Below are positions 1 through 64,000 of a DNA stretch of 64,000 nucleotides, piece after piece (within the stretch, counting starts at the first letter, position 1; each line of letters opens with the position of its first letter). The stretch comes from an uncultured virus (IMG/VR IMGVR_UViG_3300046616_000175) (Duplodnaviria > Heunggongvirae > Uroviricota > Caudoviricetes), in the IMG/VR virus record IMGVR_UViG_3300046616_000175. The stretch is one strand, 5' to 3'. Under the pieces are notes generated by a model, which was not told the DNA's origin, searched no databases, and saw only the letters and a program-made list of their open reading frames with translations. Position numbers and translations under genes: made by a program.

Positions 1-118
1 GGACCACACCCCACAAGACTGCTACTACAGGGTCTAGGCGCCCGTGTAAGCCCCTTTCAGCCCCGGTTGGCCTCCCAGGTCCGCCGGGGCTTTCTCATGC
101 CCTCAGACGGCCGCACAG
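1..118 (+). repeat. Direct repeat, copy 1 (may extend left of window)
   Basis: Identical to 41230-41347; contains 3' end of ORF 41051-41266 and a terminator hairpin. Confidence 0.95.
59..97 (+). terminator. Intrinsic terminator-like hairpin
   Basis: AGCCCCGG...CCGGGGCT followed by TTCTC. Confidence 0.6.
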
Positions 119-146
119 GGCTTCCAGCGGCCCAGCCGTGGCCTAG

Positions 147-245
147 CCGTGGTGGGAGTGGTGAAGTAGGGCTCTTTTCCCTATTGCCTTTAGAAAAATC
201 TATAGCAATACAGAAATCGACCCCACTTCACCACTAGCGCCACGG
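147..245. other. Origin-like inverted repeat with AT-rich core (A, copy 1)
   Basis: AGTGGTGAAGT(157-167)/ACTTCACCACT(225-235) arms, inner TATTGC/GCAATA, AT-rich centre. Confidence 0.5.
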
Positions 246-296
246 GGAGTGTTTGGCGCCTAGCGCTGTCGTACCTACCCGAGAGGGGCCACGACA

Positions 297-1175
297 GTGC
301 CCAACGTCAAAACCACCCAGCGAGGCGGATCCCGCTTCTACGTCGACCATGAGACGCGCATAAGCGTCCCCGGCGTTACGTCCGTCCTCAACATGATCCC
401 CAAGCCGTTCCTCCAGCGCTGGGCTGCCAAGCTCGTTGCTGAGACGGCTGTCGATTCGTTCGATTTCCTAGACCGAATGGTCGAGACGGCCGGTAAGGCT
501 GCCGCTGTCGACCACCTGAAGAACGCGCCGTTCCGGTACACCAAGTTGCGCGCCAATGTCGGCAGCGACGCACACGACATGTTCGAGCGGATGATCAGGG
601 GCGAGGGGCGGCTCCGCGACCGCGACGCATTCGGCCAGTTCCTCGTGCGCGTCCACCCCGACATGGAACCGTACCGGCGGAATTTCGCGGAGTTCCTCGA
701 CGCTGTGAATCCGGAGCTTGTGCGCGCGGAGGACATCGCGTGGTCCGACACGCACGCTTACGCCGGATCGTTTGACGCCATCATCCGCGTGTGGCTCGAC
801 GCCGACGGGAAGCCCGACCCGACGCGCAGCGCAACCAGCGAGCCCGCGCTCCTGATCGTCGACTGGAAGACATCCAAGGCCACCTACCCGGACGTGGCGC
901 TGCAAATGTCGGCGTATTCGAATGCCGACAAGCTCATCGACCCTGACGGGAACGTCGACCCCATGCCCGATTTCGATGGCGCGGCTGTCCTGCACATCAC
1001 GCCGGATGAGTGGTCCTTCAAGCCCGTGCGCATCGATCAGGAGGTGTTCGAGATCTTCCTTGCGCTGCGGAAGGTATTCGACTGGGACCGCACGCTGTCC
1101 AAGGAAGTCCTCGGCAGGCCGCTGTCGGCAAGCCATTACGGCAGGCTTGTGACCGGCACTCAGCGGAGGGCGTAG
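297..1175 (+). CDS. PD-(D/E)XK (Cas4-like) exonuclease
   Basis: PGVTSVL, YAGSFD, DWKTS, LQMSAY motifs; homolog at 41551. Confidence 0.8.
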   Translation: MPNVKTTQRGGSRFYVDHETRISVPGVTSVLNMIPKPFLQRWAAKLVAETAVDSFDFLDRMVETAGKAAAVDHLKNAPFRYTKLRANVGSDAHDMFERMIRGEGRLRDRDAFGQFLVRVHPDMEPYRRNFAEFLDAVNPELVRAEDIAWSDTHAYAGSFDAIIRVWLDADGKPDPTRSATSEPALLIVDWKTSKATYPDVALQMSAYSNADKLIDPDGNVDPMPDFDGAAVLHITPDEWSFKPVRIDQEVFEIFLALRKVFDWDRTLSKEVLGRPLSASHYGRLVTGTQRRA

Positions 1176-1177
1176 CC

Positions 1178-1417
1178 ATGGCGCGAGACATGCACACGGA
1201 TGACGCTCGGGTGTTCCGCGCGGTAGTCACGGTGACCTTCGACAACGGCACCGTATCGACCTACGCCTATGGCCCTTACACGGCCAGCGGACCGGCGCGC
1301 CGCATGCTCACCAAGGAAGTCCGCATGTGGGAACGGCGCTCACTGAGCGAGTTCTACGGGGAATTCACTGTTGCTGGCGCCGTTGAGGCCGCCTTGCTGA
1401 GCTGGGAGACGCTGTGA
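1178..1417 (+). CDS. Hypothetical protein
   Basis: RBS GGAGGG, ATG 1178, overlaps next gene. Confidence 0.7.
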   Translation: MARDMHTDDARVFRAVVTVTFDNGTVSTYAYGPYTASGPARRMLTKEVRMWERRSLSEFYGEFTVAGAVEAALLSWETL

Positions 1418-1965
1418 CCGAGTTCGTTCCGTGGCCCAAGACCAAGCGCCTCTTTCGCGACATCGTGATCACGGAAAAGATCGACGGCACCAACGCTGCC
1501 ATCCATGTGGATGAGTCGGGCATGGCCGTGGCCGCGCAGTCCCGTAACCGGCTCATCACGCCGGAGGCTGACAACTACGGGTTTGCTCGCTGGGTGTACG
1601 AACACGCGGTAGAGCTGGGCGAGTTGTTCGGCCCGGGCGTGCACTTCGGCGAGTGGTGGGGGAGGGGCGTTCAGCGGAATTACGGGCTCACTGAGCGCCG
1701 TTTCTCGCTGTTCAACACTGCGGCACATGTGGACGTCGACGCGACCGTGGGGGGCATCCTCGTGCGTCCGGTGCCGGTGCTGCGGCAATGCGTGCTGAAC
1801 ACCGCAGTGATACACCATGAGCTTTCCAAGCTGCGCCAGCGTGGATCCGTCGCCGCCCCAGGGTTCATGAGCCCGGAGGGTGTGTGCGTGTTCCACACTC
1901 AGTCTCGCAACGTGTACAAAGTGACCCTCGACGCGAACGATGCCGGAAAGTGGGAGACGCCGTGA
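1414..1965 (+). CDS. RNA ligase (Rnl2-like nucleotidyltransferase domain)
   Basis: Motif I TEKIDGTN, QSRNR, FGEWWG, PEGV, terminal K. Confidence 0.8.
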   Translation: MTEFVPWPKTKRLFRDIVITEKIDGTNAAIHVDESGMAVAAQSRNRLITPEADNYGFARWVYEHAVELGELFGPGVHFGEWWGRGVQRNYGLTERRFSLFNTAAHVDVDATVGGILVRPVPVLRQCVLNTAVIHHELSKLRQRGSVAAPGFMSPEGVCVFHTQSRNVYKVTLDANDAGKWETP

Positions 1966-2042
1966 CACACATCCTCAATGACCCTTGGTTCTGGCTCGCG
2001 CTCATTCTGTGGCTGGCGCACCTGACAGACCCCAAGCGCTAG
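1962..2042 (+). CDS. 26-aa hydrophobic peptide
   Basis: GTGA overlap; MTHILNDPWFWLALILWLAHLTDPKR. Confidence 0.45.
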   Translation: MTHILNDPWFWLALILWLAHLTDPKR

Positions 2043-2162
2043 TCCGCTCAACTTGCCCCGGAGATTGGTCACTTGGCCAGCCTCCGGGGCTTTCTGCTGC
2101 GCGGGGAGTGCTTGACCCCCAGGGTTCATGCAGACAGGAAAACAGCGGAGATTGGGGAGCCC

Positions 2163-2525
2163 ATGGCTATCAAAGTGACGGCGGATCAGGTCATGCAGAC
2201 GCTTCGCGAGGTAGTGGCCGAACGCCCGGACTACGTGTACGAGGTGCCGGAAGGCTACGCAGCCGAGACCAACGTGTCTTGCTACTACGTACACGGCGAC
2301 GTGCCTGGCTGTGTCGTCGGGCATGTCCTCAACCGCCTTGGTGTGCCGCTGTCAGATCTGGCGCTGGTTGAGGGGCGCGGCGCATACAAGGTTGCCGATT
2401 GGTTCCTCAACATCACCGACCCTGACGGCGTCGTGGACGTCGAACACGTGCTGTCTGTGGCGCAGTCCCGGCAGGACCGGGGTGACTCATGGGGCGAGGC
2501 GCTGGAAGTGGCGTTGGGCGACTGA
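2163..2525 (+). CDS. Hypothetical protein
   Basis: RBS GGGGAG, follows promoter motif at 2103. Confidence 0.75.
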   Translation: MAIKVTADQVMQTLREVVAERPDYVYEVPEGYAAETNVSCYYVHGDVPGCVVGHVLNRLGVPLSDLALVEGRGAYKVADWFLNITDPDGVVDVEHVLSVAQSRQDRGDSWGEALEVALGD

Positions 2526-2532
2526 CGCACTC

Positions 2533-2552
2533 AGGAAGTGCTTGACCCCCAG
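2533..2552 (+). promoter_or_regulatory. Phage A promoter motif RGGRAGTGYTTGACCCCYAG (representative copy)
   Basis: Copies at 244, 2103, 2533, 5465, 8063, 10578, 18334, 38265, 39065, all intergenic and upstream of genes. Confidence 0.7.
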
Positions 2553-2565
2553 CTATAGCGACAGT

Positions 2566-2579
2566 GAGTAAATTTACCC
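2566..2579. promoter_or_regulatory. Phage A operator palindrome GGGTAAATTTACCC (representative copy)
   Basis: Copies at 2566, 3315, 8034, 10233, 12262, 12477, 13285, 13872, 14570, 19177, 20522, 24388, 25903, 29835, 33265, 38957, 39086; none after 41347. Confidence 0.85.
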
Positions 2580-2606
2580 ACTGAATCAGCGAAAAGGATT
2601 CAAGGC

Positions 2607-3320
2607 ATGGCCGTACGCATCTTCGAAACCGACCCCGATTCCAAGCCCAAGGCTCGACCGGCGTTCACCAAGGCTGACATCGACTTCACGTTCCGGTCTG
2701 GCATGCAGGTGCTCAACCCGAACACAAAGAAGCTGGAGCCGACCACCATCGCTGAGTGGCGCGTAACCACCGGCACTCCGGAAGTGGCCGACGCTATCGC
2801 CCAGCTTTACGGCGGAGCCCCTGAAGAGTGGGACACCCCGAAGGATGATTGCCTTCAGGTGCTCACGACTACGCCGAGCATTCAGGTCGTCATCGACGGC
2901 GCCAGCGCGATTCAGGACCGGCTCATCCTGTGGGGTCGGCAGGGTCCCGTCCATGAGTGTGACGGGATGTATTTCCTGTCGCCCGAGGAGGATGCTGGCC
3001 AGCCGTGCGGGTGCCCCTCGCTGCTCGCCGACCGTAAGGCGCAAGCGCGTAGCGGCCGTGGCCCGGCTCCGCACGTGAAGGTCTCATTCCGTCTCGCCGA
3101 GGACTACGACCTGGGTGTCGGCCAGTTTACCTCCACGTCGTGGGATCTACTGGTTGCGCTGCACGAGGTGCGAAACGCACTGGACACTGTCGGCGGCGAG
3201 GCTCTGTGTGAGCTGTCGCTCGAACTGGTGGAGTACACGACCAAGGCCGGTCGGTTCGTTTCCTACCGCAAGCCCGTGATCACGGTCGTTAAGTCGTGGT
3301 CCGCCGCTGTCGCTGAGTAA
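2607..3320 (+). CDS. phiC31 gp3-like protein (recombination directionality factor family)
   Basis: HECDG, PCGCP, LELVEYT, KPVITV motifs recalled from phiC31 gp3. Confidence 0.8.
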   Translation: MAVRIFETDPDSKPKARPAFTKADIDFTFRSGMQVLNPNTKKLEPTTIAEWRVTTGTPEVADAIAQLYGGAPEEWDTPKDDCLQVLTTTPSIQVVIDGASAIQDRLILWGRQGPVHECDGMYFLSPEEDAGQPCGCPSLLADRKAQARSGRGPAPHVKVSFRLAEDYDLGVGQFTSTSWDLLVALHEVRNALDTVGGEALCELSLELVEYTTKAGRFVSYRKPVITVVKSWSAAVAE

Positions 3321-3349
3321 ATTTACCCACCCCCACGAACGGAGTTCGC

Positions 3350-3571
3350 ATGGCTTTCTATGAGGTTTACCGCGAGGACGCGACCGGCTACGCCAGCGCC
3401 GTTGTCCGAGCCCACGGCACCCGGCAGGCAATCGGGGCTCTCGCCCACCTTGGCTACACGGCGAAGAACGCGACCGCCGAGCGCATCCCGGACGGCCGTG
3501 CGCTGCCGGTCAAGATCCTGGCGACCGTCGAGGAACCGGCGCCGGACAACCTCGCTGAGATTCTCGGTTAG
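3350..3571 (+). CDS. Hypothetical protein
   Basis: RBS GGAG, tight packing. Confidence 0.65.
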   Translation: MAFYEVYREDATGYASAVVRAHGTRQAIGALAHLGYTAKNATAERIPDGRALPVKILATVEEPAPDNLAEILG

Positions 3572-3577
3572 GCGCAC

Positions 3578-3772
3578 ATGATCGAGCGTGCGGGTTTGGC
3601 TGCGTTCTGTTCGGACCGCGCGCTTCTGTGGAAAGTGGCCCTACGGACGGCACCGGACAGAGATATCCGGTGCCCCCTGTGGGAGTTTCCGCCGGAAGCG
3701 GTAGCGGCGGTAAAGCACGAACGGCGACGGCGTTTCAAGTGGGACACCGACAGCGAGGGAGAGGGGCGCTAG
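3578..3772 (+). CDS. Hypothetical protein
   Basis: Fills operon gap. Confidence 0.55.
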   Translation: MIERAGLAAFCSDRALLWKVALRTAPDRDIRCPLWEFPPEAVAAVKHERRRRFKWDTDSEGEGR

Positions 3773-3776
3773 CGCC

Positions 3777-4091
3777 ATGGCAGTAGCAGAAAAGCGGGTA
3801 GAGCGTCGGGTCATCGAGGATGTGACGGTTGTCCTCAAGCTCAGCGAGGATGAGGCGCGCACGTTGATGGCTGTACTGTCGCGGGTGGGCGGCATGCGGT
3901 CTAGCTCGCCTCGCGGGCACGCGTCCAACATGCTGGATGCGCTCCGGCAGGCTGGCTACAGGCACCCCGAGCACACGGCACAACTTGAGTGGCGAGGAGC
4001 CACGTACGTGCGAGGCGATGGCGACCCTGCCGACCCCGGGAACCTCATCGAGGGAAAGCTGAACTTTCGCGACTACCCGGAAGGGGCGTAG
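3777..4091 (+). CDS. Hypothetical protein
   Basis: RBS GAGGGG, tight packing. Confidence 0.65.
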   Translation: MAVAEKRVERRVIEDVTVVLKLSEDEARTLMAVLSRVGGMRSSSPRGHASNMLDALRQAGYRHPEHTAQLEWRGATYVRGDGDPADPGNLIEGKLNFRDYPEGA

Positions 4092-4094
4092 CGC

Positions 4095-4367
4095 ATGGGC
4101 AAGCGAGGGACGATCACTGACTACGGCGGCGACGAGATATATGCGGGGGACCTTGTGGCGTACGCCACCCGTCGAGGCAATGGGGTTCGCCTGTCTGACG
4201 CCATCGTGCAGCGAGTGACCACAAAGCGCGCGCTCGGGCGAGTCATCCCCTACCTGCTGGTGAGGCCAACGGGCAATGAGTCGGGCTTTGTCCGGCGCAA
4301 GACTCAGCGCGCGGTGTGGGTTGCTGCGGAACATGTCCGGCTGGTTCTTCCGGCGGAGGCCCTGTAG
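4095..4367 (+). CDS. Conserved hypothetical protein
   Basis: Close homolog at 43213-43488. Confidence 0.85.
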   Translation: MGKRGTITDYGGDEIYAGDLVAYATRRGNGVRLSDAIVQRVTTKRALGRVIPYLLVRPTGNESGFVRRKTQRAVWVAAEHVRLVLPAEAL

Positions 4368-4442
4368 GGCGTAACTCACTTGGGCCCGGTAGGTGTAGGC
4401 GTTCGCCGCATCTGCCGGGCCCTTGCTCGTTTAGGAGGTTTG

Positions 4443-4619
4443 GTGGCAACCAAGGGTGTGACAGCGAATTGGGCGTCTGCCCTGGGGGACGTTCGGGCGC
4501 TGGGCGAGGGGGACACCGTTCTCTTGTCGGCGGGCGCTCGGAGGCGGCCGGATTGGTCGCGGTATGTGGAAGCGATAGCGGCGGCTGTAAGCCGTGGCGC
4601 GGAGGTGAAGTGGGTATGA
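4443..4619 (+). CDS. Conserved hypothetical protein
   Basis: RBS AGGAGG; homolog at 43564-43740 (ALGDVRALG...RPDWSRYV). Confidence 0.8.
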   Translation: MATKGVTANWASALGDVRALGEGDTVLLSAGARRRPDWSRYVEAIAAAVSRGAEVKWV

Positions 4620-4891
4620 GAGACGCATTCGGCGTCGAACTCGGGCAGGGTGACGTCGTGCTGAGCACATCGACCAGCGGCGGCAGGGCCAAGCTAGGCA
4701 CGGTGCTACTCCGCGAGGGCAAGCAACCGGCCATGCGGGTCGGGATCATCAACGGGGGTGGCTGGCAGGCACGCCCGGAGGCCCCTACGCGCAAGATTGA
4801 CTCGCTGGGCTCTGTGTTCGTGGTACTGCGTAAGGCCAGCGGTGACGTGCCCGCACACATACTCGGCATGTTCGGCGGCGAAGCCTCATGA
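4616..4891 (+). CDS. Hypothetical protein
   Basis: ATGA overlaps at both ends. Confidence 0.7.
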   Translation: MRDAFGVELGQGDVVLSTSTSGGRAKLGTVLLREGKQPAMRVGIINGGGWQARPEAPTRKIDSLGSVFVVLRKASGDVPAHILGMFGGEAS

Positions 4892-5313
4892 AAGTGTGTC
4901 GGCAATGCGGCCGTGCGAAGGCTGCGGAAGCCTTTTTGGCGGGTAAGGCGCAGCGCGTTTCTTCTACTTGCTCGACCTGTCGGCGAAAGGCAGCGGCCAA
5001 GCACCGGCGGAACTACTACGCCAGTCTCCCGCCGGATAAGCGGCACACCCTGACGCATGCTCGACGGGCCGAGAGCTACGGGGTAGAGCACACTCCCTAC
5101 AGCCGGACGGAGATCCTGGCTCGCTGGAAGCGCGCATGTGCCTACTGCAACGGCGTGGCGACGCACCTAGACCACGTGCATCCGCTGTCCAAGGGTGGCG
5201 CCGACGCGGAGCACAACATCGTTCCGGCGTGCGCCCCATGCAACCTTTCCAAGGGTGCAAAAACGCTGGCTGAGTGGTCCGAGACGTTTGGCCCGGAGCC
5301 TCCACCTTTCTGA
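4888..5313 (+). CDS. HNH endonuclease
   Basis: CAYC...DHVHPLSKGG...NIVPACAPCN. Confidence 0.9.
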   Translation: MKVCRQCGRAKAAEAFLAGKAQRVSSTCSTCRRKAAAKHRRNYYASLPPDKRHTLTHARRAESYGVEHTPYSRTEILARWKRACAYCNGVATHLDHVHPLSKGGADAEHNIVPACAPCNLSKGAKTLAEWSETFGPEPPPF

Positions 5314-5324
5314 CGGGAGATCAC

Positions 5325-5462
5325 ATGGCACGGATGCTGCGTAAGAGTCGAACGCTGGGATGGGAGGCATGCGCGTGCGGCTGCGGGGACAAGGCTGCCA
5401 AGCGGGTATGGCGCCGGATCGCGCGACGCAAGGAAGCACGGGCGTGGCGCGCTGAGATGTAG
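5325..5462 (+). CDS. Small basic protein
   Basis: RBS GGGAG; CACGC motif. Confidence 0.5.
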   Translation: MARMLRKSRTLGWEACACGCGDKAAKRVWRRIARRKEARAWRAEM

Positions 5463-5506
5463 TCAGGAAGTGCTTGATCCCTAGGACCGCCGGAAGGGAG
5501 AAAACC

Positions 5507-7927
5507 TTGAAATTCCAAGAGATCCTCGACCGGTTCCAAGGGGTCAGCGAAACAACTGACGGCTACCTTGCGGTCTGCCCGGCACACAACGACTCACGCC
5601 CCTCGCTGCGCATCTGGTATGGCGAGGATGGCCGAGTGCGGCTCAAGTGCCGGGCGGGCTGCGAGACCAAGCACGTAGTCCGTGACGCTGGACTCACGTG
5701 GCCCGATCTGTTCGAGGTGGAGGGGGAAGGCATCACAGTTCCGAAGGAACCTCCGGCGCAAGTGAACACAGGGCATGTGGCAGCGCTGGCGTATTTCGTC
5801 GACACACAGCAAGCTGCACTGTTCGATCACACCAACGATGGCGCCCGGTTCGCCCGAGGGTACGCCGTTGGCCGATTCGGTCTCAGCGAAGATCTCATGG
5901 CAGATCTAGAGCTTGGCTACGCGCCCGCTGGCGTCCAATTCCGGTATGCCTCCCGTGCGTTCACCTCGTATCCGCGCCTGATCGTTCCGCTCAAGGACTT
6001 TGCCGGACGGCCGCGAGGCTTGCAAGGGCGAGACCTCAGCGGGAAGTGCCCCGGACGCTGGGTGTCGCTGGCCAACCCTGAAGGGCATCGCTGGGCCGCG
6101 TACGGCGTGTTCAGGGGGCAGGGTGGCTACGGGGTCACCATCGTGTCCGAGGGGCCCGGGGACGGGCTTACAGCGGCTGCGGTGGGTTATGACGCCGTGT
6201 CCATTCGTGGCGCTGCGCTGGCTGGCAACCCTGACTTGCTCCGTGAGCTTGCCGAGGGCCTCAAGGGCTCACAGGTGATCGCGGCTGGCGATGATGATGA
6301 CGCTGGCCGACAGTTCAACCGGCGACTTGCCGAGGGCCTCAAGCCGTACGGGATTACGGTCTACGCGCTGCCGCTTGGTGGGCCGGATATCACAGCGTGG
6401 CGGGAGACGGCGGCAGGCACGTTTGCCCCGGCGCTGCACGCTGCCGTCAAGGCTGCACAGCCCGTTGCCAGCGTTCATGAGGCCGTGGCCGAGCATGCTA
6501 CGCAGAGTCTCGCTGAGCGCACCGGCGCCGACTTTGTCAGCCGTGACCAAGGCGTCGAGGCTGCGCAGATGCTGGGTGAACTCACCAAGCAATACGGCGA
6601 GTCTCACGCCATCTCCGCGTATGCGCTGGTTGCTTGGACGGACGGCCGGATCAAGCACGCTCCGGAGCTTGGGTTTCTCGTGTGGAACGGCAACGTGTGG
6701 GAGCGGTCCGCGACCAAGGTCCGGCAGGAAATTCACCGCATGGGTGCCGCGCTCGCGCTCGCTGGCGAAACGGTGGCCGCTAAGCAATTCCTGAACACGG
6801 GCAGCATCGACAGCATTCTCACGGAGCTTAAGAGCGTCCCGAGTGTTCACGCGCCCGCCCACCATTTCGACGCGGCTACACACCTGCTGCCGTTCCGGAA
6901 TGGCACCGTGGATCTCCGCACCGGGATTCTCCGCGCGCATAACCCAAGCGACATGATGACGTACGCGCTCGATATCGACTACGTGCCGTCGGCGACCGCC
7001 CCTCGCTGGGAAAGGTTCCTGGGGGAGATCTTCCCCGACAATCCGGAGTTGCCCGCGTACATGCAGCGGATGACCGGCTACGGCATTACCGGCGACGTGA
7101 GCGAGCAGGCCTTCGCCGTGCTGTGGGGCAAGGGCGCGAACGGCAAATCGGTTTTCACCGACACCCTGACGTCAGTCTTCCGCAACGTGACGCGCACCAC
7201 TGGGTTCGCCACGTTCGAGGAAAAGCAGAACGGCGGGATCCCCAACGACATTGCGGCACTGCGAGGCTCGCGCCTTGTGATGGCCAGCGAGGGGGAAGCG
7301 GGCAAACCCATGAGCGAGGCAACCCTCAAGCGAGCAACCGGCAAAGAGATGATGCAAGCGCGGTTCCTCCGCAAAGAGTTCTTTGAGTTCAAGCCGCAAT
7401 TCCTGATCATGCTGGCGACCAACCACAAGCCCCGGTTCAAGGGACAGGATGAGGGGCTCTGGCGTCGAGTCAAGCTCATCCCGTTCAGTCGCTGGTTCGC
7501 TCCGGCGGAACGCGATTACGAGCTCGACCGGAAACTACTCGCGGAGGCCGAAGGCATTGCCGCGTGGGCGGTCCGGGGCGCCGTCGAGTGGTACGCGCGC
7601 GGGCTCGGGGAACCTGCCAGCATCACAGCGGCGACTCAGGAATACCGCGAGACCTCTGACGCGCTGGCCGGTTTCTTCCCCGGTGTGCTGTTGGCCGACG
7701 CTCGCGCAAGCCTGCCGGGCGGCGATGCGTTCACGGCGTACCTCGATTGGTGCGAGGCGGAGAACCTGCCTGCCAAGGAACGCTGGACGCGACGCGGTTT
7801 CTACAGCGCGATGGAAGAACGTGGCATCGCAAAGCGGGCCACCAACAAGGGAGTTGGGCTGGTCGGCGTGCGGCTGGCCGATGCGGTTCCCGCCGGTGGT
7901 CCCGGAATCTTCGGAGGTGGCAAGTGA
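5507..7927 (+). CDS. Primase-helicase (Zn finger, TOPRIM, P4/D5 SF3 helicase)
   Basis: CPAHND..PSL, EGPGD, GDDD, Walker A GKGANGKS, TNHKP. Confidence 0.92.
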   Translation: MKFQEILDRFQGVSETTDGYLAVCPAHNDSRPSLRIWYGEDGRVRLKCRAGCETKHVVRDAGLTWPDLFEVEGEGITVPKEPPAQVNTGHVAALAYFVDTQQAALFDHTNDGARFARGYAVGRFGLSEDLMADLELGYAPAGVQFRYASRAFTSYPRLIVPLKDFAGRPRGLQGRDLSGKCPGRWVSLANPEGHRWAAYGVFRGQGGYGVTIVSEGPGDGLTAAAVGYDAVSIRGAALAGNPDLLRELAEGLKGSQVIAAGDDDDAGRQFNRRLAEGLKPYGITVYALPLGGPDITAWRETAAGTFAPALHAAVKAAQPVASVHEAVAEHATQSLAERTGADFVSRDQGVEAAQMLGELTKQYGESHAISAYALVAWTDGRIKHAPELGFLVWNGNVWERSATKVRQEIHRMGAALALAGETVAAKQFLNTGSIDSILTELKSVPSVHAPAHHFDAATHLLPFRNGTVDLRTGILRAHNPSDMMTYALDIDYVPSATAPRWERFLGEIFPDNPELPAYMQRMTGYGITGDVSEQAFAVLWGKGANGKSVFTDTLTSVFRNVTRTTGFATFEEKQNGGIPNDIAALRGSRLVMASEGEAGKPMSEATLKRATGKEMMQARFLRKEFFEFKPQFLIMLATNHKPRFKGQDEGLWRRVKLIPFSRWFAPAERDYELDRKLLAEAEGIAAWAVRGAVEWYARGLGEPASITAATQEYRETSDALAGFFPGVLLADARASLPGGDAFTAYLDWCEAENLPAKERWTRRGFYSAMEERGIAKRATNKGVGLVGVRLADAVPAGGPGIFGGGK

Positions 7928-8025
7928 ACCGTTGGTGGCGAGAGATGGTTGCGGCGTGGCTGCTGGTGTTCGGCGTGCTCTGCCCGCTGGCGCTGGTCGT
8001 AGAAAAGTGGCTCGGTCTCTGGTAG
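7924..8025 (+). CDS. Small membrane peptide
   Basis: GTGA overlap, single hydrophobic stretch. Confidence 0.45.
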   Translation: MNRWWREMVAAWLLVFGVLCPLALVVEKWLGLW

Positions 8026-8101
8026 TCGACGGCGGGTAGTTTTACCCACTGCGTTCGGGGTGGGGGAGTGTCTGACACCTCCCACCCCCGGAGGTACAAA
8101 C

Positions 8102-9958
8102 ATGCGTGAACTTCACGGATCACTCGCTGGCGTCCCCTGGGTCGGCTGGCTGGCCGAACGTCCCGAAGATCTCACCCCGTTCATGAAATGGGTACGCGCC
8201 CAGCGTGACACCGTGTGTTTTGACACGGAAACCCAGGGGCTCAAGATCTATTCCATGGGCTCGGGCTTTCTGCGGCTGGCCCAATTCGGCACTGCCACGG
8301 AAGCGTGGGTTATCCCCGTCGAGCTGGGCCCGGCATTTCGTGCGGCGGCAGCGCTGGCACTCCGCATCCTGCCGTCGCTGACTGGGCACAACGTCATTGG
8401 GTTCGATGGGCTGGTCGTCGATGAGCACCTCGGCGTAAAGCTGGAAGAGTTCTGCCCCAAAACGCAAGACACCATGATTACGGCCAAGCTCATTGACCCG
8501 CGCTCCCCGGAGGCTGGCGGCATGGGCGCAAAGCTGAAGCCTCATGCAGCGCACTACATCGACCCAGCAGCGCCGGACACTGAAGAGGGGCTCACGGCTG
8601 TATTCCGGTCGCTGGGCTACACCAAGAAATCCGGGCTGGGATGGATTCACGTCCCGTGGGACCACCCGACGTACGTGGAATACGCCATGCTCGACGTGAT
8701 CCTTGGCTCGCGCCTACTTGTCGCCCACATGGCAGAGATTGAGCGTCTCGGCGTGCGGCGTGCGCTGATCGATTACGAGCGCGAGATCTCCCGACTGTGC
8801 GCCACCATGACCCGCGCGGGAATGTACGTCGATGAGGAATACACCCAGGGCCTTTACAGCACGCTCGACGCCGAAGCCACCAAGTATTTGGCCGTGGCCG
8901 AACGCTATGGCGTAACCAGCGTGAACAGCCCGACCCAGGTAGTCAACGCGCTGCAAGCCATGGGGGAGACGCTCACCAAGAAAACCAAGTCCGGGAAGAG
9001 TCTCGCGGCGGATGGCGGCGTCCTCCGGAGGCTTGCCGACGTCACGGACAAGTGGGAGCCCATCGGATCTCGCACACCTAACCCACTGGCGAATGCCGTG
9101 CTCCGGGCGACGCGCGCCGGTAAGTGGAAAACGTCGTACGTCGACACGTTCCTGAACGAGCGGGATGCCAACGGCTACATCCACCCGAATATCCAGACCC
9201 TGGAAGCACGCACGGGCCGTATGAGCATCACCAAACCGGCCGTGCAGACCCTGCCCGCTGGCGATTGGATGATCCGGCGCTGCCTGCTGGCCGAGCCCGG
9301 TCATGTGTGGGTGTCGGTCGACTTTCAGGCAGTGGAAATGCGTGTGCTCGCAGCGCTGGCCAAGGTCAAGCGGATGACCGATGCGATCGTTGCGGGGGAG
9401 GACCTGCACGGCTACACGGCGAGTCTCGTGTACGGGCCGGATTACACCCCGTACCACCGGAAGGTGGCCAAGGCAATCGGCCTAGGCAAGGTCTACGGGG
9501 GCGGCGCCGACCACGTGGCCGGACAGACCGGTGCACCCGTCGCGGACGTCCGGCGAGCCATGGCCACGTATGACGCCGTGTACCCGGAGATCAGCCTCGC
9601 GTCCCGTCGCTGGCAGCGTGAGGCACGGCAGTACGGCGGAGTGACTGTGTCGGCAACCGGTCGACGCCTGCCGCTCGATGCCCAGCGCATGTACGCCGTG
9701 GTGAATTACCAGTGCCAGAGCGCAGCGCGCGATGTGCTGGGCCAGTCGATGCTGAACATGGAAAGCGCCGGTCTGCTGCCCTACCTTCGCTTGCCGATTC
9801 ACGATGAGGTGCTCGCGAGTGTGCCAGCGGCGGAGGCCACGGAGATTGCCCGAGAGATCGAGCGCTGTATGACGTTCGACCTACGAGGCGTCCCCATTGC
9901 GGCGGAGGCTGAAATTGGGGGCCGATCGTGGGGGAGCCTGTACGGCGCGGCAGCGTGA
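8102..9958 (+). CDS. Family A DNA polymerase with 3'-5' exonuclease
   Basis: DTET, RTGRMS, DFQAVEMR, KVYG, IHDE. Confidence 0.95.
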   Translation: MRELHGSLAGVPWVGWLAERPEDLTPFMKWVRAQRDTVCFDTETQGLKIYSMGSGFLRLAQFGTATEAWVIPVELGPAFRAAAALALRILPSLTGHNVIGFDGLVVDEHLGVKLEEFCPKTQDTMITAKLIDPRSPEAGGMGAKLKPHAAHYIDPAAPDTEEGLTAVFRSLGYTKKSGLGWIHVPWDHPTYVEYAMLDVILGSRLLVAHMAEIERLGVRRALIDYEREISRLCATMTRAGMYVDEEYTQGLYSTLDAEATKYLAVAERYGVTSVNSPTQVVNALQAMGETLTKKTKSGKSLAADGGVLRRLADVTDKWEPIGSRTPNPLANAVLRATRAGKWKTSYVDTFLNERDANGYIHPNIQTLEARTGRMSITKPAVQTLPAGDWMIRRCLLAEPGHVWVSVDFQAVEMRVLAALAKVKRMTDAIVAGEDLHGYTASLVYGPDYTPYHRKVAKAIGLGKVYGGGADHVAGQTGAPVADVRRAMATYDAVYPEISLASRRWQREARQYGGVTVSATGRRLPLDAQRMYAVVNYQCQSAARDVLGQSMLNMESAGLLPYLRLPIHDEVLASVPAAEATEIAREIERCMTFDLRGVPIAAEAEIGGRSWGSLYGAAA

Positions 9959-9975
9959 CGGCGAGGGGGAGTGGC

Positions 9976-10227
9976 GTGTTCTACCGCCGGAAGCGGGCGC
10001 GGGTCACTCCCTCGCTGGACGAAATCTACGCACTGTGGGCGGAAGCGGACGCATGGGCGTGTATCTACTGCGGGGCACCGTGGGAGCACGTTGAACACTT
10101 CGTACCGCTGGCACGTAGTGGAGTGGACGCTTTGGGCAATCTGTGGCCAGCGTGCGCGGAGTGCAACCGCGTGAAAGCGGACCGTGACCCCTGGGAGTAC
10201 CTTCGGTCACTCGGCGTGTCGGCGTAG
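9976..10227 (+). CDS. HNH endonuclease
   Basis: CIYCG..EHFVPLARSG...CAECN; homolog 48666. Confidence 0.85.
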   Translation: MFYRRKRARVTPSLDEIYALWAEADAWACIYCGAPWEHVEHFVPLARSGVDALGNLWPACAECNRVKADRDPWEYLRSLGVSA

Positions 10228-10629
10228 TCACTGGGTAAATTTACCCACCATCGTTTACCGAATCTTGATTCTGACGCTCTGTCGCACCTCCGTAACCGTG
10301 TTACCGAAGGTAGGTGCACATCCCACGAACTCCCAACCTTCGATCTTGCGCGAGAGATCGATTCCACGGCATTGATGTACAGGCTGTGAAGATCGCTACC
10401 CCCAGGTAGTCACTTGCGTCACCCCTTCCCCACAGAGTGTTCACAGGCATACGTTCCGGCCATCGAACGACGGCGCGAACTGGCCACAGCCCCGTCAGGA
10501 GACAACACCTCCTCGGCGGGGCACTTTCATGCCCTGAAACACGTGTGACCTGGTTCACACGCTTGGCCGCTCCGCTCAGGAAGTGCTTGATCCCCAGCAC
10601 TCATGAACCTGAGAAACGGAGCAAAACTC

Positions 10630-11424
10630 ATGATCAACATCACCGTTGAGCAGATCAGCGCCGCAGCCGACAACGACCTGAACGCCATCACCGAGGTACT
10701 TGCCGCGCTTGAGCCCCGCATCGGGCAGCTTGCCTACAAGCACTCGACCAACGCCGACATGGCGGAGGACATGGCGCAGATTGGCCGGATCCGCGCTTGG
10801 AAGTGCCTCGAGACCTTCCAGGGCAGCACGGTCGGTGAGTTCTTCGCGTACGTCGACAAGTACGTGAGCGGCGACATGAGCGCCCACCGGCGTACCGAGA
10901 CGCGCCAGGGCGTGAGCCCCTCGACGGCCAGCCGGTTTGAGCGCTGCCTGTCGGAGTGCGGAGGTGACCCGTACGCCGCTGAGCGTGAAGCCACCCGCAC
11001 GGACGGGATCCTTGGCCGCGAGGCGCTGTCTCAGGACATGGCAAACGCTGCGCGGCTGTCGTGGCAGGGCTCCGCGTACCTCGACGGCCCGGCCACCGCC
11101 GACGGAATCTCGCTGGGCGACTTGCTCGCTGACACGCTGGGGGTGCCTGTAGACCTGCTGGAGGCCGCTGACATCGATCGTGAGCGCCGTCGGGTCATCA
11201 GGGACCAGGTGCACGCCACACTGGCTCGTATGGGCCGTCAGCAGGCTTTCGTGCTCCGCGCTACCTACGGGATCGAGCCGGTCCCCCACATGGAACGCGA
11301 CAGCGAGATAGCGGAGGCGCTGGGAATCCTCGACTCCCGCGTCACCGTGATCCGCCACAAGGCCAAGGCGCGGTTCCGTGAGCTCTACCTGATCGGCGCG
11401 AACGCGTTCGAGATCGCCGCGTAA
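10630..11424 (+). CDS. Phage sigma-factor-like transcription activator
   Basis: Region-2-like AEDMAQIG..W and C-terminal HTH (EIAEALGI..SRV); follows DNA pol as in phiC31. Confidence 0.75.
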   Translation: MINITVEQISAAADNDLNAITEVLAALEPRIGQLAYKHSTNADMAEDMAQIGRIRAWKCLETFQGSTVGEFFAYVDKYVSGDMSAHRRTETRQGVSPSTASRFERCLSECGGDPYAAEREATRTDGILGREALSQDMANAARLSWQGSAYLDGPATADGISLGDLLADTLGVPVDLLEAADIDRERRRVIRDQVHATLARMGRQQAFVLRATYGIEPVPHMERDSEIAEALGILDSRVTVIRHKAKARFRELYLIGANAFEIAA

Positions 11425-11457
11425 CTCCCCCTACCCCAACCAACGAGAGGCACGGCC

Positions 11458-11655
11458 ATGATCTACAAGCTTGCGAACGGCTACCGCGTCCGCGTCACCC
11501 CTCGCGGCGAGGGAACCGAATTCGAGACCCGCAACGCCACTGGCGAGACGATAAGCACGGTCGTTCACTACGGCGTCGAGGCTGCGCGCATGGTGCACTC
11601 CCTGAGAATCGCCGACGGAATGCGATTCGGCAGGGGAGTCACTGCGCGCGCCTAG
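11458..11655 (+). CDS. Hypothetical protein
   Basis: Positional and weak sequence homolog at 50314-50490. Confidence 0.7.
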   Translation: MIYKLANGYRVRVTPRGEGTEFETRNATGETISTVVHYGVEAARMVHSLRIADGMRFGRGVTARA

Positions 11656-11792
11656 CGTCACAGCGGGGGCAGCGGGGGACCGGACGGGCGCATGCCCCAA
11701 CCTCCCTCGCTGTCCCGTTCAAGCATTTAACGTTGACTGCTTTTCCGTGACCGTCGGGCTACGCCTATCCACCTAGGGAAGTGAGTTTCGCA

Positions 11793-11933
11793 ATGATGGA
11801 CATGTTCAGTGCGGCGCGTCGACTTGCCTCGCAATGGCGCGAGGTATTCGAGGCCCTAGTGGCCGAAGGCTTCACCGAGGAGCAGGCGATGCGCATGCTG
11901 CTGGTAATGATGGGGACGCCAATCAATGGCTGA
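11793..11933 (+). CDS. Small hypothetical protein
   Basis: Own translation: MMDMFSAARR...EGFTEEQAMRM. Confidence 0.55.
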   Translation: MMDMFSAARRLASQWREVFEALVAEGFTEEQAMRMLLVMMGTPING

Positions 11934-12267
11934 TCTCAGCGGCGTAAAGCCCGGTGACATTCTCGTAATGAGCGGCGCGAATATGCGTGGTCGGCATGAG
12001 AACGTGACCGTTTCCCGTGTGGGGCGCAAGTACGTCTACGTGATGACCTACGGCCGCGAATCCAAATTCCACATGGCCACCGGCGTGGCCGCCGACAACT
12101 ACGGACACACATCCCTCCGCACTCCCGAGCAAGTGATCAGAGATGCGCGACGAACCGCACTACTGATCGAGATCAAAGAGCACGGCTTTCAGCCCGCCGA
12201 GTTTCGCGCCTCGCGCATAACAAACGAGACGCTGGAGCGGGTCGCCGCCGTCCTCCGCAGTGAGTAA
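11926..12267 (+). CDS. Hypothetical protein
   Basis: Overlaps previous ORF; stop lies in operator. Confidence 0.7.
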   Translation: MADLSGVKPGDILVMSGANMRGRHENVTVSRVGRKYVYVMTYGRESKFHMATGVAADNYGHTSLRTPEQVIRDARRTALLIEIKEHGFQPAEFRASRITNETLERVAAVLRSE

Positions 12268-12292
12268 ATTTACCCACCAGAAAGGCTCCACA

Positions 12293-12475
12293 TTGAGGCT
12301 CAAGTCCCTCGCCCTTGTCATCCCCGCGCTGTTGCTTGCGGCTGCATGTGCGCCGACTGACTGTGACGGGGGAGTGGTCGCGCCGCATCACCATACGACC
12401 GTGACCCACCATCACGTCGTGACCCACCGGCACGTCGTTGTCCGCCGCTCGCGCTCGCTGTCCAAGCGTCGGTAG
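12293..12475 (+). CDS. Small lipoprotein with His/Arg-rich tail
   Basis: Signal peptide with lipobox LAAAC. Confidence 0.6.
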   Translation: MRLKSLALVIPALLLAAACAPTDCDGGVVAPHHHTTVTHHHVVTHRHVVVRRSRSLSKRR

Positions 12476-12571
12476 CGGGTAGTTTTACCCACTGGGCCCG
12501 TTGCTTCGCTTGACTCGCGAGGTGACGGGCCCTTAGCTTGTGCTCGGTACATGAGCGAAGGAGGGGACGGG

Positions 12572-13282
12572 ATGAGCGGCTACGCCGACGGAGACCGGGT
12601 CGAATATGTCGGCAACGTCGTCGAGGTAAAGGGCGCGTCCGGCACCATCAAGGGAGCGGGATCCGCCGACGGCCGGTACATCGTCGAGTTCGATTTCGGC
12701 GCCGTCCTTGACATGTGCGGTAGTGTGCTGCATGCAGCAGAGATCGAGGGAGAGGCAGAGCCCATGGCACGCAAAACGGTGGTCACGCACCCCGACGGAA
12801 CACAGTCGACGCGCAACAGCGCGAACAACATCTACACGTACGCGGTTGAGCAGCGCGAGGATATGTGGGCCACGGCCAAGCTGCATCGCCAGCAGGCAGA
12901 GGCTCACCGCGAAGAGAAAGCTCGGTTCATCGCCGCCGTGCGTGCTGGCCGGATCGCCGTGCGCGCGGACTCTAACCATTTCGATTCGATTTACCTGCTG
13001 GGCGAGGGGGAAGAATGGTGGCTTGGGGGTGACTACGCCAGCCGGAACGGTGAGCCCCTCGACCGTAAGGCGGCTATCCGTGAGTGGCTGGCCAACGCTG
13101 ACCGGCTGGCCGGAATCTTTGACCGTGACGCTGACAAGGCGGAGGCCGGTCCGCAGTATGCCTACGGCGTGATGCGCTGGTCACAGAGCTACGACAACGC
13201 GCACAAGGGCATGCGCGAGTTTGAGGGCCGCACCTTCCCTACCAGCACGTTTCGGGTTGTACTGGCGGAGGCGGCGGAGTGA
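12572..13282 (+). CDS. Cassette gene, hypothetical (second in-frame start at 12764)
   Basis: RBS AGGAGGGG; preceded by operator and promoter. Confidence 0.7.
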   Translation: MSGYADGDRVEYVGNVVEVKGASGTIKGAGSADGRYIVEFDFGAVLDMCGSVLHAAEIEGEAEPMARKTVVTHPDGTQSTRNSANNIYTYAVEQREDMWATAKLHRQQAEAHREEKARFIAAVRAGRIAVRADSNHFDSIYLLGEGEEWWLGGDYASRNGEPLDRKAAIREWLANADRLAGIFDRDADKAEAGPQYAYGVMRWSQSYDNAHKGMREFEGRTFPTSTFRVVLAEAAE

Positions 13283-13373
13283 CCGGGTAAATTTACCCAC
13301 TGAGGGGCTTGCGTCGACCGCGCGAGCCCCTTTAGGTTGTCCCCGTAAGCACGAAACAACGAAGGGGCCGAAC

Positions 13374-13877
13374 ATGAACGCGACGCAGACCCGGGCACGC
13401 TGGACCACCATCAACGGCATGCGCACGCTCGCGTTCAACGGCGAGACGGATGAGCAGGCGGCAGCGCGCTACGCCCGGAACGATGCGCGACAGAACGACA
13501 TCGACACGCCGGGCTACTACACCACGGAGGATGACAGCATGAGCGAGGCGCAGCCGGAGGGTAACGGCGACAGCGAGACGGCGTGGGTGCCGGTCGGGCG
13601 CGGTAAGTGGAATGAAAAGCGCGGGCAGGAAATCGAGCTCACGTGGGGCGAGGTCTGGACGATCCACCAACTGTTCAGCGCGTACCGGAACCTCCGCCGG
13701 GGTGGCTTCCTGCCCAAGGCCATGCAGGTGCTCGCGGAGCTCAGGGACAAGGGTTTCGGGCTGGAGCACCATGAGTACCGGGACGTGACCAACTGGGTAG
13801 ACGGCGAGGGGAGCAAGGCTGCGAAGGAGCGAGGCATGCGGGCAGTCGAGGAATGGCGCGCCACGCAAGGGCGGTAA
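13374..13877 (+). CDS. Cassette gene, hypothetical (second in-frame start at 13539)
   Basis: RBS AAGGGG; preceded by operator and promoter. Confidence 0.75.
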   Translation: MNATQTRARWTTINGMRTLAFNGETDEQAAARYARNDARQNDIDTPGYYTTEDDSMSEAQPEGNGDSETAWVPVGRGKWNEKRGQEIELTWGEVWTIHQLFSAYRNLRRGGFLPKAMQVLAELRDKGFGLEHHEYRDVTNWVDGEGSKAAKERGMRAVEEWRATQGR

Positions 13878-13959
13878 ATTTACCCACTGAGGGGCTTGCG
13901 CCGAGTGCGCAGGCCCCTTTAGGTTGTCCCCATAAGGTCGAGACGTTGAAGGGTTGAAC

Positions 13960-14553
13960 ATGATCACCAAGGGCAGCACGGTCACCGCGCACACCGGGTC
14001 CACCAAGACTCACACTTACCGACTGGTTACCGGCACCGTGGTTGGCTTTGAGCCCCGCATGATCACCTCGACGCACTACGTCCTTGAGTACGTGATCCAG
14101 GATGCCGAGGGGAACCTCTACCGCGAAAGCCTTGGCCGCCTGACGGAGGTTGAGACGCCGGAGCCAGCCAAGGCGCCGGAGGCTCCGCAGCCCCGTTCGA
14201 TCCGGTTCGAGTCGGTCACCTGCTACCGGTGCGAGGGGGAGCGCCGGAATCCCGCGTGGGGCAAGGTCGGCGGTGGGTGGTGCTTCCAGTGCGGCGGGGC
14301 TGGGTGGCTCCGCACGCAGGCTGGCAAAGAGGCAGAGGCCGCGTATGAGCGACTGCGGGACGAGAGGCTCGGAGCCCGCGTCGGGGATATCGCCGTCGGC
14401 GAGGTGTTCAAGCTCAACGGAAAGTTTTACGAGAAAACGGAGCGGACGCGCCTTCACGCTGACTACCCGGTGCACCGCCACCACGGCGCCACCACCCGGC
14501 AGATATGGCGGGAGATCGCGGCGCGGTACAAGGGTGCGACGCTGGTCTACTAG
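13960..14553 (+). CDS. Cassette gene with CxxC...CxxCxGxG zinc finger
   Basis: CYRC...CFQCGGAG. Confidence 0.75.
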   Translation: MITKGSTVTAHTGSTKTHTYRLVTGTVVGFEPRMITSTHYVLEYVIQDAEGNLYRESLGRLTEVETPEPAKAPEAPQPRSIRFESVTCYRCEGERRNPAWGKVGGGWCFQCGGAGWLRTQAGKEAEAAYERLRDERLGARVGDIAVGEVFKLNGKFYEKTERTRLHADYPVHRHHGATTRQIWREIAARYKGATLVY

Positions 14554-14587
14554 GCAGTCGGCGGCTAGCGGGTAAATTTACCCACTG

Positions 14588-14620
14588 AGGGGCTCACGTC
14601 TACGGATGTGAGCCCCTTTT
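14588..14620 (+). terminator. Terminator ending cassette array
   Basis: AGGGGCTCAC...GTGAGCCCCT-TTT. Confidence 0.75.
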
Positions 14621-14785
14621 GTCTGGGTGGTAAGTTACCGTTCGGTATTGCCGAACGTTGTCTGTAGCAAACGACTTGGTGAAGATTTGACAATCATGGC
14701 CACACCTGCTCTGACCTGGCCGTTTCACGGCTGCTTCACATAGTGAGGAATATGTGTGCGCGCGGCACCTTAACGAAGTCTTAAC

Positions 14786-15346
14786 GTGGAACCTCGAACT
14801 CCACTTGAGTGCTCCATAGGCACTGAGAGACAGGCTCCGCATGACATGGTCCCTACAGTCGACATCCATATTGAGGTGCGGAGCGCGCAAGCCAATTGGC
14901 ACTGGTCGGCGTACTCACGGCGTCCCGCTGAAGAGTTCATCTACAACCGGCCGGAGCTGCTGAAGGTGCTGCGCGTCTACGGCGTATGGGCCAGCCGGAT
15001 GACCAGCGGCGCGCACGTGCGGGTCACAGCGCGAGGGAGGTTCTCCGGCCGCTGGCTCGCTGAGTGGCAGTGGATCGGCGGGCAGCCATGGGGCGAACCC
15101 TGGGTCCACGTCCCGGCGTGGCACACCCTGAGCCTTGGTGCCCAACTCGCGATCCCGCGCTACGAGGAACACGATGATCACCGGCTGGTCGACACCGGCG
15201 CCACGGACGTGAGCACACTCCGACTGGAGCCGATCACCGACGACATGGCGCCACCGGACCAGGGCCCACACGTGCGCCATAAAGAAGACGTCCCGCACGA
15301 GGGGTCCTTGCCCGATCTGTACGGCCTCCCGCCGCTGACTGCCTAG
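14786..15346 (+). CDS. Conserved hypothetical protein (start uncertain)
   Basis: Homolog 56860-57468; shared C-terminus KEDVPHE..LPDLYGLPP. Confidence 0.75.
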   Translation: MEPRTPLECSIGTERQAPHDMVPTVDIHIEVRSAQANWHWSAYSRRPAEEFIYNRPELLKVLRVYGVWASRMTSGAHVRVTARGRFSGRWLAEWQWIGGQPWGEPWVHVPAWHTLSLGAQLAIPRYEEHDDHRLVDTGATDVSTLRLEPITDDMAPPDQGPHVRHKEDVPHEGSLPDLYGLPPLTA

Positions 15347-15468
15347 ACCCCCGTCGAGGGGCTGTAGGGGCCCTCAGAGGCTCCGTGAGGGCGTGGGGGA
15401 GCGGTTACCCGTAGAGGCCGCTACGGGGCCACAGAGAGGCGCCTAGGGCGCCCGGTAGGCTCGCCTGT

Positions 15469-15687
15469 ATGGATGACGAGATGGACGTAATCAGCCCGCC
15501 CAAGATCAAGAATTTCAGCGACACGGCGGAGCTGCTGGCCAAGCTGGAAGGCAGGGCCGCAATGTGGGAGCGCGTAGCACGGGAGAACAAGGAACGCGCC
15601 GAGGAATTCGAACGCGCCGCCCAAGAGATCAGGAACGGTGCATCAACCGTGGTCGTAGGGCGTACAACCTACGTGTTGGGGGAGTAG
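15469..15687 (+). CDS. Conserved small coiled-coil protein, probably leaderless
   Basis: Near-identical to 57585-57827; TAGGCT 7 nt before ATG. Confidence 0.85.
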   Translation: MDDEMDVISPPKIKNFSDTAELLAKLEGRAAMWERVARENKERAEEFERAAQEIRNGASTVVVGRTTYVLGE

Positions 15688-15745
15688 CCTGATTCAACTA
15701 GTCCGGTAACGGACCGGACCTGACGTCCAGTTAGGACAACCGAAA

Positions 15746-15976
15746 ATGACCCAAGCGGACAGCGCTCGCGCGCTGCGAATGTCGCTTGACCTTGAGCCTA
15801 CGGGTGACGGGCAAGCGAAGATCGTTTCCCCGGAATCGTGGGCTCGCTGCATTCTGTGCAGTGGACCGGCTGAAACCCTCGTAGTGATCGCTTCCTATGA
15901 GTCCGCGTCGAATTCCGGCGTACTCAAGGGGTGCGGGTATTGCGCCTCGCTACTCGGCAAGCGGGTGGCGGCATGA
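15746..15976 (+). CDS. Conserved small Cys protein
   Basis: CxxC pairs; homolog 57891-58121. Confidence 0.75.
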   Translation: MTQADSARALRMSLDLEPTGDGQAKIVSPESWARCILCSGPAETLVVIASYESASNSGVLKGCGYCASLLGKRVAA

Positions 15977-16185
15977 GTGCCGGAACGGGGCCAACGGTGC
16001 CCAGCACGGGCTACCTGGCAACGTGGGTGGCGTACACGCGTCACGTGACCCCCAAGGAAGGGACGGGGGAACCGTGCCCCATCTGCATCGGCGCTGAGAG
16101 CCCTGGCAAGGGTTGCGAAACCGGCGCAGCCCTGTACGGCGCCTACCGGCTGGCCCGGATCGGCAAGCCCCTAGCGGCGAGCTGA
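15973..16185 (+). CDS. Conserved small His/Cys protein
   Basis: Homolog 58285-58491. Confidence 0.7.
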   Translation: MSAGTGPTVPSTGYLATWVAYTRHVTPKEGTGEPCPICIGAESPGKGCETGAALYGAYRLARIGKPLAAS

Positions 16186-16332
16186 GCGCTCCACATGGCA
16201 AGCGGGTCCCGGGAAGTCCATAGCATCCCGGGACCCGCCACGCCACCGTAAGCCCCGATCGGCATCCTCGCCTGTCGGGGCTTTCTGCTGGTCCCTGCCT
16301 TGGCCGGTGGGCGAGGGAGCTATGCTGCCGCC

Positions 16333-16536
16333 ATGATCACTAGATACGCAGTAACCAGGGTCCCGAGCACGGGTAGTTGGGGCATCCTCGACCGACACAT
16401 GCGAGCGTTCTGCACGCTGGCAGGCGAGGCGCTGGAGTGGACAGCGCAAGCGGGCGCGGAGTCATGGATGTACCGGTGCCGCGTCGCATGGCGCAGTGAG
16501 TTCGTACCGGCGCCGGACGGGTGGAACGGCCGCTAG
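16333..16536 (+). CDS. Hypothetical protein, probably leaderless
   Basis: TATGCT 6 nt before ATG. Confidence 0.6.
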   Translation: MITRYAVTRVPSTGSWGILDRHMRAFCTLAGEALEWTAQAGAESWMYRCRVAWRSEFVPAPDGWNGR

Positions 16537-16541
16537 GGGTG

Positions 16542-16595
16542 CATGTCCTCAAGAGTGGACACGTTCCTGGGAACGCGGCTAGCCTTGAGGACATG
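16542..16595. other. attP of phage A (54 bp, central TG at 16568-16569)
   Basis: CATGTCCTCAAG/CTTGAGGACATG arms, inner GTTCC-TG-GGAAC, abuts integrase start. Confidence 0.85.
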
Positions 16596-17993
16596 AGAAC
16601 CTCCACCGGCACCACCGGACGCACCCAAGTAGCGATCTACATCCGACTCAGCCGCGAGACCGCCGAATCGGCCTCCGTCGACACCCAGCGCGCCGCAGCG
16701 CTTACCTGGCTCAAGGCCAACGGTTTTGCCGACGCCGACATAACAGAGTACGTCGATTCCGGAGTATCCGGCGCTAAGGCGCTGGAGGACCGACAGCGGA
16801 TGCGTCAGCTAATGCGCGACCGGCCCAACGTGATCATTGCGTGGAAACTCGACCGGTACGCCCGCAGCGTGAGCGAATTCCTCCGGCTGGTCGGGTGGGG
16901 CGAGGCTCACAATGTGCGCTTGGCCACCACAGACAATGTCGTGAACACGACGACTCCCACCGGGCGCATGGTCGCGGTTGTTCTCGCCGCACTGGCCGAA
17001 TGGGAACGCGAAATGATTAAAGGCCGAATTCTCGACGGTCACGCCACCCGACGCACACAAGGACGCTGGATATCCGGCAATGCTCCATTCGGATACCGAA
17101 TTGAGCGGCGAGACGGAGCGGCGTATCTCGCCATTGATGAGGAGCAGGCAGAGCAAGTTCGCGCCGCCGTACGCTCACTCATCAACGATGACGACGGCAC
17201 GGTAGCCAGCACATCGCGCATGCTCGGAATTGGTGAGCGACAGTGGCGACGCATGCTCAAGTCCCCCAATCTCCGGGGACAGCGCGAGCACAAAGGCCAA
17301 TTGATCGTGGCGGAGGACGGGATTACGCCGGTCCATTTCGCGGAGCCCATCATCACAGCGGCGGAAGCCAAGGCCGTACGCGAGCGGCTGAACGCGCTGG
17401 CGACCGGCAAGGACCGTGCGCCGCGCAAGGCTGCCCCTCTGTGCGCTGGCCTGGCTTTCTGCGCCGTCTGTGACGGGCGAGTGAACGGCGGAAAGCTCCG
17501 CAATGGCGTAGCCCGCTACCGGTGCAAGACCGGCCACGTATCCATCACTGCCGAGCACGTAGACCGCGCGGTCGAGGCTGAATTCAGGAAGCGTTTCGGG
17601 TTGGTCGATGAATACGTCGTGCGGCTGGAGGGTGGCAACGACATGAGCGAGGCAATGGCGGAAGCACAGGAGAAAGCGGACCGCATCGCGACACAGATGG
17701 CTTCGGCCGGTCCGCTCATGCTGGCCACGCTCAACGAGAAAGCGGCCGAGCTGGAGGCCGCGTACGCCGCTCTAAAGGCCGCGCATGACCCTGACGTACG
17801 GGAAGTGCTGGAGCCGACCGGCAGGACGCTGGGGGAGGCGTGGGACAGCGACCCGGGGGTACGTACGGGCCTACTGGGGGACCTAGGCCTGACAGTCGTG
17901 GTGTCGACCAAGGCGCACGCGGAGCGGCTGGAGATCAGTTGGGCCAGCGGCGGGGAGGACTACGCGCTGACTGAATACCTTGAGGACATGTGA
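16593..17993 (+). CDS. int: Large serine integrase
   Basis: YIRLS catalytic motif, DSGVSG, WKLDR, LAEWERE, CAVC Zn ribbon. Confidence 0.95.
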   Translation: MRTSTGTTGRTQVAIYIRLSRETAESASVDTQRAAALTWLKANGFADADITEYVDSGVSGAKALEDRQRMRQLMRDRPNVIIAWKLDRYARSVSEFLRLVGWGEAHNVRLATTDNVVNTTTPTGRMVAVVLAALAEWEREMIKGRILDGHATRRTQGRWISGNAPFGYRIERRDGAAYLAIDEEQAEQVRAAVRSLINDDDGTVASTSRMLGIGERQWRRMLKSPNLRGQREHKGQLIVAEDGITPVHFAEPIITAAEAKAVRERLNALATGKDRAPRKAAPLCAGLAFCAVCDGRVNGGKLRNGVARYRCKTGHVSITAEHVDRAVEAEFRKRFGLVDEYVVRLEGGNDMSEAMAEAQEKADRIATQMASAGPLMLATLNEKAAELEAAYAALKAAHDPDVREVLEPTGRTLGEAWDSDPGVRTGLLGDLGLTVVVSTKAHAERLEISWASGGEDYALTEYLEDM

Positions 17994-18020
17994 CCCGCAC
18001 CACTTAGGTGAACCTAACCA

Positions 18021-18058
18021 AGGCCCCGGTGACCACAACGGATACCGGGGCTTTCTCA
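18021..18058 (+). terminator. Terminator after integrase
   Basis: AGGCCCCGGT...ACCGGGGCTT followed by TCTC. Confidence 0.65.
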
Positions 18059-18070
18059 TGCGCCCACAAA

Positions 18071-18096
18071 GTTATCCACAGGCGCCTGTGGATAAC
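18071..18096. promoter_or_regulatory. Inverted pair of DnaA boxes
   Basis: TTATCCACA and TGTGGATAA within a perfect 26-bp palindrome. Confidence 0.6.
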
Positions 18097-18161
18097 TCCG
18101 TCACGGCAGGTGGTGAAACGGCGCGATGCGCAACGCTCTGACCAGCGGGAATGCCGACCGC

Positions 18162-18250
18162 GTGACGGTTGAGCCCCCGGTCTCTGTTACTTGGTTATGT
18201 ACGTAACAGCAATACAGAACTCAGACCCCGAAACACCACTACCGCCACGG
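18162..18250. other. Degenerate second copy of origin-like element (A, copy 2)
   Basis: AGCAATACAGAA...GACCCC...CACCACTA.CGCCACGG matches 204-245. Confidence 0.5.
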
Positions 18251-18356
18251 CGGACCCCTTGCGCTGTACCGACAAGCCTTTGCCAATCCGTTACGTAGCA
18301 CCTCTTGCTTTTCCCGCGTGATCCGTCTCGCGGAGGGTGTGTCCGACACCTAGTAA

Positions 18357-18474
18357 GGGTGAGGCGGGAATACCGCGCACCCCAATCGGTCAAGCGACCC
18401 TGTGGCGGACCGTGTACCCCCTCGACTGGCCAGCCTGCTCCCGTCCCTCTCCCGACGGTTGAGCGAGGCTGGCC
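18357..18474 (+). ncRNA. Conserved two-hairpin structured RNA (late leader)
   Basis: Covaries with 61077-61194; loop CCTCTCCC. Confidence 0.65.
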
Positions 18475-18478
18475 GCAT

Positions 18479-18563
18479 GCCGCATTAGCTCAGTCTGGTA
18501 GAGCGCCCCCGCCATGGGCCCATGGGTGTGGGGAAGTCCTTGGTTCAATTCCTGGATGCGGCA
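18479..18563 (+). ncRNA. tRNA-like RNA with expanded anticodon arm
   Basis: 7-bp acceptor, canonical D arm, T arm; about 12 extra nt with CCATGG-GC-CCATGG. Confidence 0.7.
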
Positions 18564-18625
18564 CGGAGCGTGAGACATATGCGGGGCATGCACTCCCCGG
18601 GCACTGGAAGACAGTGGCTCTTACG

Positions 18626-18699
18626 CAACGGCGAATAGCTCAAGGGTAGAGCGTCCGGCAAGGGCCGGAAGACTGCTGGTTCGATTCCGGCGCCGTCGA
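18626..18699 (+). ncRNA. tRNA-like RNA with shrunken anticodon loop
   Basis: TAGCTCAAGGGTAGAGC D arm, TCCGGC-AAGG-GCCGGA, GGTTCGATTCC. Confidence 0.65.
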
Positions 18700-18774
18700 C
18701 GGCGGATCCTGCGGAAACCCTTACTCCGCTCGGGTGGCGCAGGCCATGGTCGTAGTAGGCGACTCCCGCGATAA

Positions 18775-18843
18775 TGCCCTCAGCGTATGGAGCGCACTCC
18801 GGCTGCAAACTGGAGTGGTCGGGTTCAAGACCCGCGTTGGCAG
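18775..18843 (+). tRNA. Degenerate tRNA-Cys(GCA)-like
   Basis: Loop CTGCAAA in 5-bp stem, T loop TTCAAGA, mismatched acceptor. Confidence 0.5.
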
Positions 18844-18962
18844 CGTAGGTGCAAAGACGACCCCTTGACCGGGGCTCCTCAGTCTCCGCGCACCTTGGGT
18901 GAAACCGGCCCTGCCTCCCTGGCTAGTCACCAGCGGAGCGGGCGGCGAGTAACCCTAAATCT

Positions 18963-19026
18963 TGCTTCGCGCGTGAGTTGGTGGACTCAGGTCATGGCTC
19001 CGGTTCGATGCCGGGCGTGCGAAGCA
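18963..19026 (+). ncRNA. tRNA-like RNA lacking an anticodon arm
   Basis: 11-bp closing stem, TGAGT-TGGTGG-ACTCA arm, TCCGG-TTCGATG-CCGGG arm. Confidence 0.6.
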
Positions 19027-19031
19027 GAATC

Positions 19032-19094
19032 TTCCCGCTGGTGTAAGCAGCACACCCCGTCAAGGGGAAGTCCGGCACGCAATCCGGGCGGGTC
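19032..19094 (+). ncRNA. Degenerate tRNA-like RNA with 5-nt anticodon loop
   Basis: CCCGC/GCGGG, TGGTGTAAGCAGCAC D arm, CCCC-GTCAA-GGGG, CCGG/CCGG arm. Confidence 0.5.
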
Positions 19095-19098
19095 GCCA

Positions 19099-19171
19099 TG
19101 GCATGTAGCTCAATCGGTAGAGCGCCGGATTGTTAATCCGGGTGTTGCTGGTTCGAATCCAGCCGTGCCAG
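19099..19171 (+). tRNA. tRNA-Asn(GTT)
   Basis: Canonical cloverleaf, loop TTGTTAA; CCA not encoded. Confidence 0.92.
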
Positions 19172-19205
19172 CAAGCGAGTAAATTTACCCGCCACGATCG
19201 GAGGC

Positions 19206-19493
19206 TTGATGGCTGCCTGTGAAGCATGCGGATCGTCTGCTCTGGTCCAGTGGCGACGGCGCCCTAGCGAAGCTGAGCTAGAGGCAATTCCCGGCGAACC
19301 GGATCCGCAAAGCACCATGGCCGTTTATGCGTGCGGTTCGCATGCTATTACTGCTGACCTTGCTTCGCTGGTTCATGGCGCTGCCTGTAGTGGTCCGGCG
19401 TCTAATGCGCTGCCGAATTGCGATTGCACGCCCGAGCCTAGGCCGGAGCCTGCTCCTGATCCTGTGGCTTCCCTGCTGCCCCCTGGGTGGTAG
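19206..19493 (+). CDS. Cys-rich hypothetical protein
   Basis: RBS GGAGG; CxxC, CxC motifs. Confidence 0.6.
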   Translation: MMAACEACGSSALVQWRRRPSEAELEAIPGEPDPQSTMAVYACGSHAITADLASLVHGAACSGPASNALPNCDCTPEPRPEPAPDPVASLLPPGW

Positions 19494-19495
19494 GG

Positions 19496-19834
19496 GTGGC
19501 TAGGCGACCGTGCCTTAAGTGTGGGCGGCTGACTGCTAACGCATCACGCTGTGATGTACATCAGGCTGAGTACATGGCCCAGCGCAATGCGGTACGTGGC
19601 AGTGCTCACCAGCGTGGCTACACCAGTAGGTACAGAGCAGTAGCAGGCAGTGTGGTAGCAGAGCATCGAGGCAGGCATGGTGACTGGTGTCCGGGGCACG
19701 GGGTCCCGGCGCACGCGAGTAGGGATCTCACTGTGGATCACGTCGTGCCGCTGGCCAAGGGTGGCACTCACGACCGTGCCAACCTCACCGTGCTGTGTCG
19801 CGGCTGCAATTCGCGGAAGCGTGACAGGGCGTAA
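19496..19834 (+). CDS. Packaging-associated HNH endonuclease
   Basis: RGY, DHVVPLAKGG, LCRGCNSRK; immediately before cos/terS. Confidence 0.9.
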   Translation: MARRPCLKCGRLTANASRCDVHQAEYMAQRNAVRGSAHQRGYTSRYRAVAGSVVAEHRGRHGDWCPGHGVPAHASRDLTVDHVVPLAKGGTHDRANLTVLCRGCNSRKRDRA

Positions 19835-19914
19835 GCGTTAGCGCTGCTGGCCTGCCTCGCTGTGACTGCATGGACATGCATCCTCGCTCGACCTGCCTTG
19901 CATATGTATGCATA

Positions 19915-19970
19915 GGGGGGCGGGGTAAATCTCCAGAGCATGATCCTTCCCGGACCCGGCCCCCATGGCT
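19915..19970. other. Candidate cos site
   Basis: G-run, then CCCGGCCCCC (19955-19964), between HNH and terS. Confidence 0.45.
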
Positions 19971-20059
19971 CCGCGCATCGCTGCGAAATTCTGACCCCCG
20001 GGGTCTGGTCCTTTTACGCGCCGGAAGCGCATGAATACGCAGAAATCGGGGGTGGCCGC

Positions 20060-20527
20060 ATGCCTGCTGGTCGTCCGCCGGTGCCTGCGGAGCGTAAGCG
20101 CAAACTCGGCAACCCTGGCGCGCGCCCTCTGCCCGATGCTGGCTCGGTTCACGCCGTGCAGCCCGTTACGCAGAGTGCGCCCGCGCAGCTCGGTTCCGCT
20201 GGCGCTGAGATGTTCCGCCGGATCGTCGACGGCGCTGCCTGGCTGGCCGAGACCGATAAGCCAACGCTCGAATTGCTCTGCGAAAAGGTCGACCGCCGCG
20301 AGGCGATGAAAGCCCAGCTGTCGCGCAGCGAGCTAGTCCTCTTCACGGACAAAATGTACGCGTACCCCAACCCGCTGGTCGGCATGCTCTCGACGATCGA
20401 AACCGAGATTGCCAAGCTATTCAGCGCGCTGGGGCTCACGCCGACTGACCGCACCCGTATGGGGCTCGCGGAGGTTAAGGCGCGGAACGCGTTTGAAGAC
20501 TTCCTAGCCAAAAAGGCAGGGCAGTAA
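20060..20527 (+). CDS. terS: Terminase small subunit (P27 family)
   Basis: GRPP, GNPG.RPL, NP, LGLTP.DR. Confidence 0.9.
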   Translation: MPAGRPPVPAERKRKLGNPGARPLPDAGSVHAVQPVTQSAPAQLGSAGAEMFRRIVDGAAWLAETDKPTLELLCEKVDRREAMKAQLSRSELVLFTDKMYAYPNPLVGMLSTIETEIAKLFSALGLTPTDRTRMGLAEVKARNAFEDFLAKKAGQ

Positions 20528-20548
20528 ATTTACGACCCTGGGGGACGC

Positions 20549-20743
20549 ATGCGCTGTTGGTTCCGCAGGCTACTGCACAGGGCACACATTCGCCGCTCTC
20601 CCTCGCTGGCGCTGCTGGACGCGGTAAAGGACATCGACTGGTCCGACATCGCCGATGCAATGGCCGTGTACGAGACTGCCTTCCGCGTGGAAGATGGCCC
20701 GGCGATCCTGGCGTGGTACGAGGCTCGGGAGGCTCGCGGGTGA
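20549..20743 (+). CDS. Hypothetical protein between terS and terL
   Basis: GTGA overlap with terL. Confidence 0.55.
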   Translation: MRCWFRRLLHRAHIRRSPSLALLDAVKDIDWSDIADAMAVYETAFRVEDGPAILAWYEAREARG

Positions 20744-22254
20744 GCACTCCCTATCTGCTCACGCCAGTGCCTCCGGCGGACATCGAGCGTGGCGACGGTG
20801 ACAGCTTCGTTGGCTTCGCTGAAAGCTTCCTGCGCATCACCAAGGATTCCGTCGGCGGCGACAGCGGCTCTCTGCTGGTCTTCCGGGAGTGGCAGCGGGA
20901 ACTCATGCGCCAACTGTTCGCGAGGCGCCCGGACGGCCGTTACAGGCACCGTCAGGCGCTCATTGGCATGCCGCGTAAGAATGGTAAGTCGGCAGTCGGC
21001 GCGGCCATCGCCATTTATGGGCTGGTTTCCGGTCCGCGCGGTGGCGAGGTCTATTCGATCGCTGCCGACAAGGAACAGGCGCGCATCGTTTTCGGTACGG
21101 CCAAGAAAATGATCGAGATGGCGCCGGAGATGGCGAACTCTTTCAATGTCTACCGGGACGCCATCGAGCTACCGGCGACCGGGTCCGTTTACCGCGTGCT
21201 GTCGGCGGAAGCCTTCACCAAGGAAGGTCTTAACCCTCACCTGACGATCGCCGATGAGGTTCACGCACAGCCGACCCGTGAGCTCTGGGACGTCATGTCG
21301 CTGGCTTCTGGCGCCCGTGTCGAGCCGATGATGATCGGCATCACTACCGCTGGCGTGAAGACTGACTCGACCGGCGGCGATTCGCTGTGCTATGGCATGT
21401 ACCAGTATGGCGAGAAGATCGTTCGGGGCGAGATCGACGATCCCGCATTCTTCTTTTCTTGGTGGGGTGCGCCGGAAGGTGCCGATCATCGAGACCCGGC
21501 GGTATGGGCCAGTGCCAATCCTGGTTTCAACGACATTGTCTCCGCCGAGGATTTCCACTCATCGGTTCTCCGAACCCCGGAGGCGGAGTACCGAACCAAG
21601 CGACTCAACCAGTGGGTGTCAACGGCGCAAGCCTGGCTGCCTGCTGGCGCATGGGACGAGTGCGAGGCTGGCCAGCCGATACCGGACGGCGCCGATGTGG
21701 TGCTCGGTTTCGATGGCTCGTTTAACAACGACTCGACGGCGCTGGTAGTGGTCTCTTGCCCACAGGGCGAGGATGACAAGCCGTATGTCGACGTCGTGGC
21801 GGCATGGGAAAAACCGTCCGACGCGGGCAATGAGTGGTCGGTCCCGATTTTCGATGTTGAGGACGAAATCCGTAAGGCTTGCCGACGCTGGCAGGTGAGG
21901 GAGATTGTCTGTGACCCGTTCCGCTGGGCTCGCACCTATCAGATTTTGGAGGCCGAGGGGCTTCCGATTGTGGAGTTCCCGCAGTCTCCCGCGCGAATGG
22001 TTCCGGCGACGCAGCGTTTCTACGAGGCGGTACTCAATAAGACTGTCGAGCACTCCGGCGACCCGCGTCTAGCGCGCCATCTGTCGAACTGTGTGCTTCG
22101 CACGGACTCTCGCGGCTCGCGGCTGTCCAAGGACGCTAAGGGTTCGCCTCGCAAAATCGACCTTGCCGTTTCCGCTGTCATGGCGCTGGAGCGTGCTTGC
22201 CAGGAACCGGAGGCCGAACCCATACCCCAATTCTTCAGTTGGGCTGATCTGTAA
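20740..22254 (+). CDS. terL: Terminase large subunit
   Basis: PRKNGKS, DEVH, ITTAG, GFDGS, KIDLAV. Confidence 0.95.
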   Translation: MSTPYLLTPVPPADIERGDGDSFVGFAESFLRITKDSVGGDSGSLLVFREWQRELMRQLFARRPDGRYRHRQALIGMPRKNGKSAVGAAIAIYGLVSGPRGGEVYSIAADKEQARIVFGTAKKMIEMAPEMANSFNVYRDAIELPATGSVYRVLSAEAFTKEGLNPHLTIADEVHAQPTRELWDVMSLASGARVEPMMIGITTAGVKTDSTGGDSLCYGMYQYGEKIVRGEIDDPAFFFSWWGAPEGADHRDPAVWASANPGFNDIVSAEDFHSSVLRTPEAEYRTKRLNQWVSTAQAWLPAGAWDECEAGQPIPDGADVVLGFDGSFNNDSTALVVVSCPQGEDDKPYVDVVAAWEKPSDAGNEWSVPIFDVEDEIRKACRRWQVREIVCDPFRWARTYQILEAEGLPIVEFPQSPARMVPATQRFYEAVLNKTVEHSGDPRLARHLSNCVLRTDSRGSRLSKDAKGSPRKIDLAVSAVMALERACQEPEAEPIPQFFSWADL

Positions 22255-22264
22255 GGGACCGAAT

Positions 22265-22426
22265 ATGAGGCGACCCAATCGGCGCACGGTGGCCGAGCTT
22301 GCCGACGTTCTAGGTATCGGGGCACTTGTCGGCGCCGGTTGGGTGTGGAGTTCCATTCTCGGTCTGGCGCTGGCTGGCGTTGGCCTACTGGTGATTGGCG
22401 CGGTGGTCGACAATGAGCATGCTTAA
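22265..22426 (+). CDS. Small membrane protein
   Basis: Two hydrophobic segments, between terL and portal. Confidence 0.65.
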   Translation: MRRPNRRTVAELADVLGIGALVGAGWVWSSILGLALAGVGLLVIGAVVDNEHA

Positions 22427-23663
22427 GCGTGCGGCTGGCTCCGCGAAGCGTTTCTATGCGCCGTCCGGTGCTGGCGACCCGTGGGCGATTCCGTCGAATG
22501 GCTCGCTCGCTGGCTACACAGCATCTGGCGTTCCGGTGAACGATGAGACGGCTATGCAACTTATGGCTGTGTCAGCGTGTGTCCGGCTGCTCAGCGATGC
22601 GGTAAGCGGGCTCCCGCTCGATGCGGTGCGTGCCAAGGGGGAGATCCGGGAAACCATCGAGCCTCCGCCCGGCATCATCGCCGACCCGTTTGGCCGTGCA
22701 GCGTCGAATGCTCGACCTACGCGCCGTGAGGGGTTGGCGCAATTGATGGTGTCGCTATTGCTGCGGGGCAACGCGTACTGTCTGGTGATCGGGTGGGACC
22801 CCTACGGGCGGCCGACCATGCTCCGCGTGCTGCACCCGGACCGCGTGGATTGCGAGTTTGACGCGGAGGGGCAGCGGGCGTACAAGATCGATCGCCAGCC
22901 GGTTGACGCTCAAAGCGTTGTGCATATCCGGGGCATGAGCCTTCCGGAGTCGCCCACCGGCATGAGTGTGATTTCGTACGCGCGGCAGTCCATCGGGCTC
23001 GGTCTCGCTGCGGAGGAATTCGGCGCGAGGTTCTTCGGCGAAGGCGCGCACATGACTGGCGTTGTCGAGATCGAGGCTGACCTAGACATCGAACGCGCGC
23101 GGGGCATCAAAGAGAATTTCTCTGCCTCGCACGCTGGTCTCAAGAACTCTCACACGGTCGGCGTGCTCACTGGCGGTGCTAAGTGGAAGCCAATCAGCGT
23201 CACGCCGGAAGATGCTCAGTTCCTCGGTACGCGTGCCGCGCAGAATCTCGACATTGCCATGTTGTTCGGCGTGCCGCCGCACATGCTTGGCCAGGTCGAC
23301 AAGACAACCTCTTGGGGTACGGGCATCGAGCAGCAGGGCCTAGGGTTCCTGGCTTACACGCTGTCGGCGTGGCTGGGCCGTTTCGAGGATGCTTGGTCAT
23401 GCATGTTGCCGCGCACTCAGACCGCCGTTTTCAATGCTGACGCGCTACTGCGCACGGACACGGCCGGTAGGTACGCGGTCTATACGGCAGCGCGCTCGAC
23501 CGGAATTCTCACCACCAACGAGATTCGTGCGCTGGAGAACTATGCGCCGGTTGATGGTGGCGACAATATCGCTGCTCCGCTTAATTCGTCGGCGCCAAAG
23601 ATGAAAGACAACGAAGCGTCACCAACGGCGCCGAAGGCAGATGCATTGGGGGCCGTACTGTGA
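22413..23663 (+). CDS. HK97-family portal protein
   Basis: LLLRGNAY, LHPDRV, DAQFL, FGVPP, NEIRALEN. Confidence 0.93.
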   Translation: MSMLKRAAGSAKRFYAPSGAGDPWAIPSNGSLAGYTASGVPVNDETAMQLMAVSACVRLLSDAVSGLPLDAVRAKGEIRETIEPPPGIIADPFGRAASNARPTRREGLAQLMVSLLLRGNAYCLVIGWDPYGRPTMLRVLHPDRVDCEFDAEGQRAYKIDRQPVDAQSVVHIRGMSLPESPTGMSVISYARQSIGLGLAAEEFGARFFGEGAHMTGVVEIEADLDIERARGIKENFSASHAGLKNSHTVGVLTGGAKWKPISVTPEDAQFLGTRAAQNLDIAMLFGVPPHMLGQVDKTTSWGTGIEQQGLGFLAYTLSAWLGRFEDAWSCMLPRTQTAVFNADALLRTDTAGRYAVYTAARSTGILTTNEIRALENYAPVDGGDNIAAPLNSSAPKMKDNEASPTAPKADALGAVL

Positions 23664-24376
23664 CCGACCTTTCTAGCCGTAGTCAGCGGCGTAACGTCCG
23701 TGAGGACCGCAACCGGCCCTTTGAGGGTATGGAGCTACGCGAGGTGGACAACGGCTCCGGGGGCACGACCCTACGGTTTACCGGGTACGCCAGCGTGACG
23801 GAAACGCCGTACGAAATGACTGACTGGCTGGGTGACTATTCCGAGGTTATCCGGCGCGGCTCGTTTTCCAAGACTCTCGCTGAGGGCGCGGATGTCCCGT
23901 TCAAGCTCAACCACGATGGTATGACGCTGGCGCGGACCAAGAGCGGCACTATGCGGCTGGCCGAGGATTCCACGGGGCTGCACGTCGAGGCTGACCTAGA
24001 CCCGCGCAACGGGCAAGTTGCCGACATTCGCAGCGCGATGGACCGGGGTGACCTCGATGAGATGTCATTTGCGTTCCGCGTGACCCGTCAGGAGTGGTCT
24101 CCCGACTGGACGCAGCGAGACATTACCGAGGTGAACCTCAACAAGGGGGATGTCTCGATCGTCAACTACGGTGCCAACCCACACACGGCGGGGCTCACCT
24201 CGCTACGGTCCGCACTGACTGACGGGACACTCTCCCGTGGTCGACTTGAGGAAATGCTCCGCGCTGCTGGCTATGAGCTTGCGCCGGAGGTTGACGGCAT
24301 GCATGCCGTTGATGATGCCAAGCGCAGCGAGGATCTTTCGCTGTATGAGGCGCGACTCCGCGCGCTCAATCTCTAA
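23660..24376 (+). CDS. Prohead protease (HK97 family)
   Basis: FTGYASV, LNHD, MSFAF, VSIV. Confidence 0.92.
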   Translation: MTDLSSRSQRRNVREDRNRPFEGMELREVDNGSGGTTLRFTGYASVTETPYEMTDWLGDYSEVIRRGSFSKTLAEGADVPFKLNHDGMTLARTKSGTMRLAEDSTGLHVEADLDPRNGQVADIRSAMDRGDLDEMSFAFRVTRQEWSPDWTQRDITEVNLNKGDVSIVNYGANPHTAGLTSLRSALTDGTLSRGRLEEMLRAAGYELAPEVDGMHAVDDAKRSEDLSLYEARLRALNL

Positions 24377-24528
24377 CCTTCGCTAGTGGGTAAATTTACC
24401 CGCTGGCTGCCCGCCCGGTTTACGCCGGAGCCTACGCCGGATCCCTTGCTACACGGGACACCACCTAGGCCACCACCTAACGCAAGTGGTGGGCGATTCG
24501 CAAGAATCCACCCTAGGAAAGGTCCCTA

Positions 24529-25872
24529 ATGGATAAGCGTTCCCTTATTGCTGATCTCGTGGCCAAGCGTTCCGTCGAGCGCACCAAGCTGGACGGCATT
24601 CTCGGTGAGGCTCGCGGCACTGGCAGCGGTGATCTCACCGAGGACCAGCGTTCGGCCTTCGATGCTGGCGAGACTGAGATTCGCGCGCTCGATGAGCGTA
24701 TTGCCGAGCTTGACGCGCAGGTCCGCGCCGATGAGGCGGCGAAGGAAATCGAAAAGCGTTACGCGCCGAAGGCTGGCGATGGTGTCCAGTCGGAGCCGGA
24801 GATCTACCGCTCTGGTCTCGGCGGTAACTCATACTTCCGCGACATGTGGAATTCGCGCCAGAACGGCGACACTGCCGCGATGGATCGTCTGGTCCGCAAC
24901 AACCGGGGCCGTGCAGCTGAGCAGCGTGCGCTTACCACGGTTAACGGCGCTGGTGGCGAATTCGTGCCGCCTCTGTGGCTTGAGCGGGAATTCGTTCGCC
25001 TCGCGCGTCCGGGCCGCATTACCGCGAACCTGGTCCCGACCAGTGCGCTTCCGGCGGGGACCGACTCGATTAACGTCCCGAAGGTTTCGACCGGTACGGC
25101 CGTCGCGGTGCAGGGTACCCAGAACACTGCGGTGCAGAATACCGACCTTGCCACCACGTCGATTTCGTCCACTGTGACGACTATCGCGGGTGGCCAGACC
25201 GTGTCTCTCCAGCTCATCGAGCAGAGCCCCCTGAACGTCGACGACGTGATCCTGTCCGATCTCGCTGGCGCCTATGCCCAGCAGTACAACACGCTGATTC
25301 TGTCTGGCTCCGGCACCGGTGGTAACCCCACTGGCATGCTGACGCTGGCTGGCACGAACGCGATCACGTACACGTCTGGCTCGCCGACTGTCGCGCTTCT
25401 GTACTCGCAGATTGCGAACGCGATCCAGACCGTGCACACAAACCGATTCCTGCCGCCGGACACGATCATCATGCATCCGCGCCGGTGGGCTTACCTGCTG
25501 GCCGCGTCTGACACCACTGGCCGCCCGCTGGTGACTCCGTCGGCGAACTCTCCGATGAACGCCGTTGGCAATCAGGGGGATGTCGCGTCTCAGGGTTACG
25601 TGGGCACCATTCAGGGCCTGCCGGTCTACGTCGATTCGCTGCTTCCGACCAACCTCGGCGCTGGTACCAACCAGGACCCGATCATCGTTGCTCGCATGGC
25701 TGACCTCATGGCGTGGGAGGGCAACGTCAAGGCAGAGGCCTTCCCTCAGACGTACGCGAACCAGCTGTCTGTGTTCGTCCGGCTGTACAACTACATGTCC
25801 TTCCAGCCTGCTCGGTACCCGAAGTCGATCTCGGTCATCAACGGCACGGGTCTCGTTGCCCCGACCTTCTAG
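24529..25872 (+). CDS. Major capsid protein
   Basis: N-terminal coiled-coil scaffold, GGEFVPP, IIMHP, GLPV. Confidence 0.92.
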   Translation: MDKRSLIADLVAKRSVERTKLDGILGEARGTGSGDLTEDQRSAFDAGETEIRALDERIAELDAQVRADEAAKEIEKRYAPKAGDGVQSEPEIYRSGLGGNSYFRDMWNSRQNGDTAAMDRLVRNNRGRAAEQRALTTVNGAGGEFVPPLWLEREFVRLARPGRITANLVPTSALPAGTDSINVPKVSTGTAVAVQGTQNTAVQNTDLATTSISSTVTTIAGGQTVSLQLIEQSPLNVDDVILSDLAGAYAQQYNTLILSGSGTGGNPTGMLTLAGTNAITYTSGSPTVALLYSQIANAIQTVHTNRFLPPDTIIMHPRRWAYLLAASDTTGRPLVTPSANSPMNAVGNQGDVASQGYVGTIQGLPVYVDSLLPTNLGAGTNQDPIIVARMADLMAWEGNVKAEAFPQTYANQLSVFVRLYNYMSFQPARYPKSISVINGTGLVAPTF

Positions 25873-25948
25873 TCTGACGACCCCGTGACGGTCGGGGGTG
25901 GGTCGTAAATTTACTACCTGCCTCCGGCCGTTTGGCTGAGAGGAATTC

Positions 25949-26197
25949 ATGAACCCCATCAATTACGCGAACGGTCTCGTGACCGAGCTTGGTTTCGCGC
26001 GGCAGGACAAGGATAAGGGTCGCGAGGCTGGCGTACGCGAACAGCTCACGTGGGTTGCTGGCGAGCTAGGCAAGGTCGAGCCCCTCGGCGACGACACCAG
26101 GACGTTCCTGGAAGATGCCGTGTCTGCCGTGGCCGATGCGCTGGCCAACAAGCCTAAGCGGGCTCCTAAGTCTGCCGTTGACGCACCTACGGAGTAG
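25949..26197 (+). CDS. Hypothetical protein
   Basis: RBS GAGAGG, follows capsid gene. Confidence 0.7.
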   Translation: MNPINYANGLVTELGFARQDKDKGREAGVREQLTWVAGELGKVEPLGDDTRTFLEDAVSAVADALANKPKRAPKSAVDAPTE

Positions 26198-26202
26198 CCA
26201 TC

Positions 26203-27093
26203 ATGCCGCTGATCTACTTCACTGGGCAGGATGTAGCGCTTACAGCTAACCCGCTCGACGACAGCGGCAGCCCCGTGCAAGGCGCTGTGAGCGTCTCTCT
26301 GGCCGTCACAGACCCGGCCGGGGCCGTCACCTCACCCGTGACCTCTGGGCCCGTCTCAGGGGCGTACACGGCCGTCGTGCCTAGCGTGGCAACCGCCGGT
26401 ATCTGGCTGGCTCGCTGGACGGCTACCGGCACGGGCGTGCGCTGGGTTTCTGAGACTCAGTTCCAAGTGCGCGCCGCAGGCGTCGAGCAACTCGTGGACC
26501 TCCCGAGCGTCAAGGCTCACCTGAACATCCCACCCAACGACACTCGCCAGGATGACGAACTACAGGGTTTCATCCTCGCTGCGGCGGAGATTGCCCGTAA
26601 TCACTGTGGCCCGTTCGTCCCTGAAACGCACACGCAGTATTTCGACGGCGGGCGCTCGACGATCGTTCCGGATTTCACCCCGATCACCAGCGTTCTCAGC
26701 GCCACGGAGTATTACGGGCTTTCGGCCTTTCCGCTGACTGAGCAACCGCTGAGCGGGCAGGTGAGCGCGTTTGGGTTCACTGTCGACTACGCCACGGGGC
26801 AGATCACCCGGCGGACGTTCGGGGGCGAGGCGGCGATTTTCGCCTATGGCTCCAAGAACATCAAGGTCGTGTACACGGCCGGTCGCGCTGGCGCCGTCCC
26901 ATGGTCCGCGAGACTCGGCGTGCTCGAACTCATCCGACACCTGTGGCAGATGACTCAACAGGGCGGTGGTCGGCCCAAATTCAACGGCGGCGGCTATGAC
27001 GGCGGGGAAGGCATGGTGCCTACTGGCTTCGCCATTCCGTCCCGCGTGCTGGAGCTGTGGCAGCCGTACTACCGGGGACCGGGGATCGCATGA
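26203..27093 (+). CDS. Head-tail adaptor with N-terminal beta-rich extension
   Basis: VKAHLNI...DDEL, VYTAG; position. Confidence 0.7.
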   Translation: MPLIYFTGQDVALTANPLDDSGSPVQGAVSVSLAVTDPAGAVTSPVTSGPVSGAYTAVVPSVATAGIWLARWTATGTGVRWVSETQFQVRAAGVEQLVDLPSVKAHLNIPPNDTRQDDELQGFILAAAEIARNHCGPFVPETHTQYFDGGRSTIVPDFTPITSVLSATEYYGLSAFPLTEQPLSGQVSAFGFTVDYATGQITRRTFGGEAAIFAYGSKNIKVVYTAGRAGAVPWSARLGVLELIRHLWQMTQQGGGRPKFNGGGYDGGEGMVPTGFAIPSRVLELWQPYYRGPGIA

Positions 27094-27557
27094 GTATCCC
27101 TAGCTCGACGGCGCCAGCGGTTCGGCAGTGGCTCTTCGACCAGTTCACCGCGAGCCTCGCGCCCGACCCGGTGAACACTCATGCCTCCCTGCTGGTGTGT
27201 TTCGACCAGCCCGGGCCGAATGAGCCTGACGACATTGTGGCCGTCGGCAAGGTGCGGCGACAGCTACATGTCGCGGCCATGGTCGGCGGCGGTGGCGCTG
27301 GCTGGCTCGATGAGGCATACACGGTCGAAATCGTCATTGACGTGTTCCGGGGCGCCGACAGCGGCCAAGTGGCTTACTCCCGCGCAATGGACCTGGCTAA
27401 CGCCGTGGTCGCCATCGTGCGCGCTGATCTGACGCTTGGTGGCCACGTAATCCGCGCGCTGCCCAAGGGTGATGACGCGGAGGTTGGCTGGGATACCGAG
27501 CACGGCGGAAAGCTCGCGACGGTAACTGTCGAAATCGAATGCGTTACGAGGATTTGA
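27090..27557 (+). CDS. Neck or tail terminator-like protein
   Basis: Position before major tail gene. Confidence 0.55.
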   Translation: MSIPSSTAPAVRQWLFDQFTASLAPDPVNTHASLLVCFDQPGPNEPDDIVAVGKVRRQLHVAAMVGGGGAGWLDEAYTVEIVIDVFRGADSGQVAYSRAMDLANAVVAIVRADLTLGGHVIRALPKGDDAEVGWDTEHGGKLATVTVEIECVTRI

Positions 27558-27742
27558 TGCCTGACTTCACTTACAGCGGCGAGGACGTCCGCTATTACCC
27601 GTCACTCTCGCTGAGCGTTGCTCCGGGCGACACGGTGACTCTTGATTCCGACCCTGGTGACGGCCGTTTCATCGCCAAGGGTTCCCGCAAGTCCGTTCCG
27701 GCTCCGGCGCCGACGGATGACACTCCGGAGGTTGGCCAGTAA
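27557..27742 (+). CDS. Hypothetical protein
   Basis: TGATG and TAATG coupling. Confidence 0.65.
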   Translation: MPDFTYSGEDVRYYPSLSLSVAPGDTVTLDSDPGDGRFIAKGSRKSVPAPAPTDDTPEVGQ

Positions 27743-28707
27743 TGCCCAAGGCAACAGCGAATTCATTTCTCGGCATCGCTAAGGAAACCGTCCCGGGAAC
27801 TCCGGTTGCGGCTACTGCGTTCCTGCCGGTTACGCAGATCACGCCCAAGGACAACCTGAGCCTTCTGGACGACAAGGGTTACAGGGGCTCGCTGGTCGAG
27901 GTTTACGACCAGATCGCGGGCGTGCTCAACGGCACGGTCGATTTTGACGGTGATGTCTTCCCGGACACCATTGGCTTTCCGCTGGCTGGGATCCTCGGTG
28001 ATCTGACCACGTCCGGTGCGTCCGCTCCGTTCACGCACACGTTCGCCGTCCTCAACACCGGTAGCGGCCAGCCGACGTCCTACACGCTGAATGACAACTA
28101 TGTGGCGGGGAACCGGCAGTACCCGGGCGCTAAGTTCTCGGAGCTTGGGTTCAAGTTTTCGGCGGATGGTCTGCTGACTTACAGCGCTAAGGCCACCACG
28201 TTCGGCAGTGTGACGGTTGCGGCTCCGACCACGTCCTTTACGGCGGTCCCGCCCATGGTCGGCTGGCAGGGTGTTGCGCAGATTGCGGGCGTTACACAGA
28301 CTGGTCTGCTCGACGGCGAGGTCACGATCAAGCGCAGCGTCACGGTTCTCGATTCCGTCGACGGTACGCAGGCCCCTGCCGCTCTGTGGTCCGGCCCCGT
28401 TCAGGTCGACGGTAAGGCCACTCTGATCATGGAAGATGACACGGCGCTTACGCAGTACCTGACTACGGTCAAGCCGTCGATTGACTTCAACTTCACGGCC
28501 GGTGCCGGTGCGGCTGCCGTTCAGCTCAAGCTCCACATGACCAAGTGCAGCATCTCCGCCGCTGACATTACGCGCGGCAAGGACTACATCGAGGTTCCGA
28601 TTACGTGGACGGCGCTTGCCAACACCACGGATATCGGCGCCTCCGGCGGCTACTCGCCTATCAAGGTCACCATTCAGAACGCGATTGCATCGGGGACGTA
28701 CAAGTAA
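27742..28707 (+). CDS. Major tail protein
   Basis: GIAKET.PGT start, Thr/Gly-rich, position. Confidence 0.85.
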   Translation: MPKATANSFLGIAKETVPGTPVAATAFLPVTQITPKDNLSLLDDKGYRGSLVEVYDQIAGVLNGTVDFDGDVFPDTIGFPLAGILGDLTTSGASAPFTHTFAVLNTGSGQPTSYTLNDNYVAGNRQYPGAKFSELGFKFSADGLLTYSAKATTFGSVTVAAPTTSFTAVPPMVGWQGVAQIAGVTQTGLLDGEVTIKRSVTVLDSVDGTQAPAALWSGPVQVDGKATLIMEDDTALTQYLTTVKPSIDFNFTAGAGAAAVQLKLHMTKCSISAADITRGKDYIEVPITWTALANTTDIGASGGYSPIKVTIQNAIASGTYK

Positions 28708-29138
28708 TGATCCGTGTCACTCTGCCTTCCGGCAACACTGCCGATCTGCGCGACGTCGCCGACGTTACCGAGCGCGGACGGCGCCCCATCAAGCGGATTC
28801 AGACCAAGCTCGCGGGGCTTCCGGCATTCGTGAACGCTGTCGAGGAAGCCAAGGCACAGAAGGACGGCGCAGACCTCACCCCGGACCAGCAGCTCAAGAT
28901 TGCGGCTGGCATGGGCGAGGCGTTCGATCTGCTGGAGGAACTCAACGATGCGCTTGTGGCTGCGCTGGTGGCTGGCTGGTCGTTTGGCTTTCCTGTGTCG
29001 GCCGATGCCGCGCAGGATCTACCGGGCCGTGATCTCGATGCGCTGCGGGCTGCGGTAGCCCCGTATCTCTCGGAGCTCAACCCTGACTTTGACCCAAGCA
29101 CGGACGCCGATTCCCCTACCGAAGCCTCCGGCGCCTAA
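28707..29138 (+). CDS. Tail assembly chaperone (with -1 frameshift extension to 29350)
   Basis: Position; open -1 frame from about 29110 to TGA at 29350. Confidence 0.75.
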   Translation: MIRVTLPSGNTADLRDVADVTERGRRPIKRIQTKLAGLPAFVNAVEEAKAQKDGADLTPDQQLKIAAGMGEAFDLLEELNDALVAALVAGWSFGFPVSADAAQDLPGRDLDALRAAVAPYLSELNPDFDPSTDADSPTEASGA

Positions 29139-29342
29139 CGGGGGCACTTTCCCACAAGGGTGGGAGTAACTACACGGCGGATGAACTTCCCAGCGAGGAA
29201 TACCGGACGTGGAGGCTCTGCACGTTGCTGCGTTGTCTCCCGTCCGCGTTGGACGACGAATCCGCTGTGACCCTTGATTGGCTGTTGGCCGTTGATGACG
29301 CCGTTGGTAAGGCGCGCAAGATCGTAGAGGAGCGCGAGGCGA

Positions 29343-29840
29343 ATGGCTGACGAAATCGGCGCAGTATTCAAGGGAGTTAAGGAAGTTGGCGCCATGCTGG
29401 GGGAGATGCAAGTCGCGTCTAATGAGGCAACCAGGGTGGCGCTGAAAAAGGCAACTTCCTACACGCGCTCGCGCATTAAGGGTGGCATGCGCGGCCGTCC
29501 TCGCTGGGCTCACAAGGGGCCAGACAAGGCAACCGGCGCACCGGCGTACCGCATTGAGCGGACACCCGATCATGTTTCGCGCGGGGGAGGCCCCGGACAG
29601 TTGACCGGCGCCCTCGCTCGGTCCATTCGGACTAGCCGCCGTGCCCGAGCTGAGGGTGTCGGCGCGTGGTCGCAAGTCGTCATGGCGGGTGGCAGGGGCG
29701 GGTATCAGAACCGCTACAAGGGCCGCATCGAGGCTGACTACCCGTATTTCAAGACCGGGGTCGACAAGGCTTCGCCGAAGGTTCGCGGAATCTTTGAGGC
29801 TTCGTGGGGCGCGGCAGTCAACGGCAAGAGAGGTAGGTAA
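29343..29840 (+). CDS. HK97 gp10-like protein
   Basis: TGALARSI motif, basic, PYF near end. Confidence 0.6.
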   Translation: MADEIGAVFKGVKEVGAMLGEMQVASNEATRVALKKATSYTRSRIKGGMRGRPRWAHKGPDKATGAPAYRIERTPDHVSRGGGPGQLTGALARSIRTSRRARAEGVGAWSQVVMAGGRGGYQNRYKGRIEADYPYFKTGVDKASPKVRGIFEASWGAAVNGKRGR

Positions 29841-29848
29841 ATTTACCC

Positions 29849-32800
29849 ATGGGTGCTTTGCCTCCCGTCTTTATTGAGTTTCTCGGCCGGTCGACTGGCT
29901 TTATGGCCACGGCCAAGGGTGTCAAGACTGAGCTTGCCAGCGTTGAGCGCGATGGTGGCAAGAACATGCGCAAGCTGGGTGGCGTGGCTAAGGCTGCACT
30001 ACTCGGCATTGGCGTGGCCGCTGGCGTTGCGGCAGTCAAAACCGTGCACATGGCCGCCGACTTTCAGACCCAAATGACGCGCGTTCGCACCGGTGCTGGC
30101 GAGGCTGCGAAGAACATGCAACTCGTCGGTGATGGCGTGCTGCATATGGCTGGCCAAGTCGGTGAGTCGACCAAGGACTTGACTGCTGGCCTGTACATGG
30201 TCGAGTCCGCCGGTTTTCACGGACAGAACGCGCTAGACGTGCTTCGCGTAAGTGCCCAGGGTGCCAAGGTCGGCGCGGCGGATCTCGCCACGGTGACCGA
30301 CGCTGTGACCACGGCCATGAACGCGTACAACCTCCAGTCGGCAGATGCGGCGACCAACACTCAGCACACGACCGACGTGATGAACGCGCTGGTTGGCACG
30401 GAGGCTGAGGGTAAGACCAACCTTGAGGCCCTTGCTGGCAGCATGTCCGGCATTCTGCCCGTTGCTGCTGCTGCCAAGGTAAAGCTGAACGAGGTACTCG
30501 GCGCCATGGCCACCATGACGTCACAGGGTACCGACGCGCGCGTTTCCGCTACCTATCTGCGGCAGACGATCGGCCAGTTGTCGAACCCGTCGGCCAAGGC
30601 TGCGGCGACCATGAAGGGGCTTGGGCTCAACGCCAACTCGGTATCCAAGGAACTCGGCTCTAAGGGTCTCGCGGCCACGCTGGACACGCTTACGAATGCC
30701 ATCAAAAAGAAGATGGGACCGGGCGGCGACGTCTTTATCAAGACACTGCAAAAGGCTGCCAAGAGCTCCAAGGACTTTAACGGGGCACTCGAAAAGGCCA
30801 GCGGGTCCAAGAAGACGTATATCGGCGCGCTGTCCACCATGGTCGGCGGAACTAAGTCGATGATGGGCGCGCTCATGCTTACGGGCTCGCACATGGACAC
30901 GTTCAAGAAGAACGTCGACGGCATCGGCGACCACGTCAAGGATGGTGGCAAGAACATTGAGGGCTGGTCGGACGTTCAGAAGACGTTCAATCAGCGCATG
31001 GCGGAGTTCAAGGGCAGCATCGAGGGAATCAGCATCACCCTTGGTCAGAAGTTGCTTCCGTACGCCACGACGTTCATTGGCTGGCTGGCCAAGGGGATCC
31101 CGTTCCTTCAAGCGAACGCGGCGTACCTGAAGATGTTCGGGCTCGTGCTCGGAGCAGTGACCATTGGGCTCGCGGCAGCGTCGATTGCTTCGTGGTCGTT
31201 CACCGATTCGCTGCTGGCCAACCCTGTTACGTGGATCGTCGCCGGTATCGTCGCCCTGGTTGCTGGGCTCGCGATGCTGATCCTGCATTGGCGGCAGGTG
31301 TGGACATGGATCCAGACGAACATCCCGGCCGTCGCGAACGCGTTCAAGTCGACGTGGCGCGCAACGCTGAACGCATTTCACGTGGCGTGGGCCATGGCCA
31401 TGAAAGCCGTTCACGGCGTGGTCCGCTGGTTCAACTCGAACGTGCTCACGTGGCTTAAGGCGCGCGTCGGCGATGTGGTGGCGTGGTGGAAGTCTCACAG
31501 CACGGAGATTAAGCAGACCTGGGCGTTGCTGTGGAAGGAAATCCAGCGCTACGTCAAGGTCGGGTACAGCATAGTCAAGGTCCAACTTGGGCTGCTGTGG
31601 ACGTCGATGAAAGTCTATTGGGACCTCATCTCCGGTGCGGTGAAAATCGCATGGGATGTGATCTCAGGCGCCACGAAATTCGGCATGCACTACATCATGA
31701 ACCTCATCGCGGTGGTCACCGACATCATAACGGGCCACTGGGGTAAGGCCTGGCAGGACGTAAAGAAACTCGTCTCGCAGGCTTTCAGCGATATCTGGGA
31801 CACAATCAAGAGCTCCACTGCCGATTTCGGAACCGCGCTACTGAGCGCCGGTAAGGACCTGATCCAGGGTCTCATTGACGGTGTCGAGGATATGGCGGGC
31901 GCTGCGTGGGACGCTGTCAAGAATGTGGCCAGCGGCCTCAAGGACACGGCTAAATCAATCCTGCACATCAACAGCCCGTCCAAGGTTTTCCGTGATGAGG
32001 TCGGCGCGGCAATCCCCGAAGGTATCGCGCTGGGTGTCACACAGAATGCTCATCTAGCTCACGGCGCCGTACGCGGCACCGCTAAGGGCATGGTGCGGCA
32101 CTTCAAGAGTGAGCTTGGAATCAACTCGCCGTCCAAGGTGTTCCGGCAGCTTGGCATTTGGGTGCACGAGGGTCTCGTCGAGGGGCTCACGGGCTCGCTG
32201 TCCAAGGTCAAGGGCGCGATCAAGAAGACTGAAACTCAGCTCATGCAAGCTATGAATCGGCTGCACGATATGAGCGCACCCAAGGGCAAGAAGGGCGCGA
32301 GTCTCCGGAAGTGGATTGCTTCGCATGAGCACGCCGTAGCCAGCCTTGAAAAGTCGGTCAAGAAGGAAGGTGCCCAGCTCGAAAAGTTGGCCGACTACCG
32401 CGATGGTGTCGCTAAGAGGCTGAAAAAGGCGCAGACCAATCTGACCAACCTGCAAAAGGCATGGACCCAAGAGCGCGACGACGTGGCCAGCAGCATCATG
32501 CAAGGCGCGTCTGTTGTCGTGCAGAATCAGGCAGATGGTGTGTCGCTGACAGTGGGCGACGTCATGGCGAACATGCAAACCCAGGTGGCTGCGGCTACTC
32601 AGTTCGCCAACGAGCTTAAGGCGCTTAAGGATCGCGGACTTAGCTCTGACCTGCTTTCTCAGATTGCGGCCGCTGGTGTCGAACAAGGTGGCGCCACCGC
32701 GCAAGCCTTGCTCGGGGCGAATAGCGGGCAGATAGCCCAACTGAATCAAATGCAGGGTCAGTTGAGCACGTCCGCCAATTCGGCTGGCGCCGTGGTTGCC

Positions 32801-33247
32801 GACAGCATGTACAAGAGCGGCATCGCGGCAGCGAATGGCCTAGTCAAGGGACTCCAGTCTCAGGAAAAGGCCATCGACAAGCAAATGTTGAAGATTGCCA
32901 AGAGCATGGAAAAGGCAATCAAGCACGCGCTTGGCATCAAGTCGCCGTCTCGTCTGTTCGCTGAGATCGGCAGGTTCGTCACGGCCGGTCTGGTCGGCGG
33001 CATCGACAGCGGGAACCGGGACGTACAGAACGCTGCGACGCGAATGTCTGACGCCGTTGTCCGTGGCGCTGATATGCCGTCCCTGGGTGGCTCCGCCGGG
33101 GCCTCTCGGGGGGTCGTGCAGCACAACGTGCACATCGAGGTTCACGGGTCTGTACGCACGGATCGCGACTTGCGAGACGTGATCCAACAAGAGATGTACC
33201 GCTACGGCGGGCGCAACTCGACGACATGGCAGCAATTCAAGCGGTAA
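29849..33247 (+). CDS. Tape measure protein
   Basis: 1132 aa, Ala/Gly-rich, LANPVTW, three I.SPS repeats. Confidence 0.95.
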   Translation: MGALPPVFIEFLGRSTGFMATAKGVKTELASVERDGGKNMRKLGGVAKAALLGIGVAAGVAAVKTVHMAADFQTQMTRVRTGAGEAAKNMQLVGDGVLHMAGQVGESTKDLTAGLYMVESAGFHGQNALDVLRVSAQGAKVGAADLATVTDAVTTAMNAYNLQSADAATNTQHTTDVMNALVGTEAEGKTNLEALAGSMSGILPVAAAAKVKLNEVLGAMATMTSQGTDARVSATYLRQTIGQLSNPSAKAAATMKGLGLNANSVSKELGSKGLAATLDTLTNAIKKKMGPGGDVFIKTLQKAAKSSKDFNGALEKASGSKKTYIGALSTMVGGTKSMMGALMLTGSHMDTFKKNVDGIGDHVKDGGKNIEGWSDVQKTFNQRMAEFKGSIEGISITLGQKLLPYATTFIGWLAKGIPFLQANAAYLKMFGLVLGAVTIGLAAASIASWSFTDSLLANPVTWIVAGIVALVAGLAMLILHWRQVWTWIQTNIPAVANAFKSTWRATLNAFHVAWAMAMKAVHGVVRWFNSNVLTWLKARVGDVVAWWKSHSTEIKQTWALLWKEIQRYVKVGYSIVKVQLGLLWTSMKVYWDLISGAVKIAWDVISGATKFGMHYIMNLIAVVTDIITGHWGKAWQDVKKLVSQAFSDIWDTIKSSTADFGTALLSAGKDLIQGLIDGVEDMAGAAWDAVKNVASGLKDTAKSILHINSPSKVFRDEVGAAIPEGIALGVTQNAHLAHGAVRGTAKGMVRHFKSELGINSPSKVFRQLGIWVHEGLVEGLTGSLSKVKGAIKKTETQLMQAMNRLHDMSAPKGKKGASLRKWIASHEHAVASLEKSVKKEGAQLEKLADYRDGVAKRLKKAQTNLTNLQKAWTQERDDVASSIMQGASVVVQNQADGVSLTVGDVMANMQTQVAAATQFANELKALKDRGLSSDLLSQIAAAGVEQGGATAQALLGANSGQIAQLNQMQGQLSTSANSAGAVVADSMYKSGIAAANGLVKGLQSQEKAIDKQMLKIAKSMEKAIKHALGIKSPSRLFAEIGRFVTAGLVGGIDSGNRDVQNAATRMSDAVVRGADMPSLGGSAGASRGVVQHNVHIEVHGSVRTDRDLRDVIQQEMYRYGGRNSTTWQQFKR

Positions 33248-33302
33248 CCGAGCCTGGGGATGGTGGGTAAATTTACCCACCATCCCCTCTTGCGGAGGGA
33301 AC

Positions 33303-36116
33303 ATGGCACTCAACCCCAACTACCCTGTGGTGGAGGAACTTTGGGGTCCCTTGTGGACTGCCGCAGGTGCTAGCATCCCGGGTTCCCGCTGGGTCAACAA
33401 CGTCGACCGGACGCTGTCGCAGGCAAGTGCGCGGCGCGGTAAGCAGTACGAACTGGATCAGGCGCAGGCTGGCGAGTATTCGATCACCCTCGGAAATCCC
33501 GATGGCGTGCTCGACCCCACGAACACCAGCGGGCCCTACGCCGGGAAGATCCTTCCCTATCAGCCGTACCGGCGCCGTGCACAGTGGCCGCCAACTCCCA
33601 ACCTACTCGACGCGCGCATCGCGACCGGCGGCGAGGGATTCAGCCCTGGAACCATTCCGGCGTCATTCGGTATGTCGTCGTCGACCGATGGCACGGGCGG
33701 ATTCATCTTCAATCCCACCTCCCCGTTGTCGGCATTCCAAGGCACCAACACTCTCCGCTTTGCCGTGAACAATGGCGCTGGCTCGAATAGCCGCATCGCC
33801 TACACGGATACGGTCGCCGTCCGGCCCGGCAAGGTCTACACGGTGCAGATACGCGTGCGCTGCGTTACTGACGGGGTCAATCCGGGCGTGGGCGCAATCA
33901 TCGGTTTCACCGACTCTGCTGGCGCGCTCACCTTCACCAACGGCAGTGGCGCGACGCTCACCGGTAGCTCGACGGTCAACGGCTGGACTCAGGTAACCGT
34001 CACAGCGACGGCGCCGACCACGGTCAACGTCTACGGCATGCGCGTTGGACTCCGGCTGACTGCCACGGCCCCGGGCGCATGTGTAATCGAAACCGACGCT
34101 TGGCAGGTGGAGCAGGCATCCGCCGCAACTACCTGGGTTTCACCCGGCACTTGGTACCCCATCTTCAGTGGCTTCACGGAGCGCTGGCCTACCCAGTGGG
34201 CCGAGGGTGGCACGTACGGGCAAGTGAGCCCAACGGCCGTCGACGCGTTCGCGCTGCTGTCACAGGTCTCCCTTGACCAGGTATACGCACATGAGCTGGG
34301 CACGCTGAAACCCAGGTTTGTCTACCGGTTCAATGAGGCAGTGGGCGCCACGTTCGTCCAAGACTCAACCGGCACGCAGTCAGCGGCCAGCCTCATCAAC
34401 AGCAAGGTAGGAAACGGCAACTGGACGTTGGGCAACGCGACGACCGGCACCTACTTGGGCACCAATGAGACTGTCGTCAATGCCCGACCGCTCGCCGCCG
34501 GAGTCTCTACCTACAGTCCTGCCACGCTGGTTTCGCTCGACGGCGCCGGAATCGCTGGGCCCGTCTCGACCGGTAGCGGCTGGACGCGCGTGATTGCCTT
34601 CCGCTACACGGGGGCAACGGCTCCGACTGACGGCGCGTACGTGTGGAGCGCCTACAACGGTGTCGGGGACTCTGTCTCGGTCGCCGGTATCCGCAACGCC
34701 GTCCACGTGTACGTCGACACGGACGGGCGCATCAAGTTCAAGACTGATGTGTTCGGCGGTGCGGCGACGGTTCTCGACAGTGGCAAGTCGGCGCTTGATG
34801 GCAAGTGGCACCTAGTTGCCTTCGGAGTGAATGGCACGGCCGCGCAAGTCGCCGTTGATGGCTCGATCGTGAGCACCACTCTTCCGGGCGCGATTCCCCT
34901 GGGTGGCATGTACGACAGTATCGGCGCGTACTGGATCGCGCCTACCCGCAACGCTGTCTACACGTTCTACGGCGATATCGCGTACGCCGCTGAGATTCCC
35001 TCGTACCTGAATTCCACGCAGATCAGTGGGCTCTACAGCGCATGGTCTACGGCGTGCGCCGGTGAGTCGGCTGCCGCCCGGTATTCGCGCATTCTGCGGT
35101 ATGCGGGCTACGCCGGGGCATCCAATGTGGGCGCCAGCCTTACGACGTCGATGGGACCGGCCACTGACATTACCGGCAGCGATGCCATGACGGCGCTGAA
35201 CAACGTGGCCACCACCGAGAATGGCGAACATTTCGTCGCTGGCGATGGCACGATCACGTTCCGGGGCCGTGGCTACCGGTACAACGCGCTTACTCCCGCG
35301 CTCACGTTCGGCGACGGCGCTGGCGAATTGCCGTACGAGGATCTCCAGCTTGATTTCGACAGCACGCACCTAGCCAACGACATTGAGGTGACCCAGCAGC
35401 CAACGGGGCAGATCTTCCCGGCCCGGGACAGTGCGAGCATCGCGAGCTACTACACACGCACCATGACGCGGACTCTCAACACGTCCAGCGCGCTTGAGTC
35501 ACAGGACGCGGCGGATTACCTCGTGAGCCGCTACAAGGGCCCTCTGACGCGCGTACAGAGCGTCAAGCTCCACCCGTCGGCGAACACCGCCTTGTGGGCG
35601 CCTCTGCTGGCGCTGGAGCTAGGTACCCGCGTGCGTATCAACCGGCGTCCGCCCGGCGCTCCCATGGTCAGTGTCGACTGTTTCGTCGAGCAGATTTCAT
35701 GGGACATGGATGGCTCCGGGGAAGCATGGGTCACGCTGCAATGCAGCCCTATCGACCCCACCCCTTACACGGCTTACGCGGCGTGGCACACAACGTTGAA
35801 TGCGGCCGTAGGTGTCGGACAGGGCAACATGACGGTCAACGCTGGCGCCGACAACGTCAATCCGCTGGCCGCGCAAATTCCCCAGGGAGTAATGCTGGTC
35901 CTCGGCCCCGGCACTGTTCGCGCTGAGACGGTGATCGTGGGCGGGATTGGCGCCACGTCGTCGGGGTGGACGACCTGTTTGCTCGGGACGGCGGGAAGTT
36001 TCCTGAACAGTCACCCGATCGGCGAGTTGGTTTGCGAGGTACTCCCGTCCGGTGTGACCGACCCCACGTACTACGACCCCACAGAGCAATTCGATAAGGC
36101 AGTGTTTGCCTACTAG
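33303..36116 (+). CDS. Minor tail or baseplate hub protein with carbohydrate-binding-like inserts
   Basis: Follows TMP; DGKWHLV LamG-like segment. Confidence 0.75.
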   Translation: MALNPNYPVVEELWGPLWTAAGASIPGSRWVNNVDRTLSQASARRGKQYELDQAQAGEYSITLGNPDGVLDPTNTSGPYAGKILPYQPYRRRAQWPPTPNLLDARIATGGEGFSPGTIPASFGMSSSTDGTGGFIFNPTSPLSAFQGTNTLRFAVNNGAGSNSRIAYTDTVAVRPGKVYTVQIRVRCVTDGVNPGVGAIIGFTDSAGALTFTNGSGATLTGSSTVNGWTQVTVTATAPTTVNVYGMRVGLRLTATAPGACVIETDAWQVEQASAATTWVSPGTWYPIFSGFTERWPTQWAEGGTYGQVSPTAVDAFALLSQVSLDQVYAHELGTLKPRFVYRFNEAVGATFVQDSTGTQSAASLINSKVGNGNWTLGNATTGTYLGTNETVVNARPLAAGVSTYSPATLVSLDGAGIAGPVSTGSGWTRVIAFRYTGATAPTDGAYVWSAYNGVGDSVSVAGIRNAVHVYVDTDGRIKFKTDVFGGAATVLDSGKSALDGKWHLVAFGVNGTAAQVAVDGSIVSTTLPGAIPLGGMYDSIGAYWIAPTRNAVYTFYGDIAYAAEIPSYLNSTQISGLYSAWSTACAGESAAARYSRILRYAGYAGASNVGASLTTSMGPATDITGSDAMTALNNVATTENGEHFVAGDGTITFRGRGYRYNALTPALTFGDGAGELPYEDLQLDFDSTHLANDIEVTQQPTGQIFPARDSASIASYYTRTMTRTLNTSSALESQDAADYLVSRYKGPLTRVQSVKLHPSANTALWAPLLALELGTRVRINRRPPGAPMVSVDCFVEQISWDMDGSGEAWVTLQCSPIDPTPYTAYAAWHTTLNAAVGVGQGNMTVNAGADNVNPLAAQIPQGVMLVLGPGTVRAETVIVGGIGATSSGWTTCLLGTAGSFLNSHPIGELVCEVLPSGVTDPTYYDPTEQFDKAVFAY

Positions 36117-36131
36117 TAGAGGTGGCTACCT

Positions 36132-36668
36132 ATGTCTCTGGCTCCCCCCGTGCCGTTTACGGCGTCTACGGGAGGCTTTCTGACGTCCGCACTGTGGAAC
36201 ACGCAAGTGCGCGACGCAACCACGTTCCTTACCAACCCACCGCGTTTCAACGGTTCGTGCACGGCCCTACCGGCTGCGCCAGCCAACGGCGTTGAGGTAG
36301 TAATCCCCATCGACACAGAGGACGTTGACTCGGAGGGTGGCCACTCCACCACGGTAAACACCAGCCGGTATACGTGCCAGGTTGCTGGGCTCTACATGAT
36401 CTCCGCGCACTTGGCTTTCAATGCCAACGCTACCGGCATGCGCGCCATGGACATCAAGATTAACGGCGCAATTGCTCCGGGCGGTCGCGTTTCCTCCGGC
36501 CAGCCGACCACATCGATTTCGCTGGCGCTCAACAACGTGATCCACCAGTACCTCAACGTCGGCGATTACGTGGAATTCTCGGGCTACCAGTACTCCGGCG
36601 CAGCCCTCTCGCTGTCCACCTCCACCGCTTACAATCCGCGTCTATCCCTGCATTGGGTGTCCGCGTAA
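36132..36668 (+). CDS. Minor tail protein
   Basis: SRYTCQVAGLY...LNVGDYVE beta-sandwich pattern. Confidence 0.7.
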   Translation: MSLAPPVPFTASTGGFLTSALWNTQVRDATTFLTNPPRFNGSCTALPAAPANGVEVVIPIDTEDVDSEGGHSTTVNTSRYTCQVAGLYMISAHLAFNANATGMRAMDIKINGAIAPGGRVSSGQPTTSISLALNNVIHQYLNVGDYVEFSGYQYSGAALSLSTSTAYNPRLSLHWVSA

Positions 36669-36682
36669 AGAAGGGGTTCTAA

Positions 36683-36913
36683 ATGATTTCCCTCTACACC
36701 ATCTCGCTGCATCAGGATGACGGCGCTGGCAGTGATTCTCAGTTCGCCAGCATGGATCTACCTCCCAGCGTCGCCGAGGAATTCGTCCTCAGTCTGGCCG
36801 CAGCGCTTGACGGAGTGCCCGGCGGTCCCTTTGGCTACCACGCCAGGATCACCCGCTCCGATACCGCCGTGGCTGTTGGCAACCTCGCTGTCACCCCTCC
36901 GACCTTCAACTAA
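36683..36913 (+). CDS. Hypothetical protein
   Basis: RBS AAGGGG. Confidence 0.6.
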   Translation: MISLYTISLHQDDGAGSDSQFASMDLPPSVAEEFVLSLAAALDGVPGGPFGYHARITRSDTAVAVGNLAVTPPTFN

Positions 36914-36923
36914 GGAGTCACAT

Positions 36924-37622
36924 ATGCCCGTTCTCGGCGTAGATGTTTCCGGCTATCAGCCGGTCGCGTTTCCCACCAAGGGGCTCGCATTCGCGTTCGT
37001 CAAGGCCACTGAAGGCACGAGCTACGTCAACCCTCGTTACAGCGGCCAAGTGGCACACGCGCGTTCCGCTGGCCTTGTCGTCGGCCACTACCACTTTGGC
37101 AAGAACGGCGGAGCAGCGGAGGCCGATTACTTCCTGAGCAAGGTCGCGTTGCACGCTGGCGATGTGCTCGCATTCGACTGGGAAACCGGCGGCGTATCGC
37201 AGAGCGAGCGGGACGCGTTCATCGCGCGGGTCAAGGCCAAGGCTCCGCATCACAAGGTGGTCCTGTACTGCAACACGGACTACTGGCACTCCCGCGACAG
37301 CGACAACGGCGGGCCCATGGACGGTCTGTGGATCGCCGACCCGAACCATCCCGCTGGCAAGCCGTCCATCAAGCACACGTGGGTGTTCCACCAGTACTCA
37401 TGGGCTGGAGGCATCGACCGCAACGTAGCCAATTTCAAGGACGCTAAGGCGCTGCGTGCATGGGCGGCTCCGGCGGTCGCTGTGAAGCCTCCGGCGGCTC
37501 CCTCTAAGCCTGCGGCACCTGCCAAGCCTCCGGCGCCCTCCGTGCCTACTCTTCAGGCGCTGGCCGTCCGTGTGAGTGCGGTTGAGGCCGAGGTCAAGGC
37601 TCTTCAGGCTCGGGTGAAGTAG
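36924..37622 (+). CDS. Endolysin, GH25 muramidase
   Basis: GVDVSGYQ, VKATEG, GHYHF, DWE, HQY, IDRN. Confidence 0.92.
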   Translation: MPVLGVDVSGYQPVAFPTKGLAFAFVKATEGTSYVNPRYSGQVAHARSAGLVVGHYHFGKNGGAAEADYFLSKVALHAGDVLAFDWETGGVSQSERDAFIARVKAKAPHHKVVLYCNTDYWHSRDSDNGGPMDGLWIADPNHPAGKPSIKHTWVFHQYSWAGGIDRNVANFKDAKALRAWAAPAVAVKPPAAPSKPAAPAKPPAPSVPTLQALAVRVSAVEAEVKALQARVK

Positions 37623-37936
37623 TGGACGGCGCGAGCGTTACGCCGGGCATGGCATGGGCAATTGGCGCCATCGTTACGTCAGTTGTGACCACCGGCCCGG
37701 CGTACGTTGCCGCGAGGCGTAGCCGTGGTGCAGCGCGGGAGGAAGGTGCGCTCACCCGAGACGCCGTGAGCGAGGCTATCGGCAGCCTTAACGGCAGGCT
37801 CGACGACTTGCGCACTGACATTTCCGAGGTACGTGACTGGCAGGCAGCGCACACAACTGAGCATGCCATCGCCGACATTCGCCGGACGGATCCCACCCCG
37901 GGTCGTCTGGAATTCCGCAACAGAAATCAGGAGTAA
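37622..37936 (+). CDS. Lysis-cassette membrane protein
   Basis: N-terminal TM plus coiled coil. Confidence 0.65.
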   Translation: MDGASVTPGMAWAIGAIVTSVVTTGPAYVAARRSRGAAREEGALTRDAVSEAIGSLNGRLDDLRTDISEVRDWQAAHTTEHAIADIRRTDPTPGRLEFRNRNQE

Positions 37937-37939
37937 CGC

Positions 37940-38260
37940 ATGGCCATTTCCGGCAAGGTAAAGGCGTCGACTGTCGCCGCTTCCGTAACCACGGTGATTA
38001 CCGGCATTCTCGCGCCGCACGTGTTCCATCACAGCGTGCCCAGCGATGTGCGCGGCCTCATCGAGGGTGGCGTTACCGGCGCCATCACGTTCGGTTTCGG
38101 CTGGCTGGCCAAGCATGGCATCGACGGCGAGGCGCTGGCCGGTGATGTGGTCGACGTGGCCGAGGATCTCGGCGTCCCGTACATGTCCGTCGCCGACGAG
38201 CCCGACTTCGTTGACGCGCACACCAATCCTGCGATCATCGGCGAAGCGCCCCTCGCGTAG
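37940..38260 (+). CDS. Holin-like protein
   Basis: KVKAST start, two TM segments. Confidence 0.7.
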   Translation: MAISGKVKASTVAASVTTVITGILAPHVFHHSVPSDVRGLIEGGVTGAITFGFGWLAKHGIDGEALAGDVVDVAEDLGVPYMSVADEPDFVDAHTNPAIIGEAPLA

Positions 38261-38319
38261 CGGCAGGAAGTGTTTGACCCCCTCAGATAGGTGACAACTC
38301 GCCCATCTGAGGGGGCATT

Positions 38320-38895
38320 TTGCGTTATCCGAACATCGCGCTATGCGGCAAGGCACGGAGCGGCAAAGACACCGTGGCCGGTCACCTCGTGCAGCGGTAT
38401 GGCTACACCCGGCTCGCGTTCGCCGACCCGCTCAAGGAAATGGCACTCAGCGTTGACCCGCTGATACCCACGGAGCGATATCCGGCGCGGCTCATCCATG
38501 TGAGGCTGGCTCGACTTGTCGGCGACGCTGGTTGGGAGTACGCGAAAGATCGCTATCCGGAGGTTCGCCGACTGTTGCAACAGATGGGCCAGACGGTACG
38601 CGGCTACGACTCGCATTTCTGGATCCGCGCACTGCTGGCCAAGGCTTCGGCCATCGACACGCCCATTGTCGTGACGGACGTCCGGTACCCGAATGAACAC
38701 GCTTCGCTCATGCGCGCTGGGTTCGACGTGGTCCGCGTCATGCGTCCCGGCGCTGGGCTGGCCGACGGTAACGAGCAGCACGACAGCGAAACGGCGCTCG
38801 ACGACTTCACGGCAACCGCCGGGATCATGAACGCCGGGGCCCTCGACGAACTAGGAGGACACGTCGACGACTTGGTTACGCTGCTGCGCGACTAA
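38320..38895 (+). CDS. Deoxynucleoside monophosphate kinase
   Basis: GKARSGKD, FADPLKE, TDVRYPNE, H.SE. Confidence 0.9.
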   Translation: MRYPNIALCGKARSGKDTVAGHLVQRYGYTRLAFADPLKEMALSVDPLIPTERYPARLIHVRLARLVGDAGWEYAKDRYPEVRRLLQQMGQTVRGYDSHFWIRALLAKASAIDTPIVVTDVRYPNEHASLMRAGFDVVRVMRPGAGLADGNEQHDSETALDDFTATAGIMNAGALDELGGHVDDLVTLLRD

Positions 38896-39164
38896 CACCC
38901 ACCCCCTGTCACTGGCCTCGCGGCTGGCTGGCAGGGGGTCTCTACGTATGCGCTGCGGGTAAATTTACCCACCGGATGGACGGTGGGCACGATCTTGTGG
39001 TTGAGTACCTCCCGCAAGGTCAACTACAGCGGAGGGGCAGGGCATGGCGCACTCGGCCGTAGGTGGGCAGTGCTTGACGCCTAGTGGGTAAATTTACCCA
39101 CTAGCTTTACAACGGGGCGCCGGAGCCGATAGTCTGGCGCCCCACCACAACACAGGGAGAGACC

Positions 39165-40289
39165 ATGGCAGCGAAGAACACCACCCAGGAAACCGCGCCG
39201 ACCGCCACGGAGGAAATCGACACCACCCTCGCGGACGTGCTCGATGAGGCGCCGGAGGTCGACCCGACGCAGGCCACCATGGAACAGATCGCGGCCAACG
39301 TCGAGCGCGCCCGGTCGCTGGCAGAGGCTGAGAACGTCGAGGGTCTCGCGGCACTGGACAAGGAAACCAAGGCGCTCATCTCGTCGCTGCCTCGCGGCGG
39401 TAAGACTCCCGACGGTAAGACGTGGGCGGGATTCAAGGCCAAGGCTGGGCAGGACTTCCGGCAGGCGGCTGCGGCACAGCCCAAGCCCGACGCTCCCAAG
39501 GCCAAGGCGGCTGCTAAGGCTGCGGAGCTGGAGGTCAAGGCCAAGGCTGACGCGGAGGCCGCCGACTACAGCACGGTCGATGGCGTCACGGACCGTGTGA
39601 ACGCTGGCGCCAGCCTGATCTATGACGGCGCCCACGGGCTCGTGAGGACGGCGCAGACAGCGCGGCAGGCGGCCGAAATGCTGCTCGACGCCCAGCGGCT
39701 CATCATCACCAAGGATGGCGTGCCGGACCTCAAGTGTGCCGACCCTAAGTCCATCGCCGCCCGAAAGGACATGTACGCCAAGGCCAAGGAATTGCTGACG
39801 CCGGAGGGTGGCGAGGAGCACGCCGATTCGCTGGTAAAGAAGTTTGGCACGTCCGTCCGTAATCAGATGTCCGATGTGCTGCGCGGCTACATCCGCGAGC
39901 TGGACACGGAGGCTGGCCGCGAGGAATACGAAAAGTACTACGCGCCGGTCGCTGCCGCTCACCCCGACCTTTCGCCCAGCGAGGCTGTCCATGAGTTCTA
40001 CGAAATCCCCAAGCTGAGCAAGCGCGAGCTTATGAACGCCCGAAACGCTGCCAAGGCTGCCAAGCTCGCGGAGCTTGAGGCCAAGGTCGAGGAAGGGGAC
40101 GAGACAGCGGCGGAGCAGGTGCAGGAAATCAAGGCCAAGTCGGCGCAAGACCGGATCGTCGAGGACATCACCAAGGCCGAGGAATTTATCCAGAACGCCA
40201 TCAAGTCCGCGCGCTCGCTGTCCGACGACGACAAGGCGGCCGTCAAGGGCAAGATTGCGGAACTGGCTCTGCTGGCCGCGCAGCTCTAA
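39165..40289 (+). CDS. Probable immunity repressor (phiC31 c position)
   Basis: Lies between dNMP kinase and early region with two operators upstream; function inferred from synteny. Confidence 0.55.
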   Translation: MAAKNTTQETAPTATEEIDTTLADVLDEAPEVDPTQATMEQIAANVERARSLAEAENVEGLAALDKETKALISSLPRGGKTPDGKTWAGFKAKAGQDFRQAAAAQPKPDAPKAKAAAKAAELEVKAKADAEAADYSTVDGVTDRVNAGASLIYDGAHGLVRTAQTARQAAEMLLDAQRLIITKDGVPDLKCADPKSIAARKDMYAKAKELLTPEGGEEHADSLVKKFGTSVRNQMSDVLRGYIRELDTEAGREEYEKYYAPVAAAHPDLSPSEAVHEFYEIPKLSKRELMNARNAAKAAKLAELEAKVEEGDETAAEQVQEIKAKSAQDRIVEDITKAEEFIQNAIKSARSLSDDDKAAVKGKIAELALLAAQL

Positions 40290-40355
40290 GGGCCTGCGGG
40301 TATGAGAGGGCCCGGTAATCCGCCGGGCCCTTTCCAGCACAGGAGGGGAAGCGAC

Positions 40356-41051
40356 ATGGCAGGGAACGCGAAGCGTCCGCACACGGGCGAGGTAACGGGG
40401 CACGGGACCACTGGTTGGGCGGAAGCGGGCGGACCGTTCGTCATCCTGACTGGCCGCATCACGGGGCCGCATGACACAGGGCGACCGATCCGACTGAAGA
40501 TGACGGCGGGGGAGGCTCGCGAGCGTGCCGCTGGCCTCATCGCCATGGCGGAGCACATCGAGTTGGTGAACGGGCCCAAGCATGCGCCAGCGCCGGAGGC
40601 GGAACCGGAGCCAGCGAAGCCAAAGGGTCGGCTGGCCGAAATGCTGGGCGTGGCCGCGCCAATCGCGTTCACCGAGGAACGGCCCGGGGTCTGGAAGACA
40701 GCTACGCCGGAGGATGGCGAGCGACTCGACGCGTCCATTGATGAGGCGCTGGCAAGCCTAGGGACGTCGCTCGCTGAGCTGAGGGAGTCGGAGGCGTTCA
40801 CCCTGTGTCGCACCTGTGGCAGCCTCGCGCATGAGCGGGAAGCGTGCACCGCCGAGGGTCTGGCACCCGGCGAGTATTGGCGGGCGTGGAAGCGGCACGT
40901 AGGCCACCTGCCGGGCGATACAGACCGGTGCGCCGACGCCGGGCACTGTGGACATGCCCCGTGCTGTAACTGTTCGGGGATCATGCCCGACCCAGACACG
41001 TACGCACGGCTGACGGCGGAGATCCTGGCAAAGGGTAGGGGGGCCCTCTAA
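40356..41051 (+). CDS. Hypothetical protein with Cys/His-rich C-terminus
   Basis: RBS AGGAGGGG. Confidence 0.7.
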   Translation: MAGNAKRPHTGEVTGHGTTGWAEAGGPFVILTGRITGPHDTGRPIRLKMTAGEARERAAGLIAMAEHIELVNGPKHAPAPEAEPEPAKPKGRLAEMLGVAAPIAFTEERPGVWKTATPEDGERLDASIDEALASLGTSLAELRESEAFTLCRTCGSLAHEREACTAEGLAPGEYWRAWKRHVGHLPGDTDRCADAGHCGHAPCCNCSGIMPDPDTYARLTAEILAKGRGAL

Positions 41052-41266
41052 TGACGTACTGCATGAACTGTCTGCACGACCACGCCGTTGAGGCGACCGA
41101 GGAGCACCAAGCGCCGTGCCAGATGTGCGGCAGCGATGGGCACGCGCGCTGCCAGCACGTGAGCTTTACCGATGGGGAGTTCGCGCTCGTCCCGGATGAG
41201 CAAGGGCGCTTCTGTTCGCGCTGTCACCAGGACCACACCCCACAAGACTGCTACTACAGGGTCTAG
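41051..41266 (+). CDS. Small Cys/His-rich protein
   Basis: Three CxxC..H units; 3' end lies in the direct repeat. Confidence 0.7.
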   Translation: MTYCMNCLHDHAVEATEEHQAPCQMCGSDGHARCQHVSFTDGEFALVPDEQGRFCSRCHQDHTPQDCYYRV

Positions 41267-41347
41267 GCGCCCGTGTAAGCCCCTTTCAGCCCCGGTTGGC
41301 CTCCCAGGTCCGCCGGGGCTTTCTCATGCCCTCAGACGGCCGCACAG
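41230..41347 (+). repeat. Direct repeat, copy 2 (A/B junction)
   Basis: Identical to 1-118. Confidence 0.95.
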
Positions 41348-41402
41348 AGCTTTTGCTCATATGAGCGCAGCCGGCCGCTCATCTGAGCGGAACAGCGGGG
41401 GA

Positions 41403-41499
41403 GGGATGACGGATGACGATTCTTGGGTGTTTTCAGATATCCCAATAGAGATCCTTAAGAGATACCGAGAAATGCGTGCCGTTCGTCAACCGTCATCCC
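41403..41499. other. Origin-like inverted repeat with AT-rich core (B, copy 1)
   Basis: GGGATGACGGATGACGA/TCGTCAACCGTCATCCC arms. Confidence 0.55.
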
Positions 41500-41550
41500 C
41501 TAGATAACCCCTCTCAAGTGGTCGTGTAAGCAACCACGAGAGGGGTTCAC

Positions 41551-42384
41551 ATGGCCGGTACGGTCCGAACCATCATGCGGGGCGGTTCCCGCTTTTACAT
41601 CAACCCGACGACCGACGAGAAGGTACCCGGCGTCACGTCGGTTATCGGCATGCTGCCTAAGCCGTTCCTCACTTTCTGGGCAGCGAAGATGACGGCTGAG
41701 GCGGCCGTTGACAACCTCGCTGCCGTTGGCTCTATCGCTGAGCGGGACCGGCAAGGGGCCGTCGACTACCTCAAGGGCGCACACCGCCGGTACACCTCGC
41801 TGCGCGCGGGTGTTGGCTCTGACGCTCATGACCTGTTTGAGCGCATGATCCGGGGCGAACTCATCGGGCGCGTACACCCCGACCTAGCGCCGTACGTCCG
41901 GCACTTTGCCGAGTTCCTGGAAGCGGTCAACCCTGAGCTTGTGCGCGCCGAGGATGTTGCTTGGTCTGACACGCACAAGTACGCCGGATCCTTTGACGCC
42001 ATCCTCCGCGTATGGCTCGACGAGGACAACCGGCCTACGCCGGACCGGTCGGGCACTCCCGCGCTGCTCATGACTGACTGGAAGACCAGCAAGGACACTT
42101 ACCCGGACGTCGCGCTTCAGATGTCCGCTTACGCCTATGCCGACCGGATCATTTCGCCGGACGGATCCTCTGAGCCGATGCCTGAGTTTGACGGGGCGGT
42201 TGTGCTGCACGTGACCGCTGATCACTGGGCATTCAAGCCGGTCCTCGTCAATGACGAGGTGTTCGGGCAGTTCCTTAACCTGCGACGCACGTTCGTGTGG
42301 GACCGAGAGACGTCAAAGACCGTCATCGGTAAGCCCATTGCGTCGGGTGGCGCCCTCGTGACGGGCACTCAGCGGCGCCGCTAG
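41551..42384 (+). CDS. PD-(D/E)XK (Cas4-like) exonuclease
   Basis: Homolog of 297-1175. Confidence 0.8.
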   Translation: MAGTVRTIMRGGSRFYINPTTDEKVPGVTSVIGMLPKPFLTFWAAKMTAEAAVDNLAAVGSIAERDRQGAVDYLKGAHRRYTSLRAGVGSDAHDLFERMIRGELIGRVHPDLAPYVRHFAEFLEAVNPELVRAEDVAWSDTHKYAGSFDAILRVWLDEDNRPTPDRSGTPALLMTDWKTSKDTYPDVALQMSAYAYADRIISPDGSSEPMPEFDGAVVLHVTADHWAFKPVLVNDEVFGQFLNLRRTFVWDRETSKTVIGKPIASGGALVTGTQRRR

Positions 42385-42432
42385 AGACCCCCTCTCACAT
42401 GTAAGTACGGGGCGGGCAAGGGCGGGAAGCAC

Positions 42433-42448
42433 CTCCCAAATTTGGGAG
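42433..42448. promoter_or_regulatory. Phage B operator palindrome CTCCCAAATTTGGGAG (representative copy)
   Basis: Copies at 42433, 46761, 48903, 49153 (degenerate), 51893, 53511, 54240, 54609, 54919, 55161, 55564, 56221, 56587, 61362, 63499. Confidence 0.88.
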
Positions 42449-42509
42449 TTGAGTGCATGCCCCCTTGCCCGCCTCGCCCAATCAGAGACATTCAGAGTGA
42501 GGTCACAGC

Positions 42510-43211
42510 GTGGCAACCCTTCGCATTTTCGACACCGACCCCGACGCTAAGCCCAAGCCTCGTCGGCAGTTCGCCAACGACGTTGCGTTTCAGTTCCGTT
42601 CGGGGCGCATGGTCAACAACCGCCCTCAGTCGCTTGCCGATTGGCGGGTAACGACCGGTGATCCTGAGGTGGCCAAGGCTGTTGCTCAGCTCATGGGCGG
42701 TAGCCCGAACGAGTGGGAAACCTCCAAGGATGATTTCCTTGAGGTGCTCACCACCACGAACAGTGTTCAGGTCATCATCGACGGCCCTAAGGCCATCAAC
42801 GCTCGCATGATCCTGTGGGGTCGCTCCGGCCCTATCCACGAGTGTGACGGCGTTGAGTTCCTCTCGCCGGACGAGGACAAGGGTAAGCCGTGCGGTTGCC
42901 CGCCGCTCCTCGCTGACCGTAAGACTTCCGCGCGTGCCGGTCGTGGTCCGCAGCCCAACACGACTGTGAGTTTCCGCCTCGCTGAGGATTACGACCTTGG
43001 CATAGGCAAGTTCACTTCCACCTCGTGGGACCTCGTCAGCGTGCTGCATGAGGTTGAGGACGACCTTGACCGTATCGGGGGAGAGGCGCTGTGCTCGCTC
43101 AGCCTTGAGCTAGTGCAGTTCACTACGTCCGCCGGTCAGGCCGTCGAATACCGAAAGCCTGTCATCAAGGTTCTCAAGTCCTGGAATGACGCGATTGCCG
43201 AGGAGTTCTGA
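42510..43211 (+). CDS. phiC31 gp3-like protein (RDF family)
   Basis: Homolog of 2607-3320. Confidence 0.8.
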   Translation: MATLRIFDTDPDAKPKPRRQFANDVAFQFRSGRMVNNRPQSLADWRVTTGDPEVAKAVAQLMGGSPNEWETSKDDFLEVLTTTNSVQVIIDGPKAINARMILWGRSGPIHECDGVEFLSPDEDKGKPCGCPPLLADRKTSARAGRGPQPNTTVSFRLAEDYDLGIGKFTSTSWDLVSVLHEVEDDLDRIGGEALCSLSLELVQFTTSAGQAVEYRKPVIKVLKSWNDAIAEEF

Positions 43212-43212
43212 C

Positions 43213-43488
43213 ATGGGTAAGCGTGGCACTGTGACCGACTATGCGGGGGATGAGCTGTACCGGGGTGACCTCGTCACCTACGCGGTACGCAACGGCAACC
43301 GGGTGCGCATGTCTGACGCGTTCGTTGAGCGGGTGACCGCTCGCGTTGAGGCCGGACGGCTGCGCCCGATGCTGTATGTCCGACCGACCGGTAACGAGTC
43401 AGGTTTCGTCAAGAGACGTACTCAGCGCGGTGTTTGGATCGCCGCTGAACATGTGCGCCTCGTCGCTGCCGGTCCAGTCGTCGACTAA
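43213..43488 (+). CDS. Conserved hypothetical protein
   Basis: Homolog of 4095-4367. Confidence 0.85.
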   Translation: MGKRGTVTDYAGDELYRGDLVTYAVRNGNRVRMSDAFVERVTARVEAGRLRPMLYVRPTGNESGFVKRRTQRGVWIAAEHVRLVAAGPVVD

Positions 43489-43563
43489 CCGGCCCAACTA
43501 CCAAGCCCGGCAACTGTCCACCACCAATGGGCGGTTGCCGGGCCTTTTTGTTTCGGAGGTTTG

Positions 43564-43740
43564 GTGATCCTGCATATCAGCCGCTACTACGGCCCGGCAT
43601 TGGGGGACGTGCGCGCCCTCGGTGCCGGTGACACGGTGCGGTTGCTGAACGAGGCCCGTAAGCGGCCGGATTGGTCCCGCTACGTGGACGCGATAGCGCA
43701 TGCGGTGAGCCGTGGCGCAGAGGTGAGGTGGCAGCAGTGA
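43564..43740 (+). CDS. Conserved hypothetical protein
   Basis: Own translation; homolog of 4443-4619. Confidence 0.8.
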   Translation: MILHISRYYGPALGDVRALGAGDTVRLLNEARKRPDWSRYVDAIAHAVSRGAEVRWQQ

Positions 43741-43807
43741 CCGCATTCTTTGTCGGCATGTTCTGTGGGCTGACTCTGTACTACGTGACGAGGGGAGGGC
43801 TCAAGCG

Positions 43808-44245
43808 GTGAAGGTGTGTCGACTATGCGGGCGGGGGAAGCCCGCTGAACAGTTCCTAGCGGGCAAAGCCCGTAAGCCCTCTAGCACGTGCTCGACGTGC
43901 CGCCGGAAGCTACAGGCTCAGCACCGACGCAACTACTACGCGCGGTTGCCGGTCGACAAGCGGCATGAGCTGACACACAAGCGCCGTGCTGAGGCTGCGG
44001 GAGTGGAACACGTCCCGTACTCCCGTACGGCCATCCTCGCCCGTTGGGGGCACATGTGTGCCTACTGCAATGCGTACGCCACGCACCTTGACCACGTGAC
44101 ACCAATTGCCAAGGGAGGTGCGGACGTTGAGGCAAACATCGTTCCGGCATGTGCCCCGTGCAACCTGAGCAAGGGAGCAAAAACGCTTGCCGAGTGGTCA
44201 GAGACATTCGGGCCCGGGGAGTTGCCGAACGATCCGCCGTTCTAG
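43808..44245 (+). CDS. HNH endonuclease
   Basis: Homolog of 4888-5313. Confidence 0.9.
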   Translation: MKVCRLCGRGKPAEQFLAGKARKPSSTCSTCRRKLQAQHRRNYYARLPVDKRHELTHKRRAEAAGVEHVPYSRTAILARWGHMCAYCNAYATHLDHVTPIAKGGADVEANIVPACAPCNLSKGAKTLAEWSETFGPGELPNDPPF

Positions 44246-44286
44246 AGATGCCCTCTCAGACCTGAGTGAAGAGAGAAAGGGACCCA

Positions 44287-46737
44287 ATGCAGTTCACTGA
44301 CATTCTCGCGCGGTTCGCTCAGGTCTCCGAGGAGCCTGACGGCGGATACCTCGCGCTGTGTCCGGCACACAGCGATAGCAACCCCTCGTTGCGTGTGTGG
44401 CGGGGTGATGACAACAAGGTTCGGATCACGTGCCGTTCCGGGTGTAAGCCTGATGACATCGTGCGTGCCGCAAACCTCACTTGGGCCGACATGTTCAACG
44501 CCACGGGGGAGGGGCTGACCGTAGCCAAGGAAAAGCCGGTCCTCGTCGGACCGGGCCCAATTGCCGGGCTGCGTATGTACGTTGAGGAAACGTCTCACGC
44601 GCTCCTCGACTACGACAGCGAATGGGCGGCACGCGCACGGGCCTACGTTGGCGAACGGTTCGGGCTCGACGCTGACACGGCTTGTGAGATGTTCCTTGGG
44701 GTTGACCCTGGGGCTTTCTCGGGTGGGCCGTCCCGTCCGTTCCCGTTCCTCTCCCGCGCTTACACCTCGTTCCCTCGTCTCACGGTTCCCCTCGTCGGTT
44801 TCGACGGGGTCATACGAGGGCTACAGGGGCGCGATCTTTCCGGGGAGTGCCCCGGTCGGTGGGTGTCCCTGATGAACCCCAAGGGTCAGCGATGGGCCCC
44901 GTACGGCGTTTTCAGGGGTGAGGGTGGCTATGGGGTCACCATCGTGTCTGAGGGGCCCGGAGACGGGCTCACAGCCGTTTCTGTGGGGTACAACGCCGTA
45001 GCGGTCCGGGGTGCCTCGCTCGCCGGTAGCCCGGAGTTGCTCGCCGAGTTTGCCGAGGGGCTGCACGGCACTCAGGTGATCGCCGCTGGGGACAACGACG
45101 AGGCGGGGCAGCGCTTTAACCGCATGCTCGCCGAGGGGCTCAAGCCGTTTGGGATCGTGGTCTATGAGCTGCGGATCCCGGACCATGGGCCCAAGACTGA
45201 CCTCACCACGTGGCGCGAGGCTGACCCCCATGGGTTCCCGCTTGCGCTGCACCGTGCCGTCAAGGCTGCTCAGCCGGTCCGTGCGTCACATGAGGCTGAG
45301 GCTGAGGCGGTATCCGCTGAGCTGACCGAAGCAACCGGCGCGGACGTCGTGAGCCGTGACCAAGGCACTGAGGCTGCGCGCATCCTCGCTGGTCTGATCA
45401 ACCGCTATGGCGAGTCGGACGCGATGAACGCGCATGCCCTCGTTGCGTGGACTGACGGCCGTATCAGGTACGCCCCGGGGCTTGGGTTCTACACATGGAA
45501 CGGCCGCACGTGGGAGCGTTCTGAGGTCAAGATCAGGCAGGAAATTCACCGCATGGGCGCTGCCCTCGTGCTCGCGGGGGAGACGCAGAAAGCGCGTGGC
45601 TTCACTATGACCACTCGCATTGACGCACTCATGACCGAGCTACGGAGCGTGCCGACCGTGCACGTTGACGCGTCTAGCTTTGACGCTCGCCCTGATCTGC
45701 TGAGCTTCCGTAATGGCACGGTCGACCTACGCACGGGCACCATGCGCCCGCACGCCAAGGAAGACATGCTCACGTACGCGCTCGATATCAACTACCGTCC
45801 CGACGCTCAGTGTCCTCGGTGGGAACAGTTCCTGACTGAGATCTTCCCGGACAACCCGGAGCTTGTTCCGTACATGCGTCGCCTCGTCGGCTACGGCGTT
45901 TCGGGCCACGTCAGCGAACAAGCTTTCTGCGTGCTGTGGGGCAAGGGCGCTAACGGCAAGTCGGTGTTTACCGAGACGCTCAGCAGTGTGTTTCGGACGA
46001 TCAGCAAGACAACTGGTTTTGCCACGTTCGAGGAAAAGTCGTCGGGCGGGATTCCCAACGACATTGCGGCGCTGCGAGGTGCTCGCCTCGTCATGGCTTC
46101 CGAGGGTGAAAGCGGTAAGCCCATGTCTGAGGCAATTCTCAAGCGGGTGACCGGTAAGGACATGATCTCTGCGCGGTTCCTCCGCCAAGAGTTTTTCGAG
46201 TTCCGTCCGGCGTTCCTGCTCATGCTGGCAACCAACCACAAGCCTCGTTTCCGGGGTCAGGACGAGGGGCTTTGGCGCCGAGTCAAGATGATCCCTTTCA
46301 AGCGGTGGTTTGCGCCGGACGAGCGTGACCACACCCTTGACACCAAGCTTTTGGCTGAGGCTGAGGGTATTGCCGCTTGGGCGGTCCGTGGCGCCGTTGA
46401 GTGGTTCGCCAACGGGCTTGAGGACCCTGGGGTTATCAAGCGTGCCGTCAAGGAATACCGCGAGACGAGTGACGCGCTCGCCGGTTTCTTCCCGGGTGTC
46501 CTTGAGCGGGACGAGGCGCACACGCTGAACGGCACTGAGGCTTTCAACTCTTACCTTGACTGGTGTGAGGCTGAGAACCTCCCGATGCGGGAGCGGTGGA
46601 CGCGACGCACGTTTTACGCGGCCATGGAAGAGCGCGGGATCGTCCGCAAGAAGACGGCCGTAGGTATCGCCCTCGTTGGCGTGTCGTTGCCGGGTGCGCC
46701 TAAGCCGGTCACCGGTCCGGGCATCCTCGGTCAGTAG
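44287..46737 (+). CDS. Primase-helicase
   Basis: Same motifs as 5507-7927. Confidence 0.92.
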   Translation: MQFTDILARFAQVSEEPDGGYLALCPAHSDSNPSLRVWRGDDNKVRITCRSGCKPDDIVRAANLTWADMFNATGEGLTVAKEKPVLVGPGPIAGLRMYVEETSHALLDYDSEWAARARAYVGERFGLDADTACEMFLGVDPGAFSGGPSRPFPFLSRAYTSFPRLTVPLVGFDGVIRGLQGRDLSGECPGRWVSLMNPKGQRWAPYGVFRGEGGYGVTIVSEGPGDGLTAVSVGYNAVAVRGASLAGSPELLAEFAEGLHGTQVIAAGDNDEAGQRFNRMLAEGLKPFGIVVYELRIPDHGPKTDLTTWREADPHGFPLALHRAVKAAQPVRASHEAEAEAVSAELTEATGADVVSRDQGTEAARILAGLINRYGESDAMNAHALVAWTDGRIRYAPGLGFYTWNGRTWERSEVKIRQEIHRMGAALVLAGETQKARGFTMTTRIDALMTELRSVPTVHVDASSFDARPDLLSFRNGTVDLRTGTMRPHAKEDMLTYALDINYRPDAQCPRWEQFLTEIFPDNPELVPYMRRLVGYGVSGHVSEQAFCVLWGKGANGKSVFTETLSSVFRTISKTTGFATFEEKSSGGIPNDIAALRGARLVMASEGESGKPMSEAILKRVTGKDMISARFLRQEFFEFRPAFLLMLATNHKPRFRGQDEGLWRRVKMIPFKRWFAPDERDHTLDTKLLAEAEGIAAWAVRGAVEWFANGLEDPGVIKRAVKEYRETSDALAGFFPGVLERDEAHTLNGTEAFNSYLDWCEAENLPMRERWTRRTFYAAMEERGIVRKKTAVGIALVGVSLPGAPKPVTGPGILGQ

Positions 46738-46801
46738 GTCATCAGTCACTCAGGGGTCAGCTCCCAAATTTGGGAGTTGGCCCCTCGTCATGAGGAGAGA
46801 C

Positions 46802-48649
46802 ATGAGGGTTTACAGGCATGCCGTCGCCGGTGACGTCGTCGAGGTGCTCATACCCGAGACGCTTGACGACTTGTACGCGTTCAAGGACTGGCTAGCTGAG
46901 GCCAACAAGCGTGGCCCGGTAGCGGTCGACACCGAGACAACCGGCCTCAACATCTACAGCAACGGCTACCGGTTGCGCACCGTGCAATTTGGTGACCGGG
47001 ATACCGCATGGGTCATCCATTGGGAGCGCGGGGGTTACTTCCAGGATGTTGCACGTTGGGCGCTGCGCATCCTCGAACGCGTGCTCATTCACAACGCGCC
47101 GTTTGACTGGCTAGTCCTGGACGAACATGCGGGCATCCCGCTTGAGGACTTGGCACCTCGTACGACGGATACCAAGCTCAAGGCCGCCCTCGTTGATCCG
47201 CGCCAACCGCAAGAGGGTGGCGTTGGGACGGGCCTCAAGCCGTTGAGCGCGTTTTACATTGACCCCTCGTCGCCGGACACTCAGGGCGACCTTACGGCGG
47301 TGTTCCGGTCCCTGGGGCTCACCAAGGCAACCGGGTGGGCCGGTATCCCGCTCGACCACCCAACTTACAACCTTTACGCGGGACTTGACGTCATCCTCGG
47401 CTCACGTATCGACGTGGTGCTGACCGCTGAACTTGAGCGGCGGGGTGTGCGCCCTGAGCTTGTGCAGTACGAGCATGAGCTAGCCCGTATCTGCTCGGTC
47501 ATGATGCGCACGGGCCTCGTTCTCGACGAGGAGTACACGCACGGGCTGAGGTACCAACTACAAGACGAGGCCGGGCATTTCGAGGGTGTCGCCCGGCGGT
47601 ATGGCGTCGAGAACGTGAACAGTACGGCTCAGGTTGCTGAGGCGCTGTTGGCCATGGGTGAGACGCTCACCGAGCGGACGGCATCCGGTGCGGTCAAGGT
47701 TGATAAGGCCGTGTTGCTCGGTCTCGCAGACATGTCTATGCAGTGGGAGCGTACGGGGCTGCGTAGCCCAAACCCGTTGGCTGAGGCGGTAGTTAGGGCC
47801 AAGCGTGCAGGCAAGTGGGGGTCGGCATACGTAGACACGTTCCTTGAGACTGTCGACGGTAACGGCCGTGTGCATCCCATGATCAACACCTTGCAAGCCC
47901 GCACGGGTCGGATGAGTATTTCCGGGCTCGCTCTGCAAACGCTGCCGTCCTCGGACCAGATGATCCGCCGTGCGCTCCTCGCTGACGAGGGTCACGTCAT
48001 GGTGTCGACCGACTTTGCAGCCGTTGAGCTACGTGTGTTGGCTGCGCTCGCTGATGTGAAGCGCATGAAGGAAGCCATCCGGGACGGCCGAGACTTGCAC
48101 GACTTCACAGCGGGTCTCGTGTTCGGTCCGGGGTTCACCAAGCAACACCGCAAGATTTCCAAGGGAATTGCGTTCGGCAAGGTGTACGGCGGTGGCGCTG
48201 CCACGATCGCTCGCCAGACCGGCGCACCGTACGACGAGGTGGTCAAGGCGCTTGCTGCCTATGACCGGGCGTACCCGGAGATTAAGCGGTTCGCCAACCG
48301 TCACCAGCGTGAGGCGCGCGCTAACGGCATGGTCACCGTGACCGTGACGGGTCGTCACCTGCCGCTAGACCGTGACCGGGCTTACGCCGTGACGAACTAT
48401 CAGGTGCAGAGTGCGGCCCGTGATGTCCTCGGTCAGGCACTGATCAACATGGACGAGGCCGGGCTAACTGCCTATCTCCGCTTGCCAATTCATGACGAGG
48501 TGCTTGCGAGCGTGCCCGCCAACGAGGCGACCGACTACGCGCGCGAGATTGAGCGCTGCATGCGCATGCACCTTGGGGGAGTGGCCATCGACGCTGAGGC
48601 GGAGATTGGGCGCCGTTCCTGGGGGTCCCTGTACGGGGCTGAGTACTGA
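46802..48649 (+). CDS. Family A DNA polymerase
   Basis: DTETTG, RTGRMS, DFAAVELR, IHDE. Confidence 0.95.
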   Translation: MRVYRHAVAGDVVEVLIPETLDDLYAFKDWLAEANKRGPVAVDTETTGLNIYSNGYRLRTVQFGDRDTAWVIHWERGGYFQDVARWALRILERVLIHNAPFDWLVLDEHAGIPLEDLAPRTTDTKLKAALVDPRQPQEGGVGTGLKPLSAFYIDPSSPDTQGDLTAVFRSLGLTKATGWAGIPLDHPTYNLYAGLDVILGSRIDVVLTAELERRGVRPELVQYEHELARICSVMMRTGLVLDEEYTHGLRYQLQDEAGHFEGVARRYGVENVNSTAQVAEALLAMGETLTERTASGAVKVDKAVLLGLADMSMQWERTGLRSPNPLAEAVVRAKRAGKWGSAYVDTFLETVDGNGRVHPMINTLQARTGRMSISGLALQTLPSSDQMIRRALLADEGHVMVSTDFAAVELRVLAALADVKRMKEAIRDGRDLHDFTAGLVFGPGFTKQHRKISKGIAFGKVYGGGAATIARQTGAPYDEVVKALAAYDRAYPEIKRFANRHQREARANGMVTVTVTGRHLPLDRDRAYAVTNYQVQSAARDVLGQALINMDEAGLTAYLRLPIHDEVLASVPANEATDYAREIERCMRMHLGGVAIDAEAEIGRRSWGSLYGAEY

Positions 48650-48665
48650 GATCCGAGGGGGTCAC

Positions 48666-48941
48666 TTGTTCTACCGGCGACAACGGGAACGGGTGGCCCC
48701 CTCTCGTGCTGAGCTTTTCCGAATGTGGGCAGATGCGGACGCATGGGCCTGTATCTACTGCGGCGCGCCCTGGGACGAGGTGGACCACTTTTACCCGTTG
48801 GCCGGGGGAGGGGAGGACACGCACGGCAACTGTTGGCCAAGTTGTACGCGCTGTAACCATTCCAAGGCTGACGCTCACCCTGTGTCGTGGTTGAGGGCTC
48901 AGCTCCCAAATTTGGGAGGTGAGCTGCGTCACACTCGTTGA
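48666..48941 (+). CDS. HNH endonuclease
   Basis: Homolog of 9976-10227. Confidence 0.85.
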   Translation: MFYRRQRERVAPSRAELFRMWADADAWACIYCGAPWDEVDHFYPLAGGGEDTHGNCWPSCTRCNHSKADAHPVSWLRAQLPNLGGELRHTR

Positions 48942-49304
48942 CCTTATCGATCATGCGTTGGCGTTAACGATCTTTGTTGCTCAGTCAAGATCATTTGAAT
49001 GCACCCCACACCTACTCCTAGGTAACGGTGCCGTGATCCCTCCGAGTTGGGTCTCATCCCTGAGGACGATTCAGATTTCGACATACGTTCCTCACACATC
49101 CATCACAACCCCAACTAGGTCTAGTGGGCACCTAAGTAAGGCCGTGGACTACCTCCCAAATTAGGTGTGTAGTCAGACCCACGACAGATCGCCAAAGCGC
49201 TAGCGGGACGTCGTGCAACACCCGGAAGGAACCCCAAGGCATGCCCCCGCATGCCCTGTGGCACCCCGTGTGGCGCACGTCACCTCATGCGCTCCCTTCC
49301 GGGC

Positions 49305-49330
49305 TAGAGACGCCCTCTCAGACCTCAGTA
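49305..49330 (+). promoter_or_regulatory. Phage B promoter motif TAGAGACGCCCTCTCAGACCTNAGT (representative copy)
   Basis: Copies at 41501, 42382, 44243, 49305, 50168, 61058. Confidence 0.7.
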
Positions 49331-49359
49331 ACGAGGCCAACCGGAAGGAAACACCGATC

Positions 49360-50163
49360 ATGTCTGAGTTCCCCACCATCACCCCCGACGACGTCACGGC
49401 CGCTCGCGCTGGTGACCTCGTCGCCTCCCGCACGATCATCGACGGCACCGAGGGGATCGTTAAGAAGCTCGCTTACGAGGCTTGCCGGAAGGCCTCCCGC
49501 CTTGACCTCGTCGAGGACATGGAACAGCACGCACGACTGACCGTGTGGGAGGCCGTGAGCCGGTACGAGGCGCGCAACGATGCCAAGTTCTCTAGCTACG
49601 TGTTCCGGAACATAGCCGGGGCCATAGAGGACGAGATGAGCCGAGTCACTCGGCCGGGTGTCAGCACCGAATCAATGAAGATGTTCGTCAAGTGCCTCAG
49701 CATCTCCGAGGGGGACGTTGCAGCGGCCGAGAAGCTTGCCACGGTTGGCAACAGTGTCCGCCGGTTGAGTAAGGAACTTGCCCGCGCTACCCGCCTTGCG
49801 TGGGAGGGCTCCATAAGCCTTGACATGCCCGCCGAGGACACCGACGGGGGAGCGGCGACCCTGGGGGACCTCGTTGCCGACCCGTACGGCTACGGGGTGC
49901 CTGAGGACCTCGTTGAAGCACGTGACATCGAGGCTGCGCAGCGCACCCGGAGTAAGGACCTGGCTCACGCGCTCCTCGCGCTGACCACCGAGCGACGCAG
50001 GTTCGTTCTCAAGGCCACGTACGGCATTGACCCCGTGCCCTTCTTTGAGGACGACAACGAGATTGCCGCGCACCTTGAGGTGACGCGTAGCACGGTCGGC
50101 AACACGCGCTCTCAGGCGCTCAAGGAACTCCGCACCAAGGGTGAGGCGCTCCTCAGCGCGTAA
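49360..50163 (+). CDS. Phage sigma-factor-like transcription activator
   Basis: EDMEQ..RL.VWEA, KFSSY, C-terminal HTH; homolog of 10630. Confidence 0.78.
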   Translation: MSEFPTITPDDVTAARAGDLVASRTIIDGTEGIVKKLAYEACRKASRLDLVEDMEQHARLTVWEAVSRYEARNDAKFSSYVFRNIAGAIEDEMSRVTRPGVSTESMKMFVKCLSISEGDVAAAEKLATVGNSVRRLSKELARATRLAWEGSISLDMPAEDTDGGAATLGDLVADPYGYGVPEDLVEARDIEAAQRTRSKDLAHALLALTTERRRFVLKATYGIDPVPFFEDDNEIAAHLEVTRSTVGNTRSQALKELRTKGEALLSA

Positions 50164-50210
50164 GCGCTAGAGACGCCCTCTCAGACCTAAGTAAGGCGCC
50201 GTCAGCGCCC

Positions 50211-50281
50211 ACCCCGGTAGCTCAGTGGCAGAGCAGGACTGATCATCCAACGGTCGCAGGGTTCGAATCCCGCCCGGGGTG
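50211..50281 (+). tRNA. Atypical tRNA-Ile(GAT)-like with 3-bp anticodon stem
   Basis: ACCCCGG/CCGGGGT acceptor, D arm, GGA-CTGATCA-TCC, GGTTCGAATCC. Confidence 0.6.
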
Positions 50282-50313
50282 CTCCGCAAGACCAAATCAG
50301 AGGAGAAACAGAA

Positions 50314-50490
50314 ATGACCTACACCCTTCCCAGCGGTGGCCGAGTGCAGTTCTTCCGCACCGACGAGGACACCGTTGAGTTCGTTCACTACAACCGCAAC
50401 GACGAGGTAACCGCCACGGTTCGCAAGAGCCTTTCTGAGGCCGGTCCGCTTATCGCCGCTCTCGCGGTGGCTGAGACCGCCCTTTCGTAA
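50314..50490 (+). CDS. Hypothetical protein
   Basis: RBS GAGGAG; own translation MTYTLPSGGRVQFF. Confidence 0.7.
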   Translation: MTYTLPSGGRVQFFRTDEDTVEFVHYNRNDEVTATVRKSLSEAGPLIAALAVAETALS

Positions 50491-50680
50491 ACCAGTGGCG
50501 GGACCGGAAAGCGAGCCTCAGTGGCTAAGCGATTCATGCCCGCTCTTGACGAAATGGATGCCGGGGCGCACCCGACCCTAGGCGTACGAGAGACAGCGGA
50601 GAGGCGTGAGGCACTCGACAGCCTCACCCTCTCCGGCCTGTTTGATGACGAGGCGGACACCGATGAATGGGAGTGATGGA

Positions 50681-50950
50681 ATGCCGGGCATTGTGCGAAT
50701 CAAGGAAACCCGCGAGGTCAAGGCGGAGCTGACGGCCGAAAAGGGCGGGAAGGTGCTTGCGTGGCACAACGACCGCGAGCCGGGCCGAATCTCGCTCGCT
50801 GTGGTTGGTACCCGCGCTCACCTCTCTCCCGCTGAGGCACGGGCTATCGGGCATTGGCTCATCAAGAATGCCGACACGCTGAGCACAACGGAATACAGCG
50901 GACTGCCGGGCAGCGTGATATCCGGCATCAACACGAGGACGTACCGCTAA
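50681..50950 (+). CDS. Hypothetical protein
   Basis: RBS GGGAG; TAATG coupling. Confidence 0.65.
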   Translation: MPGIVRIKETREVKAELTAEKGGKVLAWHNDREPGRISLAVVGTRAHLSPAEARAIGHWLIKNADTLSTTEYSGLPGSVISGINTRTYR

Positions 50951-51309
50951 TGGGGAAGCGCGCCGACATAGACCGGCCTGCCGGACGTCTGAGCGTGGCT
51001 CTCGACAACGACGGCGAAATACGGCTCACGTTCGGCTCTCAAACGGCGTTCCTTGACGCTGAGAGTGCCCGTGATCTGTCGTCCATGCTTCTCAGCCTTG
51101 CGGATGAGGCAGACACCATCCTTGGTAACGAGACCGTTACCGACCCGCTCAGCGGGGAAACGGCGGGACGATCCGATACGGAATACGTCGCCGACCGTGC
51201 GGATGTCTGGCACGCTGCCCGTGGCTTGCTTGTCTCGGGTGGCTACATTCCGCCGGATGCCGAGGACATCATCAGCCTCGCGCGCTTCCTAGCGGGTGAT
51301 GGACTGTGA
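50950..51309 (+). CDS. Hypothetical protein
   Basis: Translationally coupled at both ends. Confidence 0.7.
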   Translation: MGKRADIDRPAGRLSVALDNDGEIRLTFGSQTAFLDAESARDLSSMLLSLADEADTILGNETVTDPLSGETAGRSDTEYVADRADVWHAARGLLVSGGYIPPDAEDIISLARFLAGDGL

Positions 51310-51878
51310 GGACATGGCACCTCGTCCCCGTGGGGCTGGCAACGGGCCTAGCGGGGCTTGTAGCGGTTGCGGGGGCCGGTATCGGGGTGTCTGCCACGGC
51401 GGACGATCCCAATCCCGTACCGACCCCCACAGTGACCGTCACGGAGACTGTGACGGCGACACCCAAGCCCAAGGCAACGCACAAGGCCAAACGCAAGCGC
51501 AAGGCCAAGCCCAAGCCAACGGCTACGCCGACCGTCACGCGCTCGCCGAGGGCGACGAGGAGCACCACGAGGCCGCCGGTATCCGGAAGCCCTCAGGCGG
51601 TCGCTAGGGCGCTCCTATCGGCCCGTGGGTGGTCTGCCCAGTGGTCGGCATTCAACGCCCTGGAAATGGGGGAGGCGGGATGGAATCCCCGTGCCCTCAA
51701 TCCCTCGTCGGGTGCTTGTGGGCTGCCTCAGGCGCTGCCCTGTAGCAAGTTGCCCAACGGCATCAACTCGACCGTGACGCAGCAAGTTACTTGGATGCTT
51801 GATTACATCGCCCGGAATTACGGGTCACCGGCCAAGGCTTATGCCGCTTGGCTTTCTCGTTCGCCGCATTGGTACTGA
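51306..51878 (+). CDS. Secreted lytic transglycosylase-like protein
   Basis: Signal/TM segment, Thr/Lys linker, EAGWNP.A.NPSSGA.GLPQALP, YI..YG. Confidence 0.78.
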   Translation: MRTWHLVPVGLATGLAGLVAVAGAGIGVSATADDPNPVPTPTVTVTETVTATPKPKATHKAKRKRKAKPKPTATPTVTRSPRATRSTTRPPVSGSPQAVARALLSARGWSAQWSAFNALEMGEAGWNPRALNPSSGACGLPQALPCSKLPNGINSTVTQQVTWMLDYIARNYGSPAKAYAAWLSRSPHWY

Positions 51879-51930
51879 GTGAATCGGGGCAGCTCCCAAA
51901 TTTGGGAGTTGCCCCGGTAGGGGAGAGACT

Positions 51931-52632
51931 TTGAACGTCGACGTAATCGCGTCCACCTCGTTGGGTGATCTGCCGCTGTGGGAGGCGTACGGTTACGAGG
52001 TCTGGCCTATGGCTTCGTCGGAGCGCGTGACCGATGCTGACGCCCTCGGGGAGGCTGCGGGACGCATCTGTTACAAGAGCTTCAACCGGCCCAACCCCAA
52101 GACGGCGCGCAACGAGGACTATCTAGCCAACATCCTTGCTCAGGCGCATTTCAGCGTACTTGAGCATGCGTCAGTTTCCCTCCTCGTCCGGGGCGTAAGT
52201 CGGGCGCTCCTAACGGAGTTGACGAGGCATCGGCACTTGAGTTTCAGCGTCGTGTCTCAGCGATACGTCGACTACTCCGGCAGTGAGCCCGTGATTCCTC
52301 CGGCCATTGCTGGCACCGACCTTGAGCGGCCGTTCCGCAACGACTACAACGCAGCCCTCAAGGCGTACGAGGCTGCCGTGACGCTCCTCATGCGACGAGG
52401 ACACAAGCGCAAGCAAGCGCGGGAAGCGGCACGCGGAATCCTGCCGAACGCCGCCCCGGTCGACATGGTGGTTACCGGCAATCTCCGGGCGTGGCGTGAC
52501 GTCCTCGGTAAGAGGTGGCACGTAGCGGCTGACGCTGAGATCCGAGAGTTTGCCGGGCTCGCGCTTGCGCATCTGCGGAGCGTTGCCCCGAACAGTTTTC
52601 AGGACATCCCGACGGAACCGTATGGAGGCTGA
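51931..52632 (+). CDS. thyX: Flavin-dependent thymidylate synthase
   Basis: [31 protein letters not shown]. Confidence 0.95.
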
Positions 52633-52777
52633 GCGTGTACGTGCTCACTGAGGGTTGGTACGACATGCGGGAAATCAAAGGCGTGGTTGCCACTGAGGCT
52701 GAGGCGAAAGCGTGGGAACTAGGCGACTATCACGAGCGTGACTATTACGGGCCGTTTGAGCCGGGGGAGTTGCTTGC

Positions 52778-52972
52778 GTGAGGCCGCTTGAGGCGCTGAC
52801 ACACGATCAAATATCCGTCCTCGTCGATATGGTCGACGAATGGCGCGACAAAGACCGGCATGCGGAACTTGAGCGCGAGCGCGCTTACGACAAAGAGCAA
52901 CTCGACGCCTTTTATGCGCTGAGCGCATTTGTCGACGCTGAGGCCCGTAAGCGCCGGATCATTTACTTCTAG
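52778..52972 (+). CDS. Hypothetical protein
   Basis: GTGA overlap with small ORF 52635-52781. Confidence 0.6.
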   Translation: MRPLEALTHDQISVLVDMVDEWRDKDRHAELERERAYDKEQLDAFYALSAFVDAEARKRRIIYF

Positions 52973-52980
52973 GGGAGCTG

Positions 52981-53388
52981 TTGACCGATCGCCCATCGTG
53001 GGACGCATACTTTCTCGCCGGTGCCGAGTGGGCAGCGTCTCGTGCCGACTGCACCCGGGCGCAAGTCGGTGCCGTCCTCGTGAACGCTGCCAACGAGGTG
53101 CGGGGGACCGGTTACAACGGTGCTCCGCCGGGGGTTCCCGGTTGTGCCTCAGCGGGTGCGTGTCCGCGCGGCAAGCTGAGCGCTGAGCAGTGCCCGCCCG
53201 ATTCGGATTACTCGAATTGCCTTGCCGACCATGCGGAGCGCAACGCGATTCGGCACACTCCGCCGGGTGAGCTGCGCGGCGCGACCCTGTACGTGACTCG
53301 TGAGCCGTGCCCCGGTTGCTGGACCCTGATACGGGCGTGCGGCATTGGGCGGGTTGTGACCCCCGTCACTGAGTACAAGCGTCCTTGA
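52981..53388 (+). CDS. dCMP deaminase
   Basis: RPSWD.YF, GYNG, HAERNA, PCPGC. Confidence 0.92.
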   Translation: MTDRPSWDAYFLAGAEWAASRADCTRAQVGAVLVNAANEVRGTGYNGAPPGVPGCASAGACPRGKLSAEQCPPDSDYSNCLADHAERNAIRHTPPGELRGATLYVTREPCPGCWTLIRACGIGRVVTPVTEYKRP

Positions 53389-53576
53389 TCGTCTGCCCCC
53401 GGTTGGCCATGTGCCGCCGGGGGCATTTTTATGCCCTCTGACCTGCGATTATCACTCTCCGGAATGCCGGCCGCGACACTCTGTAATGTGACGCAGGCCA
53501 CACGTATCAGCTCCCAAATTTGGGAGCTGCTGTGTACTGTTGCCCAAGCAATCCAGACACACCCCAGGGAGGGAAC

Positions 53577-53846
53577 ATGCTCCGCCACGACGAGAAGATC
53601 ATCCGAGTGAGCGACGTTCGCGCCGTGCTCAACGATGACGGCACGTTCTATGAGTTTGAGATTGACGTAACGGTCAAGGGCGGCATCAACAAGACGTTGC
53701 GCATGCCTCAGTACGTCGCTGCGTTCCTCGTCGGCGGGCTGCGCGGTGAGTTCGAGGAGGTAGGCGAGCGTCACACCAAGGATGAGGGTCACGCCATGTT
53801 CTACGCGTCCGCCGGTAAGCCCGTGCCGGAGTTTGCCGGTAAGTGA
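53577..53846 (+). CDS. Cassette gene 1, hypothetical
   Basis: Operator upstream, RBS GGAGAGGG. Confidence 0.75.
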   Translation: MLRHDEKIIRVSDVRAVLNDDGTFYEFEIDVTVKGGINKTLRMPQYVAAFLVGGLRGEFEEVGERHTKDEGHAMFYASAGKPVPEFAGK

Positions 53847-53949
53847 GCTAGCGCACCCCGTCCGGAAACTTTCCCGGGCGGGGTGTTGCGCACCGGCCCG
53901 AGTGCTGTAACGTCTTCCTCGTCAGCAAGAAACACCGAAGGGAAGCCCG

Positions 53950-54189
53950 ATGCTTACTCCGTCCTACATGGCCCGCCTTGACCTCAAGACCGGCGACGAG
54001 GTGCGCTGTGACGCTGAGGACGTTGAGTTTTGGGTCACTCAGTGGGTCAAGTTCCCTGAGGACTTTGACGTCCGTCCGGTCCCTGAGGCCGGTGAGATCA
54101 TGGTGTTTGAGCGTGAGAACGGCCGAGTTCTCAACGCGTTCGTGACGTCCGGTTGGCCGCAGCTCTCCGGTTGCCCCGACACTTGGTAA
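53950..54189 (+). CDS. Cassette gene 2, acidic hypothetical
   Basis: RBS GAAGGGA, terminator follows. Confidence 0.75.
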   Translation: MLTPSYMARLDLKTGDEVRCDAEDVEFWVTQWVKFPEDFDVRPVPEAGEIMVFERENGRVLNAFVTSGWPQLSGCPDTW

Positions 54190-54320
54190 GACTCGGTAGA
54201 GGAGGGGTCCGGCTACGGTCGGGCCCCTTCTCGTATCTGCTCCCAAATTTGGGAGTTGCTCAGCACAGTTGATCATGTGCTATGCTTCTCTCGTAACAAC
54301 AACTCCAGAGAGGGCGCCAA

Positions 54321-54566
54321 ATGAGCGAGCGCGACGAACTTGCGGCACTGACTCAGCGCGTTGATGCGGTTGACCGGAAGGTTGGCCACATAGAGGCGGT
54401 AAACGCGATGAACACAGCCCAAGTTCTCACCTCACTTGACTCGTTCCGAACGGCCGTAAATGCTCAGCTCACCGAGTTGAGGACGGACGTGAAGGAACTT
54501 AAGACCGGTCAGGCTCAGATCATCGCGATGCTGAGTCAGTTGATCGGAAAGGACGCCAGTAAGTAA
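54321..54566 (+). CDS. Cassette gene 3, coiled-coil protein
   Basis: Heptad pattern, RBS GAGAGGG. Confidence 0.75.
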   Translation: MSERDELAALTQRVDAVDRKVGHIEAVNAMNTAQVLTSLDSFRTAVNAQLTELRTDVKELKTGQAQIIAMLSQLIGKDASK

Positions 54567-54688
54567 CAGGGAACCCCTCGCTCCGGCGGGGGGTTTCTTG
54601 CGTACCTCCTCCCAAATTTGGGAGGTGGGTTGCATGGCGGTTGGCACCGTGCTTTACTGGTGTCACACCGAACGAACGGAGCAAGACA

Positions 54689-54874
54689 GTGAACGCAAAG
54701 CCCAAGACCAAGGCAGCGAAGAACGTCAAGGCGGGGGAGTGGCTGGAGTTCGGGGGGCTCGCCTACCTCGCTGGGAGGCCGCACGTGGACGAGGAAACCG
54801 TCTGGATCCCCCTTGGGTACGGGGGCGTGGAACTCCGGCCCAACGCGCGAGTGAAGATGCATTACGAGGACTGA
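54689..54874 (+). CDS. Cassette gene 4, hypothetical
   Basis: RBS GGAG, terminator follows. Confidence 0.65.
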   Translation: MNAKPKTKAAKNVKAGEWLEFGGLAYLAGRPHVDEETVWIPLGYGGVELRPNARVKMHYED

Positions 54875-54994
54875 CAGGGACCCCCGGGAAACCGGGGGTT
54901 TCTTGCGTTTCAGGGCAACTCCCAAATTTGGGAGTTGCACCGTGCGCGCTGACCATGCTTAGATGTGCCCAACGCCAAACGAGAGGGAAACACA

Positions 54995-55156
54995 ATGAGG
55001 CTCACCAAGTACGCGGTCACCGTCGGGAACGCTGCGGGTGTCGAGAAGATCGTTTACCCCATGGCCACGGGACCGGCGGCGGCCATCAAGAAGGTTGAGG
55101 ACAAGATCGCTGCGGCCGGTACCTCGTGGAAAGTCGTTGGTTGGCGGGCGGTCTGA
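54995..55156 (+). CDS. Cassette gene 5, hypothetical
   Basis: RBS GAGAGGGA. Confidence 0.7.
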   Translation: MRLTKYAVTVGNAAGVEKIVYPMATGPAAAIKKVEDKIAAAGTSWKVVGWRAV

Positions 55157-55252
55157 CCTGCTCCCAAATTTGGGAGTTGCTCCCGACCGGGGGAGCGTGC
55201 TTAGATGTTCTCAACGGGCCGGAATACCGGCCCTCAACCCAAGGGAGTCACC

Positions 55253-55477
55253 ATGAAGGTTCAGTACAAGGTCGCCGCTGAGGTCAACGGCAACGCCGTG
55301 CACGCTGAGGCGCGCATCTACGAGGTGCACGTCAACGGCGAGAAGTGGGGTTGGGTGTCCGGCCCGGACAAGGGTGTCCGGATGGCCCGTAACGGCTGGA
55401 CGGCGCTCCGCATAGGCGCCCCCACTTGGGCCGGTTGGCACAACAACCGCGCTGAGGCGGTCCTCGCGGCCCTCTGA
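55253..55477 (+). CDS. Cassette gene 6, hypothetical
   Basis: RBS AAGGGAG. Confidence 0.7.
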   Translation: MKVQYKVAAEVNGNAVHAEARIYEVHVNGEKWGWVSGPDKGVRMARNGWTALRIGAPTWAGWHNNRAEAVLAAL

Positions 55478-55654
55478 GGGCTTTACAGGGGAAGGGTGGC
55501 CCGATGGGTCACCCCCTCTCTGTTTGGCGCTCAGAACGGCGTACAGGGATTCTGAGAAACCACCTACCAAATTTGGGAGTAGGGGTTGCGCGGCGGCATC
55601 GCCATGCCCTAACGTCTTCCTTGTCAGCAGGAAACGACAGAGGGAGCGGTCAGG

Positions 55655-56170
55655 ATGTTCATTCAGGTCAAGAAGCTTTGCGGCAAGTTCTTCTCGCAGG
55701 TCCGCAACAGCTACGCTGACGGGTTTGACATCCTGTTTGAGTCTCCCGAGTACCTGACCGAGGGCATGGCTCAGGCTGCCGCTAAGTGCTGGGTAGCCTT
55801 CCACGCTGAGCAGAAAGAAGAGAAGATGCCGACTTACACGCTGGCTTACGACCCCATGGATGCCCCGGGCGGTCGTCGGGCCCTCGGTCGCTCGACCAAC
55901 GGAAAGTTTGTCGTAACGGAGTACGCCACCAAAGAGGATGCTTGGAAGGCTGTACAGCAGACGTCCTACAACGAGCCTGTGACCGTCCTTGAGGACGGCG
56001 AGCCCGTAGCCTCGTTCTACTGGACGTTCGCCCCCGACGAGCCGATGCCGGGCCGTAGGAACATGGTCCGCCGGGTGCGGAACCTGTGCAAGTGGACGAG
56101 GGCCGGATGGACGCCGACCGGAGTACAGGCGGTGGGAATCGGTAAGGCAAGGTTCGTGCGCTGCGCCTAG
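55655..56170 (+). CDS. Cassette gene 7, hypothetical (possible second start 55826)
   Basis: RBS GAGGGAG, terminator follows. Confidence 0.7.
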   Translation: MFIQVKKLCGKFFSQVRNSYADGFDILFESPEYLTEGMAQAAAKCWVAFHAEQKEEKMPTYTLAYDPMDAPGGRRALGRSTNGKFVVTEYATKEDAWKAVQQTSYNEPVTVLEDGEPVASFYWTFAPDEPMPGRRNMVRRVRNLCKWTRAGWTPTGVQAVGIGKARFVRCA

Positions 56171-56305
56171 GAAGGGGGCCCCCGGGAAGCCGGGGGCTTT
56201 CTCTTTGTGACCTAGACCACCTCCCAAATTTGGGAGGTGCCTTGTGGTGGGGGAGTGGTGTGACCTAGAGTCTTCCTTGTCAGCAGCGAACGAGAGGGAA
56301 ACGAA

Positions 56306-56533
56306 ATGAACGCCAACCACACCGTCACCGTCAACGGCAACACCTTTGCCCCCGTCAACGTCTACGGCCTCAGCGTGAGCCCCGAGTACATCGTTGACCG
56401 CGCGTTCAACCCTGCCACCCGCGCTGACACTCTTGAGTACATCGCGGTTGTCTACGGCGTGCCCGCTGCCCGCGCCCGTCAGATTGCTTTCGCCATGCGC
56501 AACAAGCTGCACCGTGCTCGCGCTGCCAACTGA
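56306..56533 (+). CDS. Cassette gene 8, hypothetical
   Basis: RBS GAGAGGGA, terminator follows. Confidence 0.75.
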   Translation: MNANHTVTVNGNTFAPVNVYGLSVSPEYIVDRAFNPATRADTLEYIAVVYGVPAARARQIAFAMRNKLHRARAAN

Positions 56534-56859
56534 GCACCACCGCAAGGGAAACTGCCCCCGGGAAACCGGGGGCTTTCTTGTGTCTGCTCCCAAATTTGGG
56601 AGCTGCACAGAGCGTGACGTGATCACTACCCTGCGCCATGTAACTTACCCGGCGGTAACTTACATCGACAATGCCGAATGCCGGTCGACAACATTGGGCG
56701 ATTTTCACTATCTGAAAACTTTATAAACGCCGTTTCCGATCCTCTGACCTGGGGGTTTTGCGATCCGTTCACCTGGGCGTCTTAACGGAGTCTTAGCGTC
56801 CGCTTACTCTGTGCCTGTCCCCATGAGGGGCCTTGACCGAGAAAGATCAAGATGAGCCA

Positions 56860-57468
56860 ATGAAAACGGTTCTTAAGGCAGGTGTCCGTGTTCCTGCCGA
56901 CGTGCCCACTGTGGGCCTACATGTTCAGGTCAGTACGCCGATGGGCCCAACGGGCCATTGGAACTGGGCGTCAATAGATGGCTGTGCACCGCATGCGGTC
57001 GAGAGGCTGCACACCAAACACGAACTCGACCGGGCACTACGCAGCTACGGGGCAACTGTGGGCGCCATGCTCGTGCATGCAGCCAACGTGTCCCGCTTCC
57101 GGATGGTGGCCCGAGGGCTGTTCACCGGTCGCCTACTGGGGCAGTTCGCGTTCCACTGGGACGCGATGGCCGGTCGCTACATACCGGAGGCTGAGCCTTG
57201 GATTGTGTGGACCGTCGGCAAAGCCAACCAACCGAGCAACCCAAGCGCGCCGCACTTTCCGGGCTACACAGTGAGCGGCCTCAGCCGGTACGTCCGTGCT
57301 ATGTCAGCCGAGGAGACTCAGGGGCTCCCTCGGATTGGTATAGACCTACGGTCAACCGTCCGGCCACTGCACGCGATTCCGCCGCAGATACCCCACGTCC
57401 GAGACAAGGAGGATGTACCGCACGAGGACGCCTTGCCTGATCTGTACGGCCTCCCGCCGTCGGCATAG
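56860..57468 (+). CDS. Conserved hypothetical protein (start uncertain)
   Basis: Homolog of 14786-15346. Confidence 0.75.
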   Translation: MKTVLKAGVRVPADVPTVGLHVQVSTPMGPTGHWNWASIDGCAPHAVERLHTKHELDRALRSYGATVGAMLVHAANVSRFRMVARGLFTGRLLGQFAFHWDAMAGRYIPEAEPWIVWTVGKANQPSNPSAPHFPGYTVSGLSRYVRAMSAEETQGLPRIGIDLRSTVRPLHAIPPQIPHVRDKEDVPHEDALPDLYGLPPSA

Positions 57469-57584
57469 CGCAACTCGCCCCCGCCGAGGGGCTACAGGGG
57501 CCCTCAGGCGCTCCGTGAGAGGTGTGGGGGAGTGGAACCCGTAGAGGCCGCTACGGGGCCACAGGGGGCCGGTAGGCTCGTCTT

Positions 57585-57827
57585 ATGGACAACGAGATGG
57601 ACGTAATCAGCCCGCCCAAGATCAAGACTTTCAGCGACGAGGCGGAGCTACTCGCCAAACTGGAGGGTCGCGCAGCGATGTGGGAGCGCGTAGCACGGGA
57701 GAACAAGGAACGGGCCGAGGATTTCGAACGAGCCGCACAAGCGGTCAGGGACGGGGCGACGTCCGTGTCAGTCGGTCGGACTACGTACGTTCTCCGCGTT
57801 GACGAAAGTACAGACACGGCTACGTAG
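57585..57827 (+). CDS. Conserved small coiled-coil protein
   Basis: Near-identical to 15469-15687. Confidence 0.85.
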   Translation: MDNEMDVISPPKIKTFSDEAELLAKLEGRAAMWERVARENKERAEDFERAAQAVRDGATSVSVGRTTYVLRVDESTDTAT

Positions 57828-57890
57828 CGTGCGTACGCTGGTCTGAGTGCCCGTCACCCGGGCGGGCTTCTGGCCAAAGGACAACAGAAA

Positions 57891-58121
57891 ATGCCAGTCA
57901 GCGGACAGTGCGCGAGCACTGAGAATGTCGCTGCGTCTCAAGGGCTTATCGGCCCCGGGAACGCAGCATCTCCCGAAAGCCGATGGGCCCTTTGCATGTT
58001 GTGCAGTGGGCCCACCGAAACCCTCGTCGTGATCGCCGTATTTGAGTCGGCAAGCAATTCCGGCGTCATTCGAGGGTGCAGTTACTGCGCTGATCTTCTC
58101 GGAAAGCGGGTGTCGGCATGA
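57891..58121 (+). CDS. Conserved small Cys protein
   Basis: Homolog of 15746-15976. Confidence 0.75.
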   Translation: MPVSGQCASTENVAASQGLIGPGNAASPESRWALCMLCSGPTETLVVIAVFESASNSGVIRGCSYCADLLGKRVSA

Positions 58122-58288
58122 GCGTTGCGCTTCCTGAGGTTGGCACGCTCGTTGTCGACACCCTGACCGAACGGACCGGCCATTTCATGGGCGTTGAGGG
58201 CCCGTACGCCATGCTGCGGCCTCAGGGCGGCGGGAAAGAGTGGGAGACGTTCCCTGAGAGGGTCGCACCGGCCGAGGGGGAGTCATGA
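58118..58288 (+). CDS. Small hypothetical protein (LRPQGGGKEWE motif)
   Basis: Own translation; ATGA overlaps at both ends. Confidence 0.7.
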   Translation: MSVALPEVGTLVVDTLTERTGHFMGVEGPYAMLRPQGGGKEWETFPERVAPAEGES

Positions 58289-58491
58289 GCACCCTTGCCG
58301 ACAACACGCCTCCCGACCCTGACGCCGACGCGTATGAGGCGTACATCCTGCACGTTGCCCCCAACGAGGGGCCCAAGTGCGTCCGTTGCTCTGTCGCTGA
58401 CTCCCCGTACGACGGATGCGACGAGGGGCGCCGGTTGTGGGGTGACTACCGGCTAATGAAGATCCGTAGGAACATCTCAACGGCCCGCTAG
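58285..58491 (+). CDS. Conserved small His/Cys protein
   Basis: Homolog of 15973-16185. Confidence 0.7.
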   Translation: MSTLADNTPPDPDADAYEAYILHVAPNEGPKCVRCSVADSPYDGCDEGRRLWGDYRLMKIRRNISTAR

Positions 58492-58496
58492 GGCCC

Positions 58497-58721
58497 TCAG
58501 ACGGCCCCGGTCGCCCCTTTTCCCCCGGAGGGACGGCCGGGGTCTTCCTGTGCCCCCTGAGGGGTGTCTAGGACCTCGTACAGGGCGTAACCCTTCCCGT
58601 ACTTCCGCCGGGCGATCCGCCACGGCTGACGGGTGGCTTTCCGGTAGGCCACGAGGTCACCCCATAGCTTGTCGGCAACGGCCCGGGGGAGCGTCCCTGT
58701 GAGCCGCCGGTAAGTGGTCAC
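58497..58721 (-). CDS. Basic hypothetical protein
   Basis: GTGA-coupled to 58718-58912. Confidence 0.5.
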   Translation of the reverse strand: MTTYRRLTGTLPRAVADKLWGDLVAYRKATRQPWRIARRKYGKGYALYEVLDTPQGAQEDPGRPSGGKGATGAV

Positions 58722-58912
58722 GCTGCTCGCCCCCAAGCGTGCCGGTCGAGGTGCTGCGGGCAGGCTCCCGCCGGGGGAGTCACGACACCCTCACAGCGGT
58801 AGCCGTGGACGTCGATTGTGTGCTCTGTGCCGTCCGGCCGGACGAGGGTCATGGGACGGCTGACGAGGTAGGGGCACTGAGGCTGCAACTTGCCGGTTTC
58901 CTTCGAAATCAT
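58718..58912 (-). CDS. Hypothetical protein
   Basis: Divergent from int; coupled pair. Confidence 0.5.
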   Translation of the reverse strand: MISKETGKLQPQCPYLVSRPMTLVRPDGTEHTIDVHGYRCEGVVTPPAGACPQHLDRHAWGRAA

Positions 58913-58994
58913 GTCGTACAGATGCAGTCTCGAACGATTCAGACATCAGGGCTATTCCCGACCCCGCCACCTCGTCGCCGGTCGCTCAGGCTCT

Positions 58995-59042
58995 ATGTGG
59001 GTACTGGCGTCAACACTCATGTGTTGACTACGATACCTACAT
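58995..59042. other. attP of phage B (central CA at 59018-59019)
   Basis: ATGTGGGTA...GTCAACAC / GTGTTGAC...TACCTACAT imperfect inverted repeat abutting int ATG. Confidence 0.8.
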
Positions 59043-60801
59043 GGAAGCGAGTTTGAGAGTGGACACTGTCAGAGCAGCAACGTACGGCCGACAGAGCAAG
59101 CGACGGGAGGACGACAGCCAAGGTAGCCCGATGGCACAGCGCGTAAGCACGCATGCACTGTGTGTGGCGCGCGGCTACCGGCACGACGTCGACAACGACC
59201 ACTTTGAAGACGTCGGCATTTCCGGCTATGACCCCAACGCGTACCGACCCGGTTTTGAGGCGCTCATGGACGCTGTGAGGGCCGAACGGTACGACGTGGT
59301 GGTTATCCCCGCCCTGAGTCGTCTGACGCGCCGTGGCGCCCTTGAGGCGATGCGCATTGAGGCTGAGATGCGCAAGCACGGGGTCACCCTCGTCAGTGTC
59401 CACGAGCCGTACCTTGACACCTCTGACCCGGTTGGGGTCGGCATCTTCGCAATCATCGCCGGTCTTGCTGAGCAGGAATCGGCAACGAAAAGCATGTTCA
59501 TTACAAACACCAAGGAAGTGCACGCCAAGGCAGGTGGCCACGTGTCCGGCATCGCGCCGTATGGCTTTGACAGTGAGCGGGTGCAGCGGGATGGACTGAC
59601 GCTCAGTCAGCTTGTCCCCAACGGGGAAGAAAGCCCGGAAGTACTCCGCATGGTCGAGTGGACCGAACAAGGAAAGTCCGCAACGGCAATCACCGGAATT
59701 CTCAACGCCGAGGACGTCCCCACCAAGGCTGAGAACATGGGGGAGAAAGGGAAAACCCGCATAGCTGCCCGCCGGAAGCGCGCGACGAAACAGCACGAGG
59801 GCGAGGCTAAATGGCACTCCGCAACCGTCCTCAAGATTCTCCGTGATCCTCGTCTTGCCGGTTTCGCCATGGAAACGGTTGGACGCAAGAAGCCCAACAA
59901 GGAAACCGGCGAACCGGGCAGCGCCGGAAAGCGCGAGATTCTGCGGGACGAGGACGGGCAACCCGTGATCTCCCACAAGGGAATCATCACCCCTGAGCGT
60001 TGGTACAAGCTCCAAGACAAGCTCGACGGCCGCACACCCACGTACAACCGGGGCAAGGGTGACCCGACGCTACTGGGCGGCTGGAATGTGCTTCGCTGCG
60101 GAGTGTGCGAGGGCAACCTCTACCCTGAGCGCTCGCGCGGCCTCTACATGTGCAACGTGCAGAACGGCGCCGTTCCCGGACACGGTGGACTGTCCATCAT
60201 GCAAGAGCCCGCCGACGACATTACGGCGCGTCTCGTATGGGCACGGCTCATGAACCTTGACCCCTCTGACGCGGAAGACATTGACGTTCTGACCGAAGCA
60301 TCCCGCCGTTTCGCATTCCAGCAAGACACGGCGGGAGTAGAGGCGGAGCGCATCGCCACTGAGGCAGCGCTGACGCACACCCGGGAATCCATGCGGACCC
60401 TGTACCGGGACCGGCGAGAGGGCGCCTATAAGGGCGTGATCGGAACGGAGATGTTCCACGAGTCGCTAGAGCGCCTTGAGGGTCAGGAAGAGCGCTGCAC
60501 GGCACGGCTCACGGAACTCACGGCCATCATGGAACGGTCGACCGTACTGCCGGTCAGTGACTGGCTTGGTGGTCTGGACGCTGACAGCGACCCCATAGGG
60601 CCCGAGACCCTGTGGGACCGATGGACCCTCATGGAACGACGAGAGTTCCTGAGCCTCTTTGTTGAGCGCATCGACGTAGCCCCGTCCATCGGACGAGGGA
60701 GGCACGCCAAGACTGACAAGCGCCTCACGGTGACATGGGTCAGCCACAAGCGGCACGAGGACGAGAAGCGCAAGCGGGAGGCGGCACAGAACGCCATGTG
60801 A
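59041..60801 (+). CDS. int: Large serine integrase (phiC31-like N-terminus)
   Basis: YGRQS, DVGISG, RPGFE, LSRLTR, CGVC Zn ribbon. Confidence 0.95.
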   Translation: MEASLRVDTVRAATYGRQSKRREDDSQGSPMAQRVSTHALCVARGYRHDVDNDHFEDVGISGYDPNAYRPGFEALMDAVRAERYDVVVIPALSRLTRRGALEAMRIEAEMRKHGVTLVSVHEPYLDTSDPVGVGIFAIIAGLAEQESATKSMFITNTKEVHAKAGGHVSGIAPYGFDSERVQRDGLTLSQLVPNGEESPEVLRMVEWTEQGKSATAITGILNAEDVPTKAENMGEKGKTRIAARRKRATKQHEGEAKWHSATVLKILRDPRLAGFAMETVGRKKPNKETGEPGSAGKREILRDEDGQPVISHKGIITPERWYKLQDKLDGRTPTYNRGKGDPTLLGGWNVLRCGVCEGNLYPERSRGLYMCNVQNGAVPGHGGLSIMQEPADDITARLVWARLMNLDPSDAEDIDVLTEASRRFAFQQDTAGVEAERIATEAALTHTRESMRTLYRDRREGAYKGVIGTEMFHESLERLEGQEERCTARLTELTAIMERSTVLPVSDWLGGLDADSDPIGPETLWDRWTLMERREFLSLFVERIDVAPSIGRGRHAKTDKRLTVTWVSHKRHEDEKRKREAAQNAM

Positions 60802-60816
60802 CCCGCGCCACACTGA

Positions 60817-60856
60817 GAGCCCCGTTCGGAGAGATCCGGCGGGGCTCTTTGCTTTC
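60817..60856 (+). terminator. Terminator after integrase
   Basis: GAGCCCCG...CGGGGCTC followed by T-rich tract. Confidence 0.7.
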
Positions 60857-60945
60857 CCTTTGCGATCAGGCGCCGTGCCGGGGTGGCGTTCAGCGCTGAG
60901 GGCGAGGCTGCGTCACTACAGCAGAGGTGCGCTGACCTGCTCTTT

Positions 60946-61038
60946 ATGACGGATGACGATTAACCCCTAATTTCTAGAACACCATAAGAGTTTCTATAAG
61001 GATACCGAGAAATGCGTTCCGTTCGTCAACCGTCATCC
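60946..61038. other. Origin-like inverted repeat (B, copy 2)
   Basis: Same arms and 91-bp span as 41406-41496; 61001-61038 matches 41461-41498 at 37 of 38. Confidence 0.55.
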
Positions 61039-61076
61039 GCAAAGCAAGGCCAATTACTAGAGCGGCCCTCTCTAAT

Positions 61077-61194
61077 GGTGAGTGAGAGAGGGATTCCCGC
61101 GCACTCGACAACCGGCGGACCGAGGCCCCTCACTCACCCCGTACGCGCTCCCATATGGTGCCTCTCCCGCCCTATGGTTCCGAGCCGTACGGGG
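61077..61194 (+). ncRNA. Conserved two-hairpin structured RNA (late leader)
   Basis: Covaries with 18357-18474. Confidence 0.65.
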
Positions 61195-61197
61195 CAA

Positions 61198-61270
61198 TGT
61201 CCACTAGCTCAAGTGGCAGAGCACCCGGTTGTTACCCGGGCGGTTCCTGGTTCGAATCCAGGGCGGACAG
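61198..61270 (+). tRNA. tRNA-Asn(GTT)
   Basis: Cloverleaf, loop TTGTTAC, one acceptor mismatch. Confidence 0.88.
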
Positions 61271-61275
61271 CGCAA

Positions 61276-61351
61276 GGCTACCTAGCCCAACGGCAGAGGC
61301 ATACGGCTTAGACCCGTAACGGTCAGGGTTCGAATCCCTGGGTAGCTACCA
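61276..61351 (+). tRNA. tRNA with TAG anticodon (Leu), short variable loop
   Basis: TACGG-CTTAGAC-CCGTA, discriminator A, encoded CCA. Confidence 0.85.
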
Positions 61352-61390
61352 TTGAGGGCACCTCCCAAATTTGGGAGCTGCCCCCTGAGG

Positions 61391-61807
61391 TCACTTGAAT
61401 AGATTCAGCGCCCGCTCAACATTGGCCCGGTCGTGGTCGAGGTTGCCTAGTGCCCGGTTGCACTTCTTGCAAATCCAGCCGAGGACGGCTTTCCCCTTCC
61501 CGCTGTACGGGCTGAGCGGCTCACCTTGCCCATGGCAGACGTCACAGGGATTCGCCCTCAGTGCCGCTAGTTCATCGGGCGTGATTCCCAACTTCTTTGC
61601 CTGAATGGCGTTCTTTTCGTCCCGCTTATAGTGCGGGTTTTCCTCGCGCTTTTCGGCGTCGTATTCCCTCTTGAGTTCCGCCCGGCATTCCTTGCACTGG
61701 CTTGAGAGGCCGTCTGCCGCCTTGGCGTTCCGGCTGAATTGATCGGCCGGTTTCACCAAGTGGCAGCGGCTGCATTCCTTGGTTTGCATAACCGAGGATT
61801 CTACCAC
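61391..61807 (-). CDS. Endonuclease VII-like protein
   Basis: N-terminal CxxC...CKEC, CDVC, GWICKKCNRALG. Confidence 0.7.
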   Translation of the reverse strand: MVESSVMQTKECSRCHLVKPADQFSRNAKAADGLSSQCKECRAELKREYDAEKREENPHYKRDEKNAIQAKKLGITPDELAALRANPCDVCHGQGEPLSPYSGKGKAVLGWICKKCNRALGNLDHDRANVERALNLFK

Positions 61808-61831
61808 ACCCGGAATTAAGGGGGTGCCCCC

Positions 61832-62146
61832 ATGCCTTACAACCTATGCCCTAGACACAAGCGCCTATACCCCCTTGGGAATGGGTGCCCCCTATGTGTA
61901 GCGGGTGCCCCCGGTGCTAGGCGCTACCCCACCAAGAGCACCCGTACAGCGGGTCGGTATGACTGGGCATGGCGCAAGGCTAGGGCTGAGGCCATACGCA
62001 TGCAGCCCTACTGTTCGTGGTGTGGTAAGACCGAGGACTTGACCGGCGACCACATCACACCGCTGAGCAAGGGCGGCACCAACGAGGCAGCCAACGTGCG
62101 TGTCTTGTGTCGCTCATGCAACAGCAGGCGAGGCAACAGGCAGTGA
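61832..62146 (+). CDS. Packaging-associated HNH endonuclease
   Basis: DHITPLSKGG, LCRSCNSRR. Confidence 0.9.
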   Translation: MPYNLCPRHKRLYPLGNGCPLCVAGAPGARRYPTKSTRTAGRYDWAWRKARAEAIRMQPYCSWCGKTEDLTGDHITPLSKGGTNEAANVRVLCRSCNSRRGNRQ

Positions 62147-62546
62147 CTATGTGCATTCACTCAACACAATGAGTGATGGACATGGGGCGCGGTGGTCCCG
62201 ATCACCTCGTCATCTGCTGAGCGGCTGAGGGCACGAGGCCCTGAGAGGCTCTGTGCGGCCCTGTGAGAGGGCGACTCACCCGGGCATACCAGCGACCCAC
62301 TCAGAGGCGCTCAGAGGCGCCCTCAGGGGGTATACGGGGACCACACCAGGGGTAGGGGGAGGTCATAAGTCTGAGGCTTGCCCCTCTGGCACCCCCGCCC
62401 TCCCCTCGGATTGAATGCCCGCGTAATTGCCCGAACTCGTGGGAGACCTGCTGGTCAAGGCACGGATAGTCACTGATTTCAGCACGTAATCACGTGCTGT
62501 TACGTATCGGTGTTGGGGGGATTCCCAAACCGAGCATTTAGAAGGG

Positions 62547-62771
62547 TTGAAACTCTCCGTGCCTGTTTCTCATGACCCCGTTAAGGGTGGCTGGGCCTCG
62601 TCCGGCGCCGTTGCGAACCTGACTCACACTGTGGGCACTGCTGACGGCACCATTGATGACGTTGGCGCCTCGTTCTCTCAGTCGATTCTGAACAACAACT
62701 TCAAGGAACTGTCTGCCAAGCTCAACGCGATTCTTGTTGCGCTGAGGGAGGCGGGAAACATCGTTTCGTAG
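62547..62771 (+). CDS. Small protein, possibly virion or head-fibre-like
   Basis: LNAILVALREAG C-terminus; first gene after the cos region. Confidence 0.5.
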   Translation: MKLSVPVSHDPVKGGWASSGAVANLTHTVGTADGTIDDVGASFSQSILNNNFKELSAKLNAILVALREAGNIVS

Positions 62772-62788
62772 CTCGGAGAGGGGGCGTT

Positions 62789-63253
62789 ATGGCTGCCGGT
62801 AGACCACCTAAGCCAACGGCGCTCAAGGCGCTACAGGGTAACCCTGGGAAACGCCCCCTCAACGGCGCTGAGCCGCAGCCCTCGGCTGATATCCCGGAAC
62901 CTCCGGTCACTCTCAAGGGTGAGGGTCGCGCTGAGTGGCGCCGTGTGGTCCCTGAGCTTGCCCGACTAGGGCTTGTGACCAAGGTTGACCGGGCTTACCT
63001 CGTCGCCTACTGCTCAGCGTGGGGCACGTTTGAGGCTGCGCGTATCGCGATGGCTGAACATGGCCCCCTCGTCAACGGGCGTGACGGGAACCTCGTCAAG
63101 AATCCGGCGGCTCAGGTCATGCGTGATGCTGCGGACATGATGATTAAGTTTGGCGCTCGCTTTGGCCTCTCGCCTAGTGACCGCTCTCGACTTGCCGTGA
63201 CCCCTCCGATTGAGGACGGGCACGATGCATCGGTTTTGAAGCTACTTAGCTAG
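62789..63253 (+). CDS. terS: Terminase small subunit (P27 family)
   Basis: GRPPKPT, GNPGKRPLN, KNPA, FGLSPSDR. Confidence 0.92.
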   Translation: MAAGRPPKPTALKALQGNPGKRPLNGAEPQPSADIPEPPVTLKGEGRAEWRRVVPELARLGLVTKVDRAYLVAYCSAWGTFEAARIAMAEHGPLVNGRDGNLVKNPAAQVMRDAADMMIKFGARFGLSPSDRSRLAVTPPIEDGHDASVLKLLS

Positions 63254-63261
63254 GGGGCACG

Positions 63262-63489
63262 TTGAATCAGTATCAGGTCTACGTCTACAAGGGCGAGCTT
63301 AACCGGAGCGTGAATATCACCGTTCCGAATGGTGTTCGTTCCGGTCGCACTGACGCTGCCGTGCACTCACTCGCTGACGCCATTGAGGCGGACCTTGTTG
63401 ACCTTGCTGAGTACGAGGGCGCGACCCCTTGGCGCACGGTGCAGTACGTGTCTGACGTCGTGACGACTGAGGACGTGCAGAGGGTCTAG
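63262..63489 (+). CDS. Hypothetical protein between terS and terL
   Basis: RBS AGGGGG. Confidence 0.55.
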   Translation: MNQYQVYVYKGELNRSVNITVPNGVRSGRTDAAVHSLADAIEADLVDLAEYEGATPWRTVQYVSDVVTTEDVQRV

Positions 63490-63522
63490 GGGAGGCAGCT
63501 CCCAAATTTGGGAGGTGCTCTC

Positions 63523-64000
63523 TTGCTTCCGGTTTCTCCGTACGGTCCGGCTGAGCCTAAGCCCGGATTCTTTATGTACGACGAGGCCAAAGCGGCTCAC
63601 GCTGTGACGTTCATTGAACGGCTTATCGTCCACACCAAGGGACGGCATGCCGGACATCCGTTCATCCTCGACGAGTGGCAAAAAGAAGAGATCGTAAAGC
63701 CACTGTTCGGCACGATGATGTGGGATGACCAGTACAACGAGCACGTGCGGCAATACCGCATTGCTTGGCTGGAGATGGCCCGCAAGAACGGCAAGAGTGA
63801 ACTACTTTCAGCGTTCGCGCTGCTCGGCCTCGTCGGCGATTTTGAGGAGTCGGCTGAGGTTTACTCGGTTGCTGCTGACCGTGATCAGGCTGGGTTGGTT
63901 TACAACACCGCTAAGCGGATGGTTGAGCTATCGCCGATCCTCAGCAAGCGACTAGAGATCATCGATTCGCGCAAGCGCATCATTGATCGCAAGACGAACA
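63523..64000 (+). CDS. terL: Terminase large subunit (3'-truncated by window)
   Basis: Own translation: HTKG..AG.PF.LDEWQ, ARKNGKSE, AADRDQA. Confidence 0.9.
   Translation, partial: MLPVSPYGPAEPKPGFFMYDEAKAAHAVTFIERLIVHTKGRHAGHPFILDEWQKEEIVKPLFGTMMWDDQYNEHVRQYRIAWLEMARKNGKSELLSAFALLGLVGDFEESAEVYSVAADRDQAGLVYNTAKRMVELSPILSKRLEIIDSRKRIIDRKTN

What the first reader, a model, noticed from the sequence alone, without database searches (positions are those of the whole stretch)
18357..18474. Candidate novel structured RNA with covarying stems and an invariant anti-SD loop
Seen in both phages (B: 61077-61194) between the late promoter and first tRNA. Hairpin 1 keeps CCGCGCAC...GGCGGACCG. Hairpin 2 has an outer stem fully changed but paired (GGCCAGCCT/AGGCTGGCC versus CCCCGTACG/CGTACGGGG), conserved GCTC/GAGC, a TT bulge and identical loop CCTCTCCC; a tRNA-like 5' end follows 3-4 nt later. 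The loop is complementary to GGGAGAG, the RBS of the putative repressor (39155-39161), and nearly to its own 5' strand. Inference: an RNase P-released sRNA silencing the repressor or RBSs, or a late-operon antitermination switch. I do not recognise it as a known family.
Basis: partly seen in the sequence, partly recalled or inferred. Interest (0 to 1): 0.8.

Follow-up and report, generated by a model that had tools for sequence, protein, structure and literature searches.

The report
Folded leader RNA of phiC31-type phages
Streptomyces phages of the phiC31 type start their late transcript with a conserved, folded RNA of about 120 bases that sits directly in front of the phage tRNA genes; no RNA catalogue lists it, and its near-invariant loop matches the ribosome-binding site of the phage repressor gene, so it may help the phage commit to killing its host.

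Summary
Both copies (18358-18474 and 61078-61193, + strand) belong to a family of 46 distinct sequences found here. Members include phiC31, phiBT1, Rowa, IMG/VR contigs and Streptomyces prophages.

- **Structure:** two domains, 31 base pairs. 93.2% of cells pair and 26 of 31 pairs show compensatory changes. No shuffle (0/500) and no slid control comes close.
- **No known family:** Rfam gives no hit, even at E<=10.
- **Position:** the element starts just after the late lytic promoter that GenBank annotates in phiC31. In 38 of 46 members it ends 2-7 nt before a tRNA of any identity.
- **Loop and repressor:** The 8-mer GGGAGAGA precedes the short-form repressor start in 6 of 6 phages first checked. 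At least 7 contiguous pairs with the loop occur in 21 of 35 phages. In phiC31 and phiBT1 the 8-mer occurs once on the sense strand, at that site. However, a test that shuffled loops among phages showed no covariation (497/2000), and two phages that lost the loop kept the site.

Best reading (about 0.4): RNase P frees the leader as a stable RNA that blocks repressor, and some early-gene, translation. The main rival is a put-like antiterminator RNA acting on its own transcript. No RNA data were available. The family appears undescribed.

The parts
18340..18357 (+). Late-promoter core of copy A (TGTCCGACACCTAGTAAG-type block, an AT-rich -10-like element just before P1)
   Evidence: A block of the form CCGAC..C(T)AG(A)TA sits directly 5' of the element in most members. 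In phiC31 record X91149.1 the same position carries the annotated 'promoter, late lytic' feature at 174-194. For the window the assignment rests on homology; the start site was not measured.
18358..18427 (+). Domain 1 of copy A. Helix P1 (GGTGAGG-C-GGG / CCC-CCTC-G-ACT) encloses the near-invariant CCGCGCA and GGCGGACCG, joined by a CGC/GCG helix and a variable inner hairpin.
   Evidence: Fold. All 8 P1 pairs show changes on both sides, and the CGC/GCG pairs are 45-46 of 46 invariant. Column consensus.
18428..18474 (+). Hairpin 2 of copy A: outer stem GGCCAGCCT/AGGCTGGCC, GCTC/GAGC, CCGTC/GACGG, and a TT bulge on the 3' side
   Evidence: Of the 16 pairs in helices 4-6, 14 carry compensatory changes and 93.6-98.7% of cells pair.
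18446..18453 (+). Apical loop CCTCTCCC of copy A. The family consensus is CUCUCUCC.
   Evidence: Column consensus cuCUCuCC. The reverse complement GGGAGAG maps to 18447-18453.
18479..18564 (+). First tRNA of the array after copy A (86 nt; called Trp, anticodon CCA). Its 5' end is the presumed RNase P cut that would form the leader's 3' end.
   Evidence: ARAGORN; Rfam tRNA at 46 bits. 38 of 46 members abut a tRNA in this way.
61078..61137 (+). Domain 1 of copy B. P1 (GTGAGTGAG/CTCACTCAC) encloses CCCGCGCAC and GGCGGACCG.
   Evidence: Model R2 hit at 61079-61198: 59.8 bits, E = 4e-9.
61138..61193 (+). Hairpin 2 of copy B, the long form with an extra inner stem. The loop CCTCTCCC lies at 61161-61168 and the bulge is TTCC.
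   Evidence: The complement GGGAGAG maps to 61162-61168.
61198..61271 (+). tRNA-Asn(GTT) directly after copy B
39155..39162 (+). GGGAGAGA, the ribosome-binding site of the repressor gene and the candidate target of the loop
   Evidence: The same 8-mer lies in front of the repressor start in 6 of 6 phages first checked.
39165..40289 (+). phiC31-type repressor c gene (374 aa; corresponds to the shorter reading frame that starts inside the long phiC31 c ORF)
   Evidence: Pfam PF25746, E = 3.6e-40. Its N-terminus aligns with the internal start of phiC31 c, whose long ORF spans 19274-21325 with the RBS at 20161.

Best explanation
The element is the 5' leader of the late, tRNA-led transcript of phiC31-type Streptomyces phages. 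I propose it is made as a discrete, stable RNA of about 115-125 nt.

Proposed biogenesis:
- Transcription starts at the late promoter, so the first bases of the transcript form the 5' strand of helix P1.
- RNase P cuts at the 5' end of the adjoining tRNA. This leaves hairpin 2 plus a tail of 2-7 nt as the 3' end.

Proposed action:
- The released RNA uses its near-invariant CU-rich loop (UCUCUCCC) to pair with the Shine-Dalgarno sequence GGGAGAGA of the short repressor form.
- In some phages it would also pair with a few early genes that carry the same site.
- Pairing would block their translation once late transcription is running, reinforcing the lytic decision and shutting off early functions.

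Shown here: the fold, its conservation, its position, and the complementarity. Inferred: the start site in the window, the RNase P release, the stability of the RNA, and the pairing and its effect.
For: (1) The fold is real and conserved. 46 distinct members; 26 of 31 pairs have compensatory changes; 93.2% of cells pair; 0 of 500 shuffles reach the observed score; slid controls fall far below. U-G pairs fit the + strand only, for example U-G in 24 sequences at pair 21-83.

(2) The ends look like those of a processed, stable RNA.
- The promoter block abuts P1 in all members listed. GenBank X91149.1 places the phiC31 late promoter at 174-194, with the element at about 198-310 and the tRNA-Thr at 311.
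- Hairpin 2 ends 2-7 nt before a tRNA in 38 of 46 members, whatever the tRNA: Asp, Asn, Trp, Lys, Thr, Phe, His, Val, Ile, Arg, Pro, Tyr, Cys.

(3) Loop and repressor RBS.
- GGGAGAGA precedes the repressor start in 6 of 6 phages first checked, amid diverged flanks. Three of those repressors are only 31-41% identical to the window's.
- At least 7 contiguous Watson-Crick pairs between loop and the 22 nt before the start occur in 21 of 35 phages.
- GGGAGAGA occurs once on the sense strand of phiC31 and once on that of phiBT1, in both cases at this site.
- In L100 two changes in the loop (CUUCUCC) are matched by two in the RBS (GGAGAAG).
- The predicted loop-RBS duplex averages -14.0 kcal/mol, against -9.2 for the 16S 3' tail with the same site. 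The loop is the stronger partner in 30 of 34 phages.

(4) All 12 sense-strand GGGAGAG sites in phiC31 (2), phiBT1 (1), Rowa (4) and the window (5) lie in the immunity/early arm and none in the late arm. The four in Rowa all sit in front of start codons.

(5) Leader and repressor family travel together. PF25746 is found in 19 of 19 leader-bearing viral records that are at least 90% complete. It is absent from 14 of 15 leader-less relatives that share the terminase.
Against: - No phage-by-phage covariation between loop and RBS. The summed complementarity of true pairs is 219, against 215.6 +/- 4.4 when loops and sites are shuffled among phages; 497 of 2000 shuffles reach the observed value.
- 14 of 35 phages have 6 pairs or fewer. 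L014, L066, L097 and L032 have a standard loop but a non-matching RBS.
- L050 and L053 lost the CU loop yet keep AGGAGAGA and GGGGAGAC.
- A genome with a PF25746 repressor but no detected leader also has GGGGAGA. The RBS may therefore be conserved for reasons of its own.
- I chose the start codons by Shine-Dalgarno score and fixed two by hand. This favours purine-rich sites.
- The association in evidence point 5 may simply reflect common descent of one phage module.
- The strongly conserved internal loop of domain 1 (CCGCGCA / GGCGGACYG) has no role in this model.
- 8 of 46 members do not abut a detected tRNA.
- No RNA data exist for expression, ends or abundance.
Confidence: 0.4

Rival explanations
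1. A processive antiterminator RNA of the HK022 put type, acting on its own transcript. The nascent two-domain leader would fold just behind the late promoter, bind the transcribing RNA polymerase, and make it resistant to pausing and to Rho-dependent or intrinsic termination. This would carry the polymerase through the untranslated tRNA array (up to about 1.1 kb in copy A) and the late operon, which in the window runs from about 19.5 kb to 39 kb.
For: - The placement and outline resemble putL: two stem-loop domains immediately downstream of a phage promoter at the head of a long operon. The put description comes from passages of PMC9378689. They say put is about 70 nt with two stem-loops, that putL lies just downstream of PL, and that activity does not depend on tethering through the nascent transcript. 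An RNase P cut behind the leader therefore would not rule this out.
- The leader is present where a tRNA array separates the promoter from the first ORF. It is absent from all 17 relatives that have a full upstream flank but no tRNAs. That would fit a need to protect untranslated RNA from Rho.
- Conserved nucleotides lie in several internal loops as well as the apical loop, as expected for an RNA that docks on a protein surface.
- Earlier notes of this scan report similar unannotated leaders fused to phage tRNAs in enterobacteria (unchecked leads).
Against: - No terminator-like sites beyond chance downstream: 2 found against 3.0 expected for 17900-22300, and 8 against 13.4 for 18480-38400.
- phiC31 keeps the leader although only one 76-nt tRNA separates it from gp29.
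- The leader-less relatives have a different genome arrangement upstream of HNH, so their lack of the element is not an informative control.
- This model does not explain the tight 2-7 nt junction with the tRNA or the match to the repressor RBS.
- The element is 115-125 nt, against about 70 nt for put, with no sequence likeness tested or evident.
Confidence: 0.25
2. A structural or processing leader of the phage tRNA array, or a protein-binding RNA. It would guide or time maturation of the tRNA precursor by RNase P, RNase E, J or III, protect the precursor, or bind or sequester a host or phage protein (for example one that binds pyrimidine-rich loops). It would have no base-pairing target.
For: - Close coupling to tRNAs: 38 of 46 members abut one. 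Relatives with a full upstream flank but no tRNAs have no leader.
- The conserved internal loop of domain 1 and the conserved UU or UUCU bulge of hairpin 2 look like recognition surfaces rather than antisense seeds.
- The T4 tRNA cluster likewise encodes small stable RNAs of unknown function (recalled, not checked here).
Against: - Ordinary tRNA arrays, including those inside these same phages, are processed without such a leader.
- L100 and L123 carry the element with no tRNA detected nearby.
- Nothing points to a particular protein.
- This model does not explain why the loop is the complement of the repressor RBS.
Confidence: 0.2
3. Not a functional RNA: a chance hairpin pair, a DNA-level site, or a coding region.
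For: A high-GC genome folds readily. Spurious ORFs overlap the region, for example 18337-18462 on the + strand (41 aa).
Against: - Compensatory changes in 26 of 31 pairs across 46 sequences.
- Insertions and deletions are not in multiples of three.
- U-G pairs are strand-specific.
- Each genome searched whole holds a single copy, always at the same position.
Confidence: 0.02

Closest known systems
C4 antisense RNA of phages P1/P7, and P22 sar and lambda OOP (phage-encoded RNAs that control immunity genes).
   Same: A small, folded, phage-encoded RNA whose exposed loop is complementary to the ribosome-binding region of an immunity-circuit gene. For C4, RNase P takes part in maturation.
   Different: - Here the candidate target is the repressor itself, and the RNA comes from the late lytic promoter.
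- RNase P would form the 3' end by cutting an adjoining genuine tRNA.
- The RNA is not encoded antisense to its target, which lies about 20 kb away.
- There is no sequence likeness, and none of this has been shown experimentally.
HK022 put RNAs (putL/putR), processive antiterminator RNAs that act on their own transcript (passages of PMC9378689)
   Same: Two stem-loop domains placed directly downstream of a phage promoter at the head of a long operon. Conserved unpaired nucleotides.
   Different: - About 120 nt rather than about 70 nt.
- Actinobacterial host.
- No terminators predicted downstream.
- Fused to a tRNA.
- Loop complementary to an RBS.
- Antitermination untested.
6C RNA of Actinobacteria (Rfam RF01066) and other small RNAs with C-rich loops that act without Hfq. 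Their function is recalled, not checked here.
   Same: A C-rich apical loop on a stable hairpin, as a candidate seed for purine-rich mRNA sites in a high-GC Gram-positive host.
   Different: No match to any Rfam model, even at E<=10. Different architecture. Phage-borne and tRNA-linked.
Small stable RNAs of the phage T4 tRNA cluster (species 1 and 2).
   Same: Non-tRNA stable RNAs co-transcribed with phage tRNA genes and released by tRNA-processing enzymes.
   Different: Unrelated phage and host, no sequence comparison made, and their function is likewise unknown.

Membership tests
Any Rfam 15 family | Score at or above the family's gathering threshold, or at least a low E-value against a covariance model | tested here: not met
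   A gathering-threshold scan of the whole window finds only tRNAs. An E<=10 scan of 18150-19250 gives no match overlapping 18357-18474. Three prophage loci holding the element also give only tRNA and weak tRNA-like hits.
New family defined here (phiC31-type late leader RNA) | Two-domain fold supported by covariation: P1 enclosing CCGCGCA...GGCGGAC, then hairpin 2 with GCUCC, a CUCUCUCC loop and GGUU(CU)GAGC | tested here: met
   Copy A scores 69.1 bits (E = 6e-11) and copy B 59.8 bits (E = 4e-9) with model R2. Both were in the seed alignment A7, so they match partly by construction. Members outside the seed also match, for example phiC31 at 42.7 bits and L097 at 70.8 bits. Pair statistics.
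New family defined here (phiC31-type late leader RNA) | Position: immediately 3' of the late promoter block and abutting the first tRNA, between the integrase gene and HNH/terminase | tested here: met
   Copy A: serine integrase at 16521-17993, HNH at 19487-19834, TerS and TerL downstream, tRNA at 18479. Copy B: tRNA at 61198. The order is the same in Rowa, phiBT1 and phiC31.
Trans-acting antisense regulator of an immunity gene (C4 / sar / OOP kind) | Exposed segment complementary to the target's translation-initiation region, conserved across relatives | tested here: inconclusive
   At least 7 contiguous pairs in 21 of 35 phages, and the 8-mer is unique in phiC31 and phiBT1. However, the shuffling test is not significant (497 of 2000), and two loop-less variants keep the RBS.
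Trans-acting antisense regulator of an immunity gene (C4 / sar / OOP kind) | Exists as a discrete processed RNA and lowers target expression | not testable with these tools
   No RNA run was listed for the sequence. Northern blot, RACE and reporter assays are needed.
put-type processive antiterminator RNA | Two stem-loops just downstream of a phage promoter (passages of PMC9378689) | tested here: met
   Folds; promoter adjacency. The likeness is one of outline only. The element is 115-125 nt, against about 70 nt.
put-type processive antiterminator RNA | Suppresses terminators downstream in the same transcript | not testable with these tools
   The only indirect test finds no excess of terminator-like sites downstream. 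Rho-dependent sites cannot be predicted here.
Intrinsic terminator or attenuator | GC-rich hairpin followed by a U-run | tested here: not met
   The 4 nt after hairpin 2 vary among members (TTTG, TACG, CCAA, GCAT and others). The terminator scan finds none at this site.

The most novel reading that the evidence does not exclude
phiC31, the model Streptomyces phage, and its relatives encode a regulatory RNA not previously recognised. It would be cut from the head of the late tRNA operon by RNase P. Its invariant anti-Shine-Dalgarno loop would silence translation of the short repressor form and of a small set of early genes that share the GGGAGAGA site. This would be an RNA-based commitment and early-to-late switch in an actinophage, using a tRNA as its 3'-end-forming device.
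Probability: 0.35. Interest if true: 0.85.

Novelty: new variant of a known kind. Interest (0 to 1): 0.72.

Why it matters
- **A gap in a well-studied phage.** phiC31 and phiBT1 are workhorses of Streptomyces genetics, and their lysis-lysogeny circuit has been studied for decades. Yet this conserved RNA at the head of the late operon carries no annotation in the records I saw. In phiBT1 it is hidden inside an over-long 'tRNA-Lys' feature.
- **If it silences the repressor**, it adds an RNA layer to the circuit. It would also be an actinobacterial case of a regulatory RNA whose 3' end is made by tRNA processing.
- **If it is a put-like antiterminator instead**, it would extend RNA-only antitermination to high-GC Gram-positive bacteria.
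- **In either case**, the family (46 sequences, strong covariation) is ready for Rfam and for bench tests. It also bears on the design of phiC31-derived expression tools that use the late promoter.

Tried and rejected
- **RNA evidence:** no RNA holder was listed for window 18150-18750. All 17 listed runs are recorded as DNA (marked 'DNA?') rhizosphere metagenomes.
- **Own genome:** the window's assembly is not held.
- **blastn:** the L018-type element found nothing in the phage collection. The phiBT1-type element found only close relatives.
- **Link to host rRNA antitermination or to 16S:** the rrn leader of one Streptomyces genome has none of the conserved blocks. 16S has no exact complement of the 9-nt loop; the best sites pair at 8 of 9 positions with G-U allowed.
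- **Terminators downstream:** none beyond chance.
- **Extra helices or a pseudoknot:** a scan of all column pairs found covarying pairs only within the modelled helices, apart from one register shift, 22-84. My by-eye idea that GAGG of domain 1 pairs with the loop is not kept in members with GCGG or GUGG at that place.
- **K-turn reading of the ACC bulge:** rejected by eye, because the opposite strand lacks the G-A.
- **Loop-RBS covariation:** shuffling was not significant. My first window-based null was uninformative because it included stem bases.
- **GGAGAGAG with up to 1 mismatch:** not enriched in the window; it is in fact rarer than in shuffles (31 against 57.2 +/- 7.8). I draw no conclusion from this.
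- **Leader-less terminase relatives as a control:** they have a different arrangement upstream of HNH, so they cannot show a late promoter without a leader.
- **Papers:** Howe & Smith 1996 and Smith et al. 1999 are not held. What I say of them is recalled or taken from GenBank features. Seven full-text searches found no description of this RNA.

Full report
**What is at the site.**
- Each copy has a first domain holding CCGCGCAC and GGCGGACCG.
- Each has a long second hairpin. Its outer stem differs completely between the copies but stays paired: GGCCAGCCT/AGGCTGGCC in A, CCCCGTACG/CGTACGGGG in B.
- Both keep GCTC/GAGC, a TT bulge and the loop CCTCTCCC.
- Genuine tRNA genes follow 4-5 nt later, at 18479 and 61198.
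- Each copy folds into two domains more stably than all 200 shuffles (z = -3.46 and -3.19).
- Rfam has nothing here, even at E<=10.

**Genomic setting.** The window holds about one and a half units of phiC31-like phage genome.
- Copy A lies between a serine integrase gene (16521-17993) and a tRNA array, followed by HNH (19487-19834), TerS and TerL.
- Streptomyces phages Rowa, phiBT1 and phiC31 have the same order: integrase, gap, tRNA(s), HNH, genome end.
- All three carry the element directly before their first tRNA.
- The old phiC31 'cos region' record X91149.1 annotates a 'late lytic' promoter at 174-194. The element then runs from about 198 to 310 and tRNA-Thr starts at 311.
- Across the family an AT-rich block of the form CCGAC..CTAGATA abuts helix P1.
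- The element is therefore the first 115-125 nt of the late transcript. The start site in the window is inferred by homology. I could not read Howe & Smith 1996.

**The family and its fold.**
- I collected relatives through the terminase gene: 78 IMG/VR loci and 9 prophage loci.
- I added a DNA pattern scan (15 of the 80 fetched loci were true members) and a covariance-model search of 151 Streptomyces genomes (7 with one copy each).
- A seed model built from two sequences was rebuilt from 24.
- The final alignment has 46 distinct sequences.
- On it, 93.2% of cells pair (shuffles 71.2%) and 26 of 31 pairs have compensatory changes. The covariation score is 0.510 (shuffles 0.137; 0 of 500 reach it). 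Sliding partners by 1-3 columns gives 34-49% pairing and scores of 0.03-0.12.
- The alignment was fitted to the model, which favours the structure. Even so, the same covariation is visible by eye in the raw sequences.
- U-G pairs fit only the + strand.
- The most conserved bases are unpaired or flank helices: CCGCGCA, GGCGG(A/U)CYG, GCUCC, the loop CUCUCUCC, and GGUU(CU)GAGC.
- No further covarying helix or pseudoknot appeared.
- Each of the five genomes or records searched whole has a single copy.

**Coupling to tRNAs.**
- In 38 of 46 members, hairpin 2 ends 2-7 nt before the first base of a tRNA. The identity of that tRNA varies widely.
- The 8 exceptions have gaps of 58, 58, 76, 104, 116 and 124 nt, or no tRNA nearby (L100, L123).
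- Terminase relatives with a full upstream flank but no tRNAs have no element. They also have a different arrangement upstream of HNH, so they are a weak control.
- The junction suggests that RNase P, by cutting at the tRNA 5' end, forms the leader's 3' end. With its 5' end buried in P1 and a strong 3' hairpin, the released RNA would have the look of a stable small RNA. This is inference.

**The repressor link.**
- That site is the ribosome-binding site of a gene matching Pfam Phage_Repressor_c.
- The 7-mer is not enriched in the window (11 against 10.2 expected). By itself this looked like chance.
- However, the same 8-mer GGGAGAGA precedes the homologous start in Rowa, phiC31, phiBT1 and two IMG/VR phages. 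The flanks have diverged, and three of those repressors are only 31-41% identical to the window's.
- In phiC31 and phiBT1 the site lies inside the long c ORF, where a shorter reading frame begins. That this frame is the roughly 42 kDa repressor form is recalled from the phiC31 literature.
- GGGAGAGA occurs only once on the sense strand of phiC31 and only once on that of phiBT1.
- Over 35 phages with both leader and repressor, 21 have at least 7 contiguous Watson-Crick pairs between loop and the 22 nt before the start. Three have 6 and eleven have 5 or fewer.
- In L100 two loop changes are matched by two RBS changes.
- The predicted loop-RBS duplex is stronger than the duplex of the 16S tail with the same RBS in 30 of 34 phages.
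- All 12 sense-strand GGGAGAG sites in phiC31, phiBT1, Rowa and the window lie in the immunity/early arm. Rowa's four all precede start codons: the internal start of gp26, then gp27, gp44 and gp53.

**Evidence against the repressor link.**
- Shuffling loops among phages does not lower complementarity significantly (219 against 215.6 +/- 4.4; 497 of 2000). This is co-conservation, not covariation.
- L014, L066, L097 and L032 have a standard loop but a non-matching RBS.
- L050 and L053 lost the CU loop but keep AGGAGAGA and GGGGAGAC.
- A genome with a repressor but no detected leader has GGGGAGA.
- I chose the start codons by Shine-Dalgarno score and corrected two by hand.
- The co-occurrence of leader and PF25746 repressor is striking: the repressor is present in 19 of 19 nearly complete leader-bearing records and absent from 14 of 15 leader-less relatives. 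It may nonetheless simply reflect one inherited module.

**Mechanisms weighed.**
- I rank first (about 0.4) a released leader RNA that blocks translation of the repressor and a few early genes late in infection.
- Second (about 0.25) is a put-like antiterminator acting on its own transcript. Passages of PMC9378689 corrected my recollection: put does not need its tether to the nascent transcript, so an RNase P cut does not exclude it. Its outline and its placement beside the promoter are alike. No excess of terminators lies downstream, and the tRNA junction and RBS match go unexplained.
- Third (about 0.2) is a processing or protein-binding leader for the tRNA array.
- A non-functional reading is excluded for practical purposes.

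**Known or new.** Seven literature searches and Rfam gave no description of this RNA. Much of the older phiC31 literature is not in the library, so an unindexed mention cannot be excluded. Earlier notes of this scan report comparable unannotated leaders fused to phage tRNAs in enterobacteria. These are unchecked leads, not support. I file this as a new RNA family, and as a new variant of known kinds of phage regulatory RNA.

Noticed in passing
window 1-64000 (units at about 16.5-18.5 kb and 59.3-61.2 kb): The window holds about 1.5 phiC31-like genome units, 42.7 kb apart. Their integrase, leader and tRNA sets are related but clearly different. One IMG/VR contig of 81.7 kb likewise carries two different terminase/leader units (L011 and L014). 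This could be tandem prophages or a chimeric assembly.
   Followed up: partly
window 18479-18564, 18629-18700; L015 1875-1947; L005 1715-1791: Odd phage tRNAs: an 86-nt tRNA-Trp with an insert; tRNAs for which ARAGORN- or 4-base anticodons; and a tRNA with anticodon TTA (reads the stop codon UAA) directly after the leader in L015.
   Followed up: no
window 49213-50163 (homologue at 10639-11283); Rowa gp42; phiC31 about 29952-31067; phiBT1 30570-31652: The early region encodes a protein with Sigma-70 region 2 (Pfam E = 7.8e-6), annotated 'RNA polymerase sigma factor' in Rowa. It is a candidate for the factor that reads the unusual late promoter in front of the leader.
   Followed up: partly
L018, L005, L021, L013, L055, L066 and others, 25-50 nt upstream of the promoter block; phiBT1 L002 about 2300-2320: Direct repeats such as CGTCACTTCGTCAC, CTACACTTCTACAC and CATCGTCACATCGTCAC lie at variable distance upstream of the late promoter in many members. 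They may be an activator site.
   Followed up: no
window 19177-19191, 39085-39100, about 13875: Copies of a GGTAAATTTACC-type inverted repeat, resembling the phiC31 repressor operators (CIR). One lies just after the tRNA array inside the late transcript and one lies upstream of the repressor gene.
   Followed up: no
NC_004664.2 40907-41139 (L002 2408-2640): The phiBT1 GenBank record annotates a 233-nt 'tRNA-Lys' that covers most of the leader as well as the real 74-nt tRNA (ARAGORN 2487-2560 in L002).
   Followed up: yes
window, whole: GGAGAGAG with up to one mismatch is rarer than in shuffles: 31 against 57.2 +/- 7.8, and all 100 shuffles have at least 31. Exact sense-strand GGGAGAG sites are confined to the immunity/early arms.
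   Followed up: partly
window 50211-50281: Rfam calls a tRNA (40.7 bits) in the early region next to the sigma-like gene. ARAGORN does not report it.
   Followed up: no
L053 about 1900-2050: A divergent form of the leader precedes an 8-tRNA array. Its loop is UUUU, and it keeps the TT bulge and a CGCGCC...GGCGGTAC core. Model R2 missed it.
   Followed up: partly
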